Shown piece after piece: positions 1 to 64,000 of a stretch of DNA of 64,000 nucleotides. Source of the DNA: Candidatus Doudnabacteria bacterium (GTDB lineage Bacteria; Patescibacteriota; Doudnabacteria; UBA920; O2-02-FULL-48-8); NCBI GenBank assembly GCA_016182875.1, contig JACPFQ010000004.1, forward strand, positions 99,203 to 163,202, in the 5' to 3' direction. Positions within the stretch are counted from its first letter, which is position 1. Every line of letters starts with the position of its first letter. The translations under genes were made by a program, and so were the position numbers. The notes under the pieces were generated by a model. The model made no database searches and had not been told where the DNA came from. It worked only from the letters and a program-made list of their open reading frames with translations.

Positions 1-260
1 GGAAGATAAGGGGAAACCAGAGTGACTTTGGACTCTATTTCTTTCAAAGCTTCCAGGATCAGCAGAAGTTCAAAAAAGGCCGTATTCTGATTGGGATACA
101 GCCGATGAAAAAGCGTGACTTCCTTGCCGGCATAAGCTTCGAGTTTGGGAATGCGGATATGCGTATTGCCGTCAGGGAAATTTCCAATTTCAATATTTGG
201 AGCAAATAAATCCGAAAAATTTGGCGAAACAAGTTTAAGCATATAACTTATGTTGAGCAT
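1..260 (-). CDS. Partial CDS (N-terminal part) resembling ribose-phosphate pyrophosphokinase / phosphoribosyltransferase; the gene continues beyond the window start
   Basis: Hand translation of the minus strand gives MLNISYMLKLVSPNFSDLFAPNIEIGNFPDGNTHIRIPK...VTLVSPYLP. The FPDG(E/N) and following segment resemble the PRPP synthetase N-domain. The start codon is ambiguous (260 or 242). Confidence 0.4.
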   Translation of the reverse strand, partial: MLNISYMLKLVSPNFSDLFAPNIEIGNFPDGNTHIRIPKLEAYAGKEVTLFHRLYPNQNTAFFELLLILEALKEIESKVTLVSPYL

Positions 261-269
261 ATCTTATCA

Positions 270-301
270 TTAACTAGAAGGTATGGAAAATCTGCTATAA
301 T
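270..301 (+). promoter_or_regulatory. Candidate sigma70-type promoter with extended -10 (TGcTATAAT) driving the structured leader and tRNA-Cys/tRNA-Leu
   Basis: tgcTATAAT at ~294-301 with a TTAACT -35-like hexamer 20 nt upstream; the expected transcript start is ~308. Confidence 0.3.
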
Positions 302-340
302 TCCTGTATACTAGTTTAGTTTCTTATCTTTGTATCTAAG

Positions 341-460
341 CGAGGCACAGCCGCAAAAAACTAGCTTTCGCAGGCCCGCCTTAGCGGGTCGAGAACCTTC
401 GAGACTTGCATCCCGATGTAACGTCGGGATGACAGCCGGTAGTTTTTGCGGCTCGTGCCG
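341..460 (+). ncRNA. Structured RNA candidate of unknown class (long closing stem, two internal hairpins) in the leader of the tRNA operon
   Basis: GGCACAGCCGCAAAAAACTA (344-363) pairs with TAGTTTTTGCGGCTCGTGCC (441-460). Internal hairpins are CCCGC-CTTA-GCGGG and CATCCCGA-TGTAACG-TCGGGATG. I see no clear match to SRP, 6S or tmRNA motifs. Confidence 0.2.
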
Positions 461-468
461 AGCGATTT

Positions 469-544
469 GGCCACGTGGTGAAGTAGCTAACACTGCGGTC
501 TGCAAAACCGCCATACGCGGGTGCAACTCCCGCCGTGGCCTCCA
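469..544 (+). tRNA. tRNA-Cys (anticodon GCA), CCA encoded
   Basis: Acceptor GGCCACG/CGTGGCC, anticodon stem GCGGT/ACCGC with loop CTGCAAA (GCA), T-arm GCGGG-TGCAACT-CCCGC, discriminator T + CCA. Confidence 0.75.
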
Positions 545-548
545 ATAA

Positions 549-634
549 GCCCAGGTGGTGGAATGGTTTACACGCAGCACTTAAAATGCTGTGAGCGAAA
601 GCTCATGTGGGTTCGAGTCCCACCCTGGGCACCA
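549..634 (+). tRNA. tRNA-Leu (anticodon UAA), class II with long variable arm, CCA encoded
   Basis: Acceptor GCCCAGG/CCTGGGC, anticodon stem CAGCA/TGCTG with loop CTTAAAA (TAA), variable arm GAGC-GAAA-GCTC, T-arm GGGTTCGAGTCCCAC, discriminator A + CCA. Confidence 0.85.
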
Positions 635-664
635 AAATCTGACTTTCGGAAATTTTCCCAACAC

Positions 665-1729
665 ATGGAAAATGAATTGTATTCACTAGAGCAAGCCCAA
701 AGAGAGGCGGAGATACTTCAGAAGAAAATTAAATCTGGGGAAGCTTCGAGTTATGCTGAAGCAGAAAGACAGCTGGAATCTACAAGGGTTGATACTGAAC
801 TCGGAAAAGACAAGAATAGAAGAGAACTGGTCGCGGAGCGCATTGAATCTAAGCTGAAAAGATTGCGTGAGTTAATGAAAAGACCAAGTGGCCAAAGATT
901 CTTACATTTTACAATTACCTACGCAGACAAAACAGATGCTTTTTCTGAAAAGTTCAGTGACGACCTAGCTAACATTGTCCAGTATGGGATTTTAAGCCAG
1001 GAAGAATTAATCAGACGCAGTATTAGAGTTCGAGAAAGCGCATCTTTTCAAAGCTCTGATGTAGTATGTACATTTCGGGATAATCAAGATAGTTATAATC
1101 CAAACGTTCATTTTACTGAAGTAGTGGGCACTTTTGTTATAGACCCCGATGCAGTGGAAGATCGTCTGGCTGCGCGGGATACAGGAGGCGGGCTTGATGA
1201 GGTCAATATCTATGGAGTTCCGAAAGAAGCTATCCTTGGAGTTATTCTTCCTGACAGCGGGATTTTCCAGAAGGCATATAAAGATTTTACCGAACATCCT
1301 GAAAGGGTCGCAGAATTTAATAAGGTTATGGATACAATAAGGCAGTTTGATGAACTACAATATTTAGATCAACCCGAGGCATTAAATGAAAAAAATCAGC
1401 AGAATCCATTGCTTCGTAATAACGCATTAAAATTATTTATGATGGGAGAGCCTGCTGATTTCGATTTCAAAATTAGGCTCTTTTTACTGATGCAGGAATC
1501 TGATCCGAGCTATAGCTCAGTTAGAAATTTTTATGAGCGTACCCGTGATTATAATCCAGGGTGGGGGTTGGGATGGAATGATATTCACTATATAGCTCTT
1601 GCTCACAAGTTTGCGGAAAATCCAAATTTTACCATCCCTGTTTTTAAGGGCAGTTCAGTTCAAACATATTCGGGTTTTGAATGGGAAGAAGGTAAATTTG
1701 AAGATAAATTGGTAAGTTACAACACTTAA
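665..1729 (+). CDS. Hypothetical protein (~354 aa), AT-richer than neighbours, immediately downstream of the tRNA pair
   Basis: Long ORF with its first ATG (MENELYS) at 665 just after tRNA-Leu; the upstream part of track ORF 521..1729 overlaps the tRNAs and is not coding. I recognise no family. Confidence 0.55.
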   Translation: MENELYSLEQAQREAEILQKKIKSGEASSYAEAERQLESTRVDTELGKDKNRRELVAERIESKLKRLRELMKRPSGQRFLHFTITYADKTDAFSEKFSDDLANIVQYGILSQEELIRRSIRVRESASFQSSDVVCTFRDNQDSYNPNVHFTEVVGTFVIDPDAVEDRLAARDTGGGLDEVNIYGVPKEAILGVILPDSGIFQKAYKDFTEHPERVAEFNKVMDTIRQFDELQYLDQPEALNEKNQQNPLLRNNALKLFMMGEPADFDFKIRLFLLMQESDPSYSSVRNFYERTRDYNPGWGLGWNDIHYIALAHKFAENPNFTIPVFKGSSVQTYSGFEWEEGKFEDKLVSYNT

Positions 1730-1801
1730 ACCGGAGTCCTAAACATTTCCACACCCCGTGATTGACCACCCAAAAAATTTTTGGTACGATTGGGACCTAT
1801 T

Positions 1802-2467
1802 ATGGATGTCCTCCAAATAATCAGGCCCAAAATAAAGCCGCTGAAAGCTTCCTACGATAAATTGTCCCAATGGCATAAATTGACTATTCTCTTAATTATC
1901 ACAAGCCTCGTCAGTTTAACTCTCCCTCACCAAACTTTGGCCCAAGAAAAGACCGGCTCGAAAAACGGTCTTGTTTTTGTGACAGGCAACCACGACGATT
2001 TCATGAAGCAGATTTCACTGGAAGCAAGGCAGAAGTTCGCGGAAGAACAGCTCAGACAGGAACTCGAGCGAAAAAACCGTTTGATTGAAAAATTAGAACA
2101 GTATCTAAATTCGCACCGATCGCCTCTGGCAGAAGTAGTACCGACTTTGATTAATCTTAAAAACTGGAAAAAAATTGTCGCTCTTTCAGCCGCGGAAAGT
2201 TCCTACTGCCGGAAGTACCCTATAGGCACAGCGAACTGCTGGGGCGTAGGCGGAGCCGAAATCTGGGATTTCGGCTCCAATCTGCACGAAGGCGTAATAT
2301 CCATGAATAAATTCCTGGAAACTCATCCAAAACGCTCAAAAGTTAAATATTCTCAGATGAGCTTTGAACAAATGAATGGGCTTTACAAGCAGCCCGCCGC
2401 CGAGCACTGGCTTATAAATAACCAGGTGGTTTACAACGACTTGGTAAACCTGGAAAGAGAATTATAA
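1802..2467 (+). CDS. Hypothetical membrane-anchored protein (N-terminal TM, coiled coil, Cys/Trp-containing C-terminal domain)
   Basis: ORF 1781..2467 (TTG) with an in-frame ATG at 1802; a hydrophobic segment LTILLIITSLVSLTL; ends at a rho-independent terminator. Confidence 0.5.
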   Translation: MDVLQIIRPKIKPLKASYDKLSQWHKLTILLIITSLVSLTLPHQTLAQEKTGSKNGLVFVTGNHDDFMKQISLEARQKFAEEQLRQELERKNRLIEKLEQYLNSHRSPLAEVVPTLINLKNWKKIVALSAAESSYCRKYPIGTANCWGVGGAEIWDFGSNLHEGVISMNKFLETHPKRSKVKYSQMSFEQMNGLYKQPAAEHWLINNQVVYNDLVNLEREL

Positions 2468-2498
2468 AAAATGCCCCGGCTCGCCGGGGCATTTTTTA
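2465..2498. terminator. Bidirectional rho-independent terminator between convergent genes
   Basis: A-run, hairpin GCCCCGGC-tcg-GCCGGGGC, then T-run (aaaaaatgccccggctcgccggggcatttttt). Confidence 0.7.
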
Positions 2499-3572
2499 AC
2501 TTTGTTTCACCGCACGAAGAGACAGCCCCAACCTGTGTTCGCCCGGTTCAATGGAAATAATCTTAAAATCTTTCATCTCATCTACCTTAACAACTTCCGA
2601 AGGGTCCCCGACTTCCTCATTTGATAACTCGACTGAATGAACCAGGCCGAAAATATTTGGTTCCACTTCCACAAAAGCCCCAAACGGCATAAGCCGGACG
2701 ATTTTGCCCTTAACAATTTGGCCGACCTGATACTTTTTTATCAAATCAAGCCAAGGATCGGCTTCGAGGCGCTTGATGGACAGTGAAACCCGATCTCTTT
2801 CTATAGAAATAATTTGAGCTTTTACCTTTTGGCCGACTTTGTAATGGTCTTTGGGGTGATCAATTCGATTCCAGGCCAGTTCGGAAATATGAACCAACCC
2901 CTCAAGGCCCTCGCCAAACTTCATAAAGATTCCGAAATCAACAATGCCCGTAACTTCACCCTCGACAATATTGCCGATCTTAAGCTTGCCGATCTTTTCC
3001 CTCAGCACGTCTTCATGGACAGCTTTCTCCGACACAATCAGCTTCTCGTCTTCCTGGGCGGCGGTGATTATTTGCACGTCAAATATCTGCCCGACATAAT
3101 CCTTAAGAATCTCCAGGATTTTATTCTTGTCGCCCTCTTCGACGCGGGGATAGTGCTCGGTGGAAAGCTGTGACACTGGCAAAAAGCCTATCACGCCGTT
3201 TACTTCAACCATCAAGCCGCCTTTATTGGCATCGAGAATCTTGGTCTTTATGACTTCCTTGCTTCTCATTCGATCCGTCAAAGTCTGCCAAACTCGTTCC
3301 TGTCCCGCCTGTCTGAAAGACAACTCAATATTGCCTTCTTTGTTTTCCGGGTCCACGACCGAGGCAAAAACTTTATCACCGGCCTTAAGTGTTGCGAGCC
3401 GCACCGATTCGTCATACAGCTCCCGACCGCGGACAACGCCCAGCCCTATGCCTTCAATGTCAATGTAGACCTCGTTTTTGCCCGCAGAGTAATCTGTTGT
3501 TTGAATCTGATTCATAAGCCTTAAGATTATAGGCTTATTGGAGGAAAAAATCAAGCCCTTTTGGCCTTTCAA
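2496..3572 (-). CDS. rpsA: 30S ribosomal protein S1 (four S1 domains)
   Basis: Repeated S1-domain pattern (GxV.G.V..I..fGaFV.l..g..GLvHiSe); 358 aa; a possible alternative start at M20 (~3515). Confidence 0.8.
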   Translation of the reverse strand: MKGQKGLIFSSNKPIILRLMNQIQTTDYSAGKNEVYIDIEGIGLGVVRGRELYDESVRLATLKAGDKVFASVVDPENKEGNIELSFRQAGQERVWQTLTDRMRSKEVIKTKILDANKGGLMVEVNGVIGFLPVSQLSTEHYPRVEEGDKNKILEILKDYVGQIFDVQIITAAQEDEKLIVSEKAVHEDVLREKIGKLKIGNIVEGEVTGIVDFGIFMKFGEGLEGLVHISELAWNRIDHPKDHYKVGQKVKAQIISIERDRVSLSIKRLEADPWLDLIKKYQVGQIVKGKIVRLMPFGAFVEVEPNIFGLVHSVELSNEEVGDPSEVVKVDEMKDFKIISIEPGEHRLGLSLRAVKQS

Positions 3573-3604
3573 ATCGGGTCAAAATTTGGTAGAATAAATA
3601 GGCA

Positions 3605-3681
3605 TTAAAACACGTAACACGTAGCATGGAACACGTAACAAACGGTTGCTTCCTGATACGTGATACATGATACGTGATACA
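3605..3681. repeat. Short tandem/dispersed ACGT-core repeats in the rpsA / MBL-hydrolase divergent promoter region
   Basis: ACACGTAACA x2 (plus the ACGTAGCA variant) and GATACGTGATACAT x2; the second tandem copy ends in the ATG of the 3681 gene. Confidence 0.5.
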
Positions 3682-4304
3682 TGACAATATCCTGGTTTGG
3701 CCTTTCAAGTTTCAAAATCGTAAGCAAAGACACGACCATTATCACTGACCCGTTTGGCGCGACTAGCGGACTTGCCCCGGTGCGGGGGGTAGCCGATATA
3801 ATTATTTGCAGCGACCCGCAAAACAATTTAAGCAATAATTTCTCCTCAATTTCGGGAAGCCCCTTCCTCATCGCCGGCCCTGGTGAATACGAACTAAAAG
3901 GGGTTTTTATAATGGGGCAGCGCGCCAGCAATGGAAGCAACAGCACCATTTACAGCCTGGAAATTGATGAGATCAGGGTTGCGTTCTTTGGACAGGTCAA
4001 ACAGGCAGTGCTCGATGACAAGCAGAAAGAAATTCTGGAAGGAGCAGATATAGTTTTGATTGGGGTGGGCAATGACGGGGTATTAAATTCCGAACAAGCA
4101 GCCAAAATCGCGACACAGCTTGAACCGTTCCTAATCATTCCCCACAGCTTCAATATCCCGGGAGTCAAACCCCATTTAGATAAAGTTGAAAAATTTATTA
4201 GAGAGATGGGCGGAGAAACCCGCAAGGAAGAAAAAATAACAATAAAGAAAAAAGACTTGGTGGGTGATGTCACGCAAGTTCTAATTCTTACACCGCAAAG
4301 ATGA
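3681..4304 (+). CDS. MBL-fold metal-dependent hydrolase (UPF0173-like)
   Basis: N-terminus MTISWFGLSSFKI... and conserved D/H positions typical of UPF0173 Zn-dependent hydrolases of the beta-lactamase fold. Confidence 0.75.
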   Translation: MTISWFGLSSFKIVSKDTTIITDPFGATSGLAPVRGVADIIICSDPQNNLSNNFSSISGSPFLIAGPGEYELKGVFIMGQRASNGSNSTIYSLEIDEIRVAFFGQVKQAVLDDKQKEILEGADIVLIGVGNDGVLNSEQAAKIATQLEPFLIIPHSFNIPGVKPHLDKVEKFIREMGGETRKEEKITIKKKDLVGDVTQVLILTPQR

Positions 4305-4861
4305 ACTCGATAGCAAACCTAATCGCGAAAATCCAGCAAAAGCCCTACAAAGTTCGGATGAGAATGCTCTGGGGGGCTACCGCGGCTGTGGCTTTGATTT
4401 TAATGGTAATTTGGTTTTTTTCCGTAAAAAAAGCCGTCACCAACATTGACAGCCAAGACCTTCTAAATATCAACCGGAACGAGATCCCGGTTCAAGAGGC
4501 GAAGTACGTAAAAGTTGAACGAATTGAAGAAAGCAACAACAGCCTAAAAATATTTTTCAGCGTCAATAATCCCGAAACCGATATCCTTAGCTTTTCAAGC
4601 AGCACGGAAGTCGAATTGACCACTAATAAACTGACTCTCAATCCGGTTCAAATTCAAGATCGACAAAACAAAATGTTCGTGCAGAAGATTTTGTCAAAAA
4701 CTGAAAACTTTGGAATCTTGGTTTTTTCTAAGGTCGACTCTGATTCGATCAAGCTAGTTTTTAAAGACCTTTATTTCGAAAGCCGCCCGGACAAGATTTT
4801 TTCCGAATCAATCAGCCTAAATGTCGATGAACTGAAAATGAAGCAAGAATTAAGAAAATAA
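4301..4861 (+). CDS. Hypothetical membrane-anchored protein
   Basis: ATGA start/stop overlap with the upstream gene; N-terminal TM segment ([18 protein letters not shown]). Confidence 0.5.
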
Positions 4862-4862
4862 C

Positions 4863-7319
4863 ATGCCGAAGGAAATTGAAAATAGCCAAGCCATAGGCCA
4901 AATCAACCAAAGGCCCATTGAGCGGGAAATGGAAGAGTCTTACCTAGACTATGCCATGAGTGTGATTGTCATGCGGGCCCTTCCCGACGTCCGAGACGGC
5001 TTAAAGCCGGTGCACAGAAGAATACTCTATGCCATGTCGGAGCTGGGGTTGCGTTCCAGCGCCAAATTTAGGAAATCGGCCGCAGTGGTGGGAGAAGTTT
5101 TGGCCAAATACCATCCGCACGGCGACGTGGCGGTTTATGACTCACTCGTCCGGCTCGCGCAGGATTTCGCGATGCGCTATCCGCTCGTCGACGGGCAGGG
5201 CAATTTTGGTTCCATGGATGGAGACGCTCCCGCCGCCATGCGCTATACCGAAGCGCGGATAACCCGGCTGGCAGAGGAAATGCTCGTTGATTTGGAAAAA
5301 GAAACGGTTGACTGGATGGACAATTACGACGCTACCCGGAAAGAACCGAAGGTTATGCCGGCCAAACTGCCCCAGCTTTTGCTAAACGGCACTCTGGGAA
5401 TCGCGGTGGGCATGGCCACCGATATTCCCCCCCATAACTTGGGCGAAATCGCGGATGCCGCCGTCAAACTCATCGACGACCCCAAGGCGACCACCGAAGA
5501 TTTATTGGAACATGTCAAAGGCCCTGACTTTCCAACCGGCGGCTTCATATATGACTGGAACGGGATCAAACAAATTTACGCCACTGGCAAGGGGCCTATT
5601 GTCATGCGCGGCCGGACAGAAATAATCGAAGAGAAGGGCCAGCATAAAATCATCATCAATGAAATTCCCTACCGCGTGAACAAAGCCACGCTTTTGGAGC
5701 AGTTTGCGGGATTAGTTAAGGAGAAAAAAGTGGAGGGCATAAAAGATTTGCGGGACGAATCGGATAAAGACGGGGTAAGAATAGTAATCGAATTGAAAAA
5801 AGAAGCCTTGCCCAACAAAATTCTAAACCAGCTTTTTAAATACTCGAGCCTCCAGGAAACATTTCACGTCAACATGCTCGCGCTCGTCGACGGCATTGAG
5901 CCGCGGGTGCTTAACTTAAAAAACATTTTGGAGTATTACATCATCCACCGCCTGGAAGTCGTGCGCAGGCGGTCAGAATTCGACTTGGCCCGGGCGCGGG
6001 ACCGCGCGCACATCCTGGAGGGTTTAAAAAAGGCTTTAGACCATATCGACGCCGTAATCACGACAATCAAGAAGTCCAACACCACCGAAGAGGCGCATGC
6101 GGCGTTGATGAGCAGATTTAAATTAAGCGACAAGCAAGCTACGGCCATCCTTTTGATGCAGCTGCGGGCCCTGGCCGGACTCGAGCGGAAAAAAATCGAT
6201 GACGAACTAAAGGAAAAAAAGCAGCAAATCGAAGAGCTGCTAAGCCTGCTTGGCTCCGAGAAAAAGATGCGGGCTGTGATTAAGAACGAACTTAGCGAGC
6301 TGAAGACAAAATACGGAAACGACCGCAAAACGACCTTGATAAAAACACCCATCGGTGAATTCAAGGTCGAGGACCTTATTCCCGAAGAACAAACCATCGT
6401 GATTATCACCAAATCCGGATACGTTAAGCGCGTCCCGCCGCAAACATATAAAACCCAAGGCCGGGGAGGCAAGGGTGTAATCGGCATGACCACGAAAGAA
6501 GAAGACGTGGTCGAGTGGCTGATTACGACCAACACTCACGACGATATTCTGTTCTTCACGAACAAGGGCCGTGTGTTCCAAACCAAAGTCTATGAACTGC
6601 CGGAAGCGTCGAGAGTAGCGCGCGGACAGGCTTTGGTCAATTTCCTGGAGCTTCCCACGGACGAAACTGTCCGCAGTGTGCTGACCATTTCCAAAAAAAC
6701 TCCTCTGAAGTTTCTGGTCTTGGCGACCAGGCAAGGCCTAATCAAAAAAACCCCGATTGAAGAATTTGCAAAAGTCCGACGGTCAGGCTTAATTGCGATC
6801 AAATTAAAAGCCGGGGACGAACTGCGATTCGTCAAATATTCCACTGGCGTTGACGAAATCATCCTTTCGACCATCAACGGCCAAGCCATTCGCTTCGACG
6901 AAAAGGACGTGCGGAGCATGGGCCGGGCGACTTCGGGCGTGCGCGGCATCAGGCTCCGAAAGGGAGACGAGCTAATCAGCCTCGACCTCATTTCCAAAAA
7001 AGATGAGCCGAAAAACCTGCAACTTTTGATAGTCACGGAAAATGGCTTGGGCAAAAAAACCGACTTGTCACTGTACAAAAAACAGCGGCGGGGAGGTTCG
7101 GGAATCAAGACTTTGAAGGTCACGCCCAAAACCGGCAAGATCGAGTCCATGCATGTCGTCAATAAAACCGAAGAGCACGACCTCGTGGTCTTGTCCAAAA
7201 ATGGACAGGCGCTTCGCACTCCAATTGCCAAAATCTCAACGTTAGGCCGCGCCACGCAAGGTGTGCGCATCATGACCTTGGAAGACAAAGATAAGGTTGC
7301 TTCAACAACGCTGATATAA
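4863..7319 (+). CDS. gyrA: DNA gyrase subunit A
   Basis: [27 protein letters not shown] and the downstream topoisomerase IIA motifs; 818 aa. Confidence 0.95.
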
Positions 7320-7326
7320 AAAGAAA

Positions 7327-7360
7327 GACCCCGGACCAAGTCCGGGGTGGCTTTATTTTT
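7327..7360 (+). terminator. Rho-independent terminator after gyrA
   Basis: CCCCGGAC-caag-TCCGGGG followed by a T-rich tract. Confidence 0.65.
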
Positions 7361-7404
7361 GCGAAAAAAATGAAGCAGTTTTAAGACTTGCTTAGGTCTG
7401 TAGC

Positions 7405-7671
7405 TCAGACGATAACCTTGTCCCAAGAGATCAGAACGGCTCGGATGAGAATCAGCATGAGGCGAGCGTCTGGAAGTTCGTCCGCGGTCACGCTGTTAGC
7501 CACTTCATCTAAATCTTCGTTTACCATCTGAATCGCGCAGTCAGTCCTGCCAGCCTCCAGTTCGTCTGCCACCTTGTCATACATTGCGGAATGGTGAGCG
7601 AACACCATGTTCTTGGCTTTTCTTCTAAAATAGGCAACGACTTGATCGTGAGCCATCAGCTCTTTTACCAT
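7405..7671 (-). CDS. Hypothetical small protein (88 aa)
   Basis: Good SD (AAGGAGGG) 3-4 nt upstream of the ATG on the minus strand; no recognisable family. Confidence 0.45.
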   Translation of the reverse strand: MVKELMAHDQVVAYFRRKAKNMVFAHHSAMYDKVADELEAGRTDCAIQMVNEDLDEVANSVTADELPDARLMLILIRAVLISWDKVIV

Positions 7672-7752
7672 AGACCCTCCTTAATTGTTGACCTGAAAGT
7701 ATATCCTAAAATTGCCCAATTGTCTATACTTTAATGACAGAAATAGCCTAGA

Positions 7753-7781
7753 TTGACTGAATTACTAGGATTTGCTAGAAT
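7753..7781 (+). promoter_or_regulatory. Candidate sigma70 promoter TTGACT-17-TAGAAT for the TrmB-family regulator gene
   Basis: TTGACT (7753-7758), a 17-nt spacer, then TAGAAT (7776-7781); the ATG is at 7794. Confidence 0.35.
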
Positions 7782-7793
7782 AATTGTCAGGAA

Positions 7794-8588
7794 ATGACTT
7801 ACAACTTTATGCATAAAATTGACCAAATCCTTAAAACTCTCGGCCTTAGCGAGAATGAAACCAAGGTCTTTTTGGGTGCTCTTAAAACTGGCCAGGCCAC
7901 TGTGAGCAGAATCGCTTATGAGGCTGGGATTGCTAGAACCTACGCTTATGAACTTGTAGAACAACTGAAAACCAAAGGGCTGCTTGCTGAAGTGGAAGAG
8001 AAGGGAAAAAAGAAATTAGAGGCTTTGGATTTTGAAGGATTAATGGCATACATTGCAAGAAAGAAACGCGAAACTGAAAAATTGGAAAAAGAACTCGAAA
8101 GAGCTACTTCAGAGTTCCATGCCTTACGCACATATATACCGCAAAAAACTAAGGTCAGATTTTTTGAAGGCGTAGCGGGAATCAAAAGCATCAATTCGGA
8201 AATACGAAAAGACTTGGAAAAACTTTCAAAACCTTACCAATTCTACGTCGTGTTCTCTGCAGACCGGATGGAAGAAGTTTTGCCGGGTTGGATCGAACAC
8301 AACGAGCACATTTATTACGAACCGCATATGAAAAAATTCGCCATTATCAGCGAAACGCCGATGCTTCCTAAATTCTTAGGTCAAGTTGAAAAGCATCAGC
8401 AGATAAATTTCAGATTCAAGATTTGGCCAAAAGAAAAAAATGAGTTTCCAACTGACACGCTTTGCTGGCAAAACAAAATTGCTATATTGGACATGAAAGG
8501 GCATCCATCTGGTATAATCATCGAGAATAAAGCAGTAGTCGAAACATTCATTATGTGGTTTAGTCAGATGTGGGATAGCCTAAAATAA
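7794..8588 (+). CDS. TrmB-family HTH transcriptional regulator
   Basis: N-terminal wHTH (LGLSENETKVFLGALKTGQATVSRIAYEAGIARTYAYELVEQLKTKGLL) characteristic of the TrmB family. Confidence 0.7.
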   Translation: MTYNFMHKIDQILKTLGLSENETKVFLGALKTGQATVSRIAYEAGIARTYAYELVEQLKTKGLLAEVEEKGKKKLEALDFEGLMAYIARKKRETEKLEKELERATSEFHALRTYIPQKTKVRFFEGVAGIKSINSEIRKDLEKLSKPYQFYVVFSADRMEEVLPGWIEHNEHIYYEPHMKKFAIISETPMLPKFLGQVEKHQQINFRFKIWPKEKNEFPTDTLCWQNKIAILDMKGHPSGIIIENKAVVETFIMWFSQMWDSLK

Positions 8589-8595
8589 TAGAATC

Positions 8596-9261
8596 ATGCT
8601 TTACATTGTCGCCACGCCAATTGGAAATCTATCGGATATAACTCTTCGGGCAATAGAAGTTCTCAAGAGTTCCGATTTTATTATTGCCGAAAATCCTGCG
8701 CATAGCGCCAAGCTTCTGCAACATTATGCGATTCCAAAAAAGAAAACCATCCAATTCGCCGAGCATAATGAAAAAAAGGTTCTTTCAACCTTAATCCCAC
8801 AACTTAAATCCTTAAACGGTGCTCTAGTCACAGATGCTGGCACCCCGGGAATCTCTGACCCTGGCTTCCGGCTGGTGCGGGCTTGCGTGGAAGCGGGAAT
8901 CAAAGTAGCACCCATACCGGGCCCATCCGCCGCAATGGCGGCACTTAGCGCTTCGGGACTGCCCACTGACCGCTTTTTATTTGTCGGATTTTTGCCCCGC
9001 AAGGAAACGGCGCTAATAAAAATGGCCTCATTGGCAAAACAAACCGAAAGCACCCTCATCGGATATGACTCCCCGTTTCGAATTGTTAAAACCGTAGAAC
9101 TCCTCGCCAAGCGCTTCCCGCAATCCAATATGGTGATTGCGAGGGAGCTGACAAAAATCCATGAAGAATTTTTGAGAGGCCGTGCAACTGACGTATTGGC
9201 AGAACTGAAAAGCAAAGCTAGTATAAAGGGCGAAATAACCTTGCTTATCTCGTTTAAATAA
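8596..9261 (+). CDS. rsmI: 16S rRNA (cytidine1402-2'-O)-methyltransferase
   Basis: LYIVATPIGNLSDITLRA...GTPGISDPG tetrapyrrole-methylase fold typical of RsmI. Confidence 0.85.
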   Translation: MLYIVATPIGNLSDITLRAIEVLKSSDFIIAENPAHSAKLLQHYAIPKKKTIQFAEHNEKKVLSTLIPQLKSLNGALVTDAGTPGISDPGFRLVRACVEAGIKVAPIPGPSAAMAALSASGLPTDRFLFVGFLPRKETALIKMASLAKQTESTLIGYDSPFRIVKTVELLAKRFPQSNMVIARELTKIHEEFLRGRATDVLAELKSKASIKGEITLLISFK

Positions 9262-10002
9262 ATGAGCGGGCACAGCAAATGGGCGCAAATCAAACGGCAA
9301 AAAGCAGTCACCGACGCCAAACGCGGCTCGCTGTTTACGAAGCTGGCCAAGAACATCACGGTGGCTGTGCGCGAAGGCGGGGGAACGGACCCTTCATTCA
9401 ACTTTAAGTTGCGCATGGCCATTGAGCAGGCGCGCGACGCCGCCATGCCCAACGAAAACATTGACCGCGCCGTCAAACGCGGCAGTGGAGAAGGAAAAGA
9501 GGCGATTGAGCAAGTGGCTTACGAAGGCTATGGGCCAGGAGGGTCGGCATTTATCGTGGAGGCGGTCACAGACAACAAAAACCGAACGACTGCCAATGTC
9601 CGAAGTATTTTTGACAAGCATGGCGGACGATTAGGCGAACAAGGATCCGTTGGTTGGATGTTCGAATCCAAAGGGCAGATCCTGATTGAAAACTCCGCCT
9701 TCGCTAAAGCTTCGGCGGACAAGCAGCCTGGCAATCTCGCACTCGAGCTGATTGACCAAGGGGTCGAGGACGTAAAAGAAACTGAAAACGGCTTGGAAGT
9801 TTATACGCTTCCCCTTGACTTGGAAAAAACCAAGAAATTCATTGAGGACAAAAAAATCAAAATCTTAAGCTCTGAGCTAATCATGCGCCCGGCGCAAAAC
9901 CTGGAAGTCGCAGAACAGGATAAGAAAAAAGTCCAGAATCTAATCAATGCCCTGCAAGACGATGATGACGTAGTAAACGTCCATAGCAACGTTAATTTGT
10001 AA
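9262..10002 (+). CDS. yebC: YebC/PmpR-family probable transcriptional regulator
   Basis: MSGHSKWAQIKRQK...GGTDPSFNFKLR signature. Confidence 0.9.
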   Translation: MSGHSKWAQIKRQKAVTDAKRGSLFTKLAKNITVAVREGGGTDPSFNFKLRMAIEQARDAAMPNENIDRAVKRGSGEGKEAIEQVAYEGYGPGGSAFIVEAVTDNKNRTTANVRSIFDKHGGRLGEQGSVGWMFESKGQILIENSAFAKASADKQPGNLALELIDQGVEDVKETENGLEVYTLPLDLEKTKKFIEDKKIKILSSELIMRPAQNLEVAEQDKKKVQNLINALQDDDDVVNVHSNVNL

Positions 10003-10086
10003 TTTTAAATTATCAATTTTAAATATAATTTTTATTATTTAAATATTTTATTTAAAATTTAAAACTATAAATTTAAAATTTTTCTC
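10003..10086. other. Almost pure A+T spacer (~84 bp) with TTTAAA/AAATTTAAAA repeats between yebC and ruvC
   Basis: Only three non-A/T bases across the tract; repeated ttaaat/aatttaaaa units. Confidence 0.5.
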
Positions 10087-10563
10087 ATGATTATTCTAGG
10101 AATTGACCCGGGCATTGGCCGCACCGGCTACGCCTTCCTGCAAAAAACAGGCGTAAAAATTACGCTGCTTGAAAGCGGCTGCATCACTACCAAGCCCGGC
10201 GGGCAGGAAGCCCACCGCCTGGCTGAAATAAAAAAAGACCTGGGGGCCTTAATCAGAAAACGGAAGCCTGATGCTCTGGCGGTTGAGTCTTTGTTTTTTG
10301 CTGCGAACACCAAAACAGCCATGAGCGTTGGGCAAGCCAAGGGAGTAATATTGCTTGCCGCGGCTGAGTCTAAACTGAAAATAGTGGAACTGACCCCCTT
10401 GCAGGTCAAAATGTCGGCCACCGGCTACGGCAAAGCTGACAAAACCCAGGTTCAGCGCATGGTGGCGAAACTTTTGAACCTAAAAAAAATTCCCAAGCCA
10501 GACGACGCCGCAGATGCGTGCGCCATAGCTTGGGCGGGGATAGGCCAGCGGACTACTGGCTGA
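10087..10563 (+). CDS. ruvC: Holliday junction resolvase RuvC
   Basis: MIILGIDPGIGRTGYAF...; RuvC fold and acidic catalytic residues. Confidence 0.9.
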   Translation: MIILGIDPGIGRTGYAFLQKTGVKITLLESGCITTKPGGQEAHRLAEIKKDLGALIRKRKPDALAVESLFFAANTKTAMSVGQAKGVILLAAAESKLKIVELTPLQVKMSATGYGKADKTQVQRMVAKLLNLKKIPKPDDAADACAIAWAGIGQRTTG

Positions 10564-10577
10564 AGTCGCGTAGTCCT

Positions 10578-10826
10578 TCAAGGTTCGCGGCGCGCATGAA
10601 CAGAAAAGTCCTGGGGCCTCTCCGCTACTTCGCGCACTGCCGCAGGAGAAGGCTCAATGCCGCCATGCGGCATCACCAGTCCAGTCCTGTCCCGTTCACT
10701 CGCTTCGTAATCGGCAAACGCCGAGTCGATTCGCCCTTTGAGGCTGAGCTTGTATGCGCCGACTAGATGGCCGGGCAGATCATCCACTGCCTGCAACACT
10801 CTCTGCTTGAGTTCCTCGTAGTTCAT
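10578..10826 (-). CDS. Hypothetical small protein (82 aa) in a GC-rich islet; second gene of a translationally coupled pair
   Basis: ATGA overlap with the upstream gene; SD GAGGAGGG 3 nt before the ATG; local G+C clearly above flanks. Confidence 0.4.
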   Translation of the reverse strand: MNYEELKQRVLQAVDDLPGHLVGAYKLSLKGRIDSAFADYEASERDRTGLVMPHGGIEPSPAAVREVAERPQDFSVHARREP

Positions 10827-11059
10827 ATACCCTCCTCACTTTTTCCTAATGAGCCGGCTGCGGGCGGAGCGGCTTCGGCGCCACACGCCTCGTCGATGAT
10901 CTGCCTGGCATCGTCGCGCTCGTTGAGCATGAACCTCATCCCGCGCAGCGTCAAACCCCCGTCCTTTCCGCGGGATCCCTTGACGAACTCCGCAATCACC
11001 TCTTCCGGGACCTTGCGCCGCTGCAGAGCCGCCGTGAACCGCCCAATGCTGGGATTCAT
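10823..11059 (-). CDS. Hypothetical small basic protein (78 aa from MNPSIG); first gene of the coupled pair
   Basis: SD AAGGAGGAA 4 nt upstream of ATG at 11059; the track ORF extends to 11134 without an RBS. Confidence 0.4.
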   Translation of the reverse strand: MNPSIGRFTAALQRRKVPEEVIAEFVKGSRGKDGGLTLRGMRFMLNERDDARQIIDEACGAEAAPPAAGSLGKSEEGI

Positions 11060-11144
11060 CGCTTCCTCCTTCGCCACTGTGCGTGCCGGCAAACGCGCCG
11101 GCAAACAAGCATATAAAGATACCATTAAGCACATAATAAAGCAA

Positions 11145-11162
11145 CCCTGACGAAAGTCAGGG
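11145..11162 (-). terminator. Hairpin (CCCTGAC-GAAA-GTCAGGG) downstream of tyrS on the minus strand
   Basis: Perfect 7-bp stem with a GNRA-type loop; on the minus strand it is followed by a T-rich tract. Confidence 0.4.
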
Positions 11163-11251
11163 GTCTGTGTTTGTAGCGTGCCGATTCATCGGCTCGAGCT
11201 GATAAATCAGCGCGCTACATGAGATGCTGAATCAAGTTCAGCGTTACGGAT

Positions 11252-12415
11252 CTATATAATCTTTATGAATTTTCTTTTGCCGACCTGAATCAGAGCGCCT
11301 GACTCAACTTTTGTTTCTTCAGAAGCCACCTCATCATTCACTCTAACACCTTTTTGATCGAGCAGCCTTTTGGCTTCACTTTTACTCGGGGCCAATTTCG
11401 TTTCGACCAAGACATCAACTATATTTTCTGACTTAACTTTAACTTCCTCGATCTCGCTCGGTTTTTCCTTATTGCTAAAAATCTTTTCCCATTCTTTGGA
11501 GGCTTGTGCCGCTGCTTGCCGGCCATGGTAAAGCGTAACAATTTCTTCGGCCAGCCGTTTCTTAATGTCGCGGGGGTTTGCTCCGGCTGCCAGCTCCTGC
11601 TCAAGCGCTTTCACCTCATCCATGGGCACGCTCGTTGCCAGCTCAAAGTACTCAAGTATCAATGAATCTTCAATCGTCATGGCCTTGCTCAGCATCTCAA
11701 ACGGCTCTTCCTCAATCGCAATAAAGTTGTTCAGGGTCTTGCCCATCTTCTGCCCGTCTGTGCCGACGAGGTATTTGGCCAGCAGGATGTCCTGAGGCTC
11801 AAGATCATGAGACCGCATCAACTCACGGCCGGTCAGCAAATTGAATTTCTGGTCCAGCCCCCCGAGCTCCACATCGGCCTTTATGGCCACCGAATCGTAC
11901 GCTTGCACCATTGGGTAAAGAAGCTCGTGCAGAGCCAATGGCCGGCCCTCTTTCAAACGATTCCTGAACGTCTCGTGGGACGTAATCCACCCGGCGGAAA
12001 GTTTTGACGCTTCTTTGATAACATCGCCAAGTCCAAATTTACCAAACCACTCGGACTGCCGGCGGATTTCCAAACGCTTGCCGTCAAGCACCTTTGATGC
12101 CTGCTGCTCATATGTAGCGAAGTTCTTCTCAATTTCGTTGCTTGTCAACTGAGGACGGGTTTCACTTTTGCCTGACGGGTCGCCGATTGATGCCGTTGTG
12201 TCCCCGATAATTAAAACAGCGGTATGCCCCAAGTCCTGAAAGCGCCGCAAAATTCGAAGCACCACGGCATGTCCTAAATGAAGCTTGGCACCGGTCGGGT
12301 CGATTCCAAGCTTTACTCGCAATTCCTTGCCGCTGTCGAGCTGCTGTTCCAAATGCTTCCGGTCAATAACTTCCGCCACACCGCGCGCAAGCAACTCTTG
12401 AATTTGTTTATTCAT
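11252..12415 (-). CDS. tyrS: Tyrosyl-tRNA synthetase
   Basis: HIGH motif (HLGH), KMSKS-like KMGKT, C-terminal S4-like domain. Confidence 0.92.
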   Translation of the reverse strand: MNKQIQELLARGVAEVIDRKHLEQQLDSGKELRVKLGIDPTGAKLHLGHAVVLRILRRFQDLGHTAVLIIGDTTASIGDPSGKSETRPQLTSNEIEKNFATYEQQASKVLDGKRLEIRRQSEWFGKFGLGDVIKEASKLSAGWITSHETFRNRLKEGRPLALHELLYPMVQAYDSVAIKADVELGGLDQKFNLLTGRELMRSHDLEPQDILLAKYLVGTDGQKMGKTLNNFIAIEEEPFEMLSKAMTIEDSLILEYFELATSVPMDEVKALEQELAAGANPRDIKKRLAEEIVTLYHGRQAAAQASKEWEKIFSNKEKPSEIEEVKVKSENIVDVLVETKLAPSKSEAKRLLDQKGVRVNDEVASEETKVESGALIQVGKRKFIKII

Positions 12416-12468
12416 ATCATCGCCATTATATCAATTTTTTGATACAATAGGAAAACGAAAAACGACAA

Positions 12469-15030
12469 ATGCAATACTTTCACTCCAACTGGAACAAGCA
12501 TTACCGGAAAAATCGGGTTGAAAAAATCCTCTGGCAAGTTTTGGGGTTGCCTGTCTTTTTCCTGAAACAAATTAGGTCAGAAAAAAAACTGCGCCGAAAA
12601 CTCTTGCGCATTGCGATCTACGCAGCCTCGCTTTTTCTTATTGCCGGCAGCCTGACTTTTGCCGCGGTTTCACTTTCGCTGCCTGATCCAAACAAAATCA
12701 ACGCCCGGATCGTGCCGGAGTCGACAAAAATCTATGCGCGCGACGGGACAACCTTGCTTTATGAAATCCACGGCGAAGCCAAACGAACTCTGGTCAATCT
12801 TTCCGACATTCCTGACTATGCCAAACAGGCGACCATTGCCATCGAGGATAAAAATTTCTATCGCAACAAAGGCGTGGACTGGAAAGGTATACTTAGGGCG
12901 GCTATCCGAAACGTAAGTTCCGGCAACCTCACGGGGCAGGGAGGGTCCACGATTACCCAGCAGTTTGTGCGAAACGCCATTTTGACCCGCGAGAAAACAT
13001 TCACGCGCAAAATCAAAGAGGCGGTGCTGGCGATCGAAATGGAGCAAAGGTTCACCAAAGACGAAATTCTCAAGCTCTACCTCAATGAAATCCCATACGG
13101 CCAAAACGCCTACGGCATTGAGGCGGCGGCACAAACCTATTTTGCCAAACACGCCAAAGATTTGACCCTGGCTGAGGCGGCCTACCTCGCCGCCTTGCCT
13201 CAGGCTCCAACCTATTATTCTCCCAATGGCGCCAACCGCGACAAGCTTGATAACCGGAAAAACCTGGTGCTTAAAGCCATGAAAGAGGAGGGTTACATTA
13301 CAGACCAGCAGTACTTGCAGGCTTCGCAAGAAAAAGTCGTCTTTGGCAAAATCAAGGACGCCATCCTCGCCCCGCACTTTGTGCTTTATGTCCAAAGCCT
13401 GCTGGCGGAAAGATATGGCGAAAAAACTTTGGAGGAAGGCGGACTTAAGGTCATCACCACGCTTGATTACAACCTGCAGCAAATCGCCGAAAAAGCTGTC
13501 AGAGAGGGAGTGCAAAAAGATGAAAAATATAATAAGGCCAGCAATGCCGCCCTGGCAGCAATTGACCCTAAAACCGGGCAGATTCTGGCAATGGTCGGGT
13601 CTCGTGATTTTTTTGACGAAGAGCATGACGGGCAGGTCAACGTCGCTCTCCGAGAACGTCAGCCAGGCTCCTCAATCAAACCTTATATTTATGCCGCGGC
13701 GTTCAAAAAAGGCATGGGTCCGGCGACCATGTTAATCGACGTCAAAACCGTTTTTGGAACGTTCGGCGACAAAGAATACGCGCCGTCAAATTACGACGGC
13801 AGCAGCCACGGAATTGTTTCGATGCGCAAGGCTCTGGCCGGATCTTTGAATATCCCGGCAGTCAAAACATTGGCTCTAACCGGAGTGCAGGATGCCATTG
13901 ATACGGCCAAAGATTTAGGGATCACTTCTGACATCAACGCTGACCGCTGCGGGCTGGCCCTGGTCTTAGGCGGATGTGAAATCAAGCTCCTTGACCATGT
14001 AGCAAGCATGGGCGTATTTGCTGCCAGCGGCATTAAGCATGAAAAAACACCGATTCTAAAAATCACAGACAGCAGGGGGCGGTTGCTTGAAGAATATCAG
14101 GAAGGCCGCGGAGAAGAGATGATTGATCCGCAAATCGCCTACCAATTAACCAACATCATGTCGGATAACGACGCCCGGGCCTTTATCTTCGGCGCCAAAT
14201 CTCCGTTGGTTCTTCCGGATAGAGTCGTGGCGGCCAAAACCGGGACAACTCAGCAGTGGAAAGACGGATGGACCGTCGGATTTACCCCGTCACTGGCGGC
14301 GGGAGTATGGCGGGGGAATAATGATTCAACTCCCATGAGGGCCGGAGCCGACGGCGTGATTGTCGCGGCCCCGATTTGGAATCAATTCATGCGGGAGGCA
14401 CTAAAGGGCACTCCACCCGAACAGTTCCTCGAACCAGAAGGAATCCAGCATATTTTGGTAGACAGCATTTCGGGCAAACTTCCCACGGAATATACGCCTT
14501 CAACCAAAACTGAAATTTTTACTAGTTTCAGCCTGCCTAAAGACTATGACGATGTGCACACCGCCGTTAAGGTCAACCGCTTAAACGGCAAGCGCACTAA
14601 TGAACTAACACCTCCCGAGCTGGTTGAGACCCGAGTTTATACCACAATCCACTCGGAATTGCCCCACAATCCCAACTGGGAAGAGCCGGTCAGGGCCTGG
14701 GCCGCAAACGCGGGTTATGGCAACCCTCCCAGCGAGTATGACGACGGTTCGGTCAACCCCAATTTGGGCTACATCCGGTTTACCAGCCCAGTCAATGACC
14801 AAACCATAATCCAGCTTCCGTTTATAGTCGAAGTCGATGTCGGCAGTCTGCCGGTAATCTTAATGGATTTGAGCTTGGAAGGGGAATACGTTGGAACAAA
14901 AACCTCGATCCCCTATGCGTTTCAAATTAACACCGCCCGAAAAGGCTGGCAGACGCTGACTGCCACAGCGCAACTTACAAACGGCGACTTGATACAAAAC
15001 AGCATTCGAATTAACGTCGTATTCGAATGA
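12469..15030 (+). CDS. Penicillin-binding protein 1A family (GT51 transglycosylase + transpeptidase)
   Basis: GT51 motifs (IAIEDKNFYRNKGVD, GGSTITQQ) and transpeptidase SxxK/SxN/KTGT motifs (SSIK, KTGTT). Confidence 0.9.
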   Translation: MQYFHSNWNKHYRKNRVEKILWQVLGLPVFFLKQIRSEKKLRRKLLRIAIYAASLFLIAGSLTFAAVSLSLPDPNKINARIVPESTKIYARDGTTLLYEIHGEAKRTLVNLSDIPDYAKQATIAIEDKNFYRNKGVDWKGILRAAIRNVSSGNLTGQGGSTITQQFVRNAILTREKTFTRKIKEAVLAIEMEQRFTKDEILKLYLNEIPYGQNAYGIEAAAQTYFAKHAKDLTLAEAAYLAALPQAPTYYSPNGANRDKLDNRKNLVLKAMKEEGYITDQQYLQASQEKVVFGKIKDAILAPHFVLYVQSLLAERYGEKTLEEGGLKVITTLDYNLQQIAEKAVREGVQKDEKYNKASNAALAAIDPKTGQILAMVGSRDFFDEEHDGQVNVALRERQPGSSIKPYIYAAAFKKGMGPATMLIDVKTVFGTFGDKEYAPSNYDGSSHGIVSMRKALAGSLNIPAVKTLALTGVQDAIDTAKDLGITSDINADRCGLALVLGGCEIKLLDHVASMGVFAASGIKHEKTPILKITDSRGRLLEEYQEGRGEEMIDPQIAYQLTNIMSDNDARAFIFGAKSPLVLPDRVVAAKTGTTQQWKDGWTVGFTPSLAAGVWRGNNDSTPMRAGADGVIVAAPIWNQFMREALKGTPPEQFLEPEGIQHILVDSISGKLPTEYTPSTKTEIFTSFSLPKDYDDVHTAVKVNRLNGKRTNELTPPELVETRVYTTIHSELPHNPNWEEPVRAWAANAGYGNPPSEYDDGSVNPNLGYIRFTSPVNDQTIIQLPFIVEVDVGSLPVILMDLSLEGEYVGTKTSIPYAFQINTARKGWQTLTATAQLTNGDLIQNSIRINVVFE

Positions 15031-16166
15031 CAATTCTCTTAGGGTTAATCTTGGCCCTAGTCCCAAGTTACCTCTTGCGTTTTACAATCTTTGGCATCCC
15101 GACCACGGTTTTGGAAATTCTGCTCGTGGTGTTTTTGCTGTTGACGGTTGCAAGATTTAGGATTAAGGATTTAGGTAAACTGAAAAATCTTGGCAAACTC
15201 AACTATGCCATTGCCCTATTTGTTCTTGCTGGAATTGCTGCTGTCATCATCTCTCCGGAACCGCTCAAAGCCTTAGGCCAGCTCAAAGCCTTCATCATTG
15301 AGCCAGTGTTATTTTTTTACGCAATTCTGTTAACAGTCAAAGATCAACAGTCAATGGTCAGGGTTCTGCGCTGGCTGTTTGCAGGAGCAATAATCATAAG
15401 CATGTTTGGGCTTATTCAGTACCTTACCAACCTTGGTCTGCCGCTGCGCTTTTGGGGATCGGGCCTTGAGCCTAAGCGCCTTACTTCCTTTTTTGAATAT
15501 CCAAACGCTCTCGCCTTGTACTTAGGCCCGCTAGTTGTTTTCTTCTTCGCTTTGTTTCTCAAAAAATTCTACTTCATAAACAGGCACTCATTATTAGCAG
15601 GACTTGTAATTATAACAGCGGCGCTGATTTTGACTTATTCCCGCGGCGCTTGGATTGCGGTAATTTTAGCTGTCCTCATATTGTTGTTCAAAACCTACTC
15701 GGCAAAAAAAGCTGTATCGCTGGCAATCGTAATTGTCTTGGCTGGCCTGCTTTTAAGCCCCATAAGAAGCCGCTTAACCTTAACCGACGCCTCATCTCTG
15801 GCTCACAGGGATTTATGGCAGATTTCCATGGATAAAATTGTTCAAAGTCCGATTTTTGGCAATGGCTTATACGGCTTCCGTGATACCTTGCAAAAAGCCC
15901 ATTTTCAGGGTGAAATCCTAAATTACCCCCATAATATAATCTTAAATTTCTGGCTGGAAACGGGGTTATTGGGACTCTTGTCATTTTTTGCCGTTATCTA
16001 TTTAAGCCTTGCTCAATACAAAAAAAGCCCGGCGGCTTTGAAGCTCGGCGCGGCCTTGGCGCTAGTGGCAATTTTACTCCATGGACTAGTCGACGTGCCT
16101 TACTTTAAAAATGATCTGGCGGTGCTGTTTTGGTTTATCTTAAGCCTATTCTTTATTGAAAATTAA
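15027..16166 (+). CDS. O-antigen ligase (Wzy_C)-family polytopic membrane protein
   Basis: Multi-TM protein with the YSRGAWIA segment typical of the O-antigen ligase domain. Confidence 0.7.
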   Translation: MTILLGLILALVPSYLLRFTIFGIPTTVLEILLVVFLLLTVARFRIKDLGKLKNLGKLNYAIALFVLAGIAAVIISPEPLKALGQLKAFIIEPVLFFYAILLTVKDQQSMVRVLRWLFAGAIIISMFGLIQYLTNLGLPLRFWGSGLEPKRLTSFFEYPNALALYLGPLVVFFFALFLKKFYFINRHSLLAGLVIITAALILTYSRGAWIAVILAVLILLFKTYSAKKAVSLAIVIVLAGLLLSPIRSRLTLTDASSLAHRDLWQISMDKIVQSPIFGNGLYGFRDTLQKAHFQGEILNYPHNIILNFWLETGLLGLLSFFAVIYLSLAQYKKSPAALKLGAALALVAILLHGLVDVPYFKNDLAVLFWFILSLFFIEN

Positions 16167-16660
16167 GAATTCTCGATAAACTCAAAAGGATCTTCGGATT
16201 TGGACAGCTTGCTGTTTTTGATAATAACTCGGCGGCTCGGGCCTTCTCCCGTACTTTCCGAAATTAAATCTGAAAACAAAGAAAGATAATTATGGACAAT
16301 CTTTCTTTCATATCCGCTCATGGGGGGTAGGCCCACGCTTCTGCCGCTTGCTCGCGCTTGATGCGCGGCCTTTCTGGCAATTTCCTTGATATAAATTTCC
16401 CTTTTTTCTTTGTAGTCGTCAACGTCCAGGGCAAACGGCAAAGCCTCAAGTCCTTTGCGCTTAAGCAGCAAGTACGTGATGTACTGCAGCGCTTCAAGAT
16501 TCGCGCCCTGCTTGCCAATTAAAAGCTGGGCGTCTGCTGTTTTGATGTTCAAGATCGTCTGATTCTCCTGGCGGCGCTCAAAAACTTCAGCAGCAAAACC
16601 CATCTTGAAAAGAAGTTCAATCAAAGTATCCTTTGCTATTTCTATGTCGCTAAGCGGCAT
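16163..16660 (-). CDS. Jag/KhpB-family RNA-binding protein (KH + R3H)
   Basis: KH-like and R3H-like C-terminal region (RKIVHNYL); conserved position downstream of yidC. Confidence 0.8.
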   Translation of the reverse strand: MPLSDIEIAKDTLIELLFKMGFAAEVFERRQENQTILNIKTADAQLLIGKQGANLEALQYITYLLLKRKGLEALPFALDVDDYKEKREIYIKEIARKAAHQARASGRSVGLPPMSGYERKIVHNYLSLFSDLISESTGEGPSRRVIIKNSKLSKSEDPFEFIENS

Positions 16661-17345
16661 GGGTTTCTTTCCTTAAAATATAATACTGCTGCGCTATTCC
16701 AAACAAGGTCGTAACTATCCAATAAAGCGTCAAGCCTGCGGGAAACTGGAGGCCTATAAAAAAAGTGAAAATAGGAAACATATAAAGAGTCTGCATGCTC
16801 ATGATTTTGCTCATCTGATCGGTGCCCGCCACCTTCGGCAGGCTCAGGCGGCTTTGGAAATACTGCAGCGCCGCGGCCAGAGCAGGCATCCAAACGTTCC
16901 TGTCCTTAAGGTTAATTAGGCCAAGAAACATCGGGTCAATATGCTCCGGCCGCGGCACAAAACTATAAATGCCCTGCAAATTGGCGCCATTGAGGCTCTG
17001 GATAAACACCTGATACAAAGCAATCAGTATCGGCAGCTGGATTAAAAGCGGCAGGCAAGAGCTTAACGGATTAACTTTATGGGTGCTGTATAACTCCATC
17101 ATAGCCTTGGCCTGCTGTTCTTTATTGTCCTTATACTTCTCCTTGATTTCATTCATCTTTGGCTGCAGGTCGGAAAGCGCTTTCTGGTGTCTAAGCGACT
17201 TGTGGAAGGAAGGCAGCAGGGCCAGCCGCACCAGAACCGTAACCAAAATAATTACGGCGCCGATGTCAGGGATGAAATTGTAAAAAAACACCAACAAATT
17301 AAGCAGCGGATAAACCAAAATCTGGTTGAAAAAATCGCTTATCAT
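16650..17345 (-). CDS. yidC: Membrane protein insertase YidC (short form)
   Basis: YidC/Oxa1 core TM helices (LPLLIQLPILIALYQVF); synteny rpmH-rnpA-yidD-yidC-jag. Confidence 0.85.
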   Translation of the reverse strand: MISDFFNQILVYPLLNLLVFFYNFIPDIGAVIILVTVLVRLALLPSFHKSLRHQKALSDLQPKMNEIKEKYKDNKEQQAKAMMELYSTHKVNPLSSCLPLLIQLPILIALYQVFIQSLNGANLQGIYSFVPRPEHIDPMFLGLINLKDRNVWMPALAAALQYFQSRLSLPKVAGTDQMSKIMSMQTLYMFPIFTFFIGLQFPAGLTLYWIVTTLFGIAQQYYILRKETHAA

Positions 17346-17602
17346 GGCAAATCAACTCCACCTAAGCTTCTGGGATTGCAGGCCATAAGCCTTTTTATTA
17401 TTTTGGGCAGACCGGTTACCCCTTCAGCCTGTAAAACCTTTTTTGCGTACATCGAACACGAAGGATAAAATTTGCAATAACCGTAAGGATAAAAAATTCT
17501 TAACAGTCCGTGGTCCGGCGAAATCGTCTTTTGGTAAATCAAAAGCAGCAAAACCAATGGTAAAGCAATTATGCGATTAGTGCTTGTTAAAATTTTTTCC
17601 AT
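17342..17602 (-). CDS. yidD: Membrane protein insertion efficiency factor YidD
   Basis: YPSCSMYAKKVLQAEG...RCNP motif typical of YidD. Confidence 0.85.
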   Translation of the reverse strand: MEKILTSTNRIIALPLVLLLLIYQKTISPDHGLLRIFYPYGYCKFYPSCSMYAKKVLQAEGVTGLPKIIKRLMACNPRSLGGVDLP

Positions 17603-17934
17603 AAATATGCTTGTTTAAAAAGATTCAACAACTCCTGCTCTAGATCCCTGTATCGTTTCCCGCCAGCTTCGTTCTTCACCGTAAGGAGGATGTCCGCTGG
17701 TTTAGTATTTGATAAATTGAGCTGGACAATCCGCTTAAGCCGCCGCTTAACCTGGTTGCGCTTGGTGACTTTGGGAAAAATTTTCTTTGAAACAATAAAA
17801 CCAAAACGCGGATTGTTTTGGTTGGGACGAGAGGTAAAACGCAATCTAAACGAATTTGAGTGAAAAGTCCTGCTGTGTCTGAATTGATTGAACTCCTGCT
17901 CGGTTTTAAGGGTCGTCAATTGGGACTTTCTCAT
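17587..17934 (-). CDS. rnpA: Ribonuclease P protein component
   Basis: Basic 115-aa protein with the RNR-like motif (KRNQVKRRLKRI); between rpmH and yidD. Confidence 0.85.
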   Translation of the reverse strand: MRKSQLTTLKTEQEFNQFRHSRTFHSNSFRLRFTSRPNQNNPRFGFIVSKKIFPKVTKRNQVKRRLKRIVQLNLSNTKPADILLTVKNEAGGKRYRDLEQELLNLFKQAYLWKKF

Positions 17935-18068
17935 TAAACTGTCAGTTTCCGCCTGCCCTTAGCGCGACGACGAGCCAAAACGTTGCGGCCGTTTCGGCTT
18001 TTCATCCTGCTGCGAAAGCCGTGAACTCTCTTTCTTCTTAATTTTTTAGGTCGATAGGTGGGCTGCAT
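17934..18068 (-). CDS. rpmH: 50S ribosomal protein L34 (not in the supplied ORF track; below its length cutoff)
   Basis: Hand translation gives [44 protein letters not shown] (44 aa); the stop TAA overlaps the rnpA ATG (TAATG). Confidence 0.85.
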
Positions 18069-18262
18069 AAGCTTTCTTACTATACCAACTTTGCCTTAGT
18101 TTGTCACGGGTATTAAACAGTAACAAAGTTTCAACCTCTATTCCACATCATATTAACAGTCATGCAAATTTTTGGCTAAAGTTAGCCAAAAATTTAGGAT
18201 TTACATGTTGATAACTTATCTGTTACAATACCGGAGTTAAAATCATTTTTGAAATCAAACTT
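18069..18262. other. Candidate oriC / dnaA promoter region (rpmH-dnaA intergenic)
   Basis: AT-rich; contains a near-DnaA-box TGTTGATAA (1 mismatch to TGTGGATAA) and TATTCCACA; conserved rpmH/dnaA divergent arrangement. Confidence 0.3.
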
Positions 18263-19597
18263 ATGACCAACCAACAGCTTTGGCAGGCAATTCTTGGCAA
18301 CTTGGAACTGACCCTCAGCAAGGCAAATTTTACGACCTGGTTTAAAAACACTTCGATCATCGAAAAAAGTGAGAATTCCATTGTAGTCGGAGTACCCAAT
18401 GGCTTCACCAAGGAGTGGCTGCAGAACAAATACCATCAGGAGATTCTGAAAGCCCTCAAAACAATTTCGCCGGAAATCAAGGAAATCAAATACCAAATAG
18501 TCAGCCCGACTTATACTCAACCGCAGATTGCGAAGGAAGTGGTCCGGCCGCAGCAAGTCAAAAGAGCTGATAATCAGAACTTGAACCCAAAATATACTTT
18601 TACCAGCTTCATTGTCGGGGCCAACAACCAATTGGCGCACGCGGCCAGCCTGGCGGTAAGCAAAAAACCGGGCCAGGTTTATAATCCGCTCTTCATCTAC
18701 GGCGGGGTGGGATTGGGAAAAACTCACCTCATGCAGGCCGTGGGCAGCGAAGTCCTCAAAAAATCCGCGAATGTCAAGGTTTTATATGTGACGTCCGAAA
18801 AATTTACCAATGAATTTGTCTCCGCAGTTTCTGCGGGAAAAACCGAGTCATTTAAATCTTTATACCGCAGCGTCGACGTTCTGCTGGTCGATGATATTCA
18901 ATTCTTGGCGGGAAGAGAAGGCACCCAGGAAGAATTTTTCCATACCTTCAATGCCCTGCATCAAAACAACAAGCAGGTCGTAATGACTTCCGACCGGCTG
19001 CCCAAAGAAATTCCTGCGATCGAAGAGCGCTTGGTTTCGCGCTTTGAATGGGGAATGATTGCCGACATTCAAGCGCCCGATTTGGAAACCCGCCTGGCGA
19101 TTCTTAAGACCAAAGCCCGGGAAAAAAATTACAACATCGAACCGGAGATTTTAACTTACATTGCGGAAACCATCCAAAGCAATATCAGGGAATTGGAAGG
19201 GGCCTTAAACCGGCTTATGGTCTACTGCCAGCTCAACAACACCCGCCCGACCATTGACCAGGTGAAGAATATCCTCGTCAACGTCATAACTCCCCCAAAA
19301 AGGCGTGGCGTCTCTGCCAAAAAAATCATTGAAGTCGTGGCTGACTTTTATAACGTTTCAATTGAGGACCTTCTCAAACAATCGAGAAAAAAAGAATACG
19401 TCAATCCGCGGCAAATCGCCATGTTCATCATCCGCCGGGAGCTAGAAACTTCCCTCCCATCGATCGGCGAGTTCTTTGGGGGCCGGGACCACACCACTGT
19501 AATCCATGCCATCGACAAAATCGATCGCCAAATCAAAGAACGCAACGGCTTAAAACAAGAGATAGATTTGATTAAGGATAGACTGTATATGCCGTGA
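18263..19597 (+). CDS. dnaA: Chromosomal replication initiator DnaA
   Basis: AAA+ Walker A (GGVGLGKTHL), DnaA signature, C-terminal DNA-binding domain. Confidence 0.95.
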   Translation: MTNQQLWQAILGNLELTLSKANFTTWFKNTSIIEKSENSIVVGVPNGFTKEWLQNKYHQEILKALKTISPEIKEIKYQIVSPTYTQPQIAKEVVRPQQVKRADNQNLNPKYTFTSFIVGANNQLAHAASLAVSKKPGQVYNPLFIYGGVGLGKTHLMQAVGSEVLKKSANVKVLYVTSEKFTNEFVSAVSAGKTESFKSLYRSVDVLLVDDIQFLAGREGTQEEFFHTFNALHQNNKQVVMTSDRLPKEIPAIEERLVSRFEWGMIADIQAPDLETRLAILKTKAREKNYNIEPEILTYIAETIQSNIRELEGALNRLMVYCQLNNTRPTIDQVKNILVNVITPPKRRGVSAKKIIEVVADFYNVSIEDLLKQSRKKEYVNPRQIAMFIIRRELETSLPSIGEFFGGRDHTTVIHAIDKIDRQIKERNGLKQEIDLIKDRLYMP

Positions 19598-19767
19598 GGG
19601 TAAACTGTTAATTAAAAATTACGGATTACGGGTTACGGATTTTTATACCGACGTTCCCCACAAGCTAAAAACAACAAGTTAAATAATCTAATTCGATAAT
19701 CCGCAATCCGTAATTAATAATTCCAACAAATACACAAACCCACAGTTTCTATTACCACTATTATTTT
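19598..19767. other. dnaA-dnaN intergenic region with inverted TTACGGAT-type repeats flanking an AT-rich core; alternative oriC candidate
   Basis: ttacggattacgggttacggatt ... aatccgcaatccgtaat (imperfect inverted repeats); TTCCCCACA and AACCCACAG as weak DnaA-box-like 9-mers. Confidence 0.3.
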
Positions 19768-20874
19768 TTGAAGACCATTATGAAAGTAGTATGCACCAAA
19801 GATAACTTAAGAAGAGGCCTGTTTGCCGTAAGCCGGGTGGTCGGGAGCGGAAACCCGTTGCAGGTTTTGAATAACATTTTGGTCAAAACCGACCAGGGGC
19901 GGGTCAAGCTATCTTCCACCAATCTTGAAATTGGAGTCAACACCTGGATTGGCGGAAAGATAGAAGAGGAGGGGGCGCTGACCGTGCCGGCCAGGCTGAT
20001 GAATGAATATATAAATAACCTGCCGGCTGACAAGGTTCTCATTACGGTTAAGGACACGGTTCTAAGCTTGGAGTCAGAGAATTATCACACGAATATCAAG
20101 GGGCTTTCGTCAGAAGATTTCCCCCTAATTCCACAGGTACTGGACGAGCCATACACCAAAGTTGACTCCGATGAGCTTAAATCAGCGCTTGCTGAAACAG
20201 TTTGGGCTGCGGCCAACAACGAGACCCAACCCGAGATTTCGGGGATATTTGTCGCTTTCGAGGATAACAAATTAAGGATTGCCGCCACTGACCGGTACCG
20301 CCTGGCAGAAAGAGTCGTGCCGCTTGCTGCTGCGGTCGCCACAAATAAAGAAGCTATAATTCCATCAAGGACAATCGGCGAGCTTTATAAAATACTTAGC
20401 CTGGGCAAGGGTGGGGTAGAAATTTACTTTTCGGAATCCCAGGTCTTGTTTAAGTTCGACGAGACCGAAATCATCTCACGCCTCATAGACGGCAACTATC
20501 CTGACTACCGCCAGATTATTCCGAAGACCTTTAAGACCGAAGCCGAGGTCGGGAAGTCAGAACTGCTTCACGCGCTCAAGGCAGCAAGCTTGTTTGCTCC
20601 TGACTCAAATAACGTCCAGGTGGAAGCGGGCAAGACCGAGCTGACAGTCGCCGCTTCGTCCGCCGCTGCCGGCGAAAACGTCACCAAGGTCGCAGCAGCA
20701 GTCAAGGGAGATAGCAACAGCGCAGTGTTCAACTTTCGATATCTCATCGATTGCCTCAACGCCTTGCCGGAAGAAAAAGTAATTCTTAAGATGATTAATG
20801 ACGCTTCGCCGGCCATGCTGCTGCCAGCCGGCCGCGATAATTATTTATACATCGTAATGCCAATTAAGCTGTAA
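19768..20874 (+). CDS. dnaN: DNA polymerase III beta sliding clamp
   Basis: MKVVCTKDNL... three-domain clamp architecture; 368 aa. Confidence 0.9.
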   Translation: MKTIMKVVCTKDNLRRGLFAVSRVVGSGNPLQVLNNILVKTDQGRVKLSSTNLEIGVNTWIGGKIEEEGALTVPARLMNEYINNLPADKVLITVKDTVLSLESENYHTNIKGLSSEDFPLIPQVLDEPYTKVDSDELKSALAETVWAAANNETQPEISGIFVAFEDNKLRIAATDRYRLAERVVPLAAAVATNKEAIIPSRTIGELYKILSLGKGGVEIYFSESQVLFKFDETEIISRLIDGNYPDYRQIIPKTFKTEAEVGKSELLHALKAASLFAPDSNNVQVEAGKTELTVAASSAAAGENVTKVAAAVKGDSNSAVFNFRYLIDCLNALPEEKVILKMINDASPAMLLPAGRDNYLYIVMPIKL

Positions 20875-22013
20875 TGAAGCTGGAAAGCATTGCTTTAGAA
20901 AATTTCCGCAACTACTCAAAAATCGAGGTCAATATAAATTCCGACCTCGTTTTGATTTTGGGGGCGAACGCCTCCGGCAAGACCAATTTTTTGGAAAGCA
21001 TTTATTTTTTGTCCCGTTTGAAGTCGTTCCGCAGCCCAGACCAGTTTCTTGTTAAAATCGGAGAGAACTATTTTAAGCTGGCGGCAAATGTCATTGCGAG
21101 GCCGGACTTGATCCGGCCGAAGCAATCTCATGGAGAGATCGCCGCGTCGTCCCGCCAAGGCGGGACTCCTCGCGATGACCAAGAAAAAGACCTAGAAGTT
21201 ATAGTCCAAGTCACCCCTATTTTAAAGCGCAGCTTTAAACTTAACGGCCAGAAAATCAAGCGCGGGCTTTGGCAAAGTTTTGCCGCGGTGCTGTTCATTC
21301 CCACTGACCTGAATTTGTTTTCTTTGGGTCCGTTATTGAGGCGAAGATACCTAGATGACACTTTATCCCAAGTCAGCAAAAATTATGCTTTTGATTTAGT
21401 TTCTTTGGACCATGTACTTGGTCAGCGCAAGGCCTTGCTGGAAAAAATAGCACTTCAGCAAGCCCAGCGTGAGGAGCTAAGCTTCTGGAACGAGCAGCTG
21501 ATTACTTTGACTTTAAGCATCGGCCAGGAGCGGAAATGTTTTTTGGATTTTTTAAACGAGCGGTTGAACTCGGTCTATTCGCAGTTGTCCGGTTTCAAAA
21601 ATAAATTCGCGGTTGAATACAAAACTGATGCTCAGGGCGACCTGCATAAACTGATCAAAGAGCATGAGGGGGCGGAGGTTAGGTCCGGCCAAAACCTCAT
21701 AGGACCGCATCGGGAAGACTTTGTCCTTAACAAAGACGGATTGTTGAATGTTTATAATTCATCCCGCGGCGAGCTCCGCTCCCAAATCTTGGCGATTAAG
21801 TTTTTACAAGCTGAGTACCTGAACAGCCACGACTTCAAGCCAATTATCTTTTTGGACGATGTTTTTTCCGAGCTCGACGAGGAGCGCCGGATTAAATTAC
21901 TGGAGAATCTTTCTGGCCACCAGATTTTTATCACGACCACCGAAGAGCACCACTTACCGGAAATAAAACAAGCGCAAAAGTTAAAAGTCGAGAATGGACA
22001 GTTCCTCCCCTGA
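20874..22013 (+). CDS. recF: DNA replication/repair protein RecF
   Basis: Walker A (LGANASGKTNFLESI) and a signature/Walker B region near the C-terminus. Confidence 0.9.
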   Translation: MKLESIALENFRNYSKIEVNINSDLVLILGANASGKTNFLESIYFLSRLKSFRSPDQFLVKIGENYFKLAANVIARPDLIRPKQSHGEIAASSRQGGTPRDDQEKDLEVIVQVTPILKRSFKLNGQKIKRGLWQSFAAVLFIPTDLNLFSLGPLLRRRYLDDTLSQVSKNYAFDLVSLDHVLGQRKALLEKIALQQAQREELSFWNEQLITLTLSIGQERKCFLDFLNERLNSVYSQLSGFKNKFAVEYKTDAQGDLHKLIKEHEGAEVRSGQNLIGPHREDFVLNKDGLLNVYNSSRGELRSQILAIKFLQAEYLNSHDFKPIIFLDDVFSELDEERRIKLLENLSGHQIFITTTEEHHLPEIKQAQKLKVENGQFLP

Positions 22014-22046
22014 TACCCCCTCTAACTCCCCCTTCCAGGGGGAGAA
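22013..22046 (+). terminator. recF terminator hairpin that is also a minimal copy of the palindromic-element terminal repeats (TAACTCCCCC-ttcca-GGGGGAGaaTTA)
   Basis: CCCCC-TTCCA-GGGGG stem-loop followed by aattatttttct; its ends match those of the elements inside uvrB and valS. Confidence 0.55.
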
Positions 22047-22141
22047 TTATTTTTCTAAAAATTAGACAAATCAAAAGAGCGAGGCCGACCCATACGGGGT
22101 CAAACCTCGCCCTCTCGTCCGGTCGAATGACCGGAACGTGT

Positions 22142-23884
22142 CTATCTGTCTTCCTCCTCCCTTTCGTTATCGAGCTCCATGTGAAGGCCTTGTGAGACCC
22201 TCAACATGAATTCGCGGCGCTCGTTCGGCTTGCCGCCGAAGAACTTAAACCTTCTCTCGACCTTCTTGGGTTCGTGGGCCACCACGTGATCCGCGGTCAT
22301 CATATTGATGACCTTCTGTTCCGCCTCAAGCCCGTCGACATGCTGAGCGAGCGCGGTTACCGCACTGCGGGCTTCACCCGTGACCCGCTCGACGGCAGCG
22401 ATGCGGTCCATCATGGACTGCCGCAGCTCGGCACCGTACTTGGTAACGACTTCCGTGGCCTGCGCCCGCGCCGCTGTAGTGACCCGCGCCTCGAGCCCGT
22501 CGAGCCCACTGTACTGGATCCTCAGGGCAGCGAGCTGCTGGCCCTGCGCCTGAACTTGCCGACGGAGCGCGGTGATGTCAGCGCTTGGCTGCGGCTGGGT
22601 GACCTGCTTCTGCACCGCCTCGATGCGCTGCTGCAGTCGGTAACCCATGGCGTTGGTCTGGTTATCCATGACTGTCACGTATTTGTCGGAGACGATTGTT
22701 CGGCCGTCCTGGCAGGTGACACCGACCTTGGTAGCTACCTTCCGAGCGTTGACCGGGTCGATGTTGACCGTGCCCACCACTTGCGTGGGTGAAGCGCTCG
22801 TCACGGTCATGCTGACACCGCGCGTGATATTCACCGCCGTCGGGTTTCCGGTGCAGAGGTTGCTGCCCGACAGGGTCAGCATCTGCGGTACCGGGTGGTC
22901 CACGACGATGGTGTCCGGTGATATCGAGGTGATCTGTCCGGCGGCCTGTGCGAACGCTGCGTTCGCGTAGCCGCCAAACAGCAGCGCCAGGATGATCACG
23001 GGAACCACAGGAGCCGGAGCCGCGGGAACGGCGGGCTGAGCCGAGACTTCCGCCGAGTTCGGTCCCTCGCCAGACCCGTAGTACGCGCTCACGACGTAGA
23101 AGTATTGGGTGCCGTTCGTGAGCCCCGCTGCGTCGGTGTAGGTCGTCGCATTGGCCGTGCCGACGATTGTGTACGGGCCGCCGGCAGTCGTGGCGCGTTT
23201 GACCGTGTAGAACACAGCGCCTGTGATTGCCGCCCAGTTGAGGACGACCTGAGCGTTCCCTGGCGTTGCCGCAAGCCCTGTGGGAGCAGCAGGTCTGTGT
23301 GCTTCCTGAGCGCGCCGACGGACTTCGGCGTCGCGGTCCTCCGGTTGTGCAGGACCGCGCCGCCGTAAGAACCAGACGGCAATGATGAGCACGAGCAGTC
23401 CCACACCAGCCCAGACGAACGGGGCCAAGTTGATGGCCGCTGGCGGACAGCCGGTGGTCAGAACGGGCGTTCCCTGCGGGGTGTCCTTGCACTGGTCGAC
23501 GTTGTCCGCGACCTTGTCGCCGTCCGAGTCAGTGGCGGCCGGCGGCGGTTCCTGCGCCTTGTCTGCCGCCTGCTGCTGTTCTTGCGAACAGCCGTTGCGG
23601 AAGATGGGCACGCCTTGCGGGGTGTTGGCGCACTGGTCGTCGCTGTTCGGGATGCCGTCGCGGTCTGCATCCGCCACCGGGGTTGCCGGTTGCGGAGTTG
23701 GCGTTGGCGCGGGAGCCGCGGGCTGGCCCTGAGTGGCCGGTGGTGCCTGCGGCGCGGGCGCGGGTTGCGGAGTCGGCGGTTGCGCAGTCGCAGCCTCGGG
23801 CTCCTGTGGCACGACCGGAATCTGCGCGAACGCGCTGGCGCTGAGCGCCAGCATTGCGAGCACGAAAACGAACATTCTTATCAT
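22142..23884 (-). CDS. High-GC secreted/membrane surface protein. Order: signal peptide, Pro-rich linker, two TSP3-like Ca-binding repeats, TM helix, FN3-like domain, second signal-peptide-like segment, Cys-containing beta domain, long coiled coil
   Basis: I prefer ATG at 23884 (MIRMFVFVLAMLALSASAFAQ) with SD AGGAGGG 3 nt upstream over the track start at 24106. Repeats DADRDGIPNSDDQC and DSDGDKVADNVDQC. FN3-like segment NAQVVLNWAAITGAVFYTVKR...GTQYFYVVSAYY. Confidence 0.55.
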   Translation of the reverse strand: MIRMFVFVLAMLALSASAFAQIPVVPQEPEAATAQPPTPQPAPAPQAPPATQGQPAAPAPTPTPQPATPVADADRDGIPNSDDQCANTPQGVPIFRNGCSQEQQQAADKAQEPPPAATDSDGDKVADNVDQCKDTPQGTPVLTTGCPPAAINLAPFVWAGVGLLVLIIAVWFLRRRGPAQPEDRDAEVRRRAQEAHRPAAPTGLAATPGNAQVVLNWAAITGAVFYTVKRATTAGGPYTIVGTANATTYTDAAGLTNGTQYFYVVSAYYGSGEGPNSAEVSAQPAVPAAPAPVVPVIILALLFGGYANAAFAQAAGQITSISPDTIVVDHPVPQMLTLSGSNLCTGNPTAVNITRGVSMTVTSASPTQVVGTVNIDPVNARKVATKVGVTCQDGRTIVSDKYVTVMDNQTNAMGYRLQQRIEAVQKQVTQPQPSADITALRRQVQAQGQQLAALRIQYSGLDGLEARVTTAARAQATEVVTKYGAELRQSMMDRIAAVERVTGEARSAVTALAQHVDGLEAEQKVINMMTADHVVAHEPKKVERRFKFFGGKPNERREFMLRVSQGLHMELDNEREEEDR

Positions 23885-24133
23885 CACACCCTCCTGTGAG
23901 ATGTGAAAGTTGGCCTCGCGGCCAGTTGAAACGAAACGCTCTGACGGCGTTTGGCCGCGAGCCAGTGCGTGAACTCTAGTAGCACTGCTTTTATGTCTGA
24001 AATTTATCCTGATGTAAATCAGGATCAGGCACAAAAGTAATCCTACTAAAATGGGGAGGAGCGAGGCAGTCTTGGTAGACCAGCCTCGCCCCACTCCTTC
24101 TTGCATCTCAGCGCTTGCGCGCTGAGTTTCCTC

Positions 24134-25960
24134 CTATCTGTTGTCTTCCTCCGGTCCGCCGTTGGGTGGCGCACCGTTCCGGGTCTCGCACGGGGTGGCC
24201 AGACCGAGCGCCTCGGCGACTGCTTGCGACGCCGTCTTGCGCTGGTTGGGCTGTCCGCGTCTGAGGAACCTGCCGCCAACGCGGTCAGGCTCGTCGTACA
24301 CGACATGCTGCATCGCAATGCAGGTGCCGGTCTCGACGTTGCCCATCCTGCCTTGCAGGTTGTTGACGTACCCGGCCTGGGTTGTCAGGGTCTTCGCGAG
24401 CTCCCCGGCGTAGCTAAGCGTCTGGTCAGCAACGCTGCGCGTCGCCTTGCCTGCCTCTTCGGCTGCGGCAATGCGCGACACCATGCGCTCCTCGAGGGTC
24501 TGGAGGTCGCTGAGGACATCCGCACGCCGCGCGAAGGGAGCCCATGATGCCTGGAGAAGCTCGCCAGCTTTCGCGTGCGTCGGCTGGGCGGAGTAGTCCA
24601 GGTAGCGCTTGTTCCCCTCTTCCCGCCCGTAGACCTGCTGGAACTTCTCCTGCAGGTAGTGTGAGAAACGCGGGTCGCGTCCGAACCGCTCGGCCGTGAT
24701 GTCGAGCACGGTCGCCGATTCCTGGCTGATGATGCGGACGACCGAGTTGCCCGACGCGATGTCGCCTGCGTCGGTGTTCACCACGAACGCCGTGGTCCCC
24801 GGCATGGCAGTCGCGTCTGCCTGGAGCTTGCTGATGATGGTGTTGCCCTTCATCACAATCTCCGTAGTGGTGGCCACACCGGTGCCGGCGTTGATGCCCG
24901 TGACCTTGCCGAGCTTGGCGTTGCGCGGGCAGGCCATGGTGATGGTCACGTCCGCGGCGTTGCCGCCCTGCACCAGGTATCCGTTCTGCACACTGACAGA
25001 ACGGACGGTGCACGTCGGAACTGCAGGGGCCGCGGGAGCGGCGGGCTGACCCTGAGCAGGCACCTGTGCGGCTGCCGGCTGCGGCGCTGCCGGCGGGGCC
25101 GGGGCAGCCGCACCGGGAGCGGCCGGCGCCGTGGTGACGGGTGGGGTCGGCTGCTGGGCGAGGGCGCTGTTGGCGCCGAGCCCGAGCAGGATGGCGATGA
25201 CGATGCTTCTCATGACAGTTCCTCCGAGTTTCCGGTTGATGTTGATGCCGAACCCGATGACGAGTCCGACGAGAATCACGAACCCGACGGCCCCGCCGAT
25301 GACGATGTACCGCAGCTTCTGATCGGTCCGCCGCGTGTCCTGGCGGGCGAGTAGCGCGTTGTTGGACGCCTTGATCGAGTACTGCCGGTCCATCCACGAG
25401 TTGTCCGCCGACGAGGCGATTGCCTTCTCGATTCGTCCGATGAGCGAGGCTTCGACGTCGTTCAGGCGGTGCTCGACGTCAGTAGGCGACGCGTTGTACG
25501 GCGCGACCTTGGCGATGTAGGTTCGGGTCGCTTCGAGAGGCGGTTGCGACGAGTCGGTGACCTTGACCGTGACCGTGTAGTCATCGCCTGGGATTTCTTC
25601 GCCACGCGATGAATACAGGTAGGCCTGACTCTTGCTCGGCAACCAGACATCGAGAATGTCTCCGTTCTTGATCTCGTCGACGATCTCCCACTTGTAGGGC
25701 TCGGTCCCGCCGCGCGCCGCCAGGTTGAACTCCTTGTAGCGGCCGGATTCGAACGCGATGGTCGTGGGTTCGACGATTGTCAACGAACCGGTTGCTGTCG
25801 CGGGCGGCTGCTGGGTCGAACCCGTCGCGGGCGGCGCCTGCTGAGTCGAAGTACCGGGCTGGCGAATCGTCGCGGTCTGCGCGCCGAGCGGCACCAGGTT
25901 CAAGAGGAACCCGAGCAGCAAAATCGCTGCGCAGATGAGGTACTGAGTCAACTTCTTCAT
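24134..25960 (-). CDS. High-GC surface protein, paralogous architecture to 22142..23884. Order: signal peptide, Thr/Pro-rich linker, Ig-like domain, TM helix, second signal peptide (with internal RBS + ATG at 25213), Pro-rich linker, Cys-containing beta domain, coiled coil
   Basis: SD AAGGGAGAG before ATG at 25960. GGTEPYKWEIV...DDYTVTVKVTD resembles bacterial putative-Ig domains. Internal GGAGGA-6nt-ATG (M250, MRSIVIAILLGLGANSALAQQ) is in frame. Confidence 0.55.
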   Translation of the reverse strand: MKKLTQYLICAAILLLGFLLNLVPLGAQTATIRQPGTSTQQAPPATGSTQQPPATATGSLTIVEPTTIAFESGRYKEFNLAARGGTEPYKWEIVDEIKNGDILDVWLPSKSQAYLYSSRGEEIPGDDYTVTVKVTDSSQPPLEATRTYIAKVAPYNASPTDVEHRLNDVEASLIGRIEKAIASSADNSWMDRQYSIKASNNALLARQDTRRTDQKLRYIVIGGAVGFVILVGLVIGFGININRKLGGTVMRSIVIAILLGLGANSALAQQPTPPVTTAPAAPGAAAPAPPAAPQPAAAQVPAQGQPAAPAAPAVPTCTVRSVSVQNGYLVQGGNAADVTITMACPRNAKLGKVTGINAGTGVATTTEIVMKGNTIISKLQADATAMPGTTAFVVNTDAGDIASGNSVVRIISQESATVLDITAERFGRDPRFSHYLQEKFQQVYGREEGNKRYLDYSAQPTHAKAGELLQASWAPFARRADVLSDLQTLEERMVSRIAAAEEAGKATRSVADQTLSYAGELAKTLTTQAGYVNNLQGRMGNVETGTCIAMQHVVYDEPDRVGGRFLRRGQPNQRKTASQAVAEALGLATPCETRNGAPPNGGPEEDNR

Positions 25961-25989
25961 GACTTGCTCTCCCTTTTGCTAACGAGCGG

Positions 25990-26226
25990 TTATGGTTCAA
26001 CGACAGTCACGTTGACTGCCATCAGTACTGCGTCGAGGTCGAACGTGGCCTGCTTGCCGCGGATTCGTCCGCGCGGCACGTGGTCGTCCCGAATCTCGAA
26101 CTTGTCTCCGACGTGGTCGGGGCCCGTGAGGACTCTCACCTTCCAGACCATCCTGCTAGGGTTGGTTGGGGAAGGATTGAAGCCCACGACATAGCCGGTA
26201 TACGCCGGTGACCCTCTGATCGTCAA
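25990..26226 (-). CDS. Small hypothetical protein (78 aa, TTG start) leading the high-GC minus-strand operon
   Basis: SD-like AGAGAGG upstream of TTG; same high G+C; 30 nt upstream of the next gene. Confidence 0.35.
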   Translation of the reverse strand: MTIRGSPAYTGYVVGFNPSPTNPSRMVWKVRVLTGPDHVGDKFEIRDDHVPRGRIRGKQATFDLDAVLMAVNVTVVEP

Positions 26227-26551
26227 AACGCACCTCTCTTTCTGAACAAATGCTGGTTGCGCCGCCGATACTTCCTAATTTTTAAGGCTTAAGAAACACG
26301 GGCGGCGCAACCAAAACTGAAACAAAATACACTATGGGATTTTAAAGAACGAACCGAATATGATAGCAAATTTTGGCACTTTTGTCAACCCCGACGCGCA
26401 AGCGGTCGGGGCTCCGACCGTAGCGTCGGAGTGCTCATGGTATTTTAGGCTAATTTTAGCCAAAAGCTGGCGCTAGGCTTGATTTTTTGCTTTAATACTA
26501 GTACAATTTAGCGTTCGTAAACCGCACTTTTAATTTTCCCAGGAGGGAGAA

Positions 26552-28138
26552 ATGATGTTTGCACAGATTTTTGTCGTCGTGGCGATTCTGGCTTCGGCCG
26601 GCGTCGCTTCCGCGCAAACGGTCTTTACTCCTTCCCTAAGAATTCCTGGGATTGGAGTAGAGCGAAAGAACATCAGCGGCGCGGTCCTGGACGATCGCAT
26701 CCGCAAGATAATTCTTTCACGGCAGTTCTGGCTCTTGCGGCAGGAATGCGCCAAGGATGCACCCAAGCGGCTGTTCGACAACTATTGGCGAATCATTGAG
26801 CCGGTGGCGGCGATTGAGCCCAGGCTTGATCCGTACATCATCGGAGCGCTGATTACTCTCGAAAGCTGCGTCGTTGAGAAAGCCGACAACGGGTTTGGTC
26901 CAGTTGGACTTTGCCAGATCGATATCGCGTCGGGCAAGGACCTCGGCATGAAGGTTCATGTTGAGCGGCGGTTCCGGTTGGTGCCGAGAAAAAATAGCCG
27001 CGGACAGATCCTCAAGGACAGGCGTGGAAGAGCGCTCGCTCGGCGCGTGTACTACTGGTATACCTATCCTGACGACGAGCGATGGGATCCAGCGAAGTGC
27101 ATCATGGGCATGCGCAATCGTCTGCTGCGCAGCTACAACGCCTACGGTTCGATGGATGCAACGCTCGCCGAGTACCACATGGGGCCAACGCGCATGAATC
27201 GTCTACTCTCGCTCTATACGGGTCAAAACGTGGTCAGGAATCCGACCAAAAAGGGCGAGGTCGCGGCCAAAGAAGTCATCGCGAAGCGGCAATTGCGCTA
27301 CGCGAAGATCTTCTTCGACAACACTCCGAGCTGGCGGCGCAGCGTCTGGCTTTACCTCAAGCGACTGCCTGACGACTCGGAAACGTACTACTTCAAAGAA
27401 GCCATGTGGGAAGGACTGCTTCGGTTTTACCATGACCCGCGGTACGGCGGCGGACCCGCGGCGTACGAACGACTGCAAGCCCGATACAGCGGGGCCTCTA
27501 GCCCAATGTGGTCGTTCTTCACGGAGGAGGAGCGTCAGCAGTATATGATCATGACCGTTGAGGCACTGGCCAAGGCGTACGATCCGCCCAGGCCTGGCGA
27601 GGGCGCGCGGCTCGTCCCGTTGCCTCAAGACCCGGCGTTCTTTGGGTTCAGGCCGAGACTTGAGGGGTCATCGCCGATTGGGGCGAAAGCGCTGAAACCG
27701 CAAGACAGACCATACTACATCGGGTCTGAAGCTTCAACGCTCGGCGCGCTCGTCTACATTTCTTACGAGCTTAGGCGGCTGACGGGGGCTGGGTTTCGGA
27801 TTTTGGAGACCAACTCGCTCGTCCGAGACAACGATTATCAGTTGCGTTTAAGAACTGATAACGTGAATGCGCGCACCAGCCTGCCCACGCACGTGATGGC
27901 CAAGGCCTTCGATCTTCCCTACAACTGGATGAGTCCGCAACTGCGGGAGAACTTGGAGTTCCTCCTGCAGGACCTGGCGTATGACGGCAAGCTGACATTC
28001 AGCCCCGAGTCAGGGAGCCAGCATACCGACCATGTCGTTCCTCATCCCGACGCGGAAGAGTTCTTCGACAAGGTCTACGCTGGAGCCGAACGTCAGCTGG
28101 CGGCGCGAAATGCCGCTCGTCGTGCAAACACCCAATAA
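26552..28138 (+). CDS. Secreted putative peptidoglycan hydrolase: signal peptide + lytic-transglycosylase (SLT)-like domain + C-terminal domain with an H-x6-D ... HxxH metal-site-like pattern (peptidase-like)
   Basis: Signal peptide MMFAQIFVVVAILASAGVASAQ. ITLESCVV...GFGPVGLCQI matches the SLT ES...GLMQ pattern. C-terminal SLPTHVMAKAFD and HTDHVVPH. SD AGGAGGGAG before the ATG. Confidence 0.5.
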   Translation: MMFAQIFVVVAILASAGVASAQTVFTPSLRIPGIGVERKNISGAVLDDRIRKIILSRQFWLLRQECAKDAPKRLFDNYWRIIEPVAAIEPRLDPYIIGALITLESCVVEKADNGFGPVGLCQIDIASGKDLGMKVHVERRFRLVPRKNSRGQILKDRRGRALARRVYYWYTYPDDERWDPAKCIMGMRNRLLRSYNAYGSMDATLAEYHMGPTRMNRLLSLYTGQNVVRNPTKKGEVAAKEVIAKRQLRYAKIFFDNTPSWRRSVWLYLKRLPDDSETYYFKEAMWEGLLRFYHDPRYGGGPAAYERLQARYSGASSPMWSFFTEEERQQYMIMTVEALAKAYDPPRPGEGARLVPLPQDPAFFGFRPRLEGSSPIGAKALKPQDRPYYIGSEASTLGALVYISYELRRLTGAGFRILETNSLVRDNDYQLRLRTDNVNARTSLPTHVMAKAFDLPYNWMSPQLRENLEFLLQDLAYDGKLTFSPESGSQHTDHVVPHPDAEEFFDKVYAGAERQLAARNAARRANTQ

Positions 28139-28162
28139 AAAAACCGCCCCGGAGGAGGCGGT
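28133..28162 (-). terminator. Rho-independent terminator for the minus-strand membrane-protein gene (hairpin CCGCC-ccggagga-GGCGG followed by a T-run on the minus strand)
   Basis: aaaaaaaaccgccccggaggaggcgg on the plus strand. Confidence 0.55.
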
Positions 28163-28215
28163 GAGTGCGGGGCCCGGGAATTGAAACGTTTAATGTTTCT
28201 GCCCGGGTCCTGTTT

Positions 28216-28791
28216 TTATTCCCTCAGCCCGGGTGCTTTGGCTTCGGGCGGGAGCTTGTCGTACAAATCAGAAATCAATTTGGAGACCGCGGTCGGGTTT
28301 GGGATGCGCGAGAACACGAACCGCTCGACTTCGCCGGCGGTTTGGATGTGGACATTGCCGTAATTTAAAAACGTCGGGAAAAAACCCTTAACCTCGGCCG
28401 TGACATCCTGCATGCGCGAGAGATAAACTTCGGAAATTTTGTGATGAATCAGGGAGTGCTGGTCAATGTCGACCACGCGCTCGTTGGTGACAATCTGGAC
28501 GTTGAGATAGTAAATCACCCAAAGCATGAGCAGGCCCAGGATCAGAAACAGCAGGTAGATGCTTTTGAGCAAAGCGTAAATTTCTTGGTAGGGAGAGACA
28601 AAGATAAAGGATGCGTAGTGGGGAAGGTATTGGTCAGCCAAAACCAGAATGGCCACGAACAGTAGCCAAAGTGCGAATCTGAGGGCAAATACAAACCAGT
28701 GCTGGCGGATGACGAGGTAAACTTCCTCGTTTTCCTGCTGGCCGGGGAACAGATTTTGCTTGAAGTGTTGTTTGAGGGTTGGCCAGTACAT
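28216..28791 (-). CDS. Hypothetical membrane protein (two TM helices plus a cytoplasmic domain)
   Basis: I prefer the start at M14 (MYWPTLKQ), where the repeated leader cassette ends exactly at the ATG; the track start is 28830. Confidence 0.5.
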   Translation of the reverse strand: MYWPTLKQHFKQNLFPGQQENEEVYLVIRQHWFVFALRFALWLLFVAILVLADQYLPHYASFIFVSPYQEIYALLKSIYLLFLILGLLMLWVIYYLNVQIVTNERVVDIDQHSLIHHKISEVYLSRMQDVTAEVKGFFPTFLNYGNVHIQTAGEVERFVFSRIPNPTAVSKLISDLYDKLPPEAKAPGLRE

Positions 28792-28796
28792 GATAG

Positions 28797-28868
28797 AATT
28801 TTGAATGATTAATTTTGAATTTTGATTCAAATTCGAATTTCAGAAATTAGAATATTCATTCGAAATTC
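28797..28868 (-). repeat. Copy 1 of a ~75-90-bp AT-rich promoter/leader cassette ending at the ATG of the downstream gene
   Basis: aattttgaatgattaattttgaattttgattcaaattcgaatttcagaaattagaatattcattcgaaatt; near-identical to copies 2 and 3. Confidence 0.6.
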
Positions 28869-28903
28869 CCGCCGGAGGCGAGGCTCGCCCAAGGCGGCAA
28901 AAC

Positions 28904-29128
28904 TCAAAATTTAATGCTGTTCAAATCGGTTTGGGCGGCGGCGAATAAGCTTGCGGCAATGATGATGTAAAGCAAAGACACGCTCGCGGAAACCAGTTTG
29001 GAGCGTCCGAAGCGGTTGAGGGCGTAGAGCGCCAGAAAGCTATAAAGCGCAAACCCGGCCATGAGGACATAGAAAACCAGCGCGATTATTGTGTGAATGA
29101 GATTTGTTGGTTCGTAGACAGTGAGCAT
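28904..29128 (-). CDS. Small hypothetical membrane protein (74 aa, 2 TM)
   Basis: The ATG coincides with the end of cassette copy 2; two hydrophobic helices. Confidence 0.5.
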   Translation of the reverse strand: MLTVYEPTNLIHTIIALVFYVLMAGFALYSFLALYALNRFGRSKLVSASVSLLYIIIAASLFAAAQTDLNSIKF

Positions 29129-29219
29129 GAATTTTGAATGATTAATTTTGAATTTTGATTCAAATTCGAATTTCAGAAATTAGAATATTCATTCGAAATT
29201 CTAAAATCGAAATTCAAAA
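29129..29219 (-). repeat. Copy 2 of the AT-rich promoter/leader cassette (between the ruvB stop and the small membrane-protein gene)
   Basis: gaattttgaatgattaattttgaattttgattcaaattcgaatttcagaaattagaatattcattcgaaattctaaaatcgaaatt... Confidence 0.6.
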
Positions 29220-30257
29220 TTATAATAAAGTCTCTCCTTTGGTTTCTTTTGCCGTAACTTTCAAATGCTCATAGGCCGCTGGCGTGGCTACGCGTCCTTT
29301 GGGTGTGCGGGCGATGAAGCCGAGCCTTAAGAGGTAAGGCTCGTAAACATCTTCCAAGGTTTCGGCTTCTTCCGAGGTCGCGGCGGCCAAGGATGTAATC
29401 CCCACCGGCCCGCCGCCGAATTTTTCGATAATGGTCAGAAGCATGCGCCGGTCGTTGGCGTCCAGTCCCAGGCTGTCGACCTCCAGCATGTCCAAAGCTT
29501 CCTGCGCCACCGAATCGATGATTCGCCCGGCGGCTTTGACCTGGGCGTAGTCGCGCACGCGCTTGAGCAGTCGATTGGCGATTCTGGGAGTTCTCCTCGC
29601 CCTGCGGGCGATTTCTTTCCGCCCGCCTTCGTTTATCTTGATTTTCAAAATATTGGCCGCCCGCTCAATGATTTTTTCGATTTCATCTTCTTCGTAATAG
29701 TCAAGCCGCAGAGTGGAGCCAAACCGGTCGCGAAGCGGAGAAGAAATAAGTCCGATCCGGGTCGTGGCGCCGATCAATGTAAATTTGGGAAGGTCAAGAC
29801 GCAGCGCTTTTGCTCCGGCGCCTTTTCCCAGGACAATATCCAAGCAGTAGTCCTCCATAGCCGGGTAAAGAATTTCTTCGACGACCTTGTTTAGGCGGTG
29901 GACCTCGTCGATGAACAAAACGTCATTGGGTTCAAGGCTGGTTAGGAGAGAGGCGAGATCCCCGGTTTTTTCTATGGCCGGGCCAGAAGTGATTTTGATG
30001 GCCACCCCGATTTCGCGGGCGATGATGTGGGCGAGCGTGGTCTTGCCCAGTCCCGGCGGCCCGTAGAGCAGAATATGCTCCAGCGTTTCCTTTCTTTTTT
30101 TTGCGGCATCAATGAAGATTTTGAGGTTGTCCTTGATTTTGGTTTGCCCGACGTACTCATTCAAGCTTTGCGGCCTCAGCGTTGCCTCAAAAAACCCTTC
30201 ATCTTTGGTTTGTTCTGGGTTGATGATGTCTATTTCTTCAGTGTTGGTGTTAATCAT
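29220..30257 (-). CDS. ruvB: Holliday junction branch-migration helicase RuvB
   Basis: AAA+ Walker [19 protein letters not shown]; RuvB C-terminal winged helix. Confidence 0.95.
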
Positions 30258-30275
30258 GGGTTAATTATAACAGCA

Positions 30276-30365
30276 TGAATTTTGAATTACTAATTTTGAA
30301 TTTTGATTCAAATTCGAATTTCAGAAATTAGAATATTCATTCGAAATTCTAAAATCGAAATTATA
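30276..30365 (-). repeat. Copy 3 of the cassette (upstream of ruvB), here followed by a 3-codon mini-ORF (ATG CTG TTA TAA) before the ruvB ATG
   Basis: gaattttgaattactaattttgaattttgattcaaattcgaatttcagaaattagaatattcattcgaaattctaaaatcgaaatt. Confidence 0.55.
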
Positions 30366-31791
30366 AATTCTCAAGAAACTTGATTCCATGATACACTCCC
30401 CAGCCGGAAGCACCCGCCGGCATATGCGGCCTGCTTTTTACGGTCCACGCCGTGCCCGCGATGTCGAAGTGAATCCAGGGAGTCTTGTCCACGAAGCTTA
30501 ACAGAAACAGGCTGGCCGTGATTGCCCCGCCCAGGCCCTTGTCGCCGGTGTTTTTGAGGTCCGCAATTTGGCTTTTAAGCTGGTCCTGGTATTCGTTCGG
30601 CAGGGGCATGAGCCACAATTTCTCTCCGGTCGCTTTCGCAGCTTTTGTCAGCTGCTGGTTATATTTTTCGCTGTTTCCGAAAGCCCCGGTCAGCTCGTCG
30701 CCCAAAGCGATGATGATGGCGCCGGTTAAGGTCGCGTAGTCGAGGATAAGCTTTGGCTGATAATGTTTCTTGGCGTAAGTAATGGCATCGGCCAAAATCA
30801 GCCGTCCTTCGGCGTCGGTGTTGATGATCTCTACGGTTTTGCCTGACATGGAGGTTAGGATATCGCCCGGCTTGGTCGCTCTTCCCGAAAGCAAATTTTC
30901 CGCGGACGGGATTAATCCCACCAGAGAAGTTTTAAGCTTGAGTTGGGCGGCAGCCTCGATTATTCCAAGGACCGTGGCGCCTCCGCACATATCGTACTTC
31001 ATTTCCTCCATTCGCTCCGCCGGCTTGATGGATATGCCGCCGCTGTCAAAAGTCAGCCCCTTGCCAATGAGCACAATCGGGTTTTGGTTCGAGGATTTTT
31101 TAGGAAGATACTCAATCACGATGAATTTAGGCGGTTCGTCCGAGCCGCGCGACACTCCAAGCAGCAGGCCCATGTTCTCTTTCTTGATATCTTTGGCGTC
31201 CAAGACTTTGAGTTTGAGCCGGTATTTGTCCGCAATCAGTTTGGCATGCTGCGCCAGATGAGCAGGCGTTGCGATGTTCGCCGGATGGTTGGCCAAATCG
31301 CGCGCTTTGTTTGCAGCCGATGCAACCATTGAGCCTCGCGCTATCGCTTTTTCCATGGCCTTGGTAATTCGGGGAACGGCCAAATAGATGTTTTCGAGAT
31401 TTATTTTTTCCTTTTCCTGTTTGTAGTAGTTAAATGAGTAGGAAGCAAAAACCGCGGCAAAGGAAATAATCTCAACGGCATCCGGGCTTTGAAGCTCCCG
31501 CAGGTCCCTAAGCAGGATTTGCAGCGAGGATGTCTTAAATTTTTTGGAAGCAGAAACAGCGGTCTGAATGGCCGTTCTTAAGCTTGCTGGGTTGAAGTTT
31601 TTATTTTCTCCCAAGCCCAAAAGCATCATTCGTCCCAGATTCTCTGAGTAAACCACGTGGGTTTCATTGGCCTTGCCTGTAAAATCTTGCAAGCCTAAAA
31701 CTTTAAACTCCTCGGCCGGCTGTTTTTTGGCAAACAAGGGAATGATTGTCAGGTCAGATTTATTGAGTTGTTTGGTCAGGCGGAGTTTCAT
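30361..31791 (-). CDS. pepA: Leucyl aminopeptidase (peptidase M17)
   Basis: NTDAEGRL signature and the conserved M17 catalytic region. Confidence 0.9.
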   Translation of the reverse strand: MKLRLTKQLNKSDLTIIPLFAKKQPAEEFKVLGLQDFTGKANETHVVYSENLGRMMLLGLGENKNFNPASLRTAIQTAVSASKKFKTSSLQILLRDLRELQSPDAVEIISFAAVFASYSFNYYKQEKEKINLENIYLAVPRITKAMEKAIARGSMVASAANKARDLANHPANIATPAHLAQHAKLIADKYRLKLKVLDAKDIKKENMGLLLGVSRGSDEPPKFIVIEYLPKKSSNQNPIVLIGKGLTFDSGGISIKPAERMEEMKYDMCGGATVLGIIEAAAQLKLKTSLVGLIPSAENLLSGRATKPGDILTSMSGKTVEIINTDAEGRLILADAITYAKKHYQPKLILDYATLTGAIIIALGDELTGAFGNSEKYNQQLTKAAKATGEKLWLMPLPNEYQDQLKSQIADLKNTGDKGLGGAITASLFLLSFVDKTPWIHFDIAGTAWTVKSRPHMPAGASGWGVYHGIKFLENL

Positions 31792-32914
31792 TTACGTTTT
31801 GATTACTGGTGGGATTGGGGATGTTGGATTCGACTGTCGAGATTTTGGGAAACAGGGCCGGCGGGAGGTAAGTGCTTCGGAAGGTTTGTTTTTTCTCCTC
31901 GCCGGGGTAGGCCACCGTCCTGGTCCAGACGGCTTTCATGGACCCGTCTTCCTTTTTATCATATTGGTAGGGGCCGTCGAAGGTGACACTGCGTTCATCT
32001 TTCGTGCCATAGAAATCAAAGTATAACTTATTGCCGTCAATTCTCGTGGCAATCAATAAGTGGCTTGCCAAATCGTTGGTGAATTTAAAGTCTGTGGCTC
32101 CCGGGTAAATAGTGGCGTCCGTGCCTTGCGGGGCATAGTAGCGGACAGCAAAAGAATGATTGCGCCGCTCGGTTATGGGGAGGCCCGCATTCATGGCCGC
32201 CCGGAAGGTCGTGGAAGAAACCTGGCATAATCCTCCCCCAAATTCCGGCACCAGGCCGATTTTTTTGATTACCAGTTCGGGCAAAAAGCCGTTTTGTTCA
32301 TCAACATCTCCCAGGAACTTATTAAAGGAAAATTCTTCACCGGGCTTAAACATAATTCCGTTGAATTTTGCAGAACCGACTTTGATGTTGTGAATCCGGT
32401 TTTTGGGTGAGCCCGAGAAGTCCGACTCGCCCTCTGCCACCAATTCGTTGATGCCTAAATCATTGGTTTCCGAAAGCCTTACGGGAGGAAAGGCAATGAG
32501 CACGGGCAGCTGCTCGTCATCAGCAGACAAATCAGTCAGGGAACGGTAAAGAGCGAAGACATCCAGGATTTGACCGTTTTGCCCCGGGTCAAATTCCAAG
32601 ACTTTTTCACCATTCCAAATAAGCTTGGCGCTTCTGGCAGATTGGTTGATTTGACTGCTTAAGCTTTCGACTTCACCCAAAGTTTGGGAATCAAGTAAAC
32701 TCGTCCTTGGGGGTTCTAAGTTAAGCAGGGTCTGTTTAACGATGCTTTCGAGATTAGGCGCTCTGACGCCCAAGTCGGCCGCTGTTCCAGCGGTTGCCGG
32801 ATTAAATTCATAGGTTTTATTTTCAAAATTAAAAGTCTTGGCCTCTATCCGTTTAGAGCAGGCTAGAGACAAAAAAATGAAGAGGAACAGGCTAATTTTT
32901 GTATAGCGTGACAT
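31760..32914 (-). CDS. VanW-family protein
   Basis: GGGLCQVSSTTFRAA VanW motif; I prefer the start at M9 (MSRYTKISLFLFIFLSLAC, lipoprotein-like) over the track start at 32938. Confidence 0.75.
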   Translation of the reverse strand: MSRYTKISLFLFIFLSLACSKRIEAKTFNFENKTYEFNPATAGTAADLGVRAPNLESIVKQTLLNLEPPRTSLLDSQTLGEVESLSSQINQSARSAKLIWNGEKVLEFDPGQNGQILDVFALYRSLTDLSADDEQLPVLIAFPPVRLSETNDLGINELVAEGESDFSGSPKNRIHNIKVGSAKFNGIMFKPGEEFSFNKFLGDVDEQNGFLPELVIKKIGLVPEFGGGLCQVSSTTFRAAMNAGLPITERRNHSFAVRYYAPQGTDATIYPGATDFKFTNDLASHLLIATRIDGNKLYFDFYGTKDERSVTFDGPYQYDKKEDGSMKAVWTRTVAYPGEEKKQTFRSTYLPPALFPKISTVESNIPNPTSNQNVNETPPDQTTQ

Positions 32915-33320
32915 TTCGGCTGCCGGGTTGGCTGGCAAAAGATATCTTAATAATCAGCTCGCAGTATTTTTTCAGGCTTGGAAATTTATCGACCCATTCG
33001 ATTATCACGAAGTCGGATTTTTGCTTGAGGGTGGGAATGATCCCCAGCGGTTCCAGGTCAGAAGATTTGTCAAGACGATAAAGGTCGATATGATGGAGCT
33101 GCCTTTTGCCTGCGCTGTGGCTATCGATTATAGTAAAAGTGGGGCTTTTTATTTTTTTGACGCCCAAGCCCCGGGCGAAGTTTTTTACAAAGGTGGTTTT
33201 GCCAGCTCCCAAAGGCCCGATTAATCCAATCACGGCACCGCTGTGTGCGTACTTTTTGGCCAGCCTCGCCGCCAACCGTTTGAATTCCGATAAGGAAAGC
33301 CTAGGCAGCTTTTGAACCAT
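32892..33320 (-). CDS. tsaE: tRNA threonylcarbamoyladenosine biosynthesis protein TsaE
   Basis: P-loop LIGPLGAGKTTFVK, 142 aa. Confidence 0.85.
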   Translation of the reverse strand: MVQKLPRLSLSEFKRLAARLAKKYAHSGAVIGLIGPLGAGKTTFVKNFARGLGVKKIKSPTFTIIDSHSAGKRQLHHIDLYRLDKSSDLEPLGIIPTLKQKSDFVIIEWVDKFPSLKKYCELIIKISFASQPGSRNVTLYKN

Positions 33321-33398
33321 AAGCTATTTTAGCTCCGACGCTCGACCCTGTCGAGGTCGGAGTCCCGCACCGAAGCGTCGGGACAGTTTGACGCGACC
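33321..33398. repeat. GC-rich nested hairpins (CTCCGAC...GTCGGAG family) in the tsaE / DHH divergent intergenic region
   Basis: CTCCGAC-GCTCGAC-cct-GTCGAG-GTCGGAG followed by GTCCCG-caccgaagcgt-CGGGAC. Confidence 0.5.
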
Positions 33399-34568
33399 TT
33401 GTTAATGGGGTATATTAAACGGATTTACATTAGTAAATTTATGCAGCAAGCCGATTTTATAAGGATTGTAGACAGGCTCAACCAAGCCAGCAATATCCTG
33501 ATTCTAACCCCCCATACCGCGTCCGCGGATGACCTCGCGGCTTCCTTGGCGCTGCGCGGATTTCTTACCAAACTTGATAAAGAAACGACGCTGGTCAGCC
33601 CCGGGGCCTTGTCTGAAAAATATAATTTTTTGCCGCAATTCGAGCAGGTTAGAACCGACTTACAAGTGTCAAAAAATTTCATTATCGACGTTTCCACCAA
33701 GCGGGTAGCCATTGACGAGCTGTCCTATAAGAAGGAAGAAGACAAACTTTCGATTTTCATCAAGCCCAAAAATGACCAGTTCACCAAAGATGATGTCAGC
33801 GTCCGCACTTCTGACTTGCCCTTTGATTTGGTGATTCTAATCGGGGTTTCTTCCCTGGACAGTTTGGGGGAGTTTTACAGCAAGAATACCGAATTATTTT
33901 TCGAAGCGCCGGTGGTCAATATCGATTACAAGTCAACCAATGAAAATTATGGGCAGTTCAACCTCGTTGATTTGTCTGCGACTTCCAATTCCGAAATAAT
34001 TTTTGATCTCATCAATAGCTACGAAAGTTCGATGCTCGACGCCGAGATCGCCACCTCGCTTCTGACCGGCATCATCGCCGAGACCAACAGCTTTCAGCAT
34101 TCGCGCACCACTCCCAGTACTTTCCTTAAGGCGTCGCAGCTGGTCAGCCTGGGGGCGAACCAGCGCGAGATTATTGGCCGCCTCTTCAAAACCAAGACTT
34201 TAAGTTTTCTCAAGCTCTGGGGCCGCGTGCTGGCCCGCCTTAAGCAAGAGCCGGCCATGTCCTTGGTGTACTCCGTCGCCAACGCTTCGGATATCCAAAA
34301 ATCCGGGGCCGCCGCCGAAGACGTCAGGCAGATTATCAAGGAGATGTCGTTTCAGTTGTCTTTTGCCAAGATTTTTTTGTTTTTGGCGGAAACTTCCAAT
34401 CATCATATTGAAGTTTTTGCCTTCTCGACCGTGCCTTTGAATTTAAGCCAGGTCTTCGCTTCATTCAAACCGGAAGTAATAGGCAGCGTCGTCAGGTTTG
34501 AGGTCAATGCGGACCTAAACCAAGCCGAAATTGAAGTCTTAAACAAGCTCAAAGAAACTGTTTTGTAG
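33399..34568 (+). CDS. DHH-family phosphoesterase (NrnA-like, DHH + DHHA1)
   Basis: DHH and DHHA1 layout; the start may be the internal M at ~33441. Confidence 0.7.
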   Translation: MLMGYIKRIYISKFMQQADFIRIVDRLNQASNILILTPHTASADDLAASLALRGFLTKLDKETTLVSPGALSEKYNFLPQFEQVRTDLQVSKNFIIDVSTKRVAIDELSYKKEEDKLSIFIKPKNDQFTKDDVSVRTSDLPFDLVILIGVSSLDSLGEFYSKNTELFFEAPVVNIDYKSTNENYGQFNLVDLSATSNSEIIFDLINSYESSMLDAEIATSLLTGIIAETNSFQHSRTTPSTFLKASQLVSLGANQREIIGRLFKTKTLSFLKLWGRVLARLKQEPAMSLVYSVANASDIQKSGAAAEDVRQIIKEMSFQLSFAKIFLFLAETSNHHIEVFAFSTVPLNLSQVFASFKPEVIGSVVRFEVNADLNQAEIEVLNKLKETVL

Positions 34569-34595
34569 ACTCCTGGCCGGTGGTATAATGCTGGT

Positions 34596-36236
34596 ATGCT
34601 TACTCCAGGGGACCGCGGCGTAAAGCTGAAACAAATTTATTCAGAGTTGGATCGAAAGTACGAAGAAGAAGAAGCGGAACGGAACGCTCAGGCTTTTGAC
34701 TTGCCTTATGTCAACCTGCACAGCTTTCCGATTGACCACAATGTCCTGTCAATTGTTCCGCGGGAAGAGGCGGAGCGGCTGTTAGTTGTGCCGTTTTACC
34801 GCGAAGGGCGCAATCTCAAACTGGCCACGCCGCATCCGATCGAAGCGCTGGGGCAGCTGCTTGTGCGGCTTAAGGAAGAAAGCTATTTCCTCGAGCTTTA
34901 TTTTATTTCACAAAGCAGTTTTCAGAACGCGCTTAAGCTTTACGAAAAAGTTATTACCGTCAAACAGCGCTCCAAGGATATCAAGCTTTCAGAGAAAGAC
35001 TTCAAGCATGACATTAAGTCCTTGACTGACCTGGGTAATAAGCTTGTCACTGCCTCAGCCACTGAGATGATTGAAGTTTTGGTCGGCAACGCTCTAGCAT
35101 TGGACGCCTCGGACGTACACGTCGAACCGGTGGCCGAGGCGGTTAAGGTCCGGTTTCGCATGGATGGCGTCCTGCAGGACGTCTGCAAACTTCCCAAAGA
35201 GCTTAGCCATCAGCTGGTCTCGCGCGTCAAAATTTTGTCTCAGCTGAAGTTGAACGTCACTGCTGTTCCCCAGGACGGCAGTTTCAGCTTGAGTTTCAAC
35301 GACCAGCCTGTCGACGTCCGCGTTTCAGTCCTTCCTTCCGCCTTTGGGGAATCGATTGTGATGCGGATACTGCGTCAGGACAAAGGACTGCTCAAATTCG
35401 AACAGTTGGGCATCAGGGGTCTGGCTTACGAGCGTTTAAGCGAGGAGTTGCAAAAACCGAATGGCATGATTCTTACCACCGGCCCCACGGGCAGCGGCAA
35501 GACCACGACCCTCTACGCTATCCTCAGCAAGCTCAATGAACCGGGGGTCAAAATCATCACTTTGGAGGACCCGGTGGAGTACAAAATCCCAGGCATTACC
35601 CAAACACCCATTGATTCGGCGGCGGGCCTCACTTTTGCCAGCGGCTTGCGCGCGATTTTAAGGCAGGACCCTGACGTCGTCATGGTTGGTGAGATGCGCG
35701 ACTTGGAAACGGCCGAAGTAGCAAGCCAGGCGGCGCTGACCGGGCATATCGTCCTTTCCACGCTTCATACCAATGATGCCGCCGGCGCCATTCCGCGCAT
35801 GCTTGACTTGGGCGTGAAGCCGTTCGTGGTCGCGCCCGCGATTAATGCCATAATCGCCCAGCGCCTGGTGCGCAAAATTTGCGACAAGTGCAAGACAGAA
35901 TATAAGCCGGATTCTCATTTAGTTCAAAGGGCGCAAATGATTCTTTCGACTATTCCCAAGACCTCAAAGGTTACAGTGCCAACCAAGCTGAAGTTTTATC
36001 ACAGCCCGGGCTGTCCCGCCTGCAAGGGCCTGGGTTATAAGGACCGGATTGGCGTGTACGAAGTTTTTGTGATTAACGAAGCGATTGAAAAACTGGTTAA
36101 CAAATCGGCTTCCAACACGGAAATCAAAAGGCAGGCAGTGGCTGATGGCATGCTGACCATGGCCCAGGACGGCATTCTTAAAGCTTTGGACGGCCTGACT
36201 GATTTGGAAGAAGTCTTCCGCGTGACCGAGGAATAA
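34596..36236 (+). CDS. pilB: GspE/PilB-family type II secretion / type IV pilus assembly ATPase
   Basis: Walker A GPTGSGKTTTLYAIL, Asp/His boxes, tetracysteine motif CDKCK...CPACKGLGY. Confidence 0.85.
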   Translation: MLTPGDRGVKLKQIYSELDRKYEEEEAERNAQAFDLPYVNLHSFPIDHNVLSIVPREEAERLLVVPFYREGRNLKLATPHPIEALGQLLVRLKEESYFLELYFISQSSFQNALKLYEKVITVKQRSKDIKLSEKDFKHDIKSLTDLGNKLVTASATEMIEVLVGNALALDASDVHVEPVAEAVKVRFRMDGVLQDVCKLPKELSHQLVSRVKILSQLKLNVTAVPQDGSFSLSFNDQPVDVRVSVLPSAFGESIVMRILRQDKGLLKFEQLGIRGLAYERLSEELQKPNGMILTTGPTGSGKTTTLYAILSKLNEPGVKIITLEDPVEYKIPGITQTPIDSAAGLTFASGLRAILRQDPDVVMVGEMRDLETAEVASQAALTGHIVLSTLHTNDAAGAIPRMLDLGVKPFVVAPAINAIIAQRLVRKICDKCKTEYKPDSHLVQRAQMILSTIPKTSKVTVPTKLKFYHSPGCPACKGLGYKDRIGVYEVFVINEAIEKLVNKSASNTEIKRQAVADGMLTMAQDGILKALDGLTDLEEVFRVTEE

Positions 36237-36247
36237 ATTTAGAAATT

Positions 36248-36917
36248 ATGACCGAAGTGCGGCGCGGCGAGCTTTTTAGCATTACGGGGACTCTGCTCTG
36301 GAGTCTGTTTCCACTAATCACGATTCTTTCATTCAATCATCTTTCCCCATTCGTCTCACTGGCTTTCGGCACGCTTTTGGCCGCAGTTTTTTTCAGCCTA
36401 GTTTTGACCCTCAGGCGAAAATGGCCGGAAGTTAGAAATTCCGAGGCGCTTAAGGACATGATTATAGGAGCCTCGATTATCGGGGTAGTTTTTTATATAC
36501 TGTTCTTTTTTGGGCTTAAGTTTACCAGTGCCGGCAATGCCAGCATCATCGCCAAAACCGAAATCTTTTTCAGCTTTCTGTTTTTTCATGTTTGTCAGGT
36601 CGGCGGTCGCGGCAGTTGGATTGTTTGTTCTAATTGCTTTGCTTGGGGAACAAATCAACGCCGGAGATTTGCGGCAGTCGTGGCTTGTGCTCTTGATTAA
36701 TGGGCTGATCATGCTTGGCTTGTCCAAGATTTTTTGGCTGGAGGCCATTCACCGCATCAGTGTGGTCAAAGCCAATGCGCTCTCAAGCATGGGGCCGCTG
36801 GCAACCTTGTTTTTTGCCTGGATAATTTTGCGCGACGCGCCGACCTCGTGGCAGCTGCTTTCGATCGTCCCCATGATTTTTGGCGTGGTTCTTTTAGGCG
36901 AAGAAAAAAATACTTAA
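36248..36917 (+). pseudogene. EamA/DMT-family transporter split by a frameshift at a T6 homopolymer (~36581-36586); track ORFs 36248..36700 and 36510..36917 are the two halves
   Basis: Both halves are polytopic EamA-like; deleting one T from ctgttttttcatg joins ...FSFLFF to MFVRSAVAAVGLFV... in frame. Confidence 0.55.
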
Positions 36918-36949
36918 CACAGGTATAGTATTATTGTTATGATTGAGCC

Positions 36950-37924
36950 ATGGAATACGTTACTCTGAACACGGGTGTGAAAATACCGCGCATTGGTTTG
37001 GGCAATTCCAACCGCGGCAATAAAATCCCGCAAGTCGGCCTGGGCACTTGGAAGGCTCAGCCGAATCAGGTCGGTGAGGCCGTACGCTTTGCCTTGGAAG
37101 AAGCCGGGTACCGTCATCTGGATTGCGCGCCGATTTACTTTAACGAAAAGGAGATTGGGGAGGTTTTAGGGCAGATTTTTCGTGAGGGAAAAATCAAGCG
37201 CGAAGAAGTTTTTATAACGAGCAAACTTTGGAACAATGCTCACGCGGCAAAGGATGTCGAGCCGGCTTTAGGAAAAACACTCGATGATCTGCAAATCGAC
37301 TATCTCGATTTGTACTTAGTGCATTGGGGCGTGGCCATAAAAGGCAACATCGGAGAAGAACACCTGGACGCGACCGGTACGCTGATCAGCGCTCCGGTTT
37401 CGATTCAAGAAACCTGGGAAGCCATGGAAGCTCTGGTTGCAAAAGGCTTGGTCAAGGCCGTTGGGGTCTCGAACTTTACCGCACCCATGTTGCTAGACTT
37501 GCTGTCATATGCTGAAATTGCGCCAGTAGTAAACCAAATCGAACTGCACCCATATAATGCGCAGACCAGATTGGTCGAATTTTGCCATAACAAAAACATA
37601 GCTGTGATTGCTTACTCGCCGCTGGGGCGGCCCAGAAGTGTGATCAACTCTGGAAGCCGTTTGCCGGTTCTGATCCAGGATCCGGTCGTGATGAACATTG
37701 CCAAAGCTCATGGCAAATCCGAGGCGCAGATTTTGCTGCGATGGGCAGTGCAGAGAAACACGATTGTCATCCCTAAAAGCATGAATCCCGAAAATATGAA
37801 GAGCAACCTCCTAATTTTCGATTTTGAACTTACCGGGCAAGAAATGCAGGCTTTAACTAATTTAGACCGTAAACTCCGCTACGTGAATCCGTATGACTGG
37901 TGGAAGATTCCTTACTTCGACTAG
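36950..37924 (+). CDS. Aldo/keto reductase family oxidoreductase
   Basis: AKR catalytic tetrad context (D..Y..K..H), LDCAPIYFNEKEIGE, IPKS motif. Confidence 0.85.
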   Translation: MEYVTLNTGVKIPRIGLGNSNRGNKIPQVGLGTWKAQPNQVGEAVRFALEEAGYRHLDCAPIYFNEKEIGEVLGQIFREGKIKREEVFITSKLWNNAHAAKDVEPALGKTLDDLQIDYLDLYLVHWGVAIKGNIGEEHLDATGTLISAPVSIQETWEAMEALVAKGLVKAVGVSNFTAPMLLDLLSYAEIAPVVNQIELHPYNAQTRLVEFCHNKNIAVIAYSPLGRPRSVINSGSRLPVLIQDPVVMNIAKAHGKSEAQILLRWAVQRNTIVIPKSMNPENMKSNLLIFDFELTGQEMQALTNLDRKLRYVNPYDWWKIPYFD

Positions 37925-37945
37925 AGTATCGATGCTAATATACGA

Positions 37946-38341
37946 ATGAATACTAATTATACAAATAAATTAATTCATCCCGAGTTATCGTACACTTTAA
38001 CTGGCATCTGCTTTACGGTACATAACAATTTAGGAAGATTTTCGAGAGAGAAACAATATGCTGATGCTGTCGAAGGATTGCTGAAACAATCAAAGATTCC
38101 ATATAAACGTGAATTTAGAGTCACGGATACCGGAAATATTATCGATTTTCTTATTGACGATAAAATAGTTCTTGAAATAAAATCCAAACGGTTAATATTA
38201 AAAACTGATTTCTATCAAACTCAGCGCTATTTGCAATCGTCTAACAAAGATTTGGCCTTACTTGTTAATTTTCAGAACCGCTATCTTAAACCAATTAGGA
38301 TAGTACGCATTGAAACCGATGCTCGCAAAAAATTTATCTGA
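37946..38341 (+). CDS. GxxExxY-family protein (PD-(D/E)xK-like)
   Basis: 131 aa, conserved GxxExxY-type core (IDFLIDDKIVLEIK); AT-rich. Confidence 0.6.
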   Translation: MNTNYTNKLIHPELSYTLTGICFTVHNNLGRFSREKQYADAVEGLLKQSKIPYKREFRVTDTGNIIDFLIDDKIVLEIKSKRLILKTDFYQTQRYLQSSNKDLALLVNFQNRYLKPIRIVRIETDARKKFI

Positions 38342-38390
38342 GCGACAGCTATTAGTATCATTAGTAAATTAGTATATTCGCATCAATACC

Positions 38391-40733
38391 ATGGAATTTA
38401 AACATAAACTACTTTTGATTGACGGTCACGCGTTATTCCACCGCGCCTTTCATGCGCTGCCGGCAATGAGCGGGCCGCAGGGGTTTCCTACCGGCGCGAT
38501 TTTTGGTTTCTTGTCCATGCTGTTTAAAGCCTTCAACGACATCAAACCAACCCATGCTTTGGTGACTTTTGACGTGCCGGGGCCGACGTTTCGGGATAAA
38601 CTGGCAGCTGATTATAAGGCGACTAGGAAAGCACCACCCGATGATTTAACCATACAACTGCCCAAGCTCAAGGAAATTTTGACCGCCTTGGATATTCCTA
38701 TTTATGAAAAAGAAGGTTATGAGGCTGATGATCTTTTGGGCATTATCGCCCACAAGACCCCAAAGGATGTTTTGAACATTATCGTCACCGGCGATTTGGA
38801 TTTGCTGCAGTTGATAAACGGCCGCACCGAAGTTTACCGGTTCAAAATCGGCTTTTCCGACATCCAGATTTTTGATGAAAATAAAATGCTGGAAGTTTAC
38901 GGCCTGCGGCCATCGCAGTGGGTGGATTACAAAGCCATCCGCGGGGATGTTTCCGACAATATTCCCGGGGTGCCGGGCATTGGTGAGAAGGGCGCTTTGG
39001 AGCTGATTAAAAAATTTGGCTCCTTGGACGGTGTTTATAAGGCTGCTGAAGCGAAGGACAAAAACATCAAGCCCGGCACTTTGAAAAAGCTGGAAGAAGG
39101 CCGAGAAAAAGCATATTTGTCCAAAAAACTTGCTCATATTGACCAAATAGGTGAGTTGAGTTTGTCCGCCAAAGGCGGATCCGCCTCCGGCGGAAACTTT
39201 GATTTTGAGAAAACAAAGATCGGCGACTATGACCAGAATAAAGTCGTCGGGCTGCTTAAGGAGCTTGAGATTAAGGCCTTGATTAATAGGCTTCCGAAGG
39301 TTTCGGAAAAGTTTGCAGCCAAGGCGGAGCCGAAGCCAAAGGTTAAGGCTCGGCCGAACGAGCTGATTAAAACTTCGGAACAAGCGCAGTTGGCAGCTTA
39401 TCTTATTAATCCCGGCTTGCGAATTTACGAAGAGCGCGATTGGGATGGCCTGGCAGAAGAGCTGAAAGCAAAAAATCTGGCAAAGATTTTTACTGAAATC
39501 GAAGTGTTGCTTAGGGAAGTGCTTGATGACATGCAAAAACGGGGAATTAAACTTGATATTGGCTATTTGGCTAAGCTGTCGAAGGAAGCTGACAAGAAAA
39601 TCACGGAGCTAACCAGAAAGATTCATAAATTGGCTGGTGAAGAGTTTAACATTTCCTCCCCGATTCAGCTTCGTGAGGTTTTGTTTGATAAACTCAAAAT
39701 TTCTTTTGAAGGCTTGCGGAAAACCGGCAAGACCAAGGCTTTGTCCACGGCGGCCGAACAGCTCGAAAAACTGCGCGGACTGCATCCGATTGTCGAGCTG
39801 ATTTTTGAATACCGTGAATTGACCAAACTTAAGTCGACTTACCTCGATGCCCTGCCGAAGTTGGTGGCAAAAGACGGGCGGCTGCATACGCAGTACAGCC
39901 AGACTGTTGCCGCCACGGGCCGGATTTCTTCGTCTGAGCCGAATCTGCAGAACATTCCCATCCGGACTGAACTTGGCAACCAAATTCGCAAGGCGTTTGT
40001 GGCTGACTCGGGCTTTGTTTTGGCTTCGTTGGACTATTCTCAGATTGAATTGCGCATTGCCGCTTCACTTTCCAATGATCCCGAAATGATAAAAATTTTC
40101 CAAAATGGCATTGACTTTCATACGGCCACAGCCAGCAAGATTTTTAATGTTAAGCCCGAGGAAGTGACTCCCAGCCAGCGGCGAGACGCCAAAACCATTA
40201 ATTTTTCCGTGCTTTACGGAGTTTCCGGTTTTGGGCTTTCGGAAAGAAGCGAAATGAGCCGGGCAGAAGCGTTGGAATTCATCAAAAAATACTTTAACGT
40301 GTTTTCCAAGCTCAAAGAATACATTGATAAAAGCATTGAGCAAGCGCATAAAGAAGGATTTGCTGTAAATCCTTTGGGTCGAATCAGATATTTTCCCGAA
40401 ATCAATTCTTCAAATTTTGCCATTAGGTCGGCGGCTGAACGCGCAGCCGTGAATATGCCGATTCAATCCCTGGCCGCGGACATTTTGAAAATGGCCATGA
40501 TAGAAATAGAGACAAGAAACAAGGAACAAGAAACAAATTGCCGAATGCTTTTGACTGTCCATGACGAACTGGTCTTTGAAATTAAACCAGATAAAGTGGA
40601 TCAGTTTGTGCCAGAAATCAAAAAAATCATGGAATCTGTTTATAAACTAAAAGTGCCGATTGTGGTTGAGGCTAAAATCGGCCCGAACTGGATGGAAATG
40701 GAGAGATACGATGCTAATAACTATGACTATTAA
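38391..40733 (+). CDS. polA: DNA polymerase I (5'-3' exonuclease + polymerase; the 3'-5' exo region appears vestigial)
   Basis: FEN-like N-domain; pol A motifs (DYSQIELR, RRDAKTINF, LLTVHDELVFE). Confidence 0.92.
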   Translation: MEFKHKLLLIDGHALFHRAFHALPAMSGPQGFPTGAIFGFLSMLFKAFNDIKPTHALVTFDVPGPTFRDKLAADYKATRKAPPDDLTIQLPKLKEILTALDIPIYEKEGYEADDLLGIIAHKTPKDVLNIIVTGDLDLLQLINGRTEVYRFKIGFSDIQIFDENKMLEVYGLRPSQWVDYKAIRGDVSDNIPGVPGIGEKGALELIKKFGSLDGVYKAAEAKDKNIKPGTLKKLEEGREKAYLSKKLAHIDQIGELSLSAKGGSASGGNFDFEKTKIGDYDQNKVVGLLKELEIKALINRLPKVSEKFAAKAEPKPKVKARPNELIKTSEQAQLAAYLINPGLRIYEERDWDGLAEELKAKNLAKIFTEIEVLLREVLDDMQKRGIKLDIGYLAKLSKEADKKITELTRKIHKLAGEEFNISSPIQLREVLFDKLKISFEGLRKTGKTKALSTAAEQLEKLRGLHPIVELIFEYRELTKLKSTYLDALPKLVAKDGRLHTQYSQTVAATGRISSSEPNLQNIPIRTELGNQIRKAFVADSGFVLASLDYSQIELRIAASLSNDPEMIKIFQNGIDFHTATASKIFNVKPEEVTPSQRRDAKTINFSVLYGVSGFGLSERSEMSRAEALEFIKKYFNVFSKLKEYIDKSIEQAHKEGFAVNPLGRIRYFPEINSSNFAIRSAAERAAVNMPIQSLAADILKMAMIEIETRNKEQETNCRMLLTVHDELVFEIKPDKVDQFVPEIKKIMESVYKLKVPIVVEAKIGPNWMEMERYDANNYDY

Positions 40734-40749
40734 CTATTAACGATAACAA

Positions 40750-41469
40750 ATGTCCGAATTTGGAAGGGGAAATCCAGAGCAAAATCGAGAAATTAATACA
40801 AGATCTATCCAGATCGATAGCCCTGAGTTTGCTGAGTTTGAATCAGGGGATATGCGGGACTTGGTTAAGCGCTGGCGGCAAAATCACGCGGTTCTTTTGC
40901 CGATAATTAGGCGCGGAGACTTTCCATTTTTTGGCTTGCACGGCACAACCAGGTCCAATTTGGATAAAATGATACAAACGCAAGAAGCAAACGTTGAGAT
41001 GGCTACTTTCTACAAAAAAAATCGCTCAGAAAGGTTTTTGTACCAACTTTACGTAGCAGGACTTTATCCAGTTCCTTATGCCATGGGCCAAGCTGCTTAC
41101 CGCGAACAGAGTCCCGGAGGGATTATAGTTTTTAATCTAAATGACAAAGAAGGCAAAAATTTCACTTTTGAGTGGGAACACCTGCGTCCAGCTAGTTTTC
41201 CTGGATTAACATACGATACTGCTAAGGAGGGGCGCTTCATAGAATCTTTGGGACGTCGGGAAGGCTTATTATACAGGACAAAGCAGGATATTAAGGAATC
41301 GTTTGCTGAAAGATTTAAGGGGTATATAGATATGAATGATTTATCAAAGTATCACCAGGAAATATCTAAAGAAGATTTGACTGGTTTAGTCAGAGTAATT
41401 ATACGCCGTCGTTTTCTAGCCCAAGAAATTATAGCGCGAGCACTAGAACTGTTAGGCAAACAATCATGA
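40750..41469 (+). CDS. Hypothetical protein (239 aa) between polA and ppa
   Basis: ORF with ATGA overlap into ppa; no recognisable family. Confidence 0.5.
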   Translation: MSEFGRGNPEQNREINTRSIQIDSPEFAEFESGDMRDLVKRWRQNHAVLLPIIRRGDFPFFGLHGTTRSNLDKMIQTQEANVEMATFYKKNRSERFLYQLYVAGLYPVPYAMGQAAYREQSPGGIIVFNLNDKEGKNFTFEWEHLRPASFPGLTYDTAKEGRFIESLGRREGLLYRTKQDIKESFAERFKGYIDMNDLSKYHQEISKEDLTGLVRVIIRRRFLAQEIIARALELLGKQS

Positions 41470-41939
41470 AACTTAAAGATACTCCCTCAGGCAGTCCCGA
41501 GCAGTTTAACGTCGTAATTGAAATTCCCAAGGGGAGCAATTATAAGTATGAATATGATGAGACTACGGGCAAGATGAAGCTGGATTTTATCTTTAACAAC
41601 CTAGTTTATCCGTTTAACTACGGCTTTATTCCCAATACCAAAGCCGAGGACGGCGATACTTTGGACTGCGGGGTAATAAGCGACAAGATATTCCCGTCAG
41701 GGACGGTGGTGACTTGCCGGCCAATCGCGGTTATGAAGCAGCTTGATCGGGGGAAACAGGACGATAAAATCATGGCGGTCCCAGTTGATGAACCGGAGCG
41801 CGAATTGACTGACCAAGAAAAACGACGTTTCACGGATTTTTACGCCGAAGTTGCCAAGCAGAAACTGAAAGTGGTTACCGTGACTGGCTATGGCGACAAA
41901 TCGGAGGCGATTGCGACAATTACAAAAGCTATGGCTTAA
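41466..41939 (+). CDS. ppa: Inorganic pyrophosphatase (family I)
   Basis: FNVVIEIPKGSNYKYEYD...DGDTLD signature. Confidence 0.9.
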   Translation: MKLKDTPSGSPEQFNVVIEIPKGSNYKYEYDETTGKMKLDFIFNNLVYPFNYGFIPNTKAEDGDTLDCGVISDKIFPSGTVVTCRPIAVMKQLDRGKQDDKIMAVPVDEPERELTDQEKRRFTDFYAEVAKQKLKVVTVTGYGDKSEAIATITKAMA

Positions 41940-41992
41940 GAGAACATAAATTGTGCGGCCGTCCAAAATATGTTCTTACAAAAAACCGCCTG

Positions 41993-42262
41993 TTAGGCAG
42001 TTTTTACTTTGGAGATCAGCTTAGACAATCGGGACTTCAGGCGGGAAGCTTTGTTCTTGTGAATGATATGCTTTTTGGCGGCCTTGTCCAAAGACGCATA
42101 AGCGGCAGTCAAAGCTTTTTTGGCGTCTTCAACCTTGCCGGAAGAAGCAAGCTTCCTGACTTGCTTGACGGCCTTCTTGATTTTTTCCAAAGCGGCCAGG
42201 TTCAGAGCGTGGCGGCGGATATTCTGTCTAGCGGCTTTGATTGCGGACTTGGTGTTAGGCAT
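41993..42262 (-). CDS. rpsT: 30S ribosomal protein S20
   Basis: MPNTKSAIKAARQNIRRH... typical S20. Confidence 0.9.
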   Translation of the reverse strand: MPNTKSAIKAARQNIRRHALNLAALEKIKKAVKQVRKLASSGKVEDAKKALTAAYASLDKAAKKHIIHKNKASRLKSRLSKLISKVKTA

Positions 42263-42406
42263 AGCTTAGAGATGATAACAGAAATTTTGAGTTTAAGCAA
42301 TACTGTCCGCATTCGCGAGCGACCGAAGGTCGCGTGGCGATCTATTCTTAACGTGTCAGATTGCTTCGTCGCTAATCGCTCCTCGCAAATGCGAAGAATG
42401 TAGCAA

Positions 42407-44539
42407 TCACTTAAACTTATGCCTCTTCATTCTTGTCTTCTCTCGAATTGCCGAAATTTGGTCGCGCAAGGCTGCGGCTTTTTCGAAATCCAAATTCCTG
42501 GCCGCCAAATCCATCTGATCGCGCAGTTCTTCCACCAGGTATGCGATTTCTTGCCTGCTCATTTTCGTTAAATCAATCCCTGATTCCTGATTCTTGATTC
42601 CTGATTCTATCTTCATGCCTGCCAGCCGAGATTCCTTAACAGCTTTCTGGATGCTCGCCGGAATGATGCCGTGCTTCTTGTTATATTGTTCCTGGATTTT
42701 GCGGCGGCGGGCGACCTCATCCATGGCCCGCTTCATCGAGCCGGTAACCTGGTCTGCGTACATGATGACGCGGCCATCGATGTGCCGGGCCGCGCGGCCC
42801 ATGGTTTGGATGAGCGAAGTGTCCGAGCGCAGGAATCCTTCCTTATCCGCGTCCAAAATCGCGACCAATGACACTTCCGGCAAGTCCAATCCTTCCCGCA
42901 GTAAATTTATCCCCACGACCACGTCATAAACTCCCAAGCGTAAGTCTCTCAAAATTTCCAGTCTCTGCAGGGTTTCAATGTCAGCATGGAGGTAATGAAC
43001 CTTGACCCCGTATTCAGCCAAATAATTGGAAAGTTCTTCAGCCATGTTTTTGGTCAGAGTCGTAACCAAAACCCGCTGGCTATTTTTTACCCGATTTTGG
43101 ATTTCCTCCATAAGGTCGTCTATTTGATTTTTGGTCGGCCGAATTTCGATTTCCGGATCCAAGAGGCCGGTGGGCCGGATTAACTGCTCGGCGACCTGCT
43201 TGGAAGCTTTTATCTCGCGCTCTTTGGCGGGCGTGGCAGAGACAAAAATCGTTTGATCGGTTTTTTTTTCGAATTCTTCGAATTTCAGCGGCCGGTTGTC
43301 TAGGGCGCTCGGCAATCTGAAGCCGTAGTCGACCAGAGTTTGTTTGCGGGCTGAATCGCCTTCATACATGCCGTTTATTTGCGGCAGGGTGATGTGGGAT
43401 TCGTCGATGAACAGCAAGAAGTCATCCGGAAAATAATCGAGCAGGGTCGAGGGCGGCTCTCCGGGCTTGCGGAAGTCCAAGTGGCGGGAATAATTTTCGA
43501 TGCCGTTAACAAACCCGGTTTCAATCATCATTTCGATGTCAAAGTTGGTGCGCTGTTCGATTCTTTGGGCTTCTAGGAGTTTGTCTTGACTTTTGAAAAA
43601 TTTAACCTGCTCAGCAAGCTCTGCCCGAATGTTTTCGATGGCGGCAAGCATTTTTTCCCTCGGGGTCACGAAATGCTTGGCTGGGAAGATGGTGAGTTGG
43701 CTTAGAGACGGATCGTTTTTAGACCGTAACTCCCCCGCTTTGCCTAATGCCTTTGCTCCCCCTCTTATCCTAAGAGGGGGTTTGTTTTCAGTCTTATCCC
43801 CCCTTGGAACAAGGGGGGATAAAGGGGGGTTAGAAGCAGAGGCTAAATCCTCCCCGGTCAGCGGATCATGTAAACTAATTTTCTCAATCTCGTCCCCATA
43901 AAAATTAATGCGATAGACTTTGTCTTCAGATGCAGGGATTATTTCTACCACGTCTCCACGTACCCTGTAAGTTCCTCTTCGAAGTTCGACGTCATTGCGC
44001 ATGAACTGCAGGTCAGTCAGCCGGCGCAAAAACTTGTCGCGCTTGATTTTGGCCCCGACTTTGATGGGGACGGAAAGCTCCAGGTAGTCGCCTGGGTTGC
44101 CCAGGCCGTAGATGCAGGAGACCGACGCGACAATCAAGACGTCTTGGCGACTAAGCAAACTTTGCGTGGCGGCGTTGCGAAGTTTGTCGATTTCTTCGTT
44201 GATTTCCGTTTCTTTCTCGATATAGGTGTCGCTTCGCGGAATGTACGCTTCCGGCTGGTAGTAATCGTAGTAGGAAACGAAATAATGCACGGCGTTGTCC
44301 GGGAAAAAATCCTGGAATTCCGAAGCCAGCTGGGCGGCCAGAGTTTTGTTATGCGAGATTACGAGGGTCGGTTTTTGGACAAGTGCTACGATGTTGGCCA
44401 TGGTGAAAGTCTTGCCGCTGCCCGTGACCCCGAGCAAAGTTTGGTAGCGGTAATTTTTTTTGAGGCCCGCAGCTAGCTTTTCGATCGCCTGCGGCTGGTC
44501 GCCCGAAGGTTTGAATGGTGACTGAAGCTGGAATTTCAT
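42407..44539 (-). CDS. uvrB: Excinuclease ABC subunit B, carrying an in-frame ~40-aa insertion encoded by a palindromic element
   Basis: UvrB helicase motifs throughout; the inserted segment [46 protein letters not shown] sits between the conserved DPLTGE and [13 protein letters not shown]. Confidence 0.93.
43727..43832. mobile_element. MITE-like palindromic element inserted in frame inside uvrB
   Basis: Terminal repeats TAACTCCCCCGCTTTG ... GGGGGGTTA; internal perfect hairpins CCCCCTCTTA-tcc-TAAGAGGGGG and ATCCCCCCTTG-gaa-CAAGGGGGGAT. Confidence 0.55.
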
Positions 44540-44740
44540 CCAGGTACTAGAAATTTGACTTAATTGTTCGACCGCTTAAGGTCTTTCTTCTAGCCGGTCG
44601 AAAATTAATATCGCGATATGTTTTTGATTGAGCGTTCTTTGCCTGAAAAACATAATCGCGGTCAAAATTTCAGTACCTGGCATCGTAAATTTCATTGTAT
44701 CAAATTAGACTGCGCTATGCATAGCAGTTATAATAAGCTT

Positions 44741-45307
44741 ATGATTGGTTCAATTCGCGGGAAAGTTCAATACAAGTCCGGCAGTTACATCATCTTGGAT
44801 GCCAATGGAGTGGGCTACAAAATTTTTGTCATCCCGCCCCTGCTCCTTAGTCTCAAGCAAAATCAGGATTTGGCCCTGGTGATTCATACTTATGTGCGGG
44901 AAGACCAGATTTCTTTGTATGGGTTCGAATCGCTTCCGGAGTTGGAATTTTTTGAACTGCTCTTGACCGTTTCCGGCATCGGCCCCAAATCCGCTTTGGG
45001 AATCATGTCGCTTGCCGGCCTGGAGATGATTAAGTCAGCCATCGTCAGCGAAGACCCTTCGGTGTTCACCAAAGTTTCGGGCATCGGCCGCAAAACCGCA
45101 GAAAGGGTGATCGTCGAGCTGAAAGAGAAACTGCGCGACGAATCGGAAAAGGTTCCAGTGGCCAAAGAGCATTCGGATGCGGTTGACGCCCTGTTGGCTT
45201 TGGGCTATACCCAGCAGGAAGCCAGAGATGCATTGAAGCAAGTGCCCAAGGAAATAACCACCCTATCGGAGAAAGTTAAAATTGCGCTGAAGAGTTTGAG
45301 TAAATAG
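44741..45307 (+). CDS. ruvA: Holliday junction branch-migration protein RuvA
   Basis: MIGSIRGKVQYKSGSYIILDANGVGYKIFV...; the track ORF begins upstream at 44618 and I prefer the ATG at 44741, which has a TATAAT just upstream. Confidence 0.85.
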   Translation: MIGSIRGKVQYKSGSYIILDANGVGYKIFVIPPLLLSLKQNQDLALVIHTYVREDQISLYGFESLPELEFFELLLTVSGIGPKSALGIMSLAGLEMIKSAIVSEDPSVFTKVSGIGRKTAERVIVELKEKLRDESEKVPVAKEHSDAVDALLALGYTQQEARDALKQVPKEITTLSEKVKIALKSLSK

Positions 45308-45410
45308 TGTTAATTCCTCCCCTAGAATAGGGGAGGTTAGGAGGGGTAGAGTACGAGCTTGAACCGTACCTCCCCTAGCCCCTCCTATTCTAGGAGGGGA
45401 ATTAAAATAT
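45308..45410. repeat. ~100-bp palindromic element (terminal inverted repeats TTAATTCCTCCCCTAGAATAGG / CCTATTCTAGGAGGGGAATTAA) filling the ruvA-femAB intergenic region
   Basis: Near-perfect 22-bp terminal inverted repeats plus internal sub-palindromes (GTACG...CGTAC). Confidence 0.5.
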
Positions 45411-46356
45411 GCTTTCAAATCTCACTCAAGAAGCCTGGGATAAAAAAGTAATCGAGCTGGGAGGCTCGATTTTGCAATCTTGGGCTTGGGGGGGATTCCA
45501 GCAAGCGTTGGGCAATAAAATCTACCGCCTTTCCGGTGAAACGTTTATAACGCTGGCAGTCGAGTTGCCGCTCAAAGCCGGCAAAAAATATCTTTATTGC
45601 CCCCGCGGGCCGTTGGGAGCTGTGGAAGAAGCCTTGGCAGATCTTAAAAATTTATCGGAGCAAGATCATGGCATTGTCTTTGCCCGCCTTGAGCCGAATA
45701 CGGCCCTGGATTTGCCTTCTGCCGCCAAAGAGGTCCAGCCCAAGCATAACTGGATGCTTAATATGGAAGGAAAAACACCGGAGCAATTGTTGATGGAGAT
45801 GAAGCCCAAAACTCGCTACAACATCAACCTGGCCCAGCGCAAAGGGGTGACTGTCCGCGAGGGGAGAAAAGAAGACTTGCTGGAAGTCTGGAAATTATTT
45901 TTGGAGACTGCTACGCGAAACAAATTCAGCCTGCATCCGCAGAATTATTACTGGCAGATGCTTGAAAGCTTGCCACCCAAGCATCTCAAAATTTTGATCG
46001 CGGAATACAAAGGCCAGATGCTTGCGGCTATGCTTGTAACTTTGTTCAGCGATGCCGCAACTTATTTGCATGGCGGCTCGGGCAATCAAATGAAAGAAGC
46101 TATGGCGCCGTATCTTCTGCACTGGGAAGCCATCAATTTGGCCAAAGATTTAGGATACAAACTTTACGACTTCGGCGGGGTCGCCCCGGCCGAAAAACAG
46201 GACCATTCTTGGGCCGGCGTTTCGCGCTTCAAAAAAAGCTTTGGGGGATTCGGAGTCGATTATCCCGGCGCTTACGATTTAGTTTTCTCCCCGGTTTGGT
46301 ATAATGTTTATAAACAAGCTCGTTTAGTTCGCAGGTTAGTAATAAGTAATAAGTAA
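45409..46356 (+). CDS. FemAB-family aminoacyltransferase (peptidoglycan interpeptide bridge formation)
   Basis: FemAB/GNAT-like fold motifs across 315 aa. Confidence 0.7.
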   Translation: MLSNLTQEAWDKKVIELGGSILQSWAWGGFQQALGNKIYRLSGETFITLAVELPLKAGKKYLYCPRGPLGAVEEALADLKNLSEQDHGIVFARLEPNTALDLPSAAKEVQPKHNWMLNMEGKTPEQLLMEMKPKTRYNINLAQRKGVTVREGRKEDLLEVWKLFLETATRNKFSLHPQNYYWQMLESLPPKHLKILIAEYKGQMLAAMLVTLFSDAATYLHGGSGNQMKEAMAPYLLHWEAINLAKDLGYKLYDFGGVAPAEKQDHSWAGVSRFKKSFGGFGVDYPGAYDLVFSPVWYNVYKQARLVRRLVISNK

Positions 46357-46413
46357 TTAGTAATAAGCATTCGTATTCTAATTACTCCTTACTAACCTCT
46401 TATTACTATTCTC

Positions 46414-46989
46414 ATGCAGTACAAAATCGCGGTTTCTGGCTCGGCAGAAAACAACTGCGCGCCAGGAGCCTTCAAAAAAGCTTATGAAGTCGGCCGGCAG
46501 GTTGCTCTGCAGGGTGCCGTGCTTTTGACTGGGGCGACCATTGGCGTGCCTGCCTGGGCCACGAGGGGAGCCAAGTCCGTCGGGGGCATTTCGATTGGGC
46601 TTTCTCCGGCAGTCTCACGCAGTGCCCACGTTAACACTTATCATCTGCCGACAGCCTACATGGACCTGATTATCTACACCGGCTTTGATTATTCCGGGCG
46701 CAACATGCTCATGACCCGCGCGGCTGATGCCGTGATAGTTGTTTGTGGAAGAATCGGCACTATCAATGAATTTACCACTGCCTTTGAGGAAAAAAGAATA
46801 ATTGGGGTTTTGACTGGCACGGGTGGAACGGAAACGGAAATCGACGATATTTTGAAAGCCGCTAAACGAGGCCGAAGAAATATTGTCTTCGAAAGCGAGC
46901 CCAAGAAGCTTGTACAAAAAGTTCTTAAGCTGGTTAGATTGCACGACCGCCACAAAAAGGAAGTCGAGCGGCACAAAGAGGTGGCCTAG
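46414..46989 (+). CDS. TIGR00725/LOG-like Rossmann-fold protein
   Basis: YKIAVSGSA...GAVLLTGATIGVP...VVCGRIGTINEF pattern typical of the LOG/SLOG family. Confidence 0.55.
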   Translation: MQYKIAVSGSAENNCAPGAFKKAYEVGRQVALQGAVLLTGATIGVPAWATRGAKSVGGISIGLSPAVSRSAHVNTYHLPTAYMDLIIYTGFDYSGRNMLMTRAADAVIVVCGRIGTINEFTTAFEEKRIIGVLTGTGGTETEIDDILKAAKRGRRNIVFESEPKKLVQKVLKLVRLHDRHKKEVERHKEVA

Positions 46990-47019
46990 CAGAAAAAGGT
47001 TATACTCAGATATAGCATA

Positions 47020-47043
47020 AATCGCCCTTCGGGCGGTTTTTTG
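47020..47043 (+). terminator. Rho-independent terminator (CGCCC-ttcg-GGGCG + T-run)
   Basis: aaatcgcccttcgggcggttttttgg. Confidence 0.7.
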
Positions 47044-47061
47044 GTATCATGACTTAGCAAT

Positions 47062-48360
47062 ATGTGGCTGAAGAATATCGCTAAGAAAATCGTTGGGAAA
47101 AAACTGGTGTCGATTTATCACTTCCATCTCGCCAGGTTGGCGGCTTTGGTTTACGGTTTCCCGTCACGGAAACTGATTGTTGTCGGCGTCACCGGGACCA
47201 ATGGCAAAAGCACCACGGCTAATTTGCTTGCCAAAATTCTGGAGGAAGCGGGCAATAAAGTGGCAGTGACCTCAACCATTAACTTCAAAATCGGGGAGAA
47301 AGACAAGCTCAATGACCAAAAAATGACCATGCCAGGAAGATTTTTTCTTCAGCGATTTTTGCGGCAGGCGGTTCAGGCCGGCTGTCAATACGCCATAATC
47401 GAAACGTCGTCCGAAGGAGTTGCCCAGCATCGGCACATCGGTATTCATTATGACGCGTTGGTATTTACCAATTTGACTCCGGAGCATTTGGAAGCGCATG
47501 GCGGATTTGAAAATTACAAAGCGGCCAAACTGACATTGTTTGAGTACTTAGAAAAACTGCCGTATAAAATGTTAAATGGCCAGCAGGTAGAAAAAGTCAT
47601 CGTTGCCAATGCCGACGATCCATATTTTCCCGAATTCGTGAATTTCAAGGTTGACCGTATAGTCAGCTTTGGCAAAAATTCCAGCGCTCAGGTACAAGGC
47701 AGTAATTTGACGATTGAACCCAAGGGGATTTCCTTTGAGGTCGACAATCTTTCGTTCCGATTGCAGCTCAAAGGCCAGTTCGATTTTTACAATGCGCTGG
47801 TTGCAATCGCCGCAGCCGAGGCATTTGGTGTGGGTTTAGACACATGCAAAAAAGCTTTGGAAAAAATTCCCAATGTTCCGGGACGCATGGAGGTTATCCA
47901 ATCCCAACCCTTTACAATTGTAGTTGATTATGCCTACGAACCAGAAGAGATGCGGCAGGTGTACGAAACGATTAGCAGATGGAAGCCAGACAGAGTGATT
48001 CAGGTTCTCGGCCCAAGCGGCGGCGGACGTGACAAGGCCCGCATTTCGATATTGGGCGAGATGGCCGGCAAATTTGCGGCAGTGGTCTTTATTACAACCG
48101 ATGACCCCTATGACGACGACCCCGCAGTAATCGGCAGGCAAATGTTCGAAGGGGCTTCGAAAAGCGGCAAGCAGGCCAACATGAATTTATTTCTGGAGTT
48201 GGACCGCAGGGAAGCGATTGCTTTGGCTCTCAAGCGGGCGCAACCGGGCGACCTGGTCCTAATCACCGGCAAGGGCTCTGACCAAAAAATGGCAGTGAAA
48301 GGCGGCTATGTCCCTTGGGATGACCGGCAGGTAGTTAGGGAACAATTAGCGAAATTATGA
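47062..48360 (+). CDS. murE: Mur ligase family protein (MurE-like)
   Basis: VVGVTGTNGKSTT P-loop and Mur ligase middle/C-terminal domains. Confidence 0.75.
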   Translation: MWLKNIAKKIVGKKLVSIYHFHLARLAALVYGFPSRKLIVVGVTGTNGKSTTANLLAKILEEAGNKVAVTSTINFKIGEKDKLNDQKMTMPGRFFLQRFLRQAVQAGCQYAIIETSSEGVAQHRHIGIHYDALVFTNLTPEHLEAHGGFENYKAAKLTLFEYLEKLPYKMLNGQQVEKVIVANADDPYFPEFVNFKVDRIVSFGKNSSAQVQGSNLTIEPKGISFEVDNLSFRLQLKGQFDFYNALVAIAAAEAFGVGLDTCKKALEKIPNVPGRMEVIQSQPFTIVVDYAYEPEEMRQVYETISRWKPDRVIQVLGPSGGGRDKARISILGEMAGKFAAVVFITTDDPYDDDPAVIGRQMFEGASKSGKQANMNLFLELDRREAIALALKRAQPGDLVLITGKGSDQKMAVKGGYVPWDDRQVVREQLAKL

Positions 48361-48743
48361 TTCTTTTTATTGATACAACTGATAATGATTTCGTGAGAAT
48401 CGGATTGGTCAGGAATAGTAAGTTTATTACCAAACAATGGCAAACCAGAAAGTTGTCAGAAACTTTGATGCTAGAAATTAAAAAATTTTTGTCTCGGCAA
48501 AAAGTTAATTTCCAGGATATAAAAAGGATTGTGGTGGTAGTCGGGCCTGGATTTTTCAGCCGGACCAGAACCGGGGTCGCTACGGCCAACGCCTTGGCTT
48601 TTGCTCTCGCCATTCCGGTCGCGGGTATCAAGCAGAACCAAATTCCAAAGGACCCTTTGAAGTTCAACCGTTTGAAATACAAAAACTCAGTCCTTCCGTA
48701 TTACGAAAAAGCTCCCAATATAACCAAGCCAAAACGCCGATGA
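48357..48743 (+). CDS. tsaB: tRNA threonylcarbamoyladenosine biosynthesis protein TsaB (short form)
   Basis: ILFIDTT...VVVGPGFFSRTRTGVATANALAFAL, the YeaZ/TsaB N-domain. Confidence 0.7.
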   Translation: MILFIDTTDNDFVRIGLVRNSKFITKQWQTRKLSETLMLEIKKFLSRQKVNFQDIKRIVVVVGPGFFSRTRTGVATANALAFALAIPVAGIKQNQIPKDPLKFNRLKYKNSVLPYYEKAPNITKPKRR

Positions 48744-49969
48744 CGTTGACTGTTTATTTGTCGGTTTTAAAAAATACCAACTTCACCAAACTTTGGGTCT
48801 CTCAAGTCTGCTCCCAGCTGACTAATTTTTTGTTAAGCTTCGCGATACTGATTAAAGCCTTCCGCTTGACCGAATCTTCAGCTTCGGTTTCGATTATTTT
48901 GGTTGCGTTCGGCCTGGCAACCTTGCTTTTCGGCGCTTTTGCCGGAGTTTATGCTGATCGCTTTGATCGAAAATGGATTTTGACCATCATCAATTTTTCG
49001 CAGGCAATAATCGTGCTGGTTTTTTTGTTTTATGAAAATAACTTTTGGGCTTTGGCTTTGCTGACTTTCGTGTATTCAGCGCTTAATCAATTTTATTTGC
49101 CAGCCGAAGCGCCCTCAATCCCCGATTTGGTTTCAAAAGACGAGCTATTGGTGGCCAACGGCTACTTTGCCTTTACCACACACGCCTCGATGCTCTTGGG
49201 TTTTGCTCTGGCCGGCCCCATGGTGGCGTTCGGCGGATTCAAAGCCCCGTTCATCGTCGGTTTCGTACTTCTGCTCATAGCGGGGACCGCGACCTTGCTT
49301 CTGCCTTCATTGAAGCCGAAAAGTTCTCATCCCGGTTTTCTGAAAAACGTTTGGCCGGACTTCCGGGACGGGCTGAGATATTTTACGGGCCACAAAGTTT
49401 TGCATTTCCCTCTGGTCGCTTTGATTTTTGCGCAAATAATAAATGGTATGCTTATCACGCTGGCCCCGGCCTTGGTCGACAAGCTGCTTGGCATCAACCT
49501 TGAAAAAGGGACGTTCTTCGCGATTGCGCCGCTGGGTTTGGGAGTAATTACCGGAGCATTAATTCTTGGCTACGAATCAAGAATACTTGACCGCCATAAC
49601 ATGATTATTACAGGTTTCATCGGCAAGGGGTTGGCCCTAGCCTCGCTTGCTGCAATTGCATTTTTCCCCAGCCGTTTGACTTTTTACGTAGTTGCCGCTT
49701 TCGTCGCCGGCATTTTTAACGCCCATATTTTTTCTCCAGCCCATTCAATCATGCAGTCCGAAGCCGTAGACTCTCACCGCGGGCGGGTTTATGCCGCCCT
49801 TTACGTTTTACTGCAAGCGGCCGCCACTCTTCCCAGTTTTATTGCAGGAATCATGGCCGACAGTTTCAGCCTGCAAGTCGTCTTCTTGGGCATGGGATTG
49901 ATGCTGCTTTTTGCCGCAGCCCTCTTGACAAAGTTTTGGGGATGGTTAAGATATAAACGTGGTATATAA
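48740..49969 (+). CDS. MFS transporter
   Basis: 12 predicted TM helices; MFS-like repeat structure. Confidence 0.8.
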   Translation: MTLTVYLSVLKNTNFTKLWVSQVCSQLTNFLLSFAILIKAFRLTESSASVSIILVAFGLATLLFGAFAGVYADRFDRKWILTIINFSQAIIVLVFLFYENNFWALALLTFVYSALNQFYLPAEAPSIPDLVSKDELLVANGYFAFTTHASMLLGFALAGPMVAFGGFKAPFIVGFVLLLIAGTATLLLPSLKPKSSHPGFLKNVWPDFRDGLRYFTGHKVLHFPLVALIFAQIINGMLITLAPALVDKLLGINLEKGTFFAIAPLGLGVITGALILGYESRILDRHNMIITGFIGKGLALASLAAIAFFPSRLTFYVVAAFVAGIFNAHIFSPAHSIMQSEAVDSHRGRVYAALYVLLQAAATLPSFIAGIMADSFSLQVVFLGMGLMLLFAAALLTKFWGWLRYKRGI

Positions 49970-50002
49970 TTTAATAAATTAACCGGAAGGACGGCGCTCT
50001 TT

Positions 50003-53000
50003 TTGTCTATGCAAAAAGAGAATGTTTTTATGTCCCCAAAAGCGAAAAGCCCCAATTTAAGCCTTGATTTTAGCAGGAAGCAGACCAAGGTCAGCAAACG
50101 GACTTCATTCACCCCTTTTCACGAAGTCATGGAGATGCCCAACCTTATCGAAGTCCAACTGGCTTCTTATCAGTGGTTTTTGCAACAAGGGCTCGCCGAG
50201 CTCTTTTCCGAAATCAACCCAATTAAAGATTTCACCGGTAAGAATTTTGAACTAGTCTTTGGCAATTATTTTTTGGATAAGCCCAAGTATGACGAAAAAA
50301 CCGCCAAGGAGCGTAACACTACTTTCGAAGCCCCTTTGTACGTTTCAGCCAAACTGATAAACAAGGCGACCGGAAAAACCAAGACTCAAGATGTTTATAT
50401 CGGCGACTTTCCCCTCATGACGCCTCGCGGGACTTTTGTGATTAATGGTGTGGAACGAGTAGTCGTTTCTCAGCTAGTGAAATCCCCAGGCGTATTTTTT
50501 ATGGCCGAAACCGCGCGCGGCCGCAACTGGTATGGAGCAAAAATTATTCCCAACCGCGGCGCTTGGCTGGAAATTGAAACCGACATCAACGGCGTCATCA
50601 GCGTAAAAATCGACCGCAAGCGAAGAATTCCGGTAACCGCCCTGTTTCGAGTTTTTGGTTTTACCTCCGACGAAGAAATTCTTTCCGCTTTTACGGAAGT
50701 CGATACCAACCCCGATCTCCGCTACATTCAAAATACGCTTGATAAAGACCCGTCCAAGAACGCCGACGAGGGCTTTAAGGAAGTTTATAAGCGCATCCGT
50801 CCGGGGGATTTGGCGACCGCCGATAATGCCCGCTCCCTGATTGAGGCCATGTTTTTTCATGCCGATCGTTATGACCTTTCGGAGGTCGGCCGGTATAAAT
50901 TAAATCAGCGCCTCAACATCAAGGACCGGCAGGACCGGATTTTGACCAAAGAAGATTTGGCGCAAATCATCAGTGAGGTCGTCCGGCTCAACAACAGCCA
51001 AGGCCCTTGGGACGACATCGACCACCTTTCCAACCGCAGGGTTCGCGCGGTCGGGGAACTGATTCAGGGCAAATTCCGCGTTGGGCTGGCCCGCATGGCG
51101 CGCATCGTCAAAGACCGCATGAGTTTGGCTGACGTCGAAACCGTCACTCCGGCCCAGCTCATCCACGTTCGCCCGATTGTCGCAGTCATCCAAGAGTTTT
51201 TTTCATCTTCCCAGCTGTCCCAGTTTATGGATCAGACCAACCCGCTGGCTGAATTGGAGCATAAGCGAAGACTTAGCGCCATGGGCCCTGGGGGACTGTC
51301 CCGCGAGCGGGCCGGTTTTGAAGTCCGGGACGTGCACCGCAGTCACTACGGCCGGCTTTGCCCCATCACCACACCAGAGGGTCCGAACATAGGCTTGGTG
51401 GCGCATTTGGCTTCCTATGCCCGCTTAAACGACTATGGATTTATCGAAACGCCTTACCGCAAAGTGGTGAAAGATGAATCAGGGCGGCGGCGGGTGACCA
51501 ACCAAATCGAATATCTTGACGCTTACGAAGAAGAGCATGTTATCATCGCTCAGGCCACCACAGCGTTCGATAAAGACGGCTACTTTTTGGAAGAGCGAGC
51601 CTCAGTCCGGGTGCACGCCGAACCTTCCATTGCCGCAACAAAGGACATTGATTACATGGAGGTTTCTCCAAAGCAGATTATTTCCGTGACCACTTCTTTA
51701 ATTCCTTTTTTGGAGCACGATGACGCAAACCGCGCGTTGATGGGTTCCAACATGCAGCGGCAGGCCGTGTCCTGCATTAAGCCTGAATCTCCGGTGGTCG
51801 GCACGGGAGTCGAGGCCAAAGCCGCTTATGATTCCGGCCAGGTCGCGATTGCGGAGACTGGCGGCGTTGTAACTTCGGTCAGCGGCGAAAAAATCGTGAT
51901 TGCGGACAATAACAACAAGAAGAAAGAATATTTGCTTCAGAAATTCATCCGGTCCAACACTTCCACGTCGATTAACCAGCATCCGATTGTCCGCAAGGGC
52001 CAGATTGTAAAGGCAGGAGAGGTTCTGGCCGACGGGGCGGCGATTGAAAACGGAGAGTTGGCTTTGGGCCAAAATTTGCTGGTCGGTTTTATGTCCTGGG
52101 AGGGCGGCAACTACGAAGATGCGATTTTGATTTCGTCCCGGGTGGTGGAAGAGGACCGCTATTCTTCCATTCACATTGAAGATTTTAAAGTTGACGTCCG
52201 CGATACCAAATTGGGGCCGGAAATTATCACCCGCGACATTCCCAACGTTGGGGAAGAAAAGCTGAAGGACCTGGACGAAAATGGAATAATCAGGATTGGC
52301 GCCCAGGTCAAAGCCGGCGACATTTTGGTCGGGAAAATCACTCCCAAAGGGGAAACCGATTTAACGGCGGAAGAAAAGTTGCTGCGAGTCATTTTCGGCG
52401 AAAAATCCCGCGACGTCAAAGACACTTCCCTAACCCTGCCTCATGGCGAATACGGCAAAGTCGTCCATATCCGGGAATTTTCGAGAGAGCAGGGGGACAA
52501 GCTTCCTTCGGGGGTCATTCGGTCAATCCAGGTTTCGATCGCGGTTTTGCGCAAAATCCAGGTTGGCGACAAGATGGCCGGCCGCCACGGCAACAAAGGA
52601 GTCATTTCGCAGGTAATTCCAGTGGAAGACATGCCGTTCGATGCCTCCGGCACGCCGGTAGACATCATTCTCAACCCCCTGGGCGTTGCAAGCCGCATGA
52701 ACATTGGGCAGATTCTTGAAACTCATTTAGGCTTGGCCGCGAAAAAGTTGGGATACAAAGTCGCTTCTCCGGCCCTGGACGGGGTGCCCGAAAATGTGAT
52801 TAAGCAAGAGCTTAAGAAAGCCGGCTTTCCTGAAGACGGAAAGTTGGTGCTGTATGACGGCAAGAGCGGCGAACCGTTTGCCGAGAAAGTTACAGTCGGG
52901 ATTATTTACATGCTGAAGCTTCACCATTTGGTGGACGACAAGATGCACGCGCGCTCCACCGGCCCTTATTCCTTGATTACCCAGCAGCCCTTGGGCGGCA

Positions 53001-53368
53001 AGGCTCAATTTGGCGGCCAGCGATTTGGAGAAATGGAAGTCTGGGCCTTGGAAGGGTACGGCGCGGCCCACACCCTCCAGGAAATGTTGACCATTAAATC
53101 CGACGATGTGGTCGGCAGGGCTAAAACCTATGAATCGATAGTTAAGGGCGAGCCGATTAAAAAGCCGAATGTCCCCGAATCGTTCCGCGTCTTGGTCAAA
53201 GAACTGCAGTCGCTGTGTTTGAATGTCGAACTGATTGGGGAAAAAGTAGCTGAAGCCGCTGAAGATAAAGCTGGAGAAATCAGGGAGCTCGTTACCAGCG
53301 ACAGGCCGGAGCCGGAGAAAATTGCGGTAGCTGAAGACAAAGGCAAGAAGAGAAAAAACAAGAGATAA
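50003..53368 (+). CDS. rpoB: DNA-directed RNA polymerase subunit beta
   Basis: Conserved beta-subunit blocks throughout; 1121 aa; the start may be at 50030 (MSPKAK). Confidence 0.95.
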
Positions 53369-53370
53369 CT

Positions 53371-57261
<3,891 letters not shown>

Positions 57262-57267
57262 GTGCTC

Positions 57268-57396
57268 GGGCTAGGTCGCAAATCAGAGCCGACGGGTCCT
57301 GCCGCGATTTACCCCACCAGTGCTCACTGTCGTTGCGCGCTGTCGGGGTCCCCAAATCGCGTCACCCGTCGGCAGCCAGTCTTTGCGACTAGCCCT
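57268..57396. repeat. GC-rich nested-palindrome element (~130 bp) between rpoC and the next gene
   Basis: GGGCTAGGTCGCAAA ... TTTGCGACTAGCCC encloses GCCGACGGGT ... ACCCGTCGGC, which encloses GCGATTT ... AAATCGC; G+C well above the flanking genes. Confidence 0.5.
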
Positions 57397-57413
57397 CGCT
57401 GAGGAAAAATAAT

Positions 57414-57851
57414 ATGAAATCCTGGATTAAGACAATAGTCATATTAGTGGCAGTTGTAGTAGGCGTTGCTGGCTACCTGCTGCTGGCCAACCGCACCCAA
57501 GACAACGGACAAACACCCTCAGAGCAGACTCAAGCCGAAGTAGTAATCGAAACGCCTCAGCGCGGCGATTTGGTCAAAAGTCCCCTTGCTGTCAAAGGCA
57601 AAGCCAAGGGCATTTGGTTTTTTGAAGCCAATCTTCCGGTAACGCTTAAGGACCAGAATGGGAAAATTCTGGCGCAAAAGGGATTTCAGGCCAAAGGTGA
57701 GTGGATGACCGAAGATTATGTTGAGTTTGAAGACACTTTGACCTTTGCCGCTCCCACGACCGAGTTCGGAGTGTTGGTTATCGAGAATGATAATCCTTCT
57801 GGGCTTAAAGAATTTGAAAAATCATTCGCCGTGCCTGTGAGGTTTAAGTGA
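57414..57851 (+). CDS. Membrane-anchored Gmad2-like Ig-domain protein
   Basis: N-terminal TM helix, then a beta-rich domain (LVKSPLAVKGKAKGIWFFEANLPVTLKDQNGKIL) resembling Gmad2 Ig-like domains. Confidence 0.5.
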   Translation: MKSWIKTIVILVAVVVGVAGYLLLANRTQDNGQTPSEQTQAEVVIETPQRGDLVKSPLAVKGKAKGIWFFEANLPVTLKDQNGKILAQKGFQAKGEWMTEDYVEFEDTLTFAAPTTEFGVLVIENDNPSGLKEFEKSFAVPVRFK

Positions 57852-57885
57852 CTGTTGACATTTAAATACAGTAGACATACAATCA

Positions 57886-58155
57886 TTGTATATGAAAACG
57901 CGGGCTTTTAATATTGCCTTGCCTCAAGAACTGGTGCAAAAGATAGATGAGGCCGCTCGAAAAGAATATCGCAATCGCAGCGAATTTATCCGCGAGGCGG
58001 TTTTGTTTCGTTTACAAGATTTGAAAAGTTGGGAAAGAATTTTTCAAGCGGGGAAACAGGCTGGAAAAAAGCTGAGGATTAAAAGCGAAGCGGATGTTGA
58101 CAAGATAGTATACGCATATCGCCATGGCCGAAAATCCAAAAAAGGTCGTAATTGA
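57886..58155 (+). CDS. Ribbon-helix-helix (CopG-like) antitoxin
   Basis: FNIALPQELVQKIDEAARKEYRNRSEFIREAV RHH pattern; overlaps the downstream PIN gene by 32 nt. Confidence 0.6.
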   Translation: MYMKTRAFNIALPQELVQKIDEAARKEYRNRSEFIREAVLFRLQDLKSWERIFQAGKQAGKKLRIKSEADVDKIVYAYRHGRKSKKGRN

Positions 58156-58552
58156 TACCAATGTTCTGGTGTCGGCGATCGTCTATGGCGGCAATCCAAG
58201 GAAGATTTTATCCCAGCTTTCAGCGAGAGAAATTTCGGCCGTAACCTCTGCCATTCTTTTGGCTGAATTGACCGATGTTTTGGCAAAGAAATTCAACTTT
58301 AACCGTGATGACATCCTGCTTATCGAAAGGCAAATCAAAAGACATTTTATTTTAGTTTATCCGCAGAAAACTGTTGATGTTTTGCCGGATAATAACCCAG
58401 ACAATCGTGTTTTAGAAGTTGCCTCCGAAGGAGATTGTGACTATATTATTACCGGAGACAAGGAACTGTTGCGGCTGAAGTTTTGGAATAGTATTGAAAT
58501 TTTAACTGCGTCAGAATTCTATGAAAAATTGTACATGGAGAAAAATAATTGA
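58124..58552 (+). CDS. vapC: PIN-domain toxin (VapC-like)
   Basis: VVIDTNVLVSAI...D...ITGD; PIN acidic residues. Confidence 0.75.
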   Translation: MAENPKKVVIDTNVLVSAIVYGGNPRKILSQLSAREISAVTSAILLAELTDVLAKKFNFNRDDILLIERQIKRHFILVYPQKTVDVLPDNNPDNRVLEVASEGDCDYIITGDKELLRLKFWNSIEILTASEFYEKLYMEKNN

Positions 58553-58714
58553 TTTCAAAGAGATTAAACAAGGCGGCGTTGATATAAGAACCTGCTTGTC
58601 TAACAAATGGTGTAATTACACCAAAAGTTAGAATAGGCCCTTATGCGCCGCATCCAGACTTTCCAGATGAAGAAAAATAAAAGAGACGCGTTAGCGGCTC
58701 TTTTTAAATTTTAT

Positions 58715-59716
58715 CTAGGCAGCCAATCCTAATTCCTCTTCCGGCGGCTGGGCAGCTTGAATGCGCGCTTCGATTCTTCGCCGAAGCATGGGGTCGACCG
58801 AAGTTAAATTCAATTCTTTGAGCAGCGGCAGAGCTTGCAGAGGTTTATTTGGGTCAGAGACCTCGGTTCTGAGCTGCTCCAAAAATTTCTCGGAAAAAAA
58901 TTGTCGCGCCAGCTCCTGGAAATCGGAGCGTGCTAGATCTTCGCCCTCCAATTTGCCACGCAACATTGCCTGCCAAACCGTCTGAGGCGAAACCCCAGTC
59001 TCTCGTGACAAATGGTCAATCATGATCTCAACCAAACTTATTTCCAAGTCATAAACTTTGTGGCGATGATCATCCGCGAACAGTGCTTTGAGCTTTTCTG
59101 TATTCGCCCGGTCTACAAAATCAGGATGGGCCTGCAGATATTCCAGCACGATTACACGCGACCGTTTCTCATTCAGTCCTTCCTCGAGTATGTCATAAGT
59201 GTCGTATTCCTCCGATACATCCTCATCGTTTGCATGATACAAGCTATAGCCGCGGCGGAGCAGATAATTTGGACTGTCACCTTCCTCGCCAAACATTCCG
59301 GTACAGTCACTTTTGGAAACGGCGTGCCCTTCTTCGTGGACCACAAACCACAGCCATAACAGTTCAGCTGGGAGTTGCCATCGTTTGGCGTGATTACGCA
59401 GTACGTCGGGATTCGCAAGTATGTGGTTGTCAGTGACCGAATAAAGTCCCTGGTGATCCAAAGTGCGGTCAACTGTAAACATCTCGGCGGGAATAAAATT
59501 CAAACTGTTTGGGTCAATATCAGTATGGATTAGGTCTCTGCCAAATCGATGCTTGAGCCATTCGAAATCAATTTTTGCCAGTACCTGCTCCATTTCCGGG
59601 TCACGCTCAGATTCGTGGATTTCTTTACGGACTTTTGACTCGCGTGCCGCTATTATCCCAGGGTCATCAGGCAAGCCTTGTAAATTGTAATATTCTCGAC
59701 TCCGTCTCATGGCCAT
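58715..59716 (-). CDS. Hypothetical protein with an HExxH zinc-metallopeptidase-like motif (VVHEEGHAV), co-oriented with and overlapping the valS stop
   Basis: HEEGH motif; 10-nt overlap with valS suggests co-transcription. Confidence 0.5.
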   Translation of the reverse strand: MAMRRSREYYNLQGLPDDPGIIAARESKVRKEIHESERDPEMEQVLAKIDFEWLKHRFGRDLIHTDIDPNSLNFIPAEMFTVDRTLDHQGLYSVTDNHILANPDVLRNHAKRWQLPAELLWLWFVVHEEGHAVSKSDCTGMFGEEGDSPNYLLRRGYSLYHANDEDVSEEYDTYDILEEGLNEKRSRVIVLEYLQAHPDFVDRANTEKLKALFADDHRHKVYDLEISLVEIMIDHLSRETGVSPQTVWQAMLRGKLEGEDLARSDFQELARQFFSEKFLEQLRTEVSDPNKPLQALPLLKELNLTSVDPMLRRRIEARIQAAQPPEEELGLAA

Positions 59717-61896
59717 TTTTGTATCATCAGTAAATCTTCATGCGTCAACTGCCAGACGGTTTCGGTCACGAAGGGCATGAACGGATGTAGAAGTTTTAAT
59801 TGGGTTTCCAGCGCAGTTTTAAGCATAAGTTGGGCTGACGCTCTGGTTTTTTCGTCAGCCAGTTTGGACTTGGATTCTTCGATGATTTTGTCGGCAAAGG
59901 TATGCCAGAAGTAATGGTAGAGGTCTTCGGCCGCATGGGCAAAGTCGAATTTTTCGAGCTGTTTCGTGATGCTTTTAACGAGAGAATCAAGCTCTTCGAG
60001 AATTTTTTTATCCGCAGGCAATAACGCCCCCGCTTTGGGTTGGGCTTTTTTACCCAGCCCCCGGCGGCTGGTGAGGGAGGAAGTTTCTCTTAATTTAAGA
60101 GGGGGTTGGGGGGAGTTATAATCCTCGGTGTTTTGCAGCACAAACCTTGCCGCATTCCAAATTTTGTTGGCAAAATTGCGATAACCCTTGACTTTCATTT
60201 CATCATACTTACTGTCATTGCCAGGGCCCACGCCGACAACGAGAGCCATACGCAATGCATCTGCTCCATATTTTTGGATGACTTCTACGGGGTCAATGCC
60301 GGTACCCTGCGATTTGCTGAATTTTTTGCCTTCAATGTTGCGAACCATGCCGTGCAAATAAACGACTTGAAAAGGAACTTCTCCCAGAAGAAACGTGCTC
60401 ATTAGAATCATTCTAGCCACCCAGAAGAACAGGATTTCATACCCCGGCGCCATGACGGAGGTGGGGTGGAAGGTTTTCAAATCTTGTATTTCTTTGGGCC
60501 ATCCCAAAGTAGAGAAAGTCCAAAGCGCAGATGAAAACCAGGTGTCGAGCGTATCTTCGTCTTGCGTCCAGCCATCTTCTTTTGGAGGTTCGATATCGCA
60601 ATAGATTGTAGTACCTTTATACCAAACTGGAATTCGATGACCGTACCAAAGCTGGCGGCTGATGTTCCAGTCGCGCAGATTGTCTATCCAGTTAAAATAA
60701 ACTTTTTCAAAGCGTTCGGGCAGGATCTTAACCCCACCGCTTCTTACGGCATTGTGCATTAACTGCTTCAGGCTTGTCTTTTTGCCATTTCTTTCGAATT
60801 CTTTGTTGACATCCACGAACCATTGCAGCTTGGGCAGAGGTTCGATAACCCCGCTGCTTCTCTCGGCTGTCGCGATGTTCATATCTATGTCTTCGGTTTT
60901 TTCCAGCAGGCCATTTTCTTTCAGCCAGCTGACTATTATCTCGCGCGCTTCTTTGGTTTTTTTCCCGGCCACCAGCGCGCCTGCCGCTTCAATCATGCGG
61001 GCATATTCATTGATGACCTGAACAGGCTTAAGATTTTGCCTAAGTGCTATTTCATAGTCGGTAATGCTGTGGGCTGGAGTCACGCCCACAGCGCCTGTGC
61101 CGAATTCCGGGTCGACTGTATCGTCAGCCACGATTTTTATGTTCAATTTGGTTCCGGCGAATTCGACTTCATATTCTTTGCCGATGAATTTTTTGTACCG
61201 TTTGTCCTTTGGGTTGACAGCCACGGCCACGTCGCCGACCTTGGTTTCGGGTCTGGTGGTGGCAATGGCAATCGGGAAATCTTTGGAATATTTGAAGGTA
61301 TAAAGTTGGCCTTTTTCGGTTTTATGCACGACCTCGTCGTCGGAAACGGATGTTTGGCCTTTCGGGTCCCAGTTGATAACGCGGGTGCCGCGGTAGATAA
61401 GCCCTTCATCGTACATTTTTTTAAACGCCGTGCGCACCGCCAGATTGCGCGGCTCGTCAAAAGTGAACGCCTCGCGCGACCAATCCGCCGAAGCGCCTAT
61501 GGTCCTGAGCTGCTTTTGGATAGTGCCCCGACTTGCGTCCACGAACTCCTCGACTTTTTTGACAAAAGCTTCGCGACCGATATCATGCCGATTTTTACCT
61601 TCTTCTTTGATCAGAATTTTTTCTACTTTGGTATTGGTCGCAATTGCGGCATGGTCCGTTCCCGGGAGCCAAAGGGTCTTATCTCCCTTCATCCGATGAT
61701 AGCGTGTCAAAATATCCTGGATCGAGGTCTCAAATGCATGACCGATATGAAGCGTGCCCGTGGCATTGGGGGGAGGCATCATAATCGTGAACGGCTCGCC
61801 TTCGAGATTGTCCGGGTTGAAATATCCCGATGATTCCCACAGTTTGTACACATTTGGCTCGCCGGCTTGATTATAGTGCTTAGGGATGTTTTGCAT
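59707..61896 (-). CDS. valS: Valyl-tRNA synthetase (short form lacking a C-terminal coiled coil), carrying an in-frame palindromic-element insertion
   Basis: HIGH (TGTLHIGHA), KMSKS-like (KKFSKSQG), ValRS editing-domain blocks; the inserted segment is SPQPPLKLRETSSLTSRRGLGKKAQPKAG. Confidence 0.88.
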   Translation of the reverse strand: MQNIPKHYNQAGEPNVYKLWESSGYFNPDNLEGEPFTIMMPPPNATGTLHIGHAFETSIQDILTRYHRMKGDKTLWLPGTDHAAIATNTKVEKILIKEEGKNRHDIGREAFVKKVEEFVDASRGTIQKQLRTIGASADWSREAFTFDEPRNLAVRTAFKKMYDEGLIYRGTRVINWDPKGQTSVSDDEVVHKTEKGQLYTFKYSKDFPIAIATTRPETKVGDVAVAVNPKDKRYKKFIGKEYEVEFAGTKLNIKIVADDTVDPEFGTGAVGVTPAHSITDYEIALRQNLKPVQVINEYARMIEAAGALVAGKKTKEAREIIVSWLKENGLLEKTEDIDMNIATAERSSGVIEPLPKLQWFVDVNKEFERNGKKTSLKQLMHNAVRSGGVKILPERFEKVYFNWIDNLRDWNISRQLWYGHRIPVWYKGTTIYCDIEPPKEDGWTQDEDTLDTWFSSALWTFSTLGWPKEIQDLKTFHPTSVMAPGYEILFFWVARMILMSTFLLGEVPFQVVYLHGMVRNIEGKKFSKSQGTGIDPVEVIQKYGADALRMALVVGVGPGNDSKYDEMKVKGYRNFANKIWNAARFVLQNTEDYNSPQPPLKLRETSSLTSRRGLGKKAQPKAGALLPADKKILEELDSLVKSITKQLEKFDFAHAAEDLYHYFWHTFADKIIEESKSKLADEKTRASAQLMLKTALETQLKLLHPFMPFVTETVWQLTHEDLLMIQKWP
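60022..60118. mobile_element. Second copy of the MITE-like palindromic element, in frame inside valS
   Basis: TAACGCCCCCGCTTTG ... GGGGGGAGTTA termini; internal CCCCCTCTTAAATTAAGAG palindrome; same family as the uvrB copy. Confidence 0.5.
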
Positions 61897-61931
61897 AGTA
61901 AATTAGTAACAAGAAACAAGAAATAAGATTG

Positions 61932-62285
61932 CTAATTCTTTTTATTTTGTATCAGCTTTGAGAGCATTTTTTGAACTTCAGTCAATAAACTTATCGCTTT
62001 TGTGTAGTCGATTTTGGGATACCTGTCGCGGCAAATGATTAATTGTGTTTCTAACTCGCAACTGGAAGCATAAGCGATTTCTAAAAAGCGAATAAATTCC
62101 ATTTTTCTATTTCGAGACCAGCCCTCAGCGATGTTCGAGGGAATTGAAATAGCACAGCGAAGCATTTGAGCTAAAAGAATAAACTGCTCTTGTTTAGGCA
62201 GTAAGTCCCCAATATCATAAATTAACTTTACCAGCTCAATCGATTTTCGCCAAACAATCAAATCTTTATACCCTGCGTAAGCCAT
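61932..62285 (-). CDS. Four-helix-bundle protein (23S rRNA intervening-sequence protein family)
   Basis: KDLIVWRKSIELVKLIY...IPSNIAEGWSR, typical of TIGR02436. Confidence 0.75.
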   Translation of the reverse strand: MAYAGYKDLIVWRKSIELVKLIYDIGDLLPKQEQFILLAQMLRCAISIPSNIAEGWSRNRKMEFIRFLEIAYASSCELETQLIICRDRYPKIDYTKAISLLTEVQKMLSKLIQNKKN

Positions 62286-62329
62286 AGTTTGTTCTAATTA
62301 CTTGTCTCTATTTTCTAATTACTAATAGC

Positions 62330-63760
62330 TCACCACAGGACCGGCTGCAATGCCGTAGTTTTGCTATCGTAGTATTTATAATTATTACCGCCTTCTTGTT
62401 TGGCCTGGTACAAAGCGTCATCGGCGTTGTTGAGCAGCACGTTGGCCGTGGCCCCGTCTTTGGGAAAGGTGCTGATGCCAATGGAAAAGGTCAGATACAA
62501 TTCAAATTTATTGGACAGCTTGAACGGGTCTTGGAAAGTTGCTTGAATGCGCTCAATGACCTGGTCAACTTGTTTGAAGGATACCAGGCTCGTCAACAAA
62601 ACCACGAATTCGTCCCCGCCAAAGCGCGAAACCGTGTCGCTGCGCTTGATATTTTTTTTGAGCCTTTGCGCGACCTGTTTGAGCAGCTGGTCACCCATCA
62701 AATGCCCCAAAGCGTCATTTATCAATTTGAAGCGGTCAAGGTCCATGAATAAAACAGCAAATTTTTTATGTTCTTTCTGGCCGCTCCTGATGGAAGCGTT
62801 TAATTTCTTGGTAAAAAGAGGCCGGTTGGGAAGTCCTGTGAGGCTGTCATGGAACGCCGCATGCCTGATTTTCTTCTCGCCTTTTTTTATTTCCCTCAAA
62901 TCACGGAAGATGGCCAAAAGATGCGGACTTTGTCCGGGCAGGTTGACGTACTGCAGCGACATTTCAGCGGGGATTTTCCGGTTGGCCGGCGAAGTTAAGG
63001 TGACTTCAAAAATCGAAGAAGGTATTTTTTGGCTGACAATGCGGTTAAGCCGTTTTTGGAAAATTTTTTGAAACGAAGAGTGAATGATTTTGTTGATTTG
63101 AGCATTTGTCAGTTGGGATTTTTTGAGACCTGTCTGGTCCAGCAAGCTTTTATTCAAATAAGATACTCGCCGGGAAATAGGGTCAAAAATCAACAGGGGT
63201 TCGGGCGTGTTATCAAGCGTATGTTTAATATCACGCAGATTGTGGTGCAGTCGGCTTAGAGCTATAGCCTGAGCTGTGGCGTTGCCCAGGGCTGCGCTGA
63301 GACTTTTTTCTTCTTGAGTAAAGTTGTGATTTTTTTTAAAACAAAGAATAATGTTGCCGTAGGTATGCGTTCTATAGGAAATTGGAAGAATCACGTAGCT
63401 CTTAACATAAGGCTGAATCGGACTTCCGGGCCTTCTCAGACGTGCTGCAAAAAAAGGAGCCTTGGTCCGAAGGACTTTGTAGTTTAATCCTTCTTTATTA
63501 GGGGAGGGCGGCTGGTAGGGCAGCCCTTTCGTTTTATAGGCCAATTTAAATTTACTCCCAGTGTTTGATTTAAACCAAGCAAACCCAAAGTCCGCATTTA
63601 GGATTCTAAGTCCTGTATTGGTAAATTTTTTAATTATTCTCGCTTCGTCTTTAATGCCTAAAGATTCAAGAGTAGTCAGATTTATAAGCGCAATTTTGTC
63701 TAAAATGGATGGCTTTGAAATTTTCATATTATGTAAGAAAACTGCAGGCAGGAAGAACAA
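62330..63760 (-). CDS. Diguanylate cyclase (GGDEF) with N-terminal sensory (GAF/PAS-like) domains
   Basis: RFGGDEFVVLL GGDEF motif, DSLTGLPNR; the start codon is uncertain (TTG at the track start, or ATG at M12). Confidence 0.85.
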   Translation of the reverse strand: MFFLPAVFLHNMKISKPSILDKIALINLTTLESLGIKDEARIIKKFTNTGLRILNADFGFAWFKSNTGSKFKLAYKTKGLPYQPPSPNKEGLNYKVLRTKAPFFAARLRRPGSPIQPYVKSYVILPISYRTHTYGNIILCFKKNHNFTQEEKSLSAALGNATAQAIALSRLHHNLRDIKHTLDNTPEPLLIFDPISRRVSYLNKSLLDQTGLKKSQLTNAQINKIIHSSFQKIFQKRLNRIVSQKIPSSIFEVTLTSPANRKIPAEMSLQYVNLPGQSPHLLAIFRDLREIKKGEKKIRHAAFHDSLTGLPNRPLFTKKLNASIRSGQKEHKKFAVLFMDLDRFKLINDALGHLMGDQLLKQVAQRLKKNIKRSDTVSRFGGDEFVVLLTSLVSFKQVDQVIERIQATFQDPFKLSNKFELYLTFSIGISTFPKDGATANVLLNNADDALYQAKQEGGNNYKYYDSKTTALQPVLW

Positions 63761-63774
63761 GGCTTCCCGCCTGG

Positions 63775-64000
63775 TTAAACGGCACTGAAGGTCCAGGCTG
63801 CGATGGTCTTGTAACCATCGTAGTAGGAGTGTGTCGCCCGGTTGTGCGCTTTGATTTTGCGTCCAGCGCCCCGGGAGAGATTGACCACGACCTGGCGGAC
63901 CGTCACTGGCTGGCTGTGAACTCGGCTGGCGCTTGGGTTGTCGTCCGCAAACGCCTGGATGACGATGACCTCACACTGCTTGTTTGGATCGGCTTCTGCC
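63775..64000 (-). CDS. C-terminal fragment of a GC-rich gene running off the window (…VIVIQAFADDNPSASRVHSQPVTVRQVVVNLSRGAGRKIKAHNRATHSYYDGYKTIAAWTFSAV*)
   Basis: Hand translation of the minus strand; G+C clearly higher than the adjacent GGDEF gene; the stop is at ~63775. Confidence 0.35.
   Translation of the reverse strand, partial: AEADPNKQCEVIVIQAFADDNPSASRVHSQPVTVRQVVVNLSRGAGRKIKAHNRATHSYYDGYKTIAAWTFSAV

Follow-up and report, generated by a model that had tools for sequence, protein, structure and literature searches.

The window analysed here, 64,000 nucleotides of DNA from a Candidatus Doudnabacteria bacterium, carries ruvA (44741–45307, plus strand; 188 amino acids from the ATG at 44741, with its stop codon at 45305–45307) followed by femAB (45409–46356, plus strand; ATG at 45409), which encodes a FemAB-family peptidoglycan bridge transferase (PF02388). 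Both genes are intact where they face one another, RuvA ending in its native C terminus (KVKIALKSLSK before the stop) and FemAB beginning with its native N terminus (MLSNLTQEAWD). A near-perfect palindrome of 96 nt (45310–45405) occupies all but 5 nt of the 101-nt spacer between them, the residue being TG at the left and AAT at the right. Its left terminal arm, TTAATTCCTCCCCTAGAATAGG (45310–45331), and the right partner, CCTATTCTAGGAGGGGAATTAA (45384–45405), are complementary at 20 of 22 positions, and these two arms are the only matches in the window at up to three mismatches (expectation 0.00 in 100 shuffles); a repeat finder extends them to 48 + 48 nt with zero gap and 77% complementarity. 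An inner sub-palindrome, GTACG/CGTAC, lies at 45351–45355 and 45365–45369. The initial annotation had described a palindrome of about 100 bp filling the spacer, with near-perfect 22-bp terminal inverted repeats and an internal GTACG...CGTAC, and these measurements bear it out in all three respects.

Folded as RNA with tools that consider Watson–Crick and G–U pairs only, the palindrome gives one long hairpin of −57.9 kcal/mol; 200 shuffled versions fold at −33.8 ± 3.5 kcal/mol and none is as stable (z = −6.82). The palindrome is thus far outside chance expectation. Its minimum-energy fold as single-stranded DNA consists of three separate hairpins. Coding capacity is nil beyond one spurious 51-amino-acid open reading frame (ORF) on the minus strand. 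Rfam 15 at gathering score reports two tRNAs across the window and no match to the palindrome, for which a lax E-value brings up merely sub-threshold microRNA-hairpin look-alikes; seven related loci give nothing, and these searches together rule out a known RNA family as its identity.

The element is built as two inverted terminal modules with a short centre. Each end is a 33-nt module that opens with a pyrimidine arm, either CCTCCCC or CCCCTCC; a loop and the complementary purine arm come next, then a linker of 3 nt (TTA or CTA), a purine box that mirrors the purine arm, and TA. The left module, CCTCCCCTAGAATAGGGGAGGTTAGGAGGGGTA, reads on the plus strand as a type a hairpin, CCTCCCC-TAGAATA-GGGGAGG (45316–45336; 9 bp counting the TA/TA pairs), the linker TTA between hairpin and box (45337–45339), and the box GGAGGGG with its TA (45340–45348), a candidate third strand for an intrastrand purine-motif triplex. 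On the minus strand, the right module has a type b hairpin, CCCCTCC-TAGAATA-GGAGGGG (45379–45399; CCCCTCC-TATTCTA-GGAGGGG in plus-strand reading), and the box GGGGAGG with TA (45367–45375; TA-CCTCCCC on the plus strand). The two modules face one another across a variable centre of 17–18 nt (45349–45366) with GTACG...CGTAC. At the extremes, TTAA occurs at 45310–45313 and again at 45402–45405, tentatively either a 4-bp target-site duplication or the outermost inverted repeat.

The module layout is that of an intrastrand purine-motif DNA triplex with G·G:C, A·A:T and T·A:T triads, and the ends of the window element, to judge from their sequence only, would be able to form one. Across the family, all 31 distinct modules with a GGGGAGG arm have GGnGGGG as their box and all 48 with a GGAGGGG arm have GGGGnGG, so that the mirror rule holds in 79 of 79 (counts of distinct sequences, not of independent evolutionary events); the variable base n is A in 42, T in 35 and C in 2, A or T thus accounting for 77 of the 79. 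The rule extends to seven or more additional arm/box types, and 170 hairpin ends precede a perfect 7/7 mirror box, versus 13 under a direct-repeat model. Hairpin arms are complementary in 280 of 299 family members, with three covarying stem types. Two other readings of the box were rejected: a G-quadruplex, as the type GGGGGAG-TTA-GAGGGGG lacks four G-tracts and still complies with the mirror rule, and Watson–Crick pairing with the arm of the far end, which accounts neither for the common T variants (GGGGTGG) nor for modules that stand alone or are of the same type. Some of the TTA linkers have small additional GC hairpins nested within them. Within the window, a strict 7/7 search returns both modules of the ruvA–femAB element, the sites 22016–22044 and 43797–43829, and nowhere else (four modules, versus none in 100 shuffles). 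The window therefore holds one copy of this subfamily plus two related modules, and the kinship earlier proposed with a C-run/G-run element inside uvrB stands, in that these modules are of the same strict type.

The order uvrB (on the opposite strand), ruvA, femAB is kept in four Doudnabacteria relatives, in which FemAB is 64–69% identical and ruvA encodes the RuvA Pfam domains. Their ruvA–femAB spacers measure 0, −4, 12 and −4 nt, against 101 nt in the window, and the element is absent from all four, while the C terminus of RuvA and the N terminus of FemAB are conserved. This filled-versus-empty comparison shows that the 96-nt element is an insertion, placed precisely at the junction of the ruvA stop codon with the femAB start codon. 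Because the genes overlap or abut in the relatives, ruvA and femAB form one operon with no room for a terminator or promoter. The suggestion that the palindrome might serve as the ruvA terminator or the femAB promoter finds no footing in the element itself: the stem runs into AAUAUG... with no T/U run, a terminator scan is empty on both strands, and a consensus scan for promoters finds no promoter-like site.

The insertion may nonetheless have local consequences. The element would be co-transcribed with both genes and would break their original translational coupling. Only 2 nt separate the end of the ruvA stop codon from the stem of the RNA hairpin, and a GGAGG in the right arm (45393–45397, plus strand), 11 nt before the femAB ATG and paired in the predicted hairpin, is the sole Shine–Dalgarno-like sequence available to femAB. 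The inserted DNA may thus supply the GGAGG that femAB now uses, concealed in a strong hairpin that ribosomes finishing ruvA may open. Such placement before a start codon is found in the window copy and in one other, upstream of scpA (locus L073), but a general role as Shine–Dalgarno donor was rejected: a start codon that opens an ORF follows 7 of 182 outer ends, a lower rate than the roughly 10% of a random-position control. These positional features, together with the great stability of the RNA hairpin and the agreement in orientation between complete miniatures and their flanking genes (15 to 3), would suit a host regulatory RNA that evolved for the operon as a ruvA terminator or attenuator, a femAB promoter or a translational control hairpin. 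We regard that origin as highly improbable and largely refuted by the empty spacers of all four syntenic relatives, by recurrence of the same sequence in unrelated gene contexts, by the missing U-tract, promoter or terminator consensus and Rfam family, by the scarcity of start codons after outer ends, and by tests on E. coli members of this class of repeat that showed neither promoter nor terminator activity (PMC4666352).

The recurrent copies show what kind of insertion this is. The L073 copy, on another contig, is 97.9% identical over 94 nt including the centre; the rest of that locus has no further match to the window, and it may come from the source genome or from another one. A second copy (L002) is identical, again including the centre, and follows a NUDIX gene, taking in the final six codons and stop of that gene, and in a third locus (L087) a NUDIX gene 97% identical to that of L002 occurs without the element, giving a filled and an empty site. 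The NUDIX protein is known from short Logan contigs only, so that L002 may be a chimera that assembly created by joining sequences at the repeat. Breaks in assemblies at the edge or in the middle of the element are a further sign of repeated copies. Further afield, the hairpin is present at 68 loci in GTDB genomes; one metagenome-assembled genome (MAG) has 11 complete copies, 87% identical, in 97 kb of fetched DNA and another has 14, and within these families of 11–14 miniatures the centres are shared. Complete miniatures in Patescibacteria always combine one a end with one b end. Searches of IMG/VR by exact pattern and of phage and plasmid collections by blastn returned no match to the element, and carriage on phages or plasmids was set aside on that basis. 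Candidate target-site duplications are confined to two copies: the TTTA...TTTA that flanks the L073 copy is not self-complementary, whereas the TTAA flanks of the window copy are, and hence are ambiguous; a consistent duplication was looked for in older copies and not found. With empty sites in relatives, near-identical copies in other contexts and many copies in other Patescibacteria, we interpret the ruvA–femAB element as a MITE-like, dispersed multi-copy repeat and not a conserved single-copy terminator. Of the initial interpretation, then, the multi-copy MITE-like character and the link to the uvrB element are supported, and the terminator and promoter roles are not.

A candidate for the full-length form is found in another Doudnabacteria genome (L046), in which a cassette with similar ends contains a gene for a 119-amino-acid DUF559 protein, a Vsr-like PD-(D/E)xK nuclease. 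The ends of the window element match those of this cassette at 36 of 37 and 34 of 35 positions (one mismatch each), and because of this match we take the window copy to be a gene-less miniature of the DUF559 cassette, as its sequence suggests, standing to it as a MITE to its insertion sequence (IS) or a REPIN to its RAYT locus, with the short centre at the position of the gene. DUF559 genes were bracketed by modules at six hairpin-selected loci in four phyla (PF04480 E-values of 1e-28 to 1e-33), and at least six phyla have such genes placed precisely between the two end modules, one example of module-flanked genes being ycjD of E. coli. The association also holds in the opposite direction: five of five DUF559 homologues picked blind to their flanks have strict modules within 217 nt, with 11 such modules in the 7.9 kb of these loci versus none in 23.5 kb of control loci. 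When 1,499 ORFs of at least 60 amino acids from the fetched loci were clustered all against all, DUF559 was the sole recurrent gene bracketed by hairpins. The same clustering yielded no recurrent transposase adjoining the repeats, and a RAYT-like Y1 (HUH) transposase gene recurring in the fetched loci was not found. The catalytic D...ExD...H motif of the DUF559 proteins is invariant. No DUF559 gene was found within the 64-kb window, which, like the single copy of the subfamily there, counts against this reading. Neither the mirror-repeat (triplex) layout of the ends nor the connection to DUF559 had been mentioned in the initial annotation.

DUF559 is a widespread domain of unknown function; to our knowledge it is no transposase, and we know of no activity of any DUF559 protein on structures of this kind. 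It falls in the VSR/DUF559/DUF2726 clade of the PD-(D/E)xK superfamily, in a clan that includes the repair enzyme Vsr and homing endonucleases (PMC3424549).

The match between miniature and cassette ends could also arise if a full DUF559 cassette once lay between ruvA and femAB and lost its gene in place, so that the miniature never moved. Such decay has parallels, in a DUF559 pseudogene with an early stop at one locus (L023) and in the loss of free-standing Vsr-like endonuclease genes at fractured-gene loci, which leaves a hairpin behind (PMC2677866). What makes this quite improbable here is the 17–18-nt centre, which is not gene-derived and recurs unchanged in the scpA and NUDIX copies; the miniature was therefore copied as a unit, and the common centres within genome families of 11–14 miniatures tell the same way. 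On balance, what fills the spacer is probably a single insertion of a small palindromic repeat, non-autonomous and of the triplex/DUF559-cassette type.

The nearest known relatives of the element are the BoxC/PIT/TMECO repeats of E. coli and other bacteria, which belong to the intrastrand purine-motif triplex repeats of ITxF class II, known in E. coli since the 1990s and reportedly the subject of earlier work by Bachellier and Hofnung and by Hoyne and Maher; we know of no account of their origin and means of spread. They share with it a C-rich arm, loop, complementary G-rich arm, second loop of 3 nt (TTA in type A) and mirror G-rich arm; A or T in the third strand opposite A:T pairs; an intergenic, multi-copy distribution with copy numbers that vary widely between strains; and two module types that are often inverted to give an imperfect palindrome of about 85–100 nt. 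Inverted pairs of TMECO always combine the two module types (PMC4666352). Several differences set the window element apart. TMECO stems are 9 nt with CCCTCNCCC, whereas those of the window are 7 nt (8 with a T·A:T triad) with the consensus CCTCCCC/CCCCTCC, giving 7–8 triads and not 9, and the element departs from the TMECO consensus CCCTCNCCC N3-6 GGGNGAGGG N3 GGGNGAGGG. Its host is a member of the Patescibacteria (Doudnabacteria), and its insertion is evidenced directly by filled and empty sites. Its ends equal those of a DUF559 cassette, while in E. coli no mobility gene was reported with the repeats. For TMECO the triplex has been measured in vitro by CD and NMR (PMC4666352), whereas that of the window element is predicted. 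We consider the window element to be, on its sequence, a sister family of TMECO and not TMECO proper.

In E. coli, TMECO number 9 lies about 165 nt downstream of ycjD. In a spread sample of 60 E. coli genomes, those with ycjD have 11–26 TM places (median 17) and those lacking it 1–12 (median 4), and every sampled genome with fewer than 11 TMs is ycjD-negative, a correlation that is confounded by phylogroup. At the single ycjD-negative sapF–fabI locus examined, a clean empty site for ycjD was not found; the locus is a larger rearrangement, with a different gene block (TetR plus RND efflux) next to fabI.

We tentatively propose that DUF559 proteins of the YcjD, Vsr-like type may be the missing protein partner of the BoxC/PIT/TMECO repeats across bacteria. 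The autonomous unit would consist of the gene and its two end modules of triplex type, with the gene-less inverted pairs as its miniatures. The nuclease would move or maintain the repeats by recognizing the hairpin or triplex into which single-stranded DNA folds. As a route of mobility, one that we put forward just as cautiously, the modules would fold as hairpins or triplexes once the DNA is single-stranded, the nuclease would recognize or nick them in trans, and the element would then be copied into T/A-rich sites such as TTAA or TTTA.

Spread or persistence without DUF559 is the competing account, whether through another enzyme (a RAYT-like Y1 or IS transposase) or through stalled replication and template switching where the triplex or hairpin forms, with DUF559 as a passenger homing into palindromes or a host nuclease that processes such structures. 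Holder et al. (2015) saw no mobility genes in the vicinity of E. coli TMECOs and put forward instability linked to replication (PMC4666352). Miniatures in two Saccharibacteria MAGs bear extra outer inverted repeats (TAGGACTTACGC...) that resemble conventional transposon ends, the nested GC hairpins of the TTA linkers suggest that the sites attract insertions, and ycjD-negative genomes still hold up to 12 TMs. We nevertheless judge this account unlikely: no transposase-like gene recurs beside the elements among the clustered ORFs, DUF559 sits exactly between end modules across phyla with ends nearly base-for-base those of the miniature, and ycjD is missing from all of the sampled E. coli genomes that are poorest in TMs.

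The proposed partnership of nuclease and repeat has a close parallel in REP/BIME/REPIN repeats and RAYT. There, too, short hairpin units are inverted in pairs to form hairpins of about 100 nt, many gene-less copies accompany a small nuclease gene that has the same units on either side, copies lie within genes including uvrB (PMC3733652), and orientation is biased relative to genes. The flanked gene differs, being a DUF559 PD-(D/E)xK nuclease here and an HUH Y1 transposase there, and the window unit has a third, mirror-repeat segment. An unpaired GTAG/CGTC tag at the foot of the hairpin was not found in the window element; a GTAG does occur in GGGGTAG at 45343–45349, but on the 3′ side of the box, where the long stem pairs it with CTAC or TAC. 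The nuclease itself recalls the free-standing Vsr-like homing endonuclease genes (Dassa et al. 2009, PMC2677866; I-Bth0305I, PMC3239194), which belong to the same clade (PMC3424549), are likewise small genes between or within host genes, and have a conserved hairpin just upstream of the start codon that may outlast the gene (PMC2677866). Those genes occur in phage-like DNA together with split inteins or group I introns, and each has one hairpin upstream, whereas DUF559 cassettes have mirror-repeat modules on both sides and gene-less miniatures that multiply within genomes. We are aware of no homing target or homing activity for DUF559. Correia elements of Neisseria and Rickettsia palindromic elements also resemble the window element, being about 100–150 nt long with terminal inverted repeats, showing filled and empty sites among relatives, lying between or inside genes, and being co-transcribed as strong hairpins that may provide signals for gene expression or add peptide segments in frame, as happens here with the uvrB copy; the window element differs in lacking a transposase-bearing parent IS, in having a target-site duplication that is no more than a candidate, and in its triplex-type module ends.

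For the ruvA–femAB locus itself, these results are mostly a clarification: the spacer represents an insertion that splits two translationally coupled genes and is no signal of the operon. For the repeats, they extend the class to the reduced genomes of Patescibacteria, with an in-frame insertion into uvrB as well; a non-exhaustive search of the literature found nothing on REP or MITE elements in Patescibacteria or on a link between DUF559 and BoxC/TMECO. That link, which draws on the genes between modules in at least six phyla, the matching ends of a miniature and a DUF559 cassette, and the higher TM count in ycjD-positive E. coli, may account for how the long-puzzling BoxC/PIT/TMECO repeats spread, and both the origin and spread of the repeats and the function of DUF559 become experimentally approachable in E. 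coli K-12. If true, it would amount to a REP/RAYT-like system built on another nuclease fold, with a DNA triple helix as the recognition structure.

The spacer between ruvA and femAB is filled by a near-perfect palindrome of 96 nt at window positions 45310–45405; sequence inspection, a repeat finder and folding thus confirm the palindromic element of the initial annotation. The ruvA stop codon lies at 45305–45307 and the ATG of the FemAB-family gene (PF02388) at 45409, leaving a gap of 101 nt of which the palindrome takes up 96. The 22-nt terminal arms first described (45310–45331 and 45384–45405) are complementary at 20 of 22 positions, and with up to three mismatches the arm is found at two sites only in the 64-kb window (0.00 expected). 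The inner GTACG/CGTAC sub-palindrome is also present, and in the output of the repeat finder the arms reach 48 nt each and meet without a gap. As RNA, the element is predicted to fold into a single long hairpin (−57.9 kcal/mol, z = −6.8); as single-stranded DNA, in which G-T pairs weigh less, the best fold consists of three separate hairpins. Neither the element nor related loci had a match in Rfam.

The window FemAB is 100% identical to the protein of one Candidatus Doudnabacteria MAG, the next relatives standing at 64–69%. Four FemAB relatives, fetched with their neighbouring genes for comparison of the spacer, all keep the order uvrB (minus strand), ruvA, femAB and all lack the element, with ruvA and femAB overlapping by 4 nt (two relatives), abutting (one) or lying 12 nt apart (one). 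Since the RuvA C terminus (...KVK.ALK.L.K-stop) and the FemAB N terminus (M.SNL.QEAWD) are conserved in the window and the relatives, the extra DNA leaves both the stop before it and the start after it intact. This comparison of filled and empty sites shows that the element entered the ruvA–femAB junction by insertion in the window lineage, and its absence from the relatives excludes a single-copy sequence kept among them.

Further copies occur in unrelated surroundings. A scan of JGI metagenomes with a centre-specific pattern returned one (L073), 97.9% identical over 94 nt and placed between an unrelated gene and scpA, with nothing else common to that contig and the window. On the short-read contig L002, the identical element has another gene upstream, encoding a NUDIX hydrolase, and takes in the final six codons and the stop of that gene (LIPPLE-stop); in L087, a NUDIX gene of 97% identity stands without the element, and the next gene begins after 2 nt. 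If L002 is chimeric at the repeat, as it may be, the sample must nonetheless contain a second identical copy. Short-read contigs with the identical FemAB gene break mid-palindrome in L001 and L003 and precisely at the left edge in L004; L001–L004 are Logan contigs of SRR121134xx, De Bruijn assemblies of source-like samples. In GTDB, scanned at one genome per species, 68 loci matched the degenerate hairpin CCYCYCCTAGAATAGGRGRGG; most are in Saccharibacteria-labelled and Doudnabacteria MAGs and some in Bacteroidota, Desulfobacterota, Verrucomicrobiota (an Opitutales MAG) and one Pseudomonadales MAG. One MAG holds 11 complete elements in 97 kb fetched around hits, mutually 87% identical, centres included, and a second holds 14 in the DNA fetched around hits; the viral contigs, phage records and plasmids searched contained no copy. 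That the same non-genic centre recurs in three contexts, and that within-genome families share their centres, shows that these gene-less miniatures are copied as units. Together, the empty sites and the copies elsewhere bear out the MITE-like reading. The hrcA–grpE spacer holds a family element in three different genomes (L011, 1487–1622; L034, 5850–5932; L071, ~6058–6150), which suggests either vertical inheritance of an old insertion or a site preference.

Every complete element in Patescibacteria carries a type a hairpin (CCTCCCC-loop-GGGGAGG) at one end and a type b hairpin (CCCCTCC-loop-GGAGGGG) at the other. Arm complementarity holds in 280 of 299 hairpins, and there are three covarying types of stem. 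On the inner side of each hairpin come first a linker of 3 nt, usually TTA, next a purine heptamer that in every case mirrors the purine arm of that hairpin, and finally TA. Counted as distinct sequences, not independent events, all 31 modules with a GGGGAGG arm continue with GG[A/T]GGGG and all 48 with a GGAGGGG arm continue with GGGG[A/T]GG, with A (42 modules), T (35) or C (2) opposite the arm's A. The rule also holds for at least seven other arm types in which the A is placed differently, GGGGGAG/GAGGGGG among them, and a perfect mirror match occurs at 170 hairpin ends, compared with 13 under a direct-repeat model.

An intramolecular purine-motif triplex (H-DNA) needs just such a purine mirror repeat after a pyrimidine–purine hairpin, its third strand running antiparallel to the purine arm in G.G:C, A.A:T and T.A:T triads. 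The alternation of A and T opposite the arm's A fits the A.A:T and T.A:T triads, and from these sequence rules, with the analogy of the E. coli TMECO repeats, the family modules would be expected to form triplexes. Watson–Crick pairing of the box with the arm of the other end fails for T variants, solo modules and same-type modules, and a G-quadruplex in place of the triplex cannot account for the GGGGGAG type. A strict search, for a 7-bp stem and 7/7 triads, finds four modules in the window—two in the element, one inside uvrB and one at 22016–22044—and none in 100 dinucleotide-preserving shuffles of it. The consistently different a and b ends may serve as left and right markers, or may make a long palindrome tolerable by keeping it imperfect. 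The hairpin–box linker is the exact site of extra, small GC-rich nested hairpins (for example, cccgcccgacgccgtcaggcgggcggg) in L022 (4303–4407) and L064 (5417–5513), and in Bacteroidota units a variable hairpin always stands there. In the MAG CAZGLK, miniatures (L010, L014, L017, L026, L030, L036, L037, L055, L065 and L068) carry a further inverted repeat, TAGGACTTACGC...GCGTAAGTCCTA, which lies ~20 nt beyond the triplex modules on their outer side; with it the element measures roughly 165 nt and resembles a composite or a second layer of ends.

This layout is that of TMECO, CCCTCNCCC N3-6 GGGNGAGGG N3 GGGNGAGGG with a second loop of TTA or CCG, described by Holder et al. (2015; PMC4666352). 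The repeat has been known since the 1990s as BoxC, and Hoyne and Maher's PIT element is the same. E. coli MG1655 has 23 copies, all intergenic, of which five occur as inverted pairs that always combine one type with the other; 262 proteobacterial genomes hold thousands of copies, cyanobacteria have similar G/C-rich motifs, and the motifs have been linked to rearrangement between strains (PMC4666352). The triplex is stable in vitro by circular dichroism and NMR; purine-motif triplexes are said in that report not to form in RNA, and mobility genes never to be found near the motifs (PMC4666352). The window element, an inverted pair of such modules, fits the structural definition, but its stems are shorter (7–8 triads) and its sequence differs, so that it does not match the TMECO consensus. 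By its matching layout, it belongs to a known kind, the BoxC/PIT/TMECO-type triplex palindromes, as a sister family newly found in another phylum. Earlier work cited by Holder et al. found TMECO without promoter or terminator activity (PMC4666352); this, with the close spacing of ruvA and femAB in the relatives, leaves the initial suggestion of a ruvA terminator or femAB promoter unsupported.

The insertion has instead swapped translational coupling of the 4-nt-overlap type for a 101-nt spacer. The sole Shine–Dalgarno-like sequence for femAB is now the right-arm GGAGG, which lies 11 nt upstream of the ATG and is base-paired in the predicted RNA hairpin. Only 2 nt separate the end of the ruvA stop codon from the stem, and ribosomes terminating on ruvA may therefore open it. 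Supply of a ribosome-binding site is not a trait of the repeat family.

Kinship with the C-run/G-run element in uvrB, proposed initially, is supported by a strict triplex-type module in both. UvrB (minus-strand gene 42407–44539) has an in-frame insertion of ~39–44 amino acids at 43730–43850, encoded by C-run/G-run hairpins and lacking in three relatives; its strict module, TCCCCCC-TTGGAACAA-GGGGGGA-TAAA-GGGGGG (43797–43829), is much like modules beside a Nostoc DUF559 gene. The solo module CTCCCCC-TGGAA-GGGGGAG-TTA-GAGGGGG-TA (22016–22044, minus strand, in the region 22001–22050) is preceded by TTCCTCCCC, and the plus-strand ORF 20874–22013 has its stop codon inside this feature, like the NUDIX copy in L002. 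Unrelated AT-rich imperfect palindromes with arms of 33–41 nt fill spacers at 46337–46408, 19610–19722, 29130–29221 and 9994–10080, one of them overlapping the femAB 3′ end. The divergent uvrB–ruvA spacer contains a 20-nt inverted repeat, CCAGGTACTAGAAATTTGAC / GTCAAAATTTCAGTACCTGG (44540–44559 / 44661–44680, arms 101 nt apart), upstream of a promoter-like TAGACT-17-TATAAT (44706–44734) and the likely ruvA start at 44741.

In six hairpin-selected loci, the end modules, instead of standing 17–70 nt apart, bracket a gene of ~115–120 codons: L046, L039 and L023 from Doudnabacteria, L043 from Saccharibacteria, L040 from Deltaproteobacteria and L047 from Chitinophagia. Five hold an intact DUF559 gene (PF04480, E-values 1e-28 to 1e-33) and the sixth has an early stop. 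The L046 cassette reads ttCCTCCCCtagaataGGGGAGGttaGGTGGGGTAG - 20 nt - ATG...DUF559...TAG - gttc - TACCACCCCtagCCCCTCCtattctaGGAGGGGaa; the left 37 nt of the window element match its left end at 36 of 37 positions and the right 35 nt its right end at 34 of 35, so the element corresponds to both cassette ends joined by a short centre. At the level of sequence, these matches show the element to be a miniature, lacking the gene, of a family of DUF559 cassettes whose ends are of the triplex type. The 64-kb window was found to hold no DUF559 gene.

All-against-all comparison of 1,499 ORFs of the fetched loci revealed DUF559 as the only recurrent hairpin-bracketed gene and no recurrent transposase. 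Against selection bias, five homologues (Nostoc, Nitrospinota, Uhrbacteria, Parcubacteria and an unclassified MAG) were chosen by protein search with their flanks unseen. Strict modules lay within 217 nt of the gene in all five, most within 50 nt, and these loci held 11 modules in 7.9 kb, compared with none in the loci of the FemAB relatives (23.5 kb). For many DUF559 homologues the only known source is a contig shorter than 2 kb; as this and the contig breaks at the palindrome show, the repeat class fragments metagenome assemblies. Ten DUF559 proteins from six phyla, 46–64% identical to that of L046, share an invariant D...ExD...H motif. The closest solved structure is an endonuclease-like protein (3hrl), and DUF559 falls in the Vsr clade of PD-(D/E)xK nucleases, which includes the homing endonuclease I-Bth0305I (PMC3424549). 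The case for a DUF559 role in the repeat family is correlative.

The E. coli DUF559 gene ycjD (L088; K-12, NC_000913.3 1351194–1351830) has a degenerate C-arm hairpin overlying its stop codon, a duplicate of its own 3′ end (roughly 60 nt) downstream and TMECO no. 9 (Table 1, PMC4666352) ~165 nt downstream. It is present in 3,378 of 5,426 complete E. coli genomes and absent from 38%; a genome has between 1 and 27 TMECO-like places. Among 60 genomes sampled at even spacing, those with ycjD (n = 37) had 11–26 places (median 17) and those without (n = 23) had 1–12 (median 4; Mann–Whitney p ~8e-10), a difference confounded by phylogroup and no proof of cause. No clean ycjD empty site was found, the one ycjD-negative locus examined being a larger rearrangement.

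We propose that the end modules would fold while the DNA is single-stranded, that a DUF559 nuclease acting in trans would recognise or nick the folded modules, and that insertion would occur into T/A-rich sites. The flanks read TTAA/TTAA at the window copy and TTTA/TTTA at the copy in L073; older copies showed no flanking duplication. Complete miniatures between co-directional genes point in the direction of the genes in 15 cases versus 3, and the DUF559 gene of the cassettes has the direction of the 15. None of the papers found in the literature searched links BoxC/TMECO to DUF559; the connection of DUF559 to triplex repeats appears undescribed, and it is directly testable.

Follow-up and report, generated by a model that had tools for sequence, protein, structure and literature searches.

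Several families of extragenic palindromes are known from other bacteria. Enterobacteria carry ERIC elements of about 127 bp, Neisseria carries Correia elements, which duplicate TA on insertion, and pneumococci carry RUP and BOX elements. Where ERIC/MITE-like palindromes lie in co-transcribed intergenic regions, they change the stability of the mRNA or become targets of cleavage by RNase III or RNase E. Hairpins are also formed by integron attC sites, which range from 57 to 141 nt and combine a bulged base with an unpaired internal spacer and a terminal structure that varies, and by rRNA intervening sequences, which are extended hairpins in helix loops that are removed by RNase III. REP units possess an unpaired GTAG or CGTC tag at one end, stems of 5–13 bp and loops of 2–20 nt, and REP-type elements are reported to sit within small target palindromes, which results in nested palindromes (PMC3733652). 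REPINs are hairpin-forming extragenic elements of 71–110 bp (PMC3116915). For Patescibacteria and the CPR lineage, a literature search returned no described miniature mobile palindrome family.

Here we analysed a nested palindrome between two genes of a Candidatus Doudnabacteria genome, using a window of 64 kb (the whole stretch of DNA under study). The palindrome, which forms a hairpin directly downstream of rpoC, is, in the sequences searched, a labile single-copy orphan of a known general kind and is specific to its lineage.

Architecture of the hairpin downstream of rpoC

The hairpin is located between rpoC and a gene for a Gmad2-like protein (gmad2). The features of the locus, and the methods by which they were recognized, are as follows:

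50003–53368: rpoB, directly upstream of rpoC (Pfam)
53371–57261, + strand: rpoC, RNA polymerase beta' subunit, 1296 aa (open reading frame; Pfam Rpb1 domains 1–5)
57259–57261, + strand: rpoC stop codon TAA (sequence)
57268–57395, no strand: whole nested hairpin, 128 nt, GC 0.648 (repeat search, folding)
57268–57282: outer 5' arm GGGCTAGGTCGCAAA, G57275 bulged (repeat search, fold)
57288–57297: middle 5' arm GCCGACGGGT (repeat search, 100% complementary)
57301–57310: inner 5' arm G.CGCGATTT (repeat search, fold)
57311–57353: 43-nt core between the inner arms, GC 0.70 (fold, composition)
57354–57363: inner 3' arm AAATCGCG.C (repeat search, fold)
57364–57373: middle 3' arm ACCCGTCGGC (repeat search)
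57382–57395: outer 3' arm TTTGCGACTAGCCC (repeat search)
57401–57404, + strand: Shine-Dalgarno-like motif GAGG, 9 nt 5' of the gmad2 ATG (sequence)
57414–57851, + strand: Gmad2-like (immunoglobulin-like domain) gene, 145 aa (Pfam PF10648)

The hairpin begins 6 nt past the rpoC stop codon, and 18 nt separate its end from the gmad2 start codon (ATG, 57414); the GAGG motif stays unpaired in the predicted fold. In a preliminary description, the element had been presented as a triply nested perfect palindrome at 57268–57396, enclosing a G/C-rich core of about 45 nt. Our repeat search recovered all three repeats and the same start, while the end lies at 57395, the core measures 43 nt and the outer repeat is not perfect but split into 7 + 8 bp by one bulged G (G57275), a site that the preliminary description had indicated with a dash. 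The middle arms, GCCGACGGGT and ACCCGTCGGC, constitute perfect 10-bp terminal inverted repeats of an inner element, and the inner repeat (GCGATTT/AAATCGC) extends to 11 nt at 91% in the repeat search. Furthermore, the core folds on into a fourth tier absent from the earlier list, in which ACCCC (57311–57315) pairs with GGGGT (57345–57349), and into an apical CAGTGC/GCGCTG stem. The hairpin comprises 46 bp, 45 Watson-Crick and one G-U, with an equal count on both strands. The sole G-U pair belongs to the apical stem; the four main tiers, with 39 pairs, contain none. Internal loops are asymmetric, and their two sides, 5 versus 8 nt in the largest (5 x 8 nt), are unrelated. Since the pairing is purely strand-symmetric and nearly all Watson-Crick, while the loops are asymmetric and unrelated, the hairpin suggests a palindrome at the level of DNA, not an old or long-selected RNA fold.

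The stability of the hairpin is far beyond chance. On the + strand, the minimum free energy of the RNA was about -69 to -73 kcal/mol (-73 kcal/mol for 57255–57415, 161 nt), and on the - strand it was -78 kcal/mol for the same segment, with z = -5.5 in both cases and none of 200 dinucleotide shuffles folding as well. With DNA parameters we obtained -42 kcal/mol and z = -7.9 for the hairpin. Several further long intergenic hairpins in the window reach z <= -5. The suggestion that the element is more than a simple terminator was borne out structurally: 46 bp are formed within 128 nt, and a T-run follows on neither strand (the + strand continues TCGCTGAGGAAAAATAAT, the - strand CGAGCACTTATGTCC). 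A terminator scan returned no site at the hairpin, while ordinary hairpin plus T-run terminators exist elsewhere in the window, for example at 2465–2498, 7328–7360 and 47019–47043.

The G+C content of the hairpin (0.648) is above that of the flanking genes, as had been proposed: the final 600 nt of rpoC have 0.52 and gmad2 has 0.475; the window as a whole reaches 0.49. The further statement that this is the only strongly GC-rich non-coding element besides hairpins with the motif CTCCGAC was only roughly right, since the spacers 10564–10766 (GC 0.60) and 28139–28215 (GC 0.58, with hairpins) are GC-rich as well. A resemblance between GTCGGGG/CCGAC in the hairpin and the CTCCGAC hairpins occurred at chance-level count and was dismissed, as was an 8-mer (GGGCTAGG) common to the hairpin and a palindrome at 45310.

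The Gmad2-like protein displays a hydrophobic segment at its N-terminus and is 100% identical to an NCBI protein of Candidatus Doudnabacteria, from a MAG in which the longest recorded contig measures 327 kb. For the exact RpoC protein, an exact-protein look-up found no record. A promoter scan revealed no sigma-70-like promoter between rpoC and gmad2; a match of 11/12 was found at 57855–57883, ahead of the next unit, a RHH-PIN toxin-antitoxin pair. Among 57 predicted ORFs of the window (at least 70 aa, taken from a greedy longest-ORF map), no Pfam match to a transposase, RAYT, integrase or recombinase was detected. The window also carries housekeeping genes, including those of the origin region (rnpA-yidC / dnaA-dnaN-recF).

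The rpoC–gmad2 spacer in relatives

Closer relatives were reached by protein searches and exact-protein look-ups, and their relatedness is given as identity of the RpoC C-terminus. Scans of genome and metagenome contigs with the RpoC C-terminus yielded 53–60% identity at best among the matches listed. At the 3' end of rpoC, the relatives showed the following arrangements:

L178, 87%: rpoC and gmad2 overlap as in L173 (ATGA), spacer 0
L177, 87%: 55-nt spacer, 45% GC
L173 (GCA_016198045.1), 86%: rpoC stop overlaps gmad2 start (ATGA), spacer 0
L168, 83%: rpoC and gmad2 overlap, spacer 0
L164, 80%: AT-rich spacer of 124 nt, unrelated, containing a 16-bp inverted repeat of its own
L169, 78%; L083, 76%; L084, 60%; and L003 and L018, which are more distant: ordinary terminator (hairpin and T-run) directly after rpoC

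The comparison of the rpoC 3' region that had been proposed as a check thus found the hairpin missing in all relatives at 76–87% identity, so it is not a conserved feature of this region. The conserved neighbour 3' of rpoC in the clade is gmad2, and relatives without the hairpin keep both this gene and the RHH-PIN pair in synteny. Our comparison showed that the overlap of rpoC and gmad2 (ATGA) is the ancestral arrangement, kept in several relatives.

The spacer of L177, the closest relative to have one, bears directly on the nested architecture. Its Gmad2 protein has the same type of N-terminus as the one in the window and is 69% identical over the full length, and the spacer reads TAA GCCGCTGAGGTGCTGCAAAAATTCTTTTTTGTGCGACACCCTCGCTTGAAAAAAT ATG. 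Homology is clear between its right part, TTTTGTGCGACACCCTCGCTTGAAAAAATATG, and TCTTTGCGACTAGCCCTCGCTGAGGAAAAATAATATG of the window, which comprises the 3' outer arm and its flank: the outer 3' arm TTTGCGACTAGCCC corresponds to TTTGTGCGACACCC of L177, and the common flank continues CCCTCGCT..GAAAAA..ATATG. For the left part, CCGCTGAGGTGCTGCAAAAA, a manual alignment with the 5' outer arm GGGCTAGGTCGCAAA matched at about 12/17 positions, which is short and tentative. In L177, these arms fold only weakly, into a hairpin whose loop has 3 nt (-13.5 kcal/mol, z = -1.4). What is missing in L177 is the interior:

57283–57381: block missing in L177, 99 nt, GC 0.667, including the unpaired flanks TCAGA and AGCCAGTC (comparison with L177)

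In the window, this inner block is bounded by the perfect 10-bp repeats. Since L177 comprises the outer arms and the flank without the interior, the triple nesting reads as a composite. Tentatively, and with confidence a little short of even, we interpret the nested palindrome as a lineage-specific composite in which a GC-rich palindromic indel lies in an older, weak hairpin within the rpoBC–gmad2 mRNA. The arms of an older, locus-specific hairpin would now represent the outermost stem, and about 99 nt of palindromic DNA with 67% GC would have been inserted into the loop of that hairpin in the lineage of the window. Such a piece would most simply be a MITE/REPIN-like or a foreign palindromic fragment. 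If the three relatives with overlapping genes serve as outgroups, the spacer most simply grew from 0 to 55 to 152 nt, the last step presumably being the insertion in the window's lineage. The opposite direction could apply as well: L177 could have deleted the interior of an ancestral hairpin, because palindromes are prone to deletion.

No clear target-site duplication was found at the borders of the block. The only candidate is a 2-nt TC (57283–84 and 57380–81), which flanks a 95-nt version of the insert at chance level and is not adjacent to the inverted repeats. Taken together, the L177 indel and the GC excess make inserted palindromic DNA the best reading of the origin, which is kin to the selfish-repeat idea of the preliminary description. 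If the composite interpretation holds, the locus offers an example of how spacers are built: two genes of an essential operon that overlap in relatives would have been parted in two steps, through a short, weak hairpin and a subsequent palindromic block rich in GC, leaving a very stable stem-loop where relatives show ordinary terminators or nothing. A striking nested palindrome can thus be a historical composite and not a designed RNA.

Further copies and likeness to known families

We searched for RNA families and for further copies of the hairpin by several approaches. At the gathering threshold, Rfam recognized two tRNAs in the window and nothing else; at E <= 10 the segment 57150–57520 gave no relevant family but only chance-level matches, located outside the hairpin or marginal to it. 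BLASTN-short searches with the hairpin against the window and 164 related or otherwise fetched loci (about 0.9 Mb) returned nothing but the element itself and identical Logan contigs, and its inner 99 nt shared only 9–10-mers with six further loci. Likewise, a single-sequence covariance model, applied to both strands of the window and 99 loci (100 sources, 0.57 Mb), detected only the hairpin itself, and searching the window for the hairpin arms with 2–3 mismatches gave chance-level matches. Distant BLASTN searches of PLSDB plasmids and INPHARED phages revealed no match to the hairpin. In IMG/VR viral contigs, two more specific hairpin patterns were without match, while a looser 20-base gapped pattern matched three times; these matches had nothing else in common with the hairpin, and their number is, by our estimate, about the chance expectation of a few. 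A concatenated six-frame translation of the hairpin, compared with 5.8 billion predicted proteins, retrieved nothing at E <= 10, which argues against a widespread high-copy family.

The three identities that had been suggested for the element gained no positive support. Against a structured RNA stand the empty Rfam result, the lack of conservation in the nearest relatives and Watson-Crick stems of equal stability on both strands. For a selfish repeat, a second copy was sought in the window, related loci, plasmids, phages, viral contigs and predicted proteins, and was not found. An attachment site is not supported either, with no attC core sites present and no recombinase among the 57 ORFs scanned. 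Since neither conservation nor, in the sequences searched, another copy was found, the reading as a special element fails by the criterion that the preliminary description itself had named.

Compared with described families, the hairpin shows a mixture of likeness and difference. Like REPINs and REP-BIMEs, it is a GC-rich extragenic palindrome (about 70–110 nt in those families) that forms a hairpin in single-stranded DNA or mRNA, its place is a presumably transcribed spacer flanked by genes on the same strand, and its presence varies among relatives; REPs, too, can nest in small target palindromes. However, GTAG and CTAC are absent from 57268–57395 and CGTC occurs inside paired arms only, and the stems enclose 43–99 nt instead of short loops. 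REPs and REPINs exist in tens to thousands of extragenic copies per genome; we detected no second copy in the 64-kb window, and RAYT, an IS200/IS605-type Y1 transposase, had no Pfam match in its 57 ORFs. ERIC (IRU) elements are close in size (128 versus about 127 bp) and are likewise imperfect palindromes over the whole length, situated, as the hairpin presumably is, in co-transcribed intergenic regions. In contrast to these and to MITE-like elements, the hairpin is, so far, present in a single copy, without sequence similarity to them and without target-site duplication, and its host belongs to the Patescibacteria. As in MITEs, there are terminal inverted repeats (GCCGACGGGT/ACCCGTCGGC) and a filled site that can be compared with an empty one (L177), whereas a target-site duplication is missing and dispersed copies were found neither in the window nor in the fetched loci, plasmids, phages or viral contigs.

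The likeness to other hairpins is more limited. With intrinsic terminators the element shares a GC-rich hairpin right after the stop codon, at the same place as the terminators of relatives, but it differs by the absence of a U/T tract on either strand and by a multi-tier stem (128 nt, 46 bp) where terminators have a short one closed by a small loop. It is an imperfect hairpin in the size range of attC sites, with a bulge and an unpaired spacer, yet neither strand contains R''/R' cores (RYYYAAC / GTTRRRY), and the window holds no integrase and no cassette array. 6S RNA is a rod of about 150–200 nt with a large central bubble, which mimics an open promoter; the hairpin measures 128 nt, its largest loop is 5 x 8 nt, and it has no Rfam match. 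By analogy, rRNA intervening sequences are similar as sporadic stem-loops of about 100 nt that occupy the loop of an older helix, which they lengthen coaxially, but the hairpin lies outside rRNA, and processing is known for the rRNA case alone. Two further links were tried and rejected. The Avd-like 23S-IVS protein (61932–62285), which might have pointed to a DGR, is encoded 4.5 kb off, beyond leuS, and no reverse transcriptase was seen; for a TIGR-Tas array, the hairpin forms no array and there is no Tas gene. From this comparison, the hairpin would seem to work like an intercistronic palindrome of the REPIN/ERIC type, although it can be placed in none of those families.

Possible role and rival explanations

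Since the spacer lacks a promoter and the genes were ancestrally coupled, the hairpin is probably transcribed inside a rpoB-rpoC-gmad2 mRNA, where it would form a stem-loop of about -70 kcal/mol. Such a stem-loop could block 3'->5' exonucleases or, alternatively, might serve as a site of processing by a double-strand-specific RNase or of partial termination. Complete termination at the hairpin would silence gmad2, as this gene has no promoter of its own. Either way, the upstream rpoBC message would be stabilised, and the expression of gmad2 would be uncoupled or lowered. REP, ERIC and Correia-type elements act in this manner on mRNA in other bacteria. In our view, the effect of the hairpin, if there is any, is probably passive or mildly regulatory and confined to minor 3'-end handling or decoupling of the genes. 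Terminators in relatives do the same job at the same position. The hairpin is not a conserved RNA gene.

Other explanations differ mainly in where the palindromic block came from. It might belong to an active or recently active multi-copy mobile palindrome (MITE, REPIN or ERIC-like) with other copies beyond the 64-kb window. The L177 indel, the elevated GC and the terminal inverted repeats, perfect over 10 bp, would fit this, and a second palindrome, at 45310–45405, coincides exactly with a boundary upstream of which sister metagenome contigs have another gene, which associates long palindromes with structural variation in the population. We nevertheless consider a multi-copy family unlikely: no second copy was found anywhere searched (the window, and with it 64 kb of the source genome, related loci, plasmids, phages and viral contigs), the six-frame peptide query against 5.8 billion proteins was empty at E <= 10, and there is neither a GTAG/CGTC end tag nor a target-site duplication nor a nearby transposase. 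A narrower version, namely that a palindrome of 86–99 nt is one copy of an undescribed miniature mobile family in Patescibacteria (Candidatus Doudnabacteria) that targets hairpin loops, appears quite doubtful to us. If it were true, this family, together with palindromes such as 45310–45405, would drive the gain of spacers between formerly overlapping genes and would mark structural-variation breakpoints in reduced genomes; further genomic copies, if found, would reveal a miniature mobile-element family in a CPR lineage. Alternatively, the hairpin may have grown in place by local inverted duplication or template switching and been selected as a terminator without U-tract or as an mRNA-stabilising stem-loop. 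Its position equals that of the relatives' terminators, a weak hairpin is already there in L177, other long 3'-end hairpins exist in the genome, and perfect stems beside unrelated loops suggest maintained pairing. Against this stand the 99-nt difference, which is a single block of 67% GC in a context of 45–49% GC, the lack of similarity to neighbouring sequence that might have served as template, and the missing T-run in an organism that uses canonical terminators, so that we would give growth in place only a minor share of our confidence.

Explanations at the level of function or of data quality fared worse. A novel structured ncRNA or cis-regulatory RNA, such as a 6S-like element that binds RNA polymerase or another protein-binding element, could draw on the very stable, non-random fold, on its neighbourhood to RNA polymerase genes and on internal loops as possible protein-binding sites. 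It is nonetheless very unlikely given an Rfam search without match at E <= 10, the absence of the hairpin from all relatives at 76–87% RpoC C-terminal identity, no strand preference, no G-U among the 39 main-tier pairs, no large central bubble as typical of 6S RNA and no promoter or terminator of its own. Similarly, we regard it as highly improbable that the hairpin is a DNA-level site, be it an attC-like remnant, a cruciform or a single-stranded hairpin recognized by a recombinase or transposase. While the strong ssDNA hairpin (-42 kcal/mol, z = -7.9), the bulged base and unpaired spacer, which recall attC architecture, and the nearby toxin-antitoxin pair are in line with such a site, its ends lack RYYYAAC/GTTRRRY core sites and the scan of 57 ORFs turned up neither an integrase nor a recombinase. 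Moreover, since relatives without the hairpin show the same synteny of gmad2 and the RHH-PIN pair, these genes are not cassettes delimited by the hairpin; the attC reading is already weakly refuted.

Finally, it is extremely improbable that the hairpin arose as an artefact of assembly (a fold-back chimera) or that the palindrome is due to chance. The concern arises because Logan contigs of two samples begin exactly at the hairpin centre, 57326, and independent confirmation covers the right half only; that half was, however, confirmed at 100% identity by these contigs. Fold-back artefacts yield perfect palindromes, whereas the arms observed here contain asymmetric, unrelated loops and enclose a 43-nt non-palindromic core. 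A chance palindrome is at odds with the shuffles, none of which (0/200) was as stable. An invertible or polymorphic core was also considered for the break at 57326 and rejected, as inversion predicts a break at about 57344 and the 45310 hairpin breaks centrally too: this unrelated palindrome (45310–45405) likewise has a Logan contig that begins at its centre, 45359. Central breaks in two unrelated hairpins thus suggest that strong hairpins generally affect short-read assembly in this way.

The rpoC 3' region in the window and in relatives

Past the rpoC TAA the same frame stays open for 46 codons, across the whole hairpin that follows rpoC, until a TGA (window 57259-57401). This open frame is probably a product of chance in GC-rich sequence. 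The position of the rpoC stop is conserved in relatives.

We compared the spacer between rpoC and gmad2 with the corresponding loci. At L164 (619-720), a relative with 80% identity in the RpoC C-terminus, the AT-rich spacer is of unrelated sequence and carries its own 16-bp inverted repeat (TCCCGTTAGAAATTTC / GAAATTTCTAAACGGGA, about 72 nt enclosed), and the gmad2 start codon adjoins the 3' arm of this repeat. L003, the locus of a more distant Patescibacteria MAG, displays a canonical terminator after rpoC and then a GC-rich cluster of three hairpins (3708-3860), surrounded by a closing stem (TTGCGAGG...CTCGCAATGACGAAG).

Beyond gmad2, we found the following features:

57855-57883: strong promoter of the toxin-antitoxin pair
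57886-58552: RHH (CopG/HicB-like) and PIN toxin-antitoxin pair, 3' of gmad2
58553-58714: 79-nt imperfect hairpin GGCGGCG...CGCCGC, then a canonical terminator, after the pair

The RHH-PIN pair is kept after gmad2 in L173, a relative with 86% RpoC C-terminal identity, and is absent from the contig of protein P0004.

Contig breaks and the palindrome between ruvA and the FemAB-like gene

The interval between ruvA and a FemAB-like gene contains a near-palindrome of 96 nt (window 45310-45405) that is far more stable than shuffled sequence (z = -13, where z is folding stability relative to shuffled sequence). The first base of this palindrome is the exact start of L172, one of the Logan contigs assembled from short reads. 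In L170, a Logan contig from another sample, a different upstream gene, absent from the window, is joined to the hairpin at exactly 45310. Given the start of L172, that of L171 at the centre of the hairpin and the junction in L170 at 45310, the palindrome marks a boundary of structural variation or of a repeat within the population.

Short-read Logan contigs also break at the exact centres of hairpins, at 57326 in the rpoC hairpin (L001 and L002) and at 45359 in the 45310-45405 hairpin (L171). The perfect arms of these two hairpins are nowhere near 31 nt long. The breaks at both centres look systematic, as an effect that stable hairpins have on assembly or sequencing.

Further GC-rich hairpins and the origin region

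Structured elements elsewhere in the window comprise:

3573-3680: ACGTAAC / ACGTGATAC motifs, repeated and arranged as inverted copies (z = -3.3), in the spacer of two divergent genes, one with an S1 domain and one with a metallo-beta-lactamase fold
17587-22013: chromosomal origin region, where the - strand genes rnpA-yidD-yidC-jag are followed by the + strand genes dnaA-dnaN-recF
26389-26431 and 33331-33390: small GC-rich hairpins arranged in tandem, one set per interval, each set upstream of a + strand gene

The stems in both tandem sets follow CYCCGAC...GTCGGRG (for example CCCCGACGCGCAAGCGGTCGGGG, then CTCCGACCGTAGCGTCGGAG), and the sets look REP/BIME-like. We saw no convincing relation between them and the rpoC hairpin.

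The block at 22000-28200 has a GC content of 59-66% versus about 47% in its surroundings and may be foreign DNA. It is bordered by GC-rich hairpins (22014-22141 and 28139-28215) and encodes an SLT-domain protein and two large proteins of 654 and 608 aa with little or no Pfam signal (a weak fn3 match in the former).

Within the origin region, the dnaA-dnaN spacer (19598-19767) contains a 33-nt inverted repeat built from TTACGGATT-type units (z = -5.4), which may be an oriC-related structure. The motifs in the divergent spacer at 3573-3680 may form an operator array.

Follow-up and report, generated by a model that had tools for sequence, protein, structure and literature searches.

Introduction

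REP elements, with the tetranucleotide GTAG/CTAC, and REPINs, extragenic by definition, are mobilised by RAYT (HUH Y1) transposases. Fungal mitochondria harbour G+C-rich palindromic mobile inserts in coding regions, namely GC clusters, double-hairpin elements and 'byp' elements. The R'' and R' boxes of integron attC sites read RYYYAAC and GTTRRRY, respectively. Bacterial MITEs (Correia, ERIC, Nezha, RUP and others) are small, have inverted-repeat ends and occasionally give in-frame fusions (Delihas reviews, PMC2229807, PMC3184786). Rickettsia palindromic elements (RPEs) are described as dispersed, located in frame in unrelated genes and co-translated (Ogata et al., 2000, Science 290:347; 2002, Genome Res 12:808; PMC10969869), with a length of about 100–150 bp and a distribution restricted to Rickettsia and close relatives (PMC10969869).

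Here we analysed a 64-kb stretch of Candidatus Doudnabacteria DNA (the window), in which an initial annotation had pointed to a palindromic segment lying in frame within valS, and compared this segment with a family of repeats found in metagenome and viral contigs.

Results

A dispersed palindromic family with copies in valS and uvrB

The architecture of the family consists of TAAC[T/G]CCCCC, followed by CCCCCTCTTAnnnTAAGAGGGGG and then by GGGGG[A/C]GTTA, with a total length of about 40–110 nt. We detected the core 25-mer with the same flanks in 7 viral contigs and at least 120 metagenome contigs; carriers included Portnoybacteria, Patescibacteria, Nitrospirae, Deltaproteobacteria and Thermodesulfobacteriota. 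The flank TAAC[T/G]CCCCCC lay at a fixed 12–13 nt from the core in 87 of the 118 metagenome copies, and conservation across these 118 stopped at TAAC. Further out there was no consensus beyond a weak A/T preference adjoining TAAC, so that the insertion-site preference initially proposed gains no support from these copies.

An nhmmer profile built from 26 metagenome copies only detected two copies in the window, in valS (E = 1.4e-6) and in uvrB (E = 4.8e-6), and also recovered the valS and tsaD copies of the sister lineage L118. Together with the metagenome contigs carrying the core, this independent recovery confirms that the dispersed palindromic family postulated from the window is real. A TAAC.CCCCC...GGGGG.GTTA pair within 130 nt occurred once in the window, as compared with 0.0 expected from 300 first-order Markov simulations. 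A scan of genome contigs (596 Gb) with the 16-mer TAACNCCCCCGCTTTG gave matches at chance rate in all phyla, as is expected when a query with 15 specified bases is run against so much sequence, and the sole CPR match (L072) proved to be ordinary coding sequence. The literature on in-frame palindromes or MITEs in CPR/Patescibacteria or in bacteria at large, mostly outside subscription journals, yielded no description of the family.

Table 1. Positions of the host genes, element copies and other hairpins in the window
Feature	Position	Strand	Remark
valS, valine-tRNA ligase, 729 aa, host gene	59707..61896	-	ORF
Palindromic element copy, 97 nt, in frame, encodes N594-L625	60022..60118	-	Within valS
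5' terminal inverted repeat, TAACTCCCCCC	60108..60118	-	118 metagenome copies conserve this block (-13 to -3)
Core hairpin remnant, CCCCCTCTTAAATTAAGAG	60087..60105	-	6 bp pair; 3'-arm GGGGAG deleted vs L118 copy
Interior filler, 45 nt, own small hairpins (GGGCTGGGTAAAAAAGCCCAACCC)	60037..60081	-	Unique to the window valS copy
3' end block AAAGCGGGGGCGTTA, 3' terminal inverted repeat	60022..60036	-	Subfamily signature common to uvrB and L118 copies
uvrB, 710 aa, carries the second copy	42407..44539	-	PDB UvrB match, E = 2.5e-263
Intact two-hairpin copy, 106 nt, in frame in uvrB	43727..43832	-	nhmmer E = 4.8e-6
Perfect core hairpin CCCCCTCTTATCCTAAGAGGGGG, 10-bp stem	43758..43780	.	0 expected by chance
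Second perfect hairpin TTATCCCCCCTTGGAACAAGGGGGGATAA, 13-bp stem	43794..43822	.	Within uvrB copy
recF terminator-like hairpin TAACTCCCCCTTCCAGGGGGAGAATTA	22023..22049	+	nhmmer E = 1.6
Intergenic palindrome, 96 nt, spacer between ruvA and FemAB-like gene	45310..45405	.	RNA fold z = -7.2

The product of valS was 100% identical to a Candidatus Doudnabacteria ValRS at NCBI and matched PDB 1GAX (E = 6.5e-173). The palindromic segment reads as described in the initial annotation, with complementary termini; on the + strand it starts with TAACGCCCCCGCTTTG, ends with GGGGGGAGTTA and contains CTCTTAATTTAAGAGGGGG, and on the coding strand it is bounded by TAACTCCCCCC...GGGGGCGTTA, follows the order TAACTCCCCCCAA-CCCCCTCTTAAATTAAGAG-...-AAAGCGGGGGCGTTA and is translated in frame as ...YNSPQPPLKLRETSSLTSRRGLGKKAQPKAGALLP.... 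Both terminal blocks of the family were present, TAACTCCCCCCAA being located immediately 5' of CCCCCTCTTA and GGGGGCGTTA, which corresponds to GGGGG[A/C]GTTA, closing the copy on the coding strand. In the core, the left arm and loop were intact, but the right arm was cut to TAAGAG, giving more than three mismatches to the full CCCCCTCTTAnnnTAAGAGGGGG pattern, while the L118 copy at the same valS site retained an intact core hairpin. The internal palindrome reported for this segment does exist, but just as a 6-bp remnant, and the 97 nt fold no better than shuffled sequences (z = -1.3). No relatives of the 45-nt filler were found in any fetched locus, leaving a second element family nested inside the valS copy without support. 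Rfam gave no match to the copy at E <= 1, and a protein-database search with a 66-aa concatenation of the insert peptides returned none. The valS copy is a partly decayed member of the family.

The intact copies of the family folded much better than shuffles (z = -4.8 to -5.3), that of uvrB reaching z = -5.3. In the initial annotation, the valS and uvrB copies shared a 5' 16-mer apart from one base; the window contained TAACKCCCCCGCTTTG at two positions and no others, 43727 (uvrB) and 60022 (valS).

Both copies are insertions relative to orthologous proteins

Alignment showed that the valS insert was missing in ~55 of the 60 closest ValRS orthologs, and against Thermus thermophilus ValRS query residues 599–627 fell between its residues 601 and 606, in agreement with the proposal that the segment is an insertion with respect to other ValRS sequences. 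In UvrB, query residues 233–279 were left unaligned with PDB UvrB, and the insert was absent at this site from 118 of 120 orthologs as well as from the PDB UvrBs. The proposal that two essential genes, valS and uvrB, received their in-frame copies independently is supported. The same ValRS loop was filled in at least four lineages, and native 4–6 residues were lost in common at the valS insert sites. AlphaFold2 gave pLDDT < 50 at ValRS residues 596–622, with this stretch placed between the confident helices 566–589 and 627–648, so that the insert is predicted to form a disordered loop.

Nearly all deep genic copies use a stop-free reading frame

Of 126 copies, 24 (~19%) were located deep in long ORFs, 60 nt or more from the ends of ORFs of at least 600 nt, and copies were also found in intergenic DNA. 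According to Pfam, the genic hosts were unrelated housekeeping proteins, among them a helicase, a Mur ligase, MiaB and RsmA. The always stop-free PPLxLRGG frame was used by 23 of the 24 deep genic copies (19 sense, 4 antisense), and the downstream frame was preserved in all genic copies observed. Since this one frame of the palindrome is free of stops in both orientations and nearly every deep genic copy uses it, the in-frame status is best explained by selection, in line with the suggested selection for frame-preserving lengths. The TAAC..GTTA lengths of in-frame copies were 67, 97, 106 and 49 (1 mod 3) and 41, 41 and 50 (2 mod 3), a mixture that no single target duplication length fits.

Conservation of the termini at the valS site

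The ends of the window and L118 valS copies, which occupy the same site, were identical at 45 of 47 bases, and the third-codon positions of NSPxPPLKLR were identical at 10 of 10. Fourfold-degenerate sites of the two valS genes were 42% identical (P about 5e-15 for the contrast with the ends), which rules out simple neutral decay. The interiors were entirely unlike (20 nt versus 50 nt). The family had been called active or recently active, a description to which the window valS copy lends no support: it shares its site with L118, has lost 6 nt of a hairpin arm and carries a unique filler. Its termini are nevertheless far better conserved than neutral sites, so that homogenisation or a new insertion may have followed the divergence of the two lineages. 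Such a disparity between ends and fourfold sites is not expected of an orthologous selfish relic evolving under pure neutrality.

A third lineage, L239, carried a remnant of the insert in valS; it was distant in the NJ tree, which serves as a rough guide, and its neighbours lacked the insert. The left junctions varied among lineages (DY|N, DFDN|N and FVYN|N); three of them had GTT(A/G)|TTGCC as their right junction. In the sister genome L249, unrelated palindromes occupied the uvrB loop and the ruvA-femAB spacer.

Other hairpins in the window

The recF hairpin (22026–22044), previously taken for a mini-copy of the family, looks like an intrinsic terminator; its profile score (Table 1) and the absence of mini forms of this kind from 727 kb of family-bearing loci do not favour membership. 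The palindrome at 45310–45405 resembles the family in style, with TTAA and C-rich arms (CCTCCCCTAGAATAGGGGAGG), and its match to the metagenome-copy profile was marginal (nhmmer E = 0.068), while Rfam gave sub-threshold generic hairpin (miRNA-precursor) matches only. It probably represents a related but distinct family. In dnaA, TAACTCCCCC at 19287 was considered as a third genic remnant and rejected: the alignment with Bacillus subtilis DnaA is gap-free there, indicating native coding sequence. The 64-kb window yielded no transposase or other gene that could mobilise the element, and inspection by eye of the N-termini of its 42 ORFs of at least 117 aa revealed no transposase-like ORF.

Discussion

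We consider it likely that the valS segment is a copy of a nested-hairpin, selfish and non-autonomous mobile repeat family of the MITE/REPIN/RPE kind, a reading based on its family membership, its absence from most orthologs, the bias towards one frame, the disorder predicted for the loop and the broad occurrence of the repeats. The copy would have been inserted as DNA, mobilised in trans by some enzyme, into the region coding for a loop where the ValRS anticodon-binding domain begins, and from the frame bias we infer that it is transcribed and translated along with valS. Its survival may be due to a frame, CCC CCT CTT Ann nTA AGA GGG GGA (PPLxLRGG), without stops in either orientation, to a net length that is a multiple of three and to the placement of the extra 32 residues in what would be a disordered surface loop between two helices, leaving the enzyme undisturbed. 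The in-frame status would then result from selection acting on insertions and not from a frame-aware mechanism, and the insert would be neutral for the host.

More tentatively, the copies may belong to cross-phylum 'protein-coding palindromes' of CPR, Nitrospirae, Deltaproteobacteria/Thermodesulfobacteriota and phages, moved by a hairpin- or single-strand-specific mobiliser and with ends kept uniform, an idea that we hold to be possible but doubtful. If it were true, uniformity would come from repeated insertion into the same permissive positions or from copy-to-copy or arm-to-arm correction, and this would explain both the termini that are 96% identical despite saturated synonymous sites and the different palindromes at identical positions in sister genomes.

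The terminal conservation also bears on two other explanations. The element could be kept for a host function, its hairpin ends serving at the DNA or RNA level as a binding, pause or mRNA-stability site, or its product as a new ValRS loop, and the 45/47 identity of the terminal blocks against 42% at fourfold sites, the invariant third-codon positions of NSPxPPLKLR and the occupation of the loop in at least four lineages are all consistent with this. We nevertheless regard it as improbable, given that the interiors of the window and L118 copies are wholly different, the hairpin is broken in the window valS copy, disorder is predicted for the encoded loop and most ValRS orthologs have no insert; moreover, intergenic DNA and the genes of many unrelated proteins contain the same sequence, and unrelated palindromes sit in the uvrB loop and ruvA-femAB spacer of L249. 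Alternatively, the window, L118 and L239 valS copies may be non-orthologous, resulting from recurrent site-preferring insertions or from conversions by other genomic copies, in which case the family was active after the split. Termini that stay nearly identical despite saturated synonymous divergence, interiors resembling different subfamily variants, left junctions that differ beside a shared right junction, and the distant position of L239 among insert-free neighbours point in this direction. On the other hand, the 118 copies show no target consensus, the window copy has by now acquired a deletion and a unique filler, the common loss of the native 4–6 residues is most simply a single event, and the NJ tree is a rough guide only; we judge non-orthology to be rather unlikely, with an appreciable chance of being correct.

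The remaining explanations concern the nature of the element itself. A substrate of a tyrosine recombinase, such as an attC-like site, instead of a transposon-type repeat is suggested by the imperfect palindrome of 40–110 nt with ...AAC as its left and GTT... as its right boundary, by its cross-phylum occurrence and by a tyrosine-recombinase-like gene near the element at locus L197. This is highly improbable, however, as the copies are dispersed singly and lie inside housekeeping genes, the bases beyond TAAC are unconserved and do not make up the 7-bp R boxes, and intI was not seen at the examined loci. An integron array was also considered and discarded, same-orientation arrays being absent (no locus with at least three elements in 962 kb). 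Stable hairpins with paired ends, such as those of the intact copies, are the signal type of known bypass and excision systems (T4 gene 60, mitochondrial 'byps'), and an insert removed by RNA excision or skipped by ribosomal hopping would never appear in the protein. Removal would make the frame irrelevant, so the stop-free frame of 23/24 deep genic copies counts against it, as do the preserved downstream frame and the intact valS gene around a copy that no longer folds; we give this explanation hardly any chance. Finally, a chance coincidence of C/G runs could be invoked for the likeness of the valS and uvrB segments, because the bare TAACTCCCCC 10-mer also lies inside dnaA as native coding sequence and the 16-mer alone matches unrelated genomes at chance rate. 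The similarity is, however, multi-block and collinear, an independent profile recovers both copies, zero such hairpins or pairs are expected, and the same architecture recurs in at least 120 metagenome contigs; external copies, simulations and profile refute coincidence of the shared termini, and the probability of this explanation is practically nil.

In-frame selfish DNA in proteins has been regarded largely as a Rickettsia curiosity, and with this family the phenomenon extends to CPR bacteria, whose genomes are ultra-small, and to at least two further phyla. The copies on phage contigs could carry the repeat family between hosts. Such inserts inflate or distort alignments, domain boundaries and phylogenies of universal markers in MAGs (ValRS, UvrB, TsaD, LepA, RsmA), and those of this family could be masked with a simple profile. 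The family also amounts to hundreds of natural loop-insertion experiments in essential proteins, and it poses the puzzle of which enzyme moves a 40–110 nt nested hairpin across phyla and why the ends are conserved at orthologous sites.

Comparison with known systems places the family among several kinds of element. It resembles attC sites in being an imperfect palindrome of comparable length with ...AAC and GTT... as boundaries, but it forms no cassette arrays, lies inside essential genes with no intI seen nearby and conserves just (A)TAAC/GTTA(T), the outer positions of the R boxes being random. Like the fungal mitochondrial elements, it consists of palindromic inserts in genes of compact genomes, tolerated in frame or bypassed; those are organellar and unrelated in sequence, and the ribosome skips byps, while the preference for one frame observed here argues for translation. 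REP/REPIN and IS200/IS605-derived palindrome-associated elements resemble it in their long imperfect hairpins, conserved terminal tetranucleotide (TAAC/GTTA in this case) and lack of a clear target duplication, and homogeneity within a genome could account for the conserved ends. The differences are the tetranucleotide itself (TAAC/GTTA as compared with GTAG/CTAC), the location of both window copies and 24/126 metagenome copies inside ORFs, and the absence of an identified RAYT or Y1 gene within the 64-kb window. As in MITEs, there are terminal inverted repeats, a size below about 300 bp and multiple dispersed copies, and the TA at both ends fits an IS630/mariner-type TA target duplication; however, no parent IS with such ends was detected, no target duplication of consistent length emerged, and a genic fraction of ~19% with cross-phylum spread is unusual for a MITE. 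RPEs are the closest analogue: in both cases palindromes lie in frame in unrelated housekeeping genes, with further copies in intergenic DNA, at positions compatible with protein fold and function and with no transposase associated, translation in the present family being suggested by the frame. It differs from RPEs in size and composition, with 40–110 nt, C5/G5 nested hairpins and TAAC/GTTA ends, and in its occurrence in Patescibacteria, Nitrospirae, Deltaproteobacteria/Thermodesulfobacteriota and viral contigs.

A palindromic insertion in valS

The initial annotation described a palindromic segment within valS, the gene for valine-tRNA ligase (ValRS) on this Candidatus Doudnabacteria (CPR/Patescibacteria) contig. 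The ends of this 97-nt copy are inverted complements at 10 of 11 bases, its 3'-end 16-mer recurs with one base different in the uvrB segment (at 43727) and at no other site in the window, and a TAAC.CCCCC...GGGGG.GTTA pair within 130 nt, which occurs once in the window, was found in none of 300 simulated windows, thus confirming that the segment is real. Its in-frame reading gives N594-L625 (...YNSPQPPLKLRETSSLTSRRGLGKKAQPKAGALLP...). Nothing occupies this position in about 55 of the 60 closest ValRS sequences, and in the alignment with the Thermus thermophilus enzyme (1GAX) query residues 599-627 are bracketed by residues 601 and 606. In the AlphaFold2 model (mean pLDDT 85), residues 596-622 lack secondary structure, score below 50 in pLDDT and are flanked by confident helices (566-589 and 627-648). 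As judged from the alignments, the segment is an insertion relative to most of these ValRS sequences. The uvrB segment is missing in 118 of the 120 closest UvrB orthologs, and its query residues 233-279 were unaligned with UvrBs in the PDB.

Four ValRS orthologs of 865-878 aa (P0002, P0015, P0020 and P0035) carry another insertion, of about 146 aa, that follows a WY motif (query residue 428) which is conserved; the P0020 insertion matches NUDIX in Pfam, so that a domain has been inserted into an aminoacyl-tRNA synthetase. Between a Gmad2-like gene and valS lie a PIN-like ORF (142 aa) and a 333-aa ORF overlapping the valS stop. Both are missing at the syntenic loci L118, L239, L240 and L241, where Gmad2 adjoins valS, and the region looks like a local insertion.

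Coordinates of features (window positions unless a locus is named) and matches to the family profile
Feature	Position	Strand	E-value	Remarks
valS ORF	59707-61896	minus		729 aa; 100% identical to NCBI Doudnabacteria ValRS
valS copy	60118 down to 60022	coding (minus)	1.4e-6	TAACTCCCCCCAA CCCCCTCTTAAATTAAGAG AAACT (45 nt) AAAGCGGGGGCGTTA
uvrB copy	43727-43832	minus	4.8e-6	PPLRIRGG at 43755-43780
L118 valS copy			2.4e-12	
L118 tsaD copy			3.1e-9	
L239 remnant			0.029	decayed; same ValRS loop
Intergenic palindrome	45310-45405		0.068	
recF hairpin	near 22023-22049		1.6	
L249 palindrome	L249:10688-10870			long, imperfect; orthologous to window uvrB loop
L249 palindrome	L249:8810-8917			long, imperfect; orthologous to window spacer 45310-45405
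SPLAGE-type inserts	L240:3472-3600; L241:12212-12340			same ValRS loop
865-878-aa ValRS	L118:3545-6142			
PIN-like and 333-aa ORFs	58124-59716			
GC-rich region	22001-26000			G+C 0.64, rest of window about 0.47
Large ORFs	22142-24106; 24134-25960	minus		repeat families D2, D3
98-nt AT-rich repeat	28791-28888; 29124-29221; 30272-30369			flanking ruvB
AT-rich inverted repeat	9994-10080			

Family architecture and distribution

A profile built from 26 metagenome units only matched both window copies and both copies on L118, the contig encoding the closest ValRS relative (P0002, 83-85% amino-acid identity). The L118 valS has an intact 67-nt element (TAACTCCCCCCGA-CCCCCTCTTAAATTAAGAGGGGG-AGAAACTGCGTCAGGTAAAGC-GGGGGAGTTA) at the same site as the window copy, and tsaD on this contig holds another in-frame copy. 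The metagenome scan matched the core CCCCCTCTTANNNTAAGAGGGGGAG in at least 120 contigs; among the matches listed, TAAC[T/G]CCCCCC lay 12-13 nt upstream in nearly all and (A)GGGGG[A/C]GTTA downstream in many, and conservation ended exactly at TAAC. Simple units measure 40-53 nt. Composites of about 100 nt, with two hairpins or several nested layers, are also common.

The profile revealed no significant copy in the window beyond valS and uvrB, an intergenic palindrome being marginal, and Rfam gave no family matches. The recF hairpin, which had been called a mini-copy, did not match significantly, no hairpins of its type were present in 727 kb of family-bearing loci, and it resembles an ordinary intrinsic terminator; this claim was overstated.

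By exact-sequence look-ups, carrier contigs were assigned to Candidatus Portnoybacteria, 'Patescibacteria group', a Nitrospirae bacterium (RIFOXYA2_FULL_44_9), a Deltaproteobacteria bacterium and Thermodesulfobacteriota. The core, flanked in the same way, also occurs on seven IMG/VR viral contigs, and on three of these it lies in frame within an ORF. Copies are dispersed singly, with no arrays among the loci examined.

The window holds further repeats. Its two large GC-rich ORFs with repeated motifs may encode Ala/Pro/Gly-rich surface proteins or be foreign DNA. A 98-nt repeat with internal inverted symmetry (three copies, 76-96% identical) forms a second family unrelated to the C5/G5 one, and an inverted repeat with 41-nt arms (78% complementary) lies in the spacer before a ruvC-like ORF.

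Reading frame of genic copies

Read directly, the core frame CCC CCT CTT Ann nTA AGA GGG GG cannot contain a stop, whereas the +1 frame always contains TAA and the +2 frame is open only if the loop begins with a pyrimidine; the core being a palindrome, the opposite strand obeys these rules too. Among 126 non-redundant metagenome copies listed, 24 are located 60 nt or more within ORFs of at least 600 nt, and 23 of these use the always-open frame (19 sense, 4 antisense), giving peptides of the form [H/N]N[A/S]PQ-PPLxLRGG. Their hosts are unrelated housekeeping enzymes: DinG-type helicase, UDP-glucose dehydrogenase, Mur ligase, MiaB and RsmA by Pfam, and LepA, DnaG, DinB, MetAP and glycosyltransferases by eye. 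If the inserts were excised or bypassed by the ribosome, frame would be irrelevant; the observed bias therefore argues against both and, at the level of sequence, for translation of the inserts. It also supports the proposal that in-frame status reflects selection.

The always-open frame encodes LxLRGG or LRGG family-wide, the ubiquitin/ISG15 C-terminal motif that deubiquitinase-type proteases recognize. Almost certainly it arises as a side effect of the palindrome, but such a motif thereby comes to lie in loops exposed on many essential proteins. Some host ORFs (L198, L234, L170 and L151) hold other in-frame repeat-derived peptides, including ATKQSRDMSQ...LLRSSETDSLAMT in a Mur ligase and two occurrences of PSERSESRGKQSQQDRRVRLWRTRD in a DinB. 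Coding regions in these organisms are therefore colonized by several palindromic families.

History of the valS copy and possible turnover at fixed sites

Compared with L118, the window valS copy lacks GGGGAG of the hairpin 3' arm, and in its interior it carries 45 nt of unique filler, to which nothing in the fetched loci is related. In folding, the segment does not outperform shuffles (z = -1.3, against -5.3 for the uvrB copy and -4.8 for the L118 copy). The copy is degenerate. In a neighbour-joining tree the query and P0002 are sisters, and the L239 lineage, which has the remnant, is distant, with neighbours lacking the insert. Read most simply, the insertion is old and shared with L118. The initial interpretation, a mobile-type palindromic family kept in frame by selection, holds for the most part, while 'recently active', like the recF mini-copy, went too far.

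Neutral decay of an orthologous relic is nevertheless excluded, since the terminal blocks of the two valS copies are identical at 31/32 and 14/15 positions while fourfold-degenerate sites across the same genes are only 42% identical (P ~5e-15). The conserved ends call for one of three things: constraint at the DNA or RNA level, homogenization through other copies, or more than one insertion into this site. In the P0015 and P0020 lineages this ValRS loop, a recurrent landing site, holds hairpin inserts of another kind (SPLAGE type). Short hairpin inserts TTCTCCCCTTGCGGGAGAA and TGTCCCGCCCTCAGGCGGGACA (peptide SPLAGE...) occur there in L240 and L241.

In sister genome L249, syntenic with window 38-53 kb, the UvrB loop and the ruvA-femAB spacer hold palindromes of unrelated ACG/CGT-rich sequence (z = -2.2 and -4.0) that likewise begin TTAACG. 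This suggests that palindromes were turned over or replaced at fixed sites; certain positions are therefore recurrently occupied, being either permissive or targeted.

Possible mobilization and comparison with known systems

No transposase was apparent by eye from the N-termini of the window's 42 listed ORFs of at least 117 aa. The family ends in TA on both sides, and A/T is weakly preferred immediately beyond, a pattern compatible with an IS630/mariner-type TA duplication. In-frame copies, however, have TAAC..GTTA lengths of 1 mod 3 (49, 67, 97, 106) as well as 2 mod 3 (41, 41, 50), which cannot be reconciled with any one duplication length. A hairpin-specific HUH (RAYT/IS200-like) mechanism that recognizes the tetranucleotide TAAC may apply just as well. 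Integron attC sites were rejected on organization (single copies, no arrays) and the lack of conserved R boxes.

In the literature, as far as covered, we found no such elements described from CPR or from any of the other phyla that carry them. If followed up, the spread across phyla, carriage by phages, conservation of the ends at orthologous sites and palindrome turnover at fixed positions could raise the importance of the family. Functionally, the family appears by analogy to be the Rickettsia palindromic element phenomenon, in which permissive loops of housekeeping proteins contain selfish palindromes that are translated along with them, but it is a different, much shorter, C5/G5 nested-hairpin element with an unusually broad host range.
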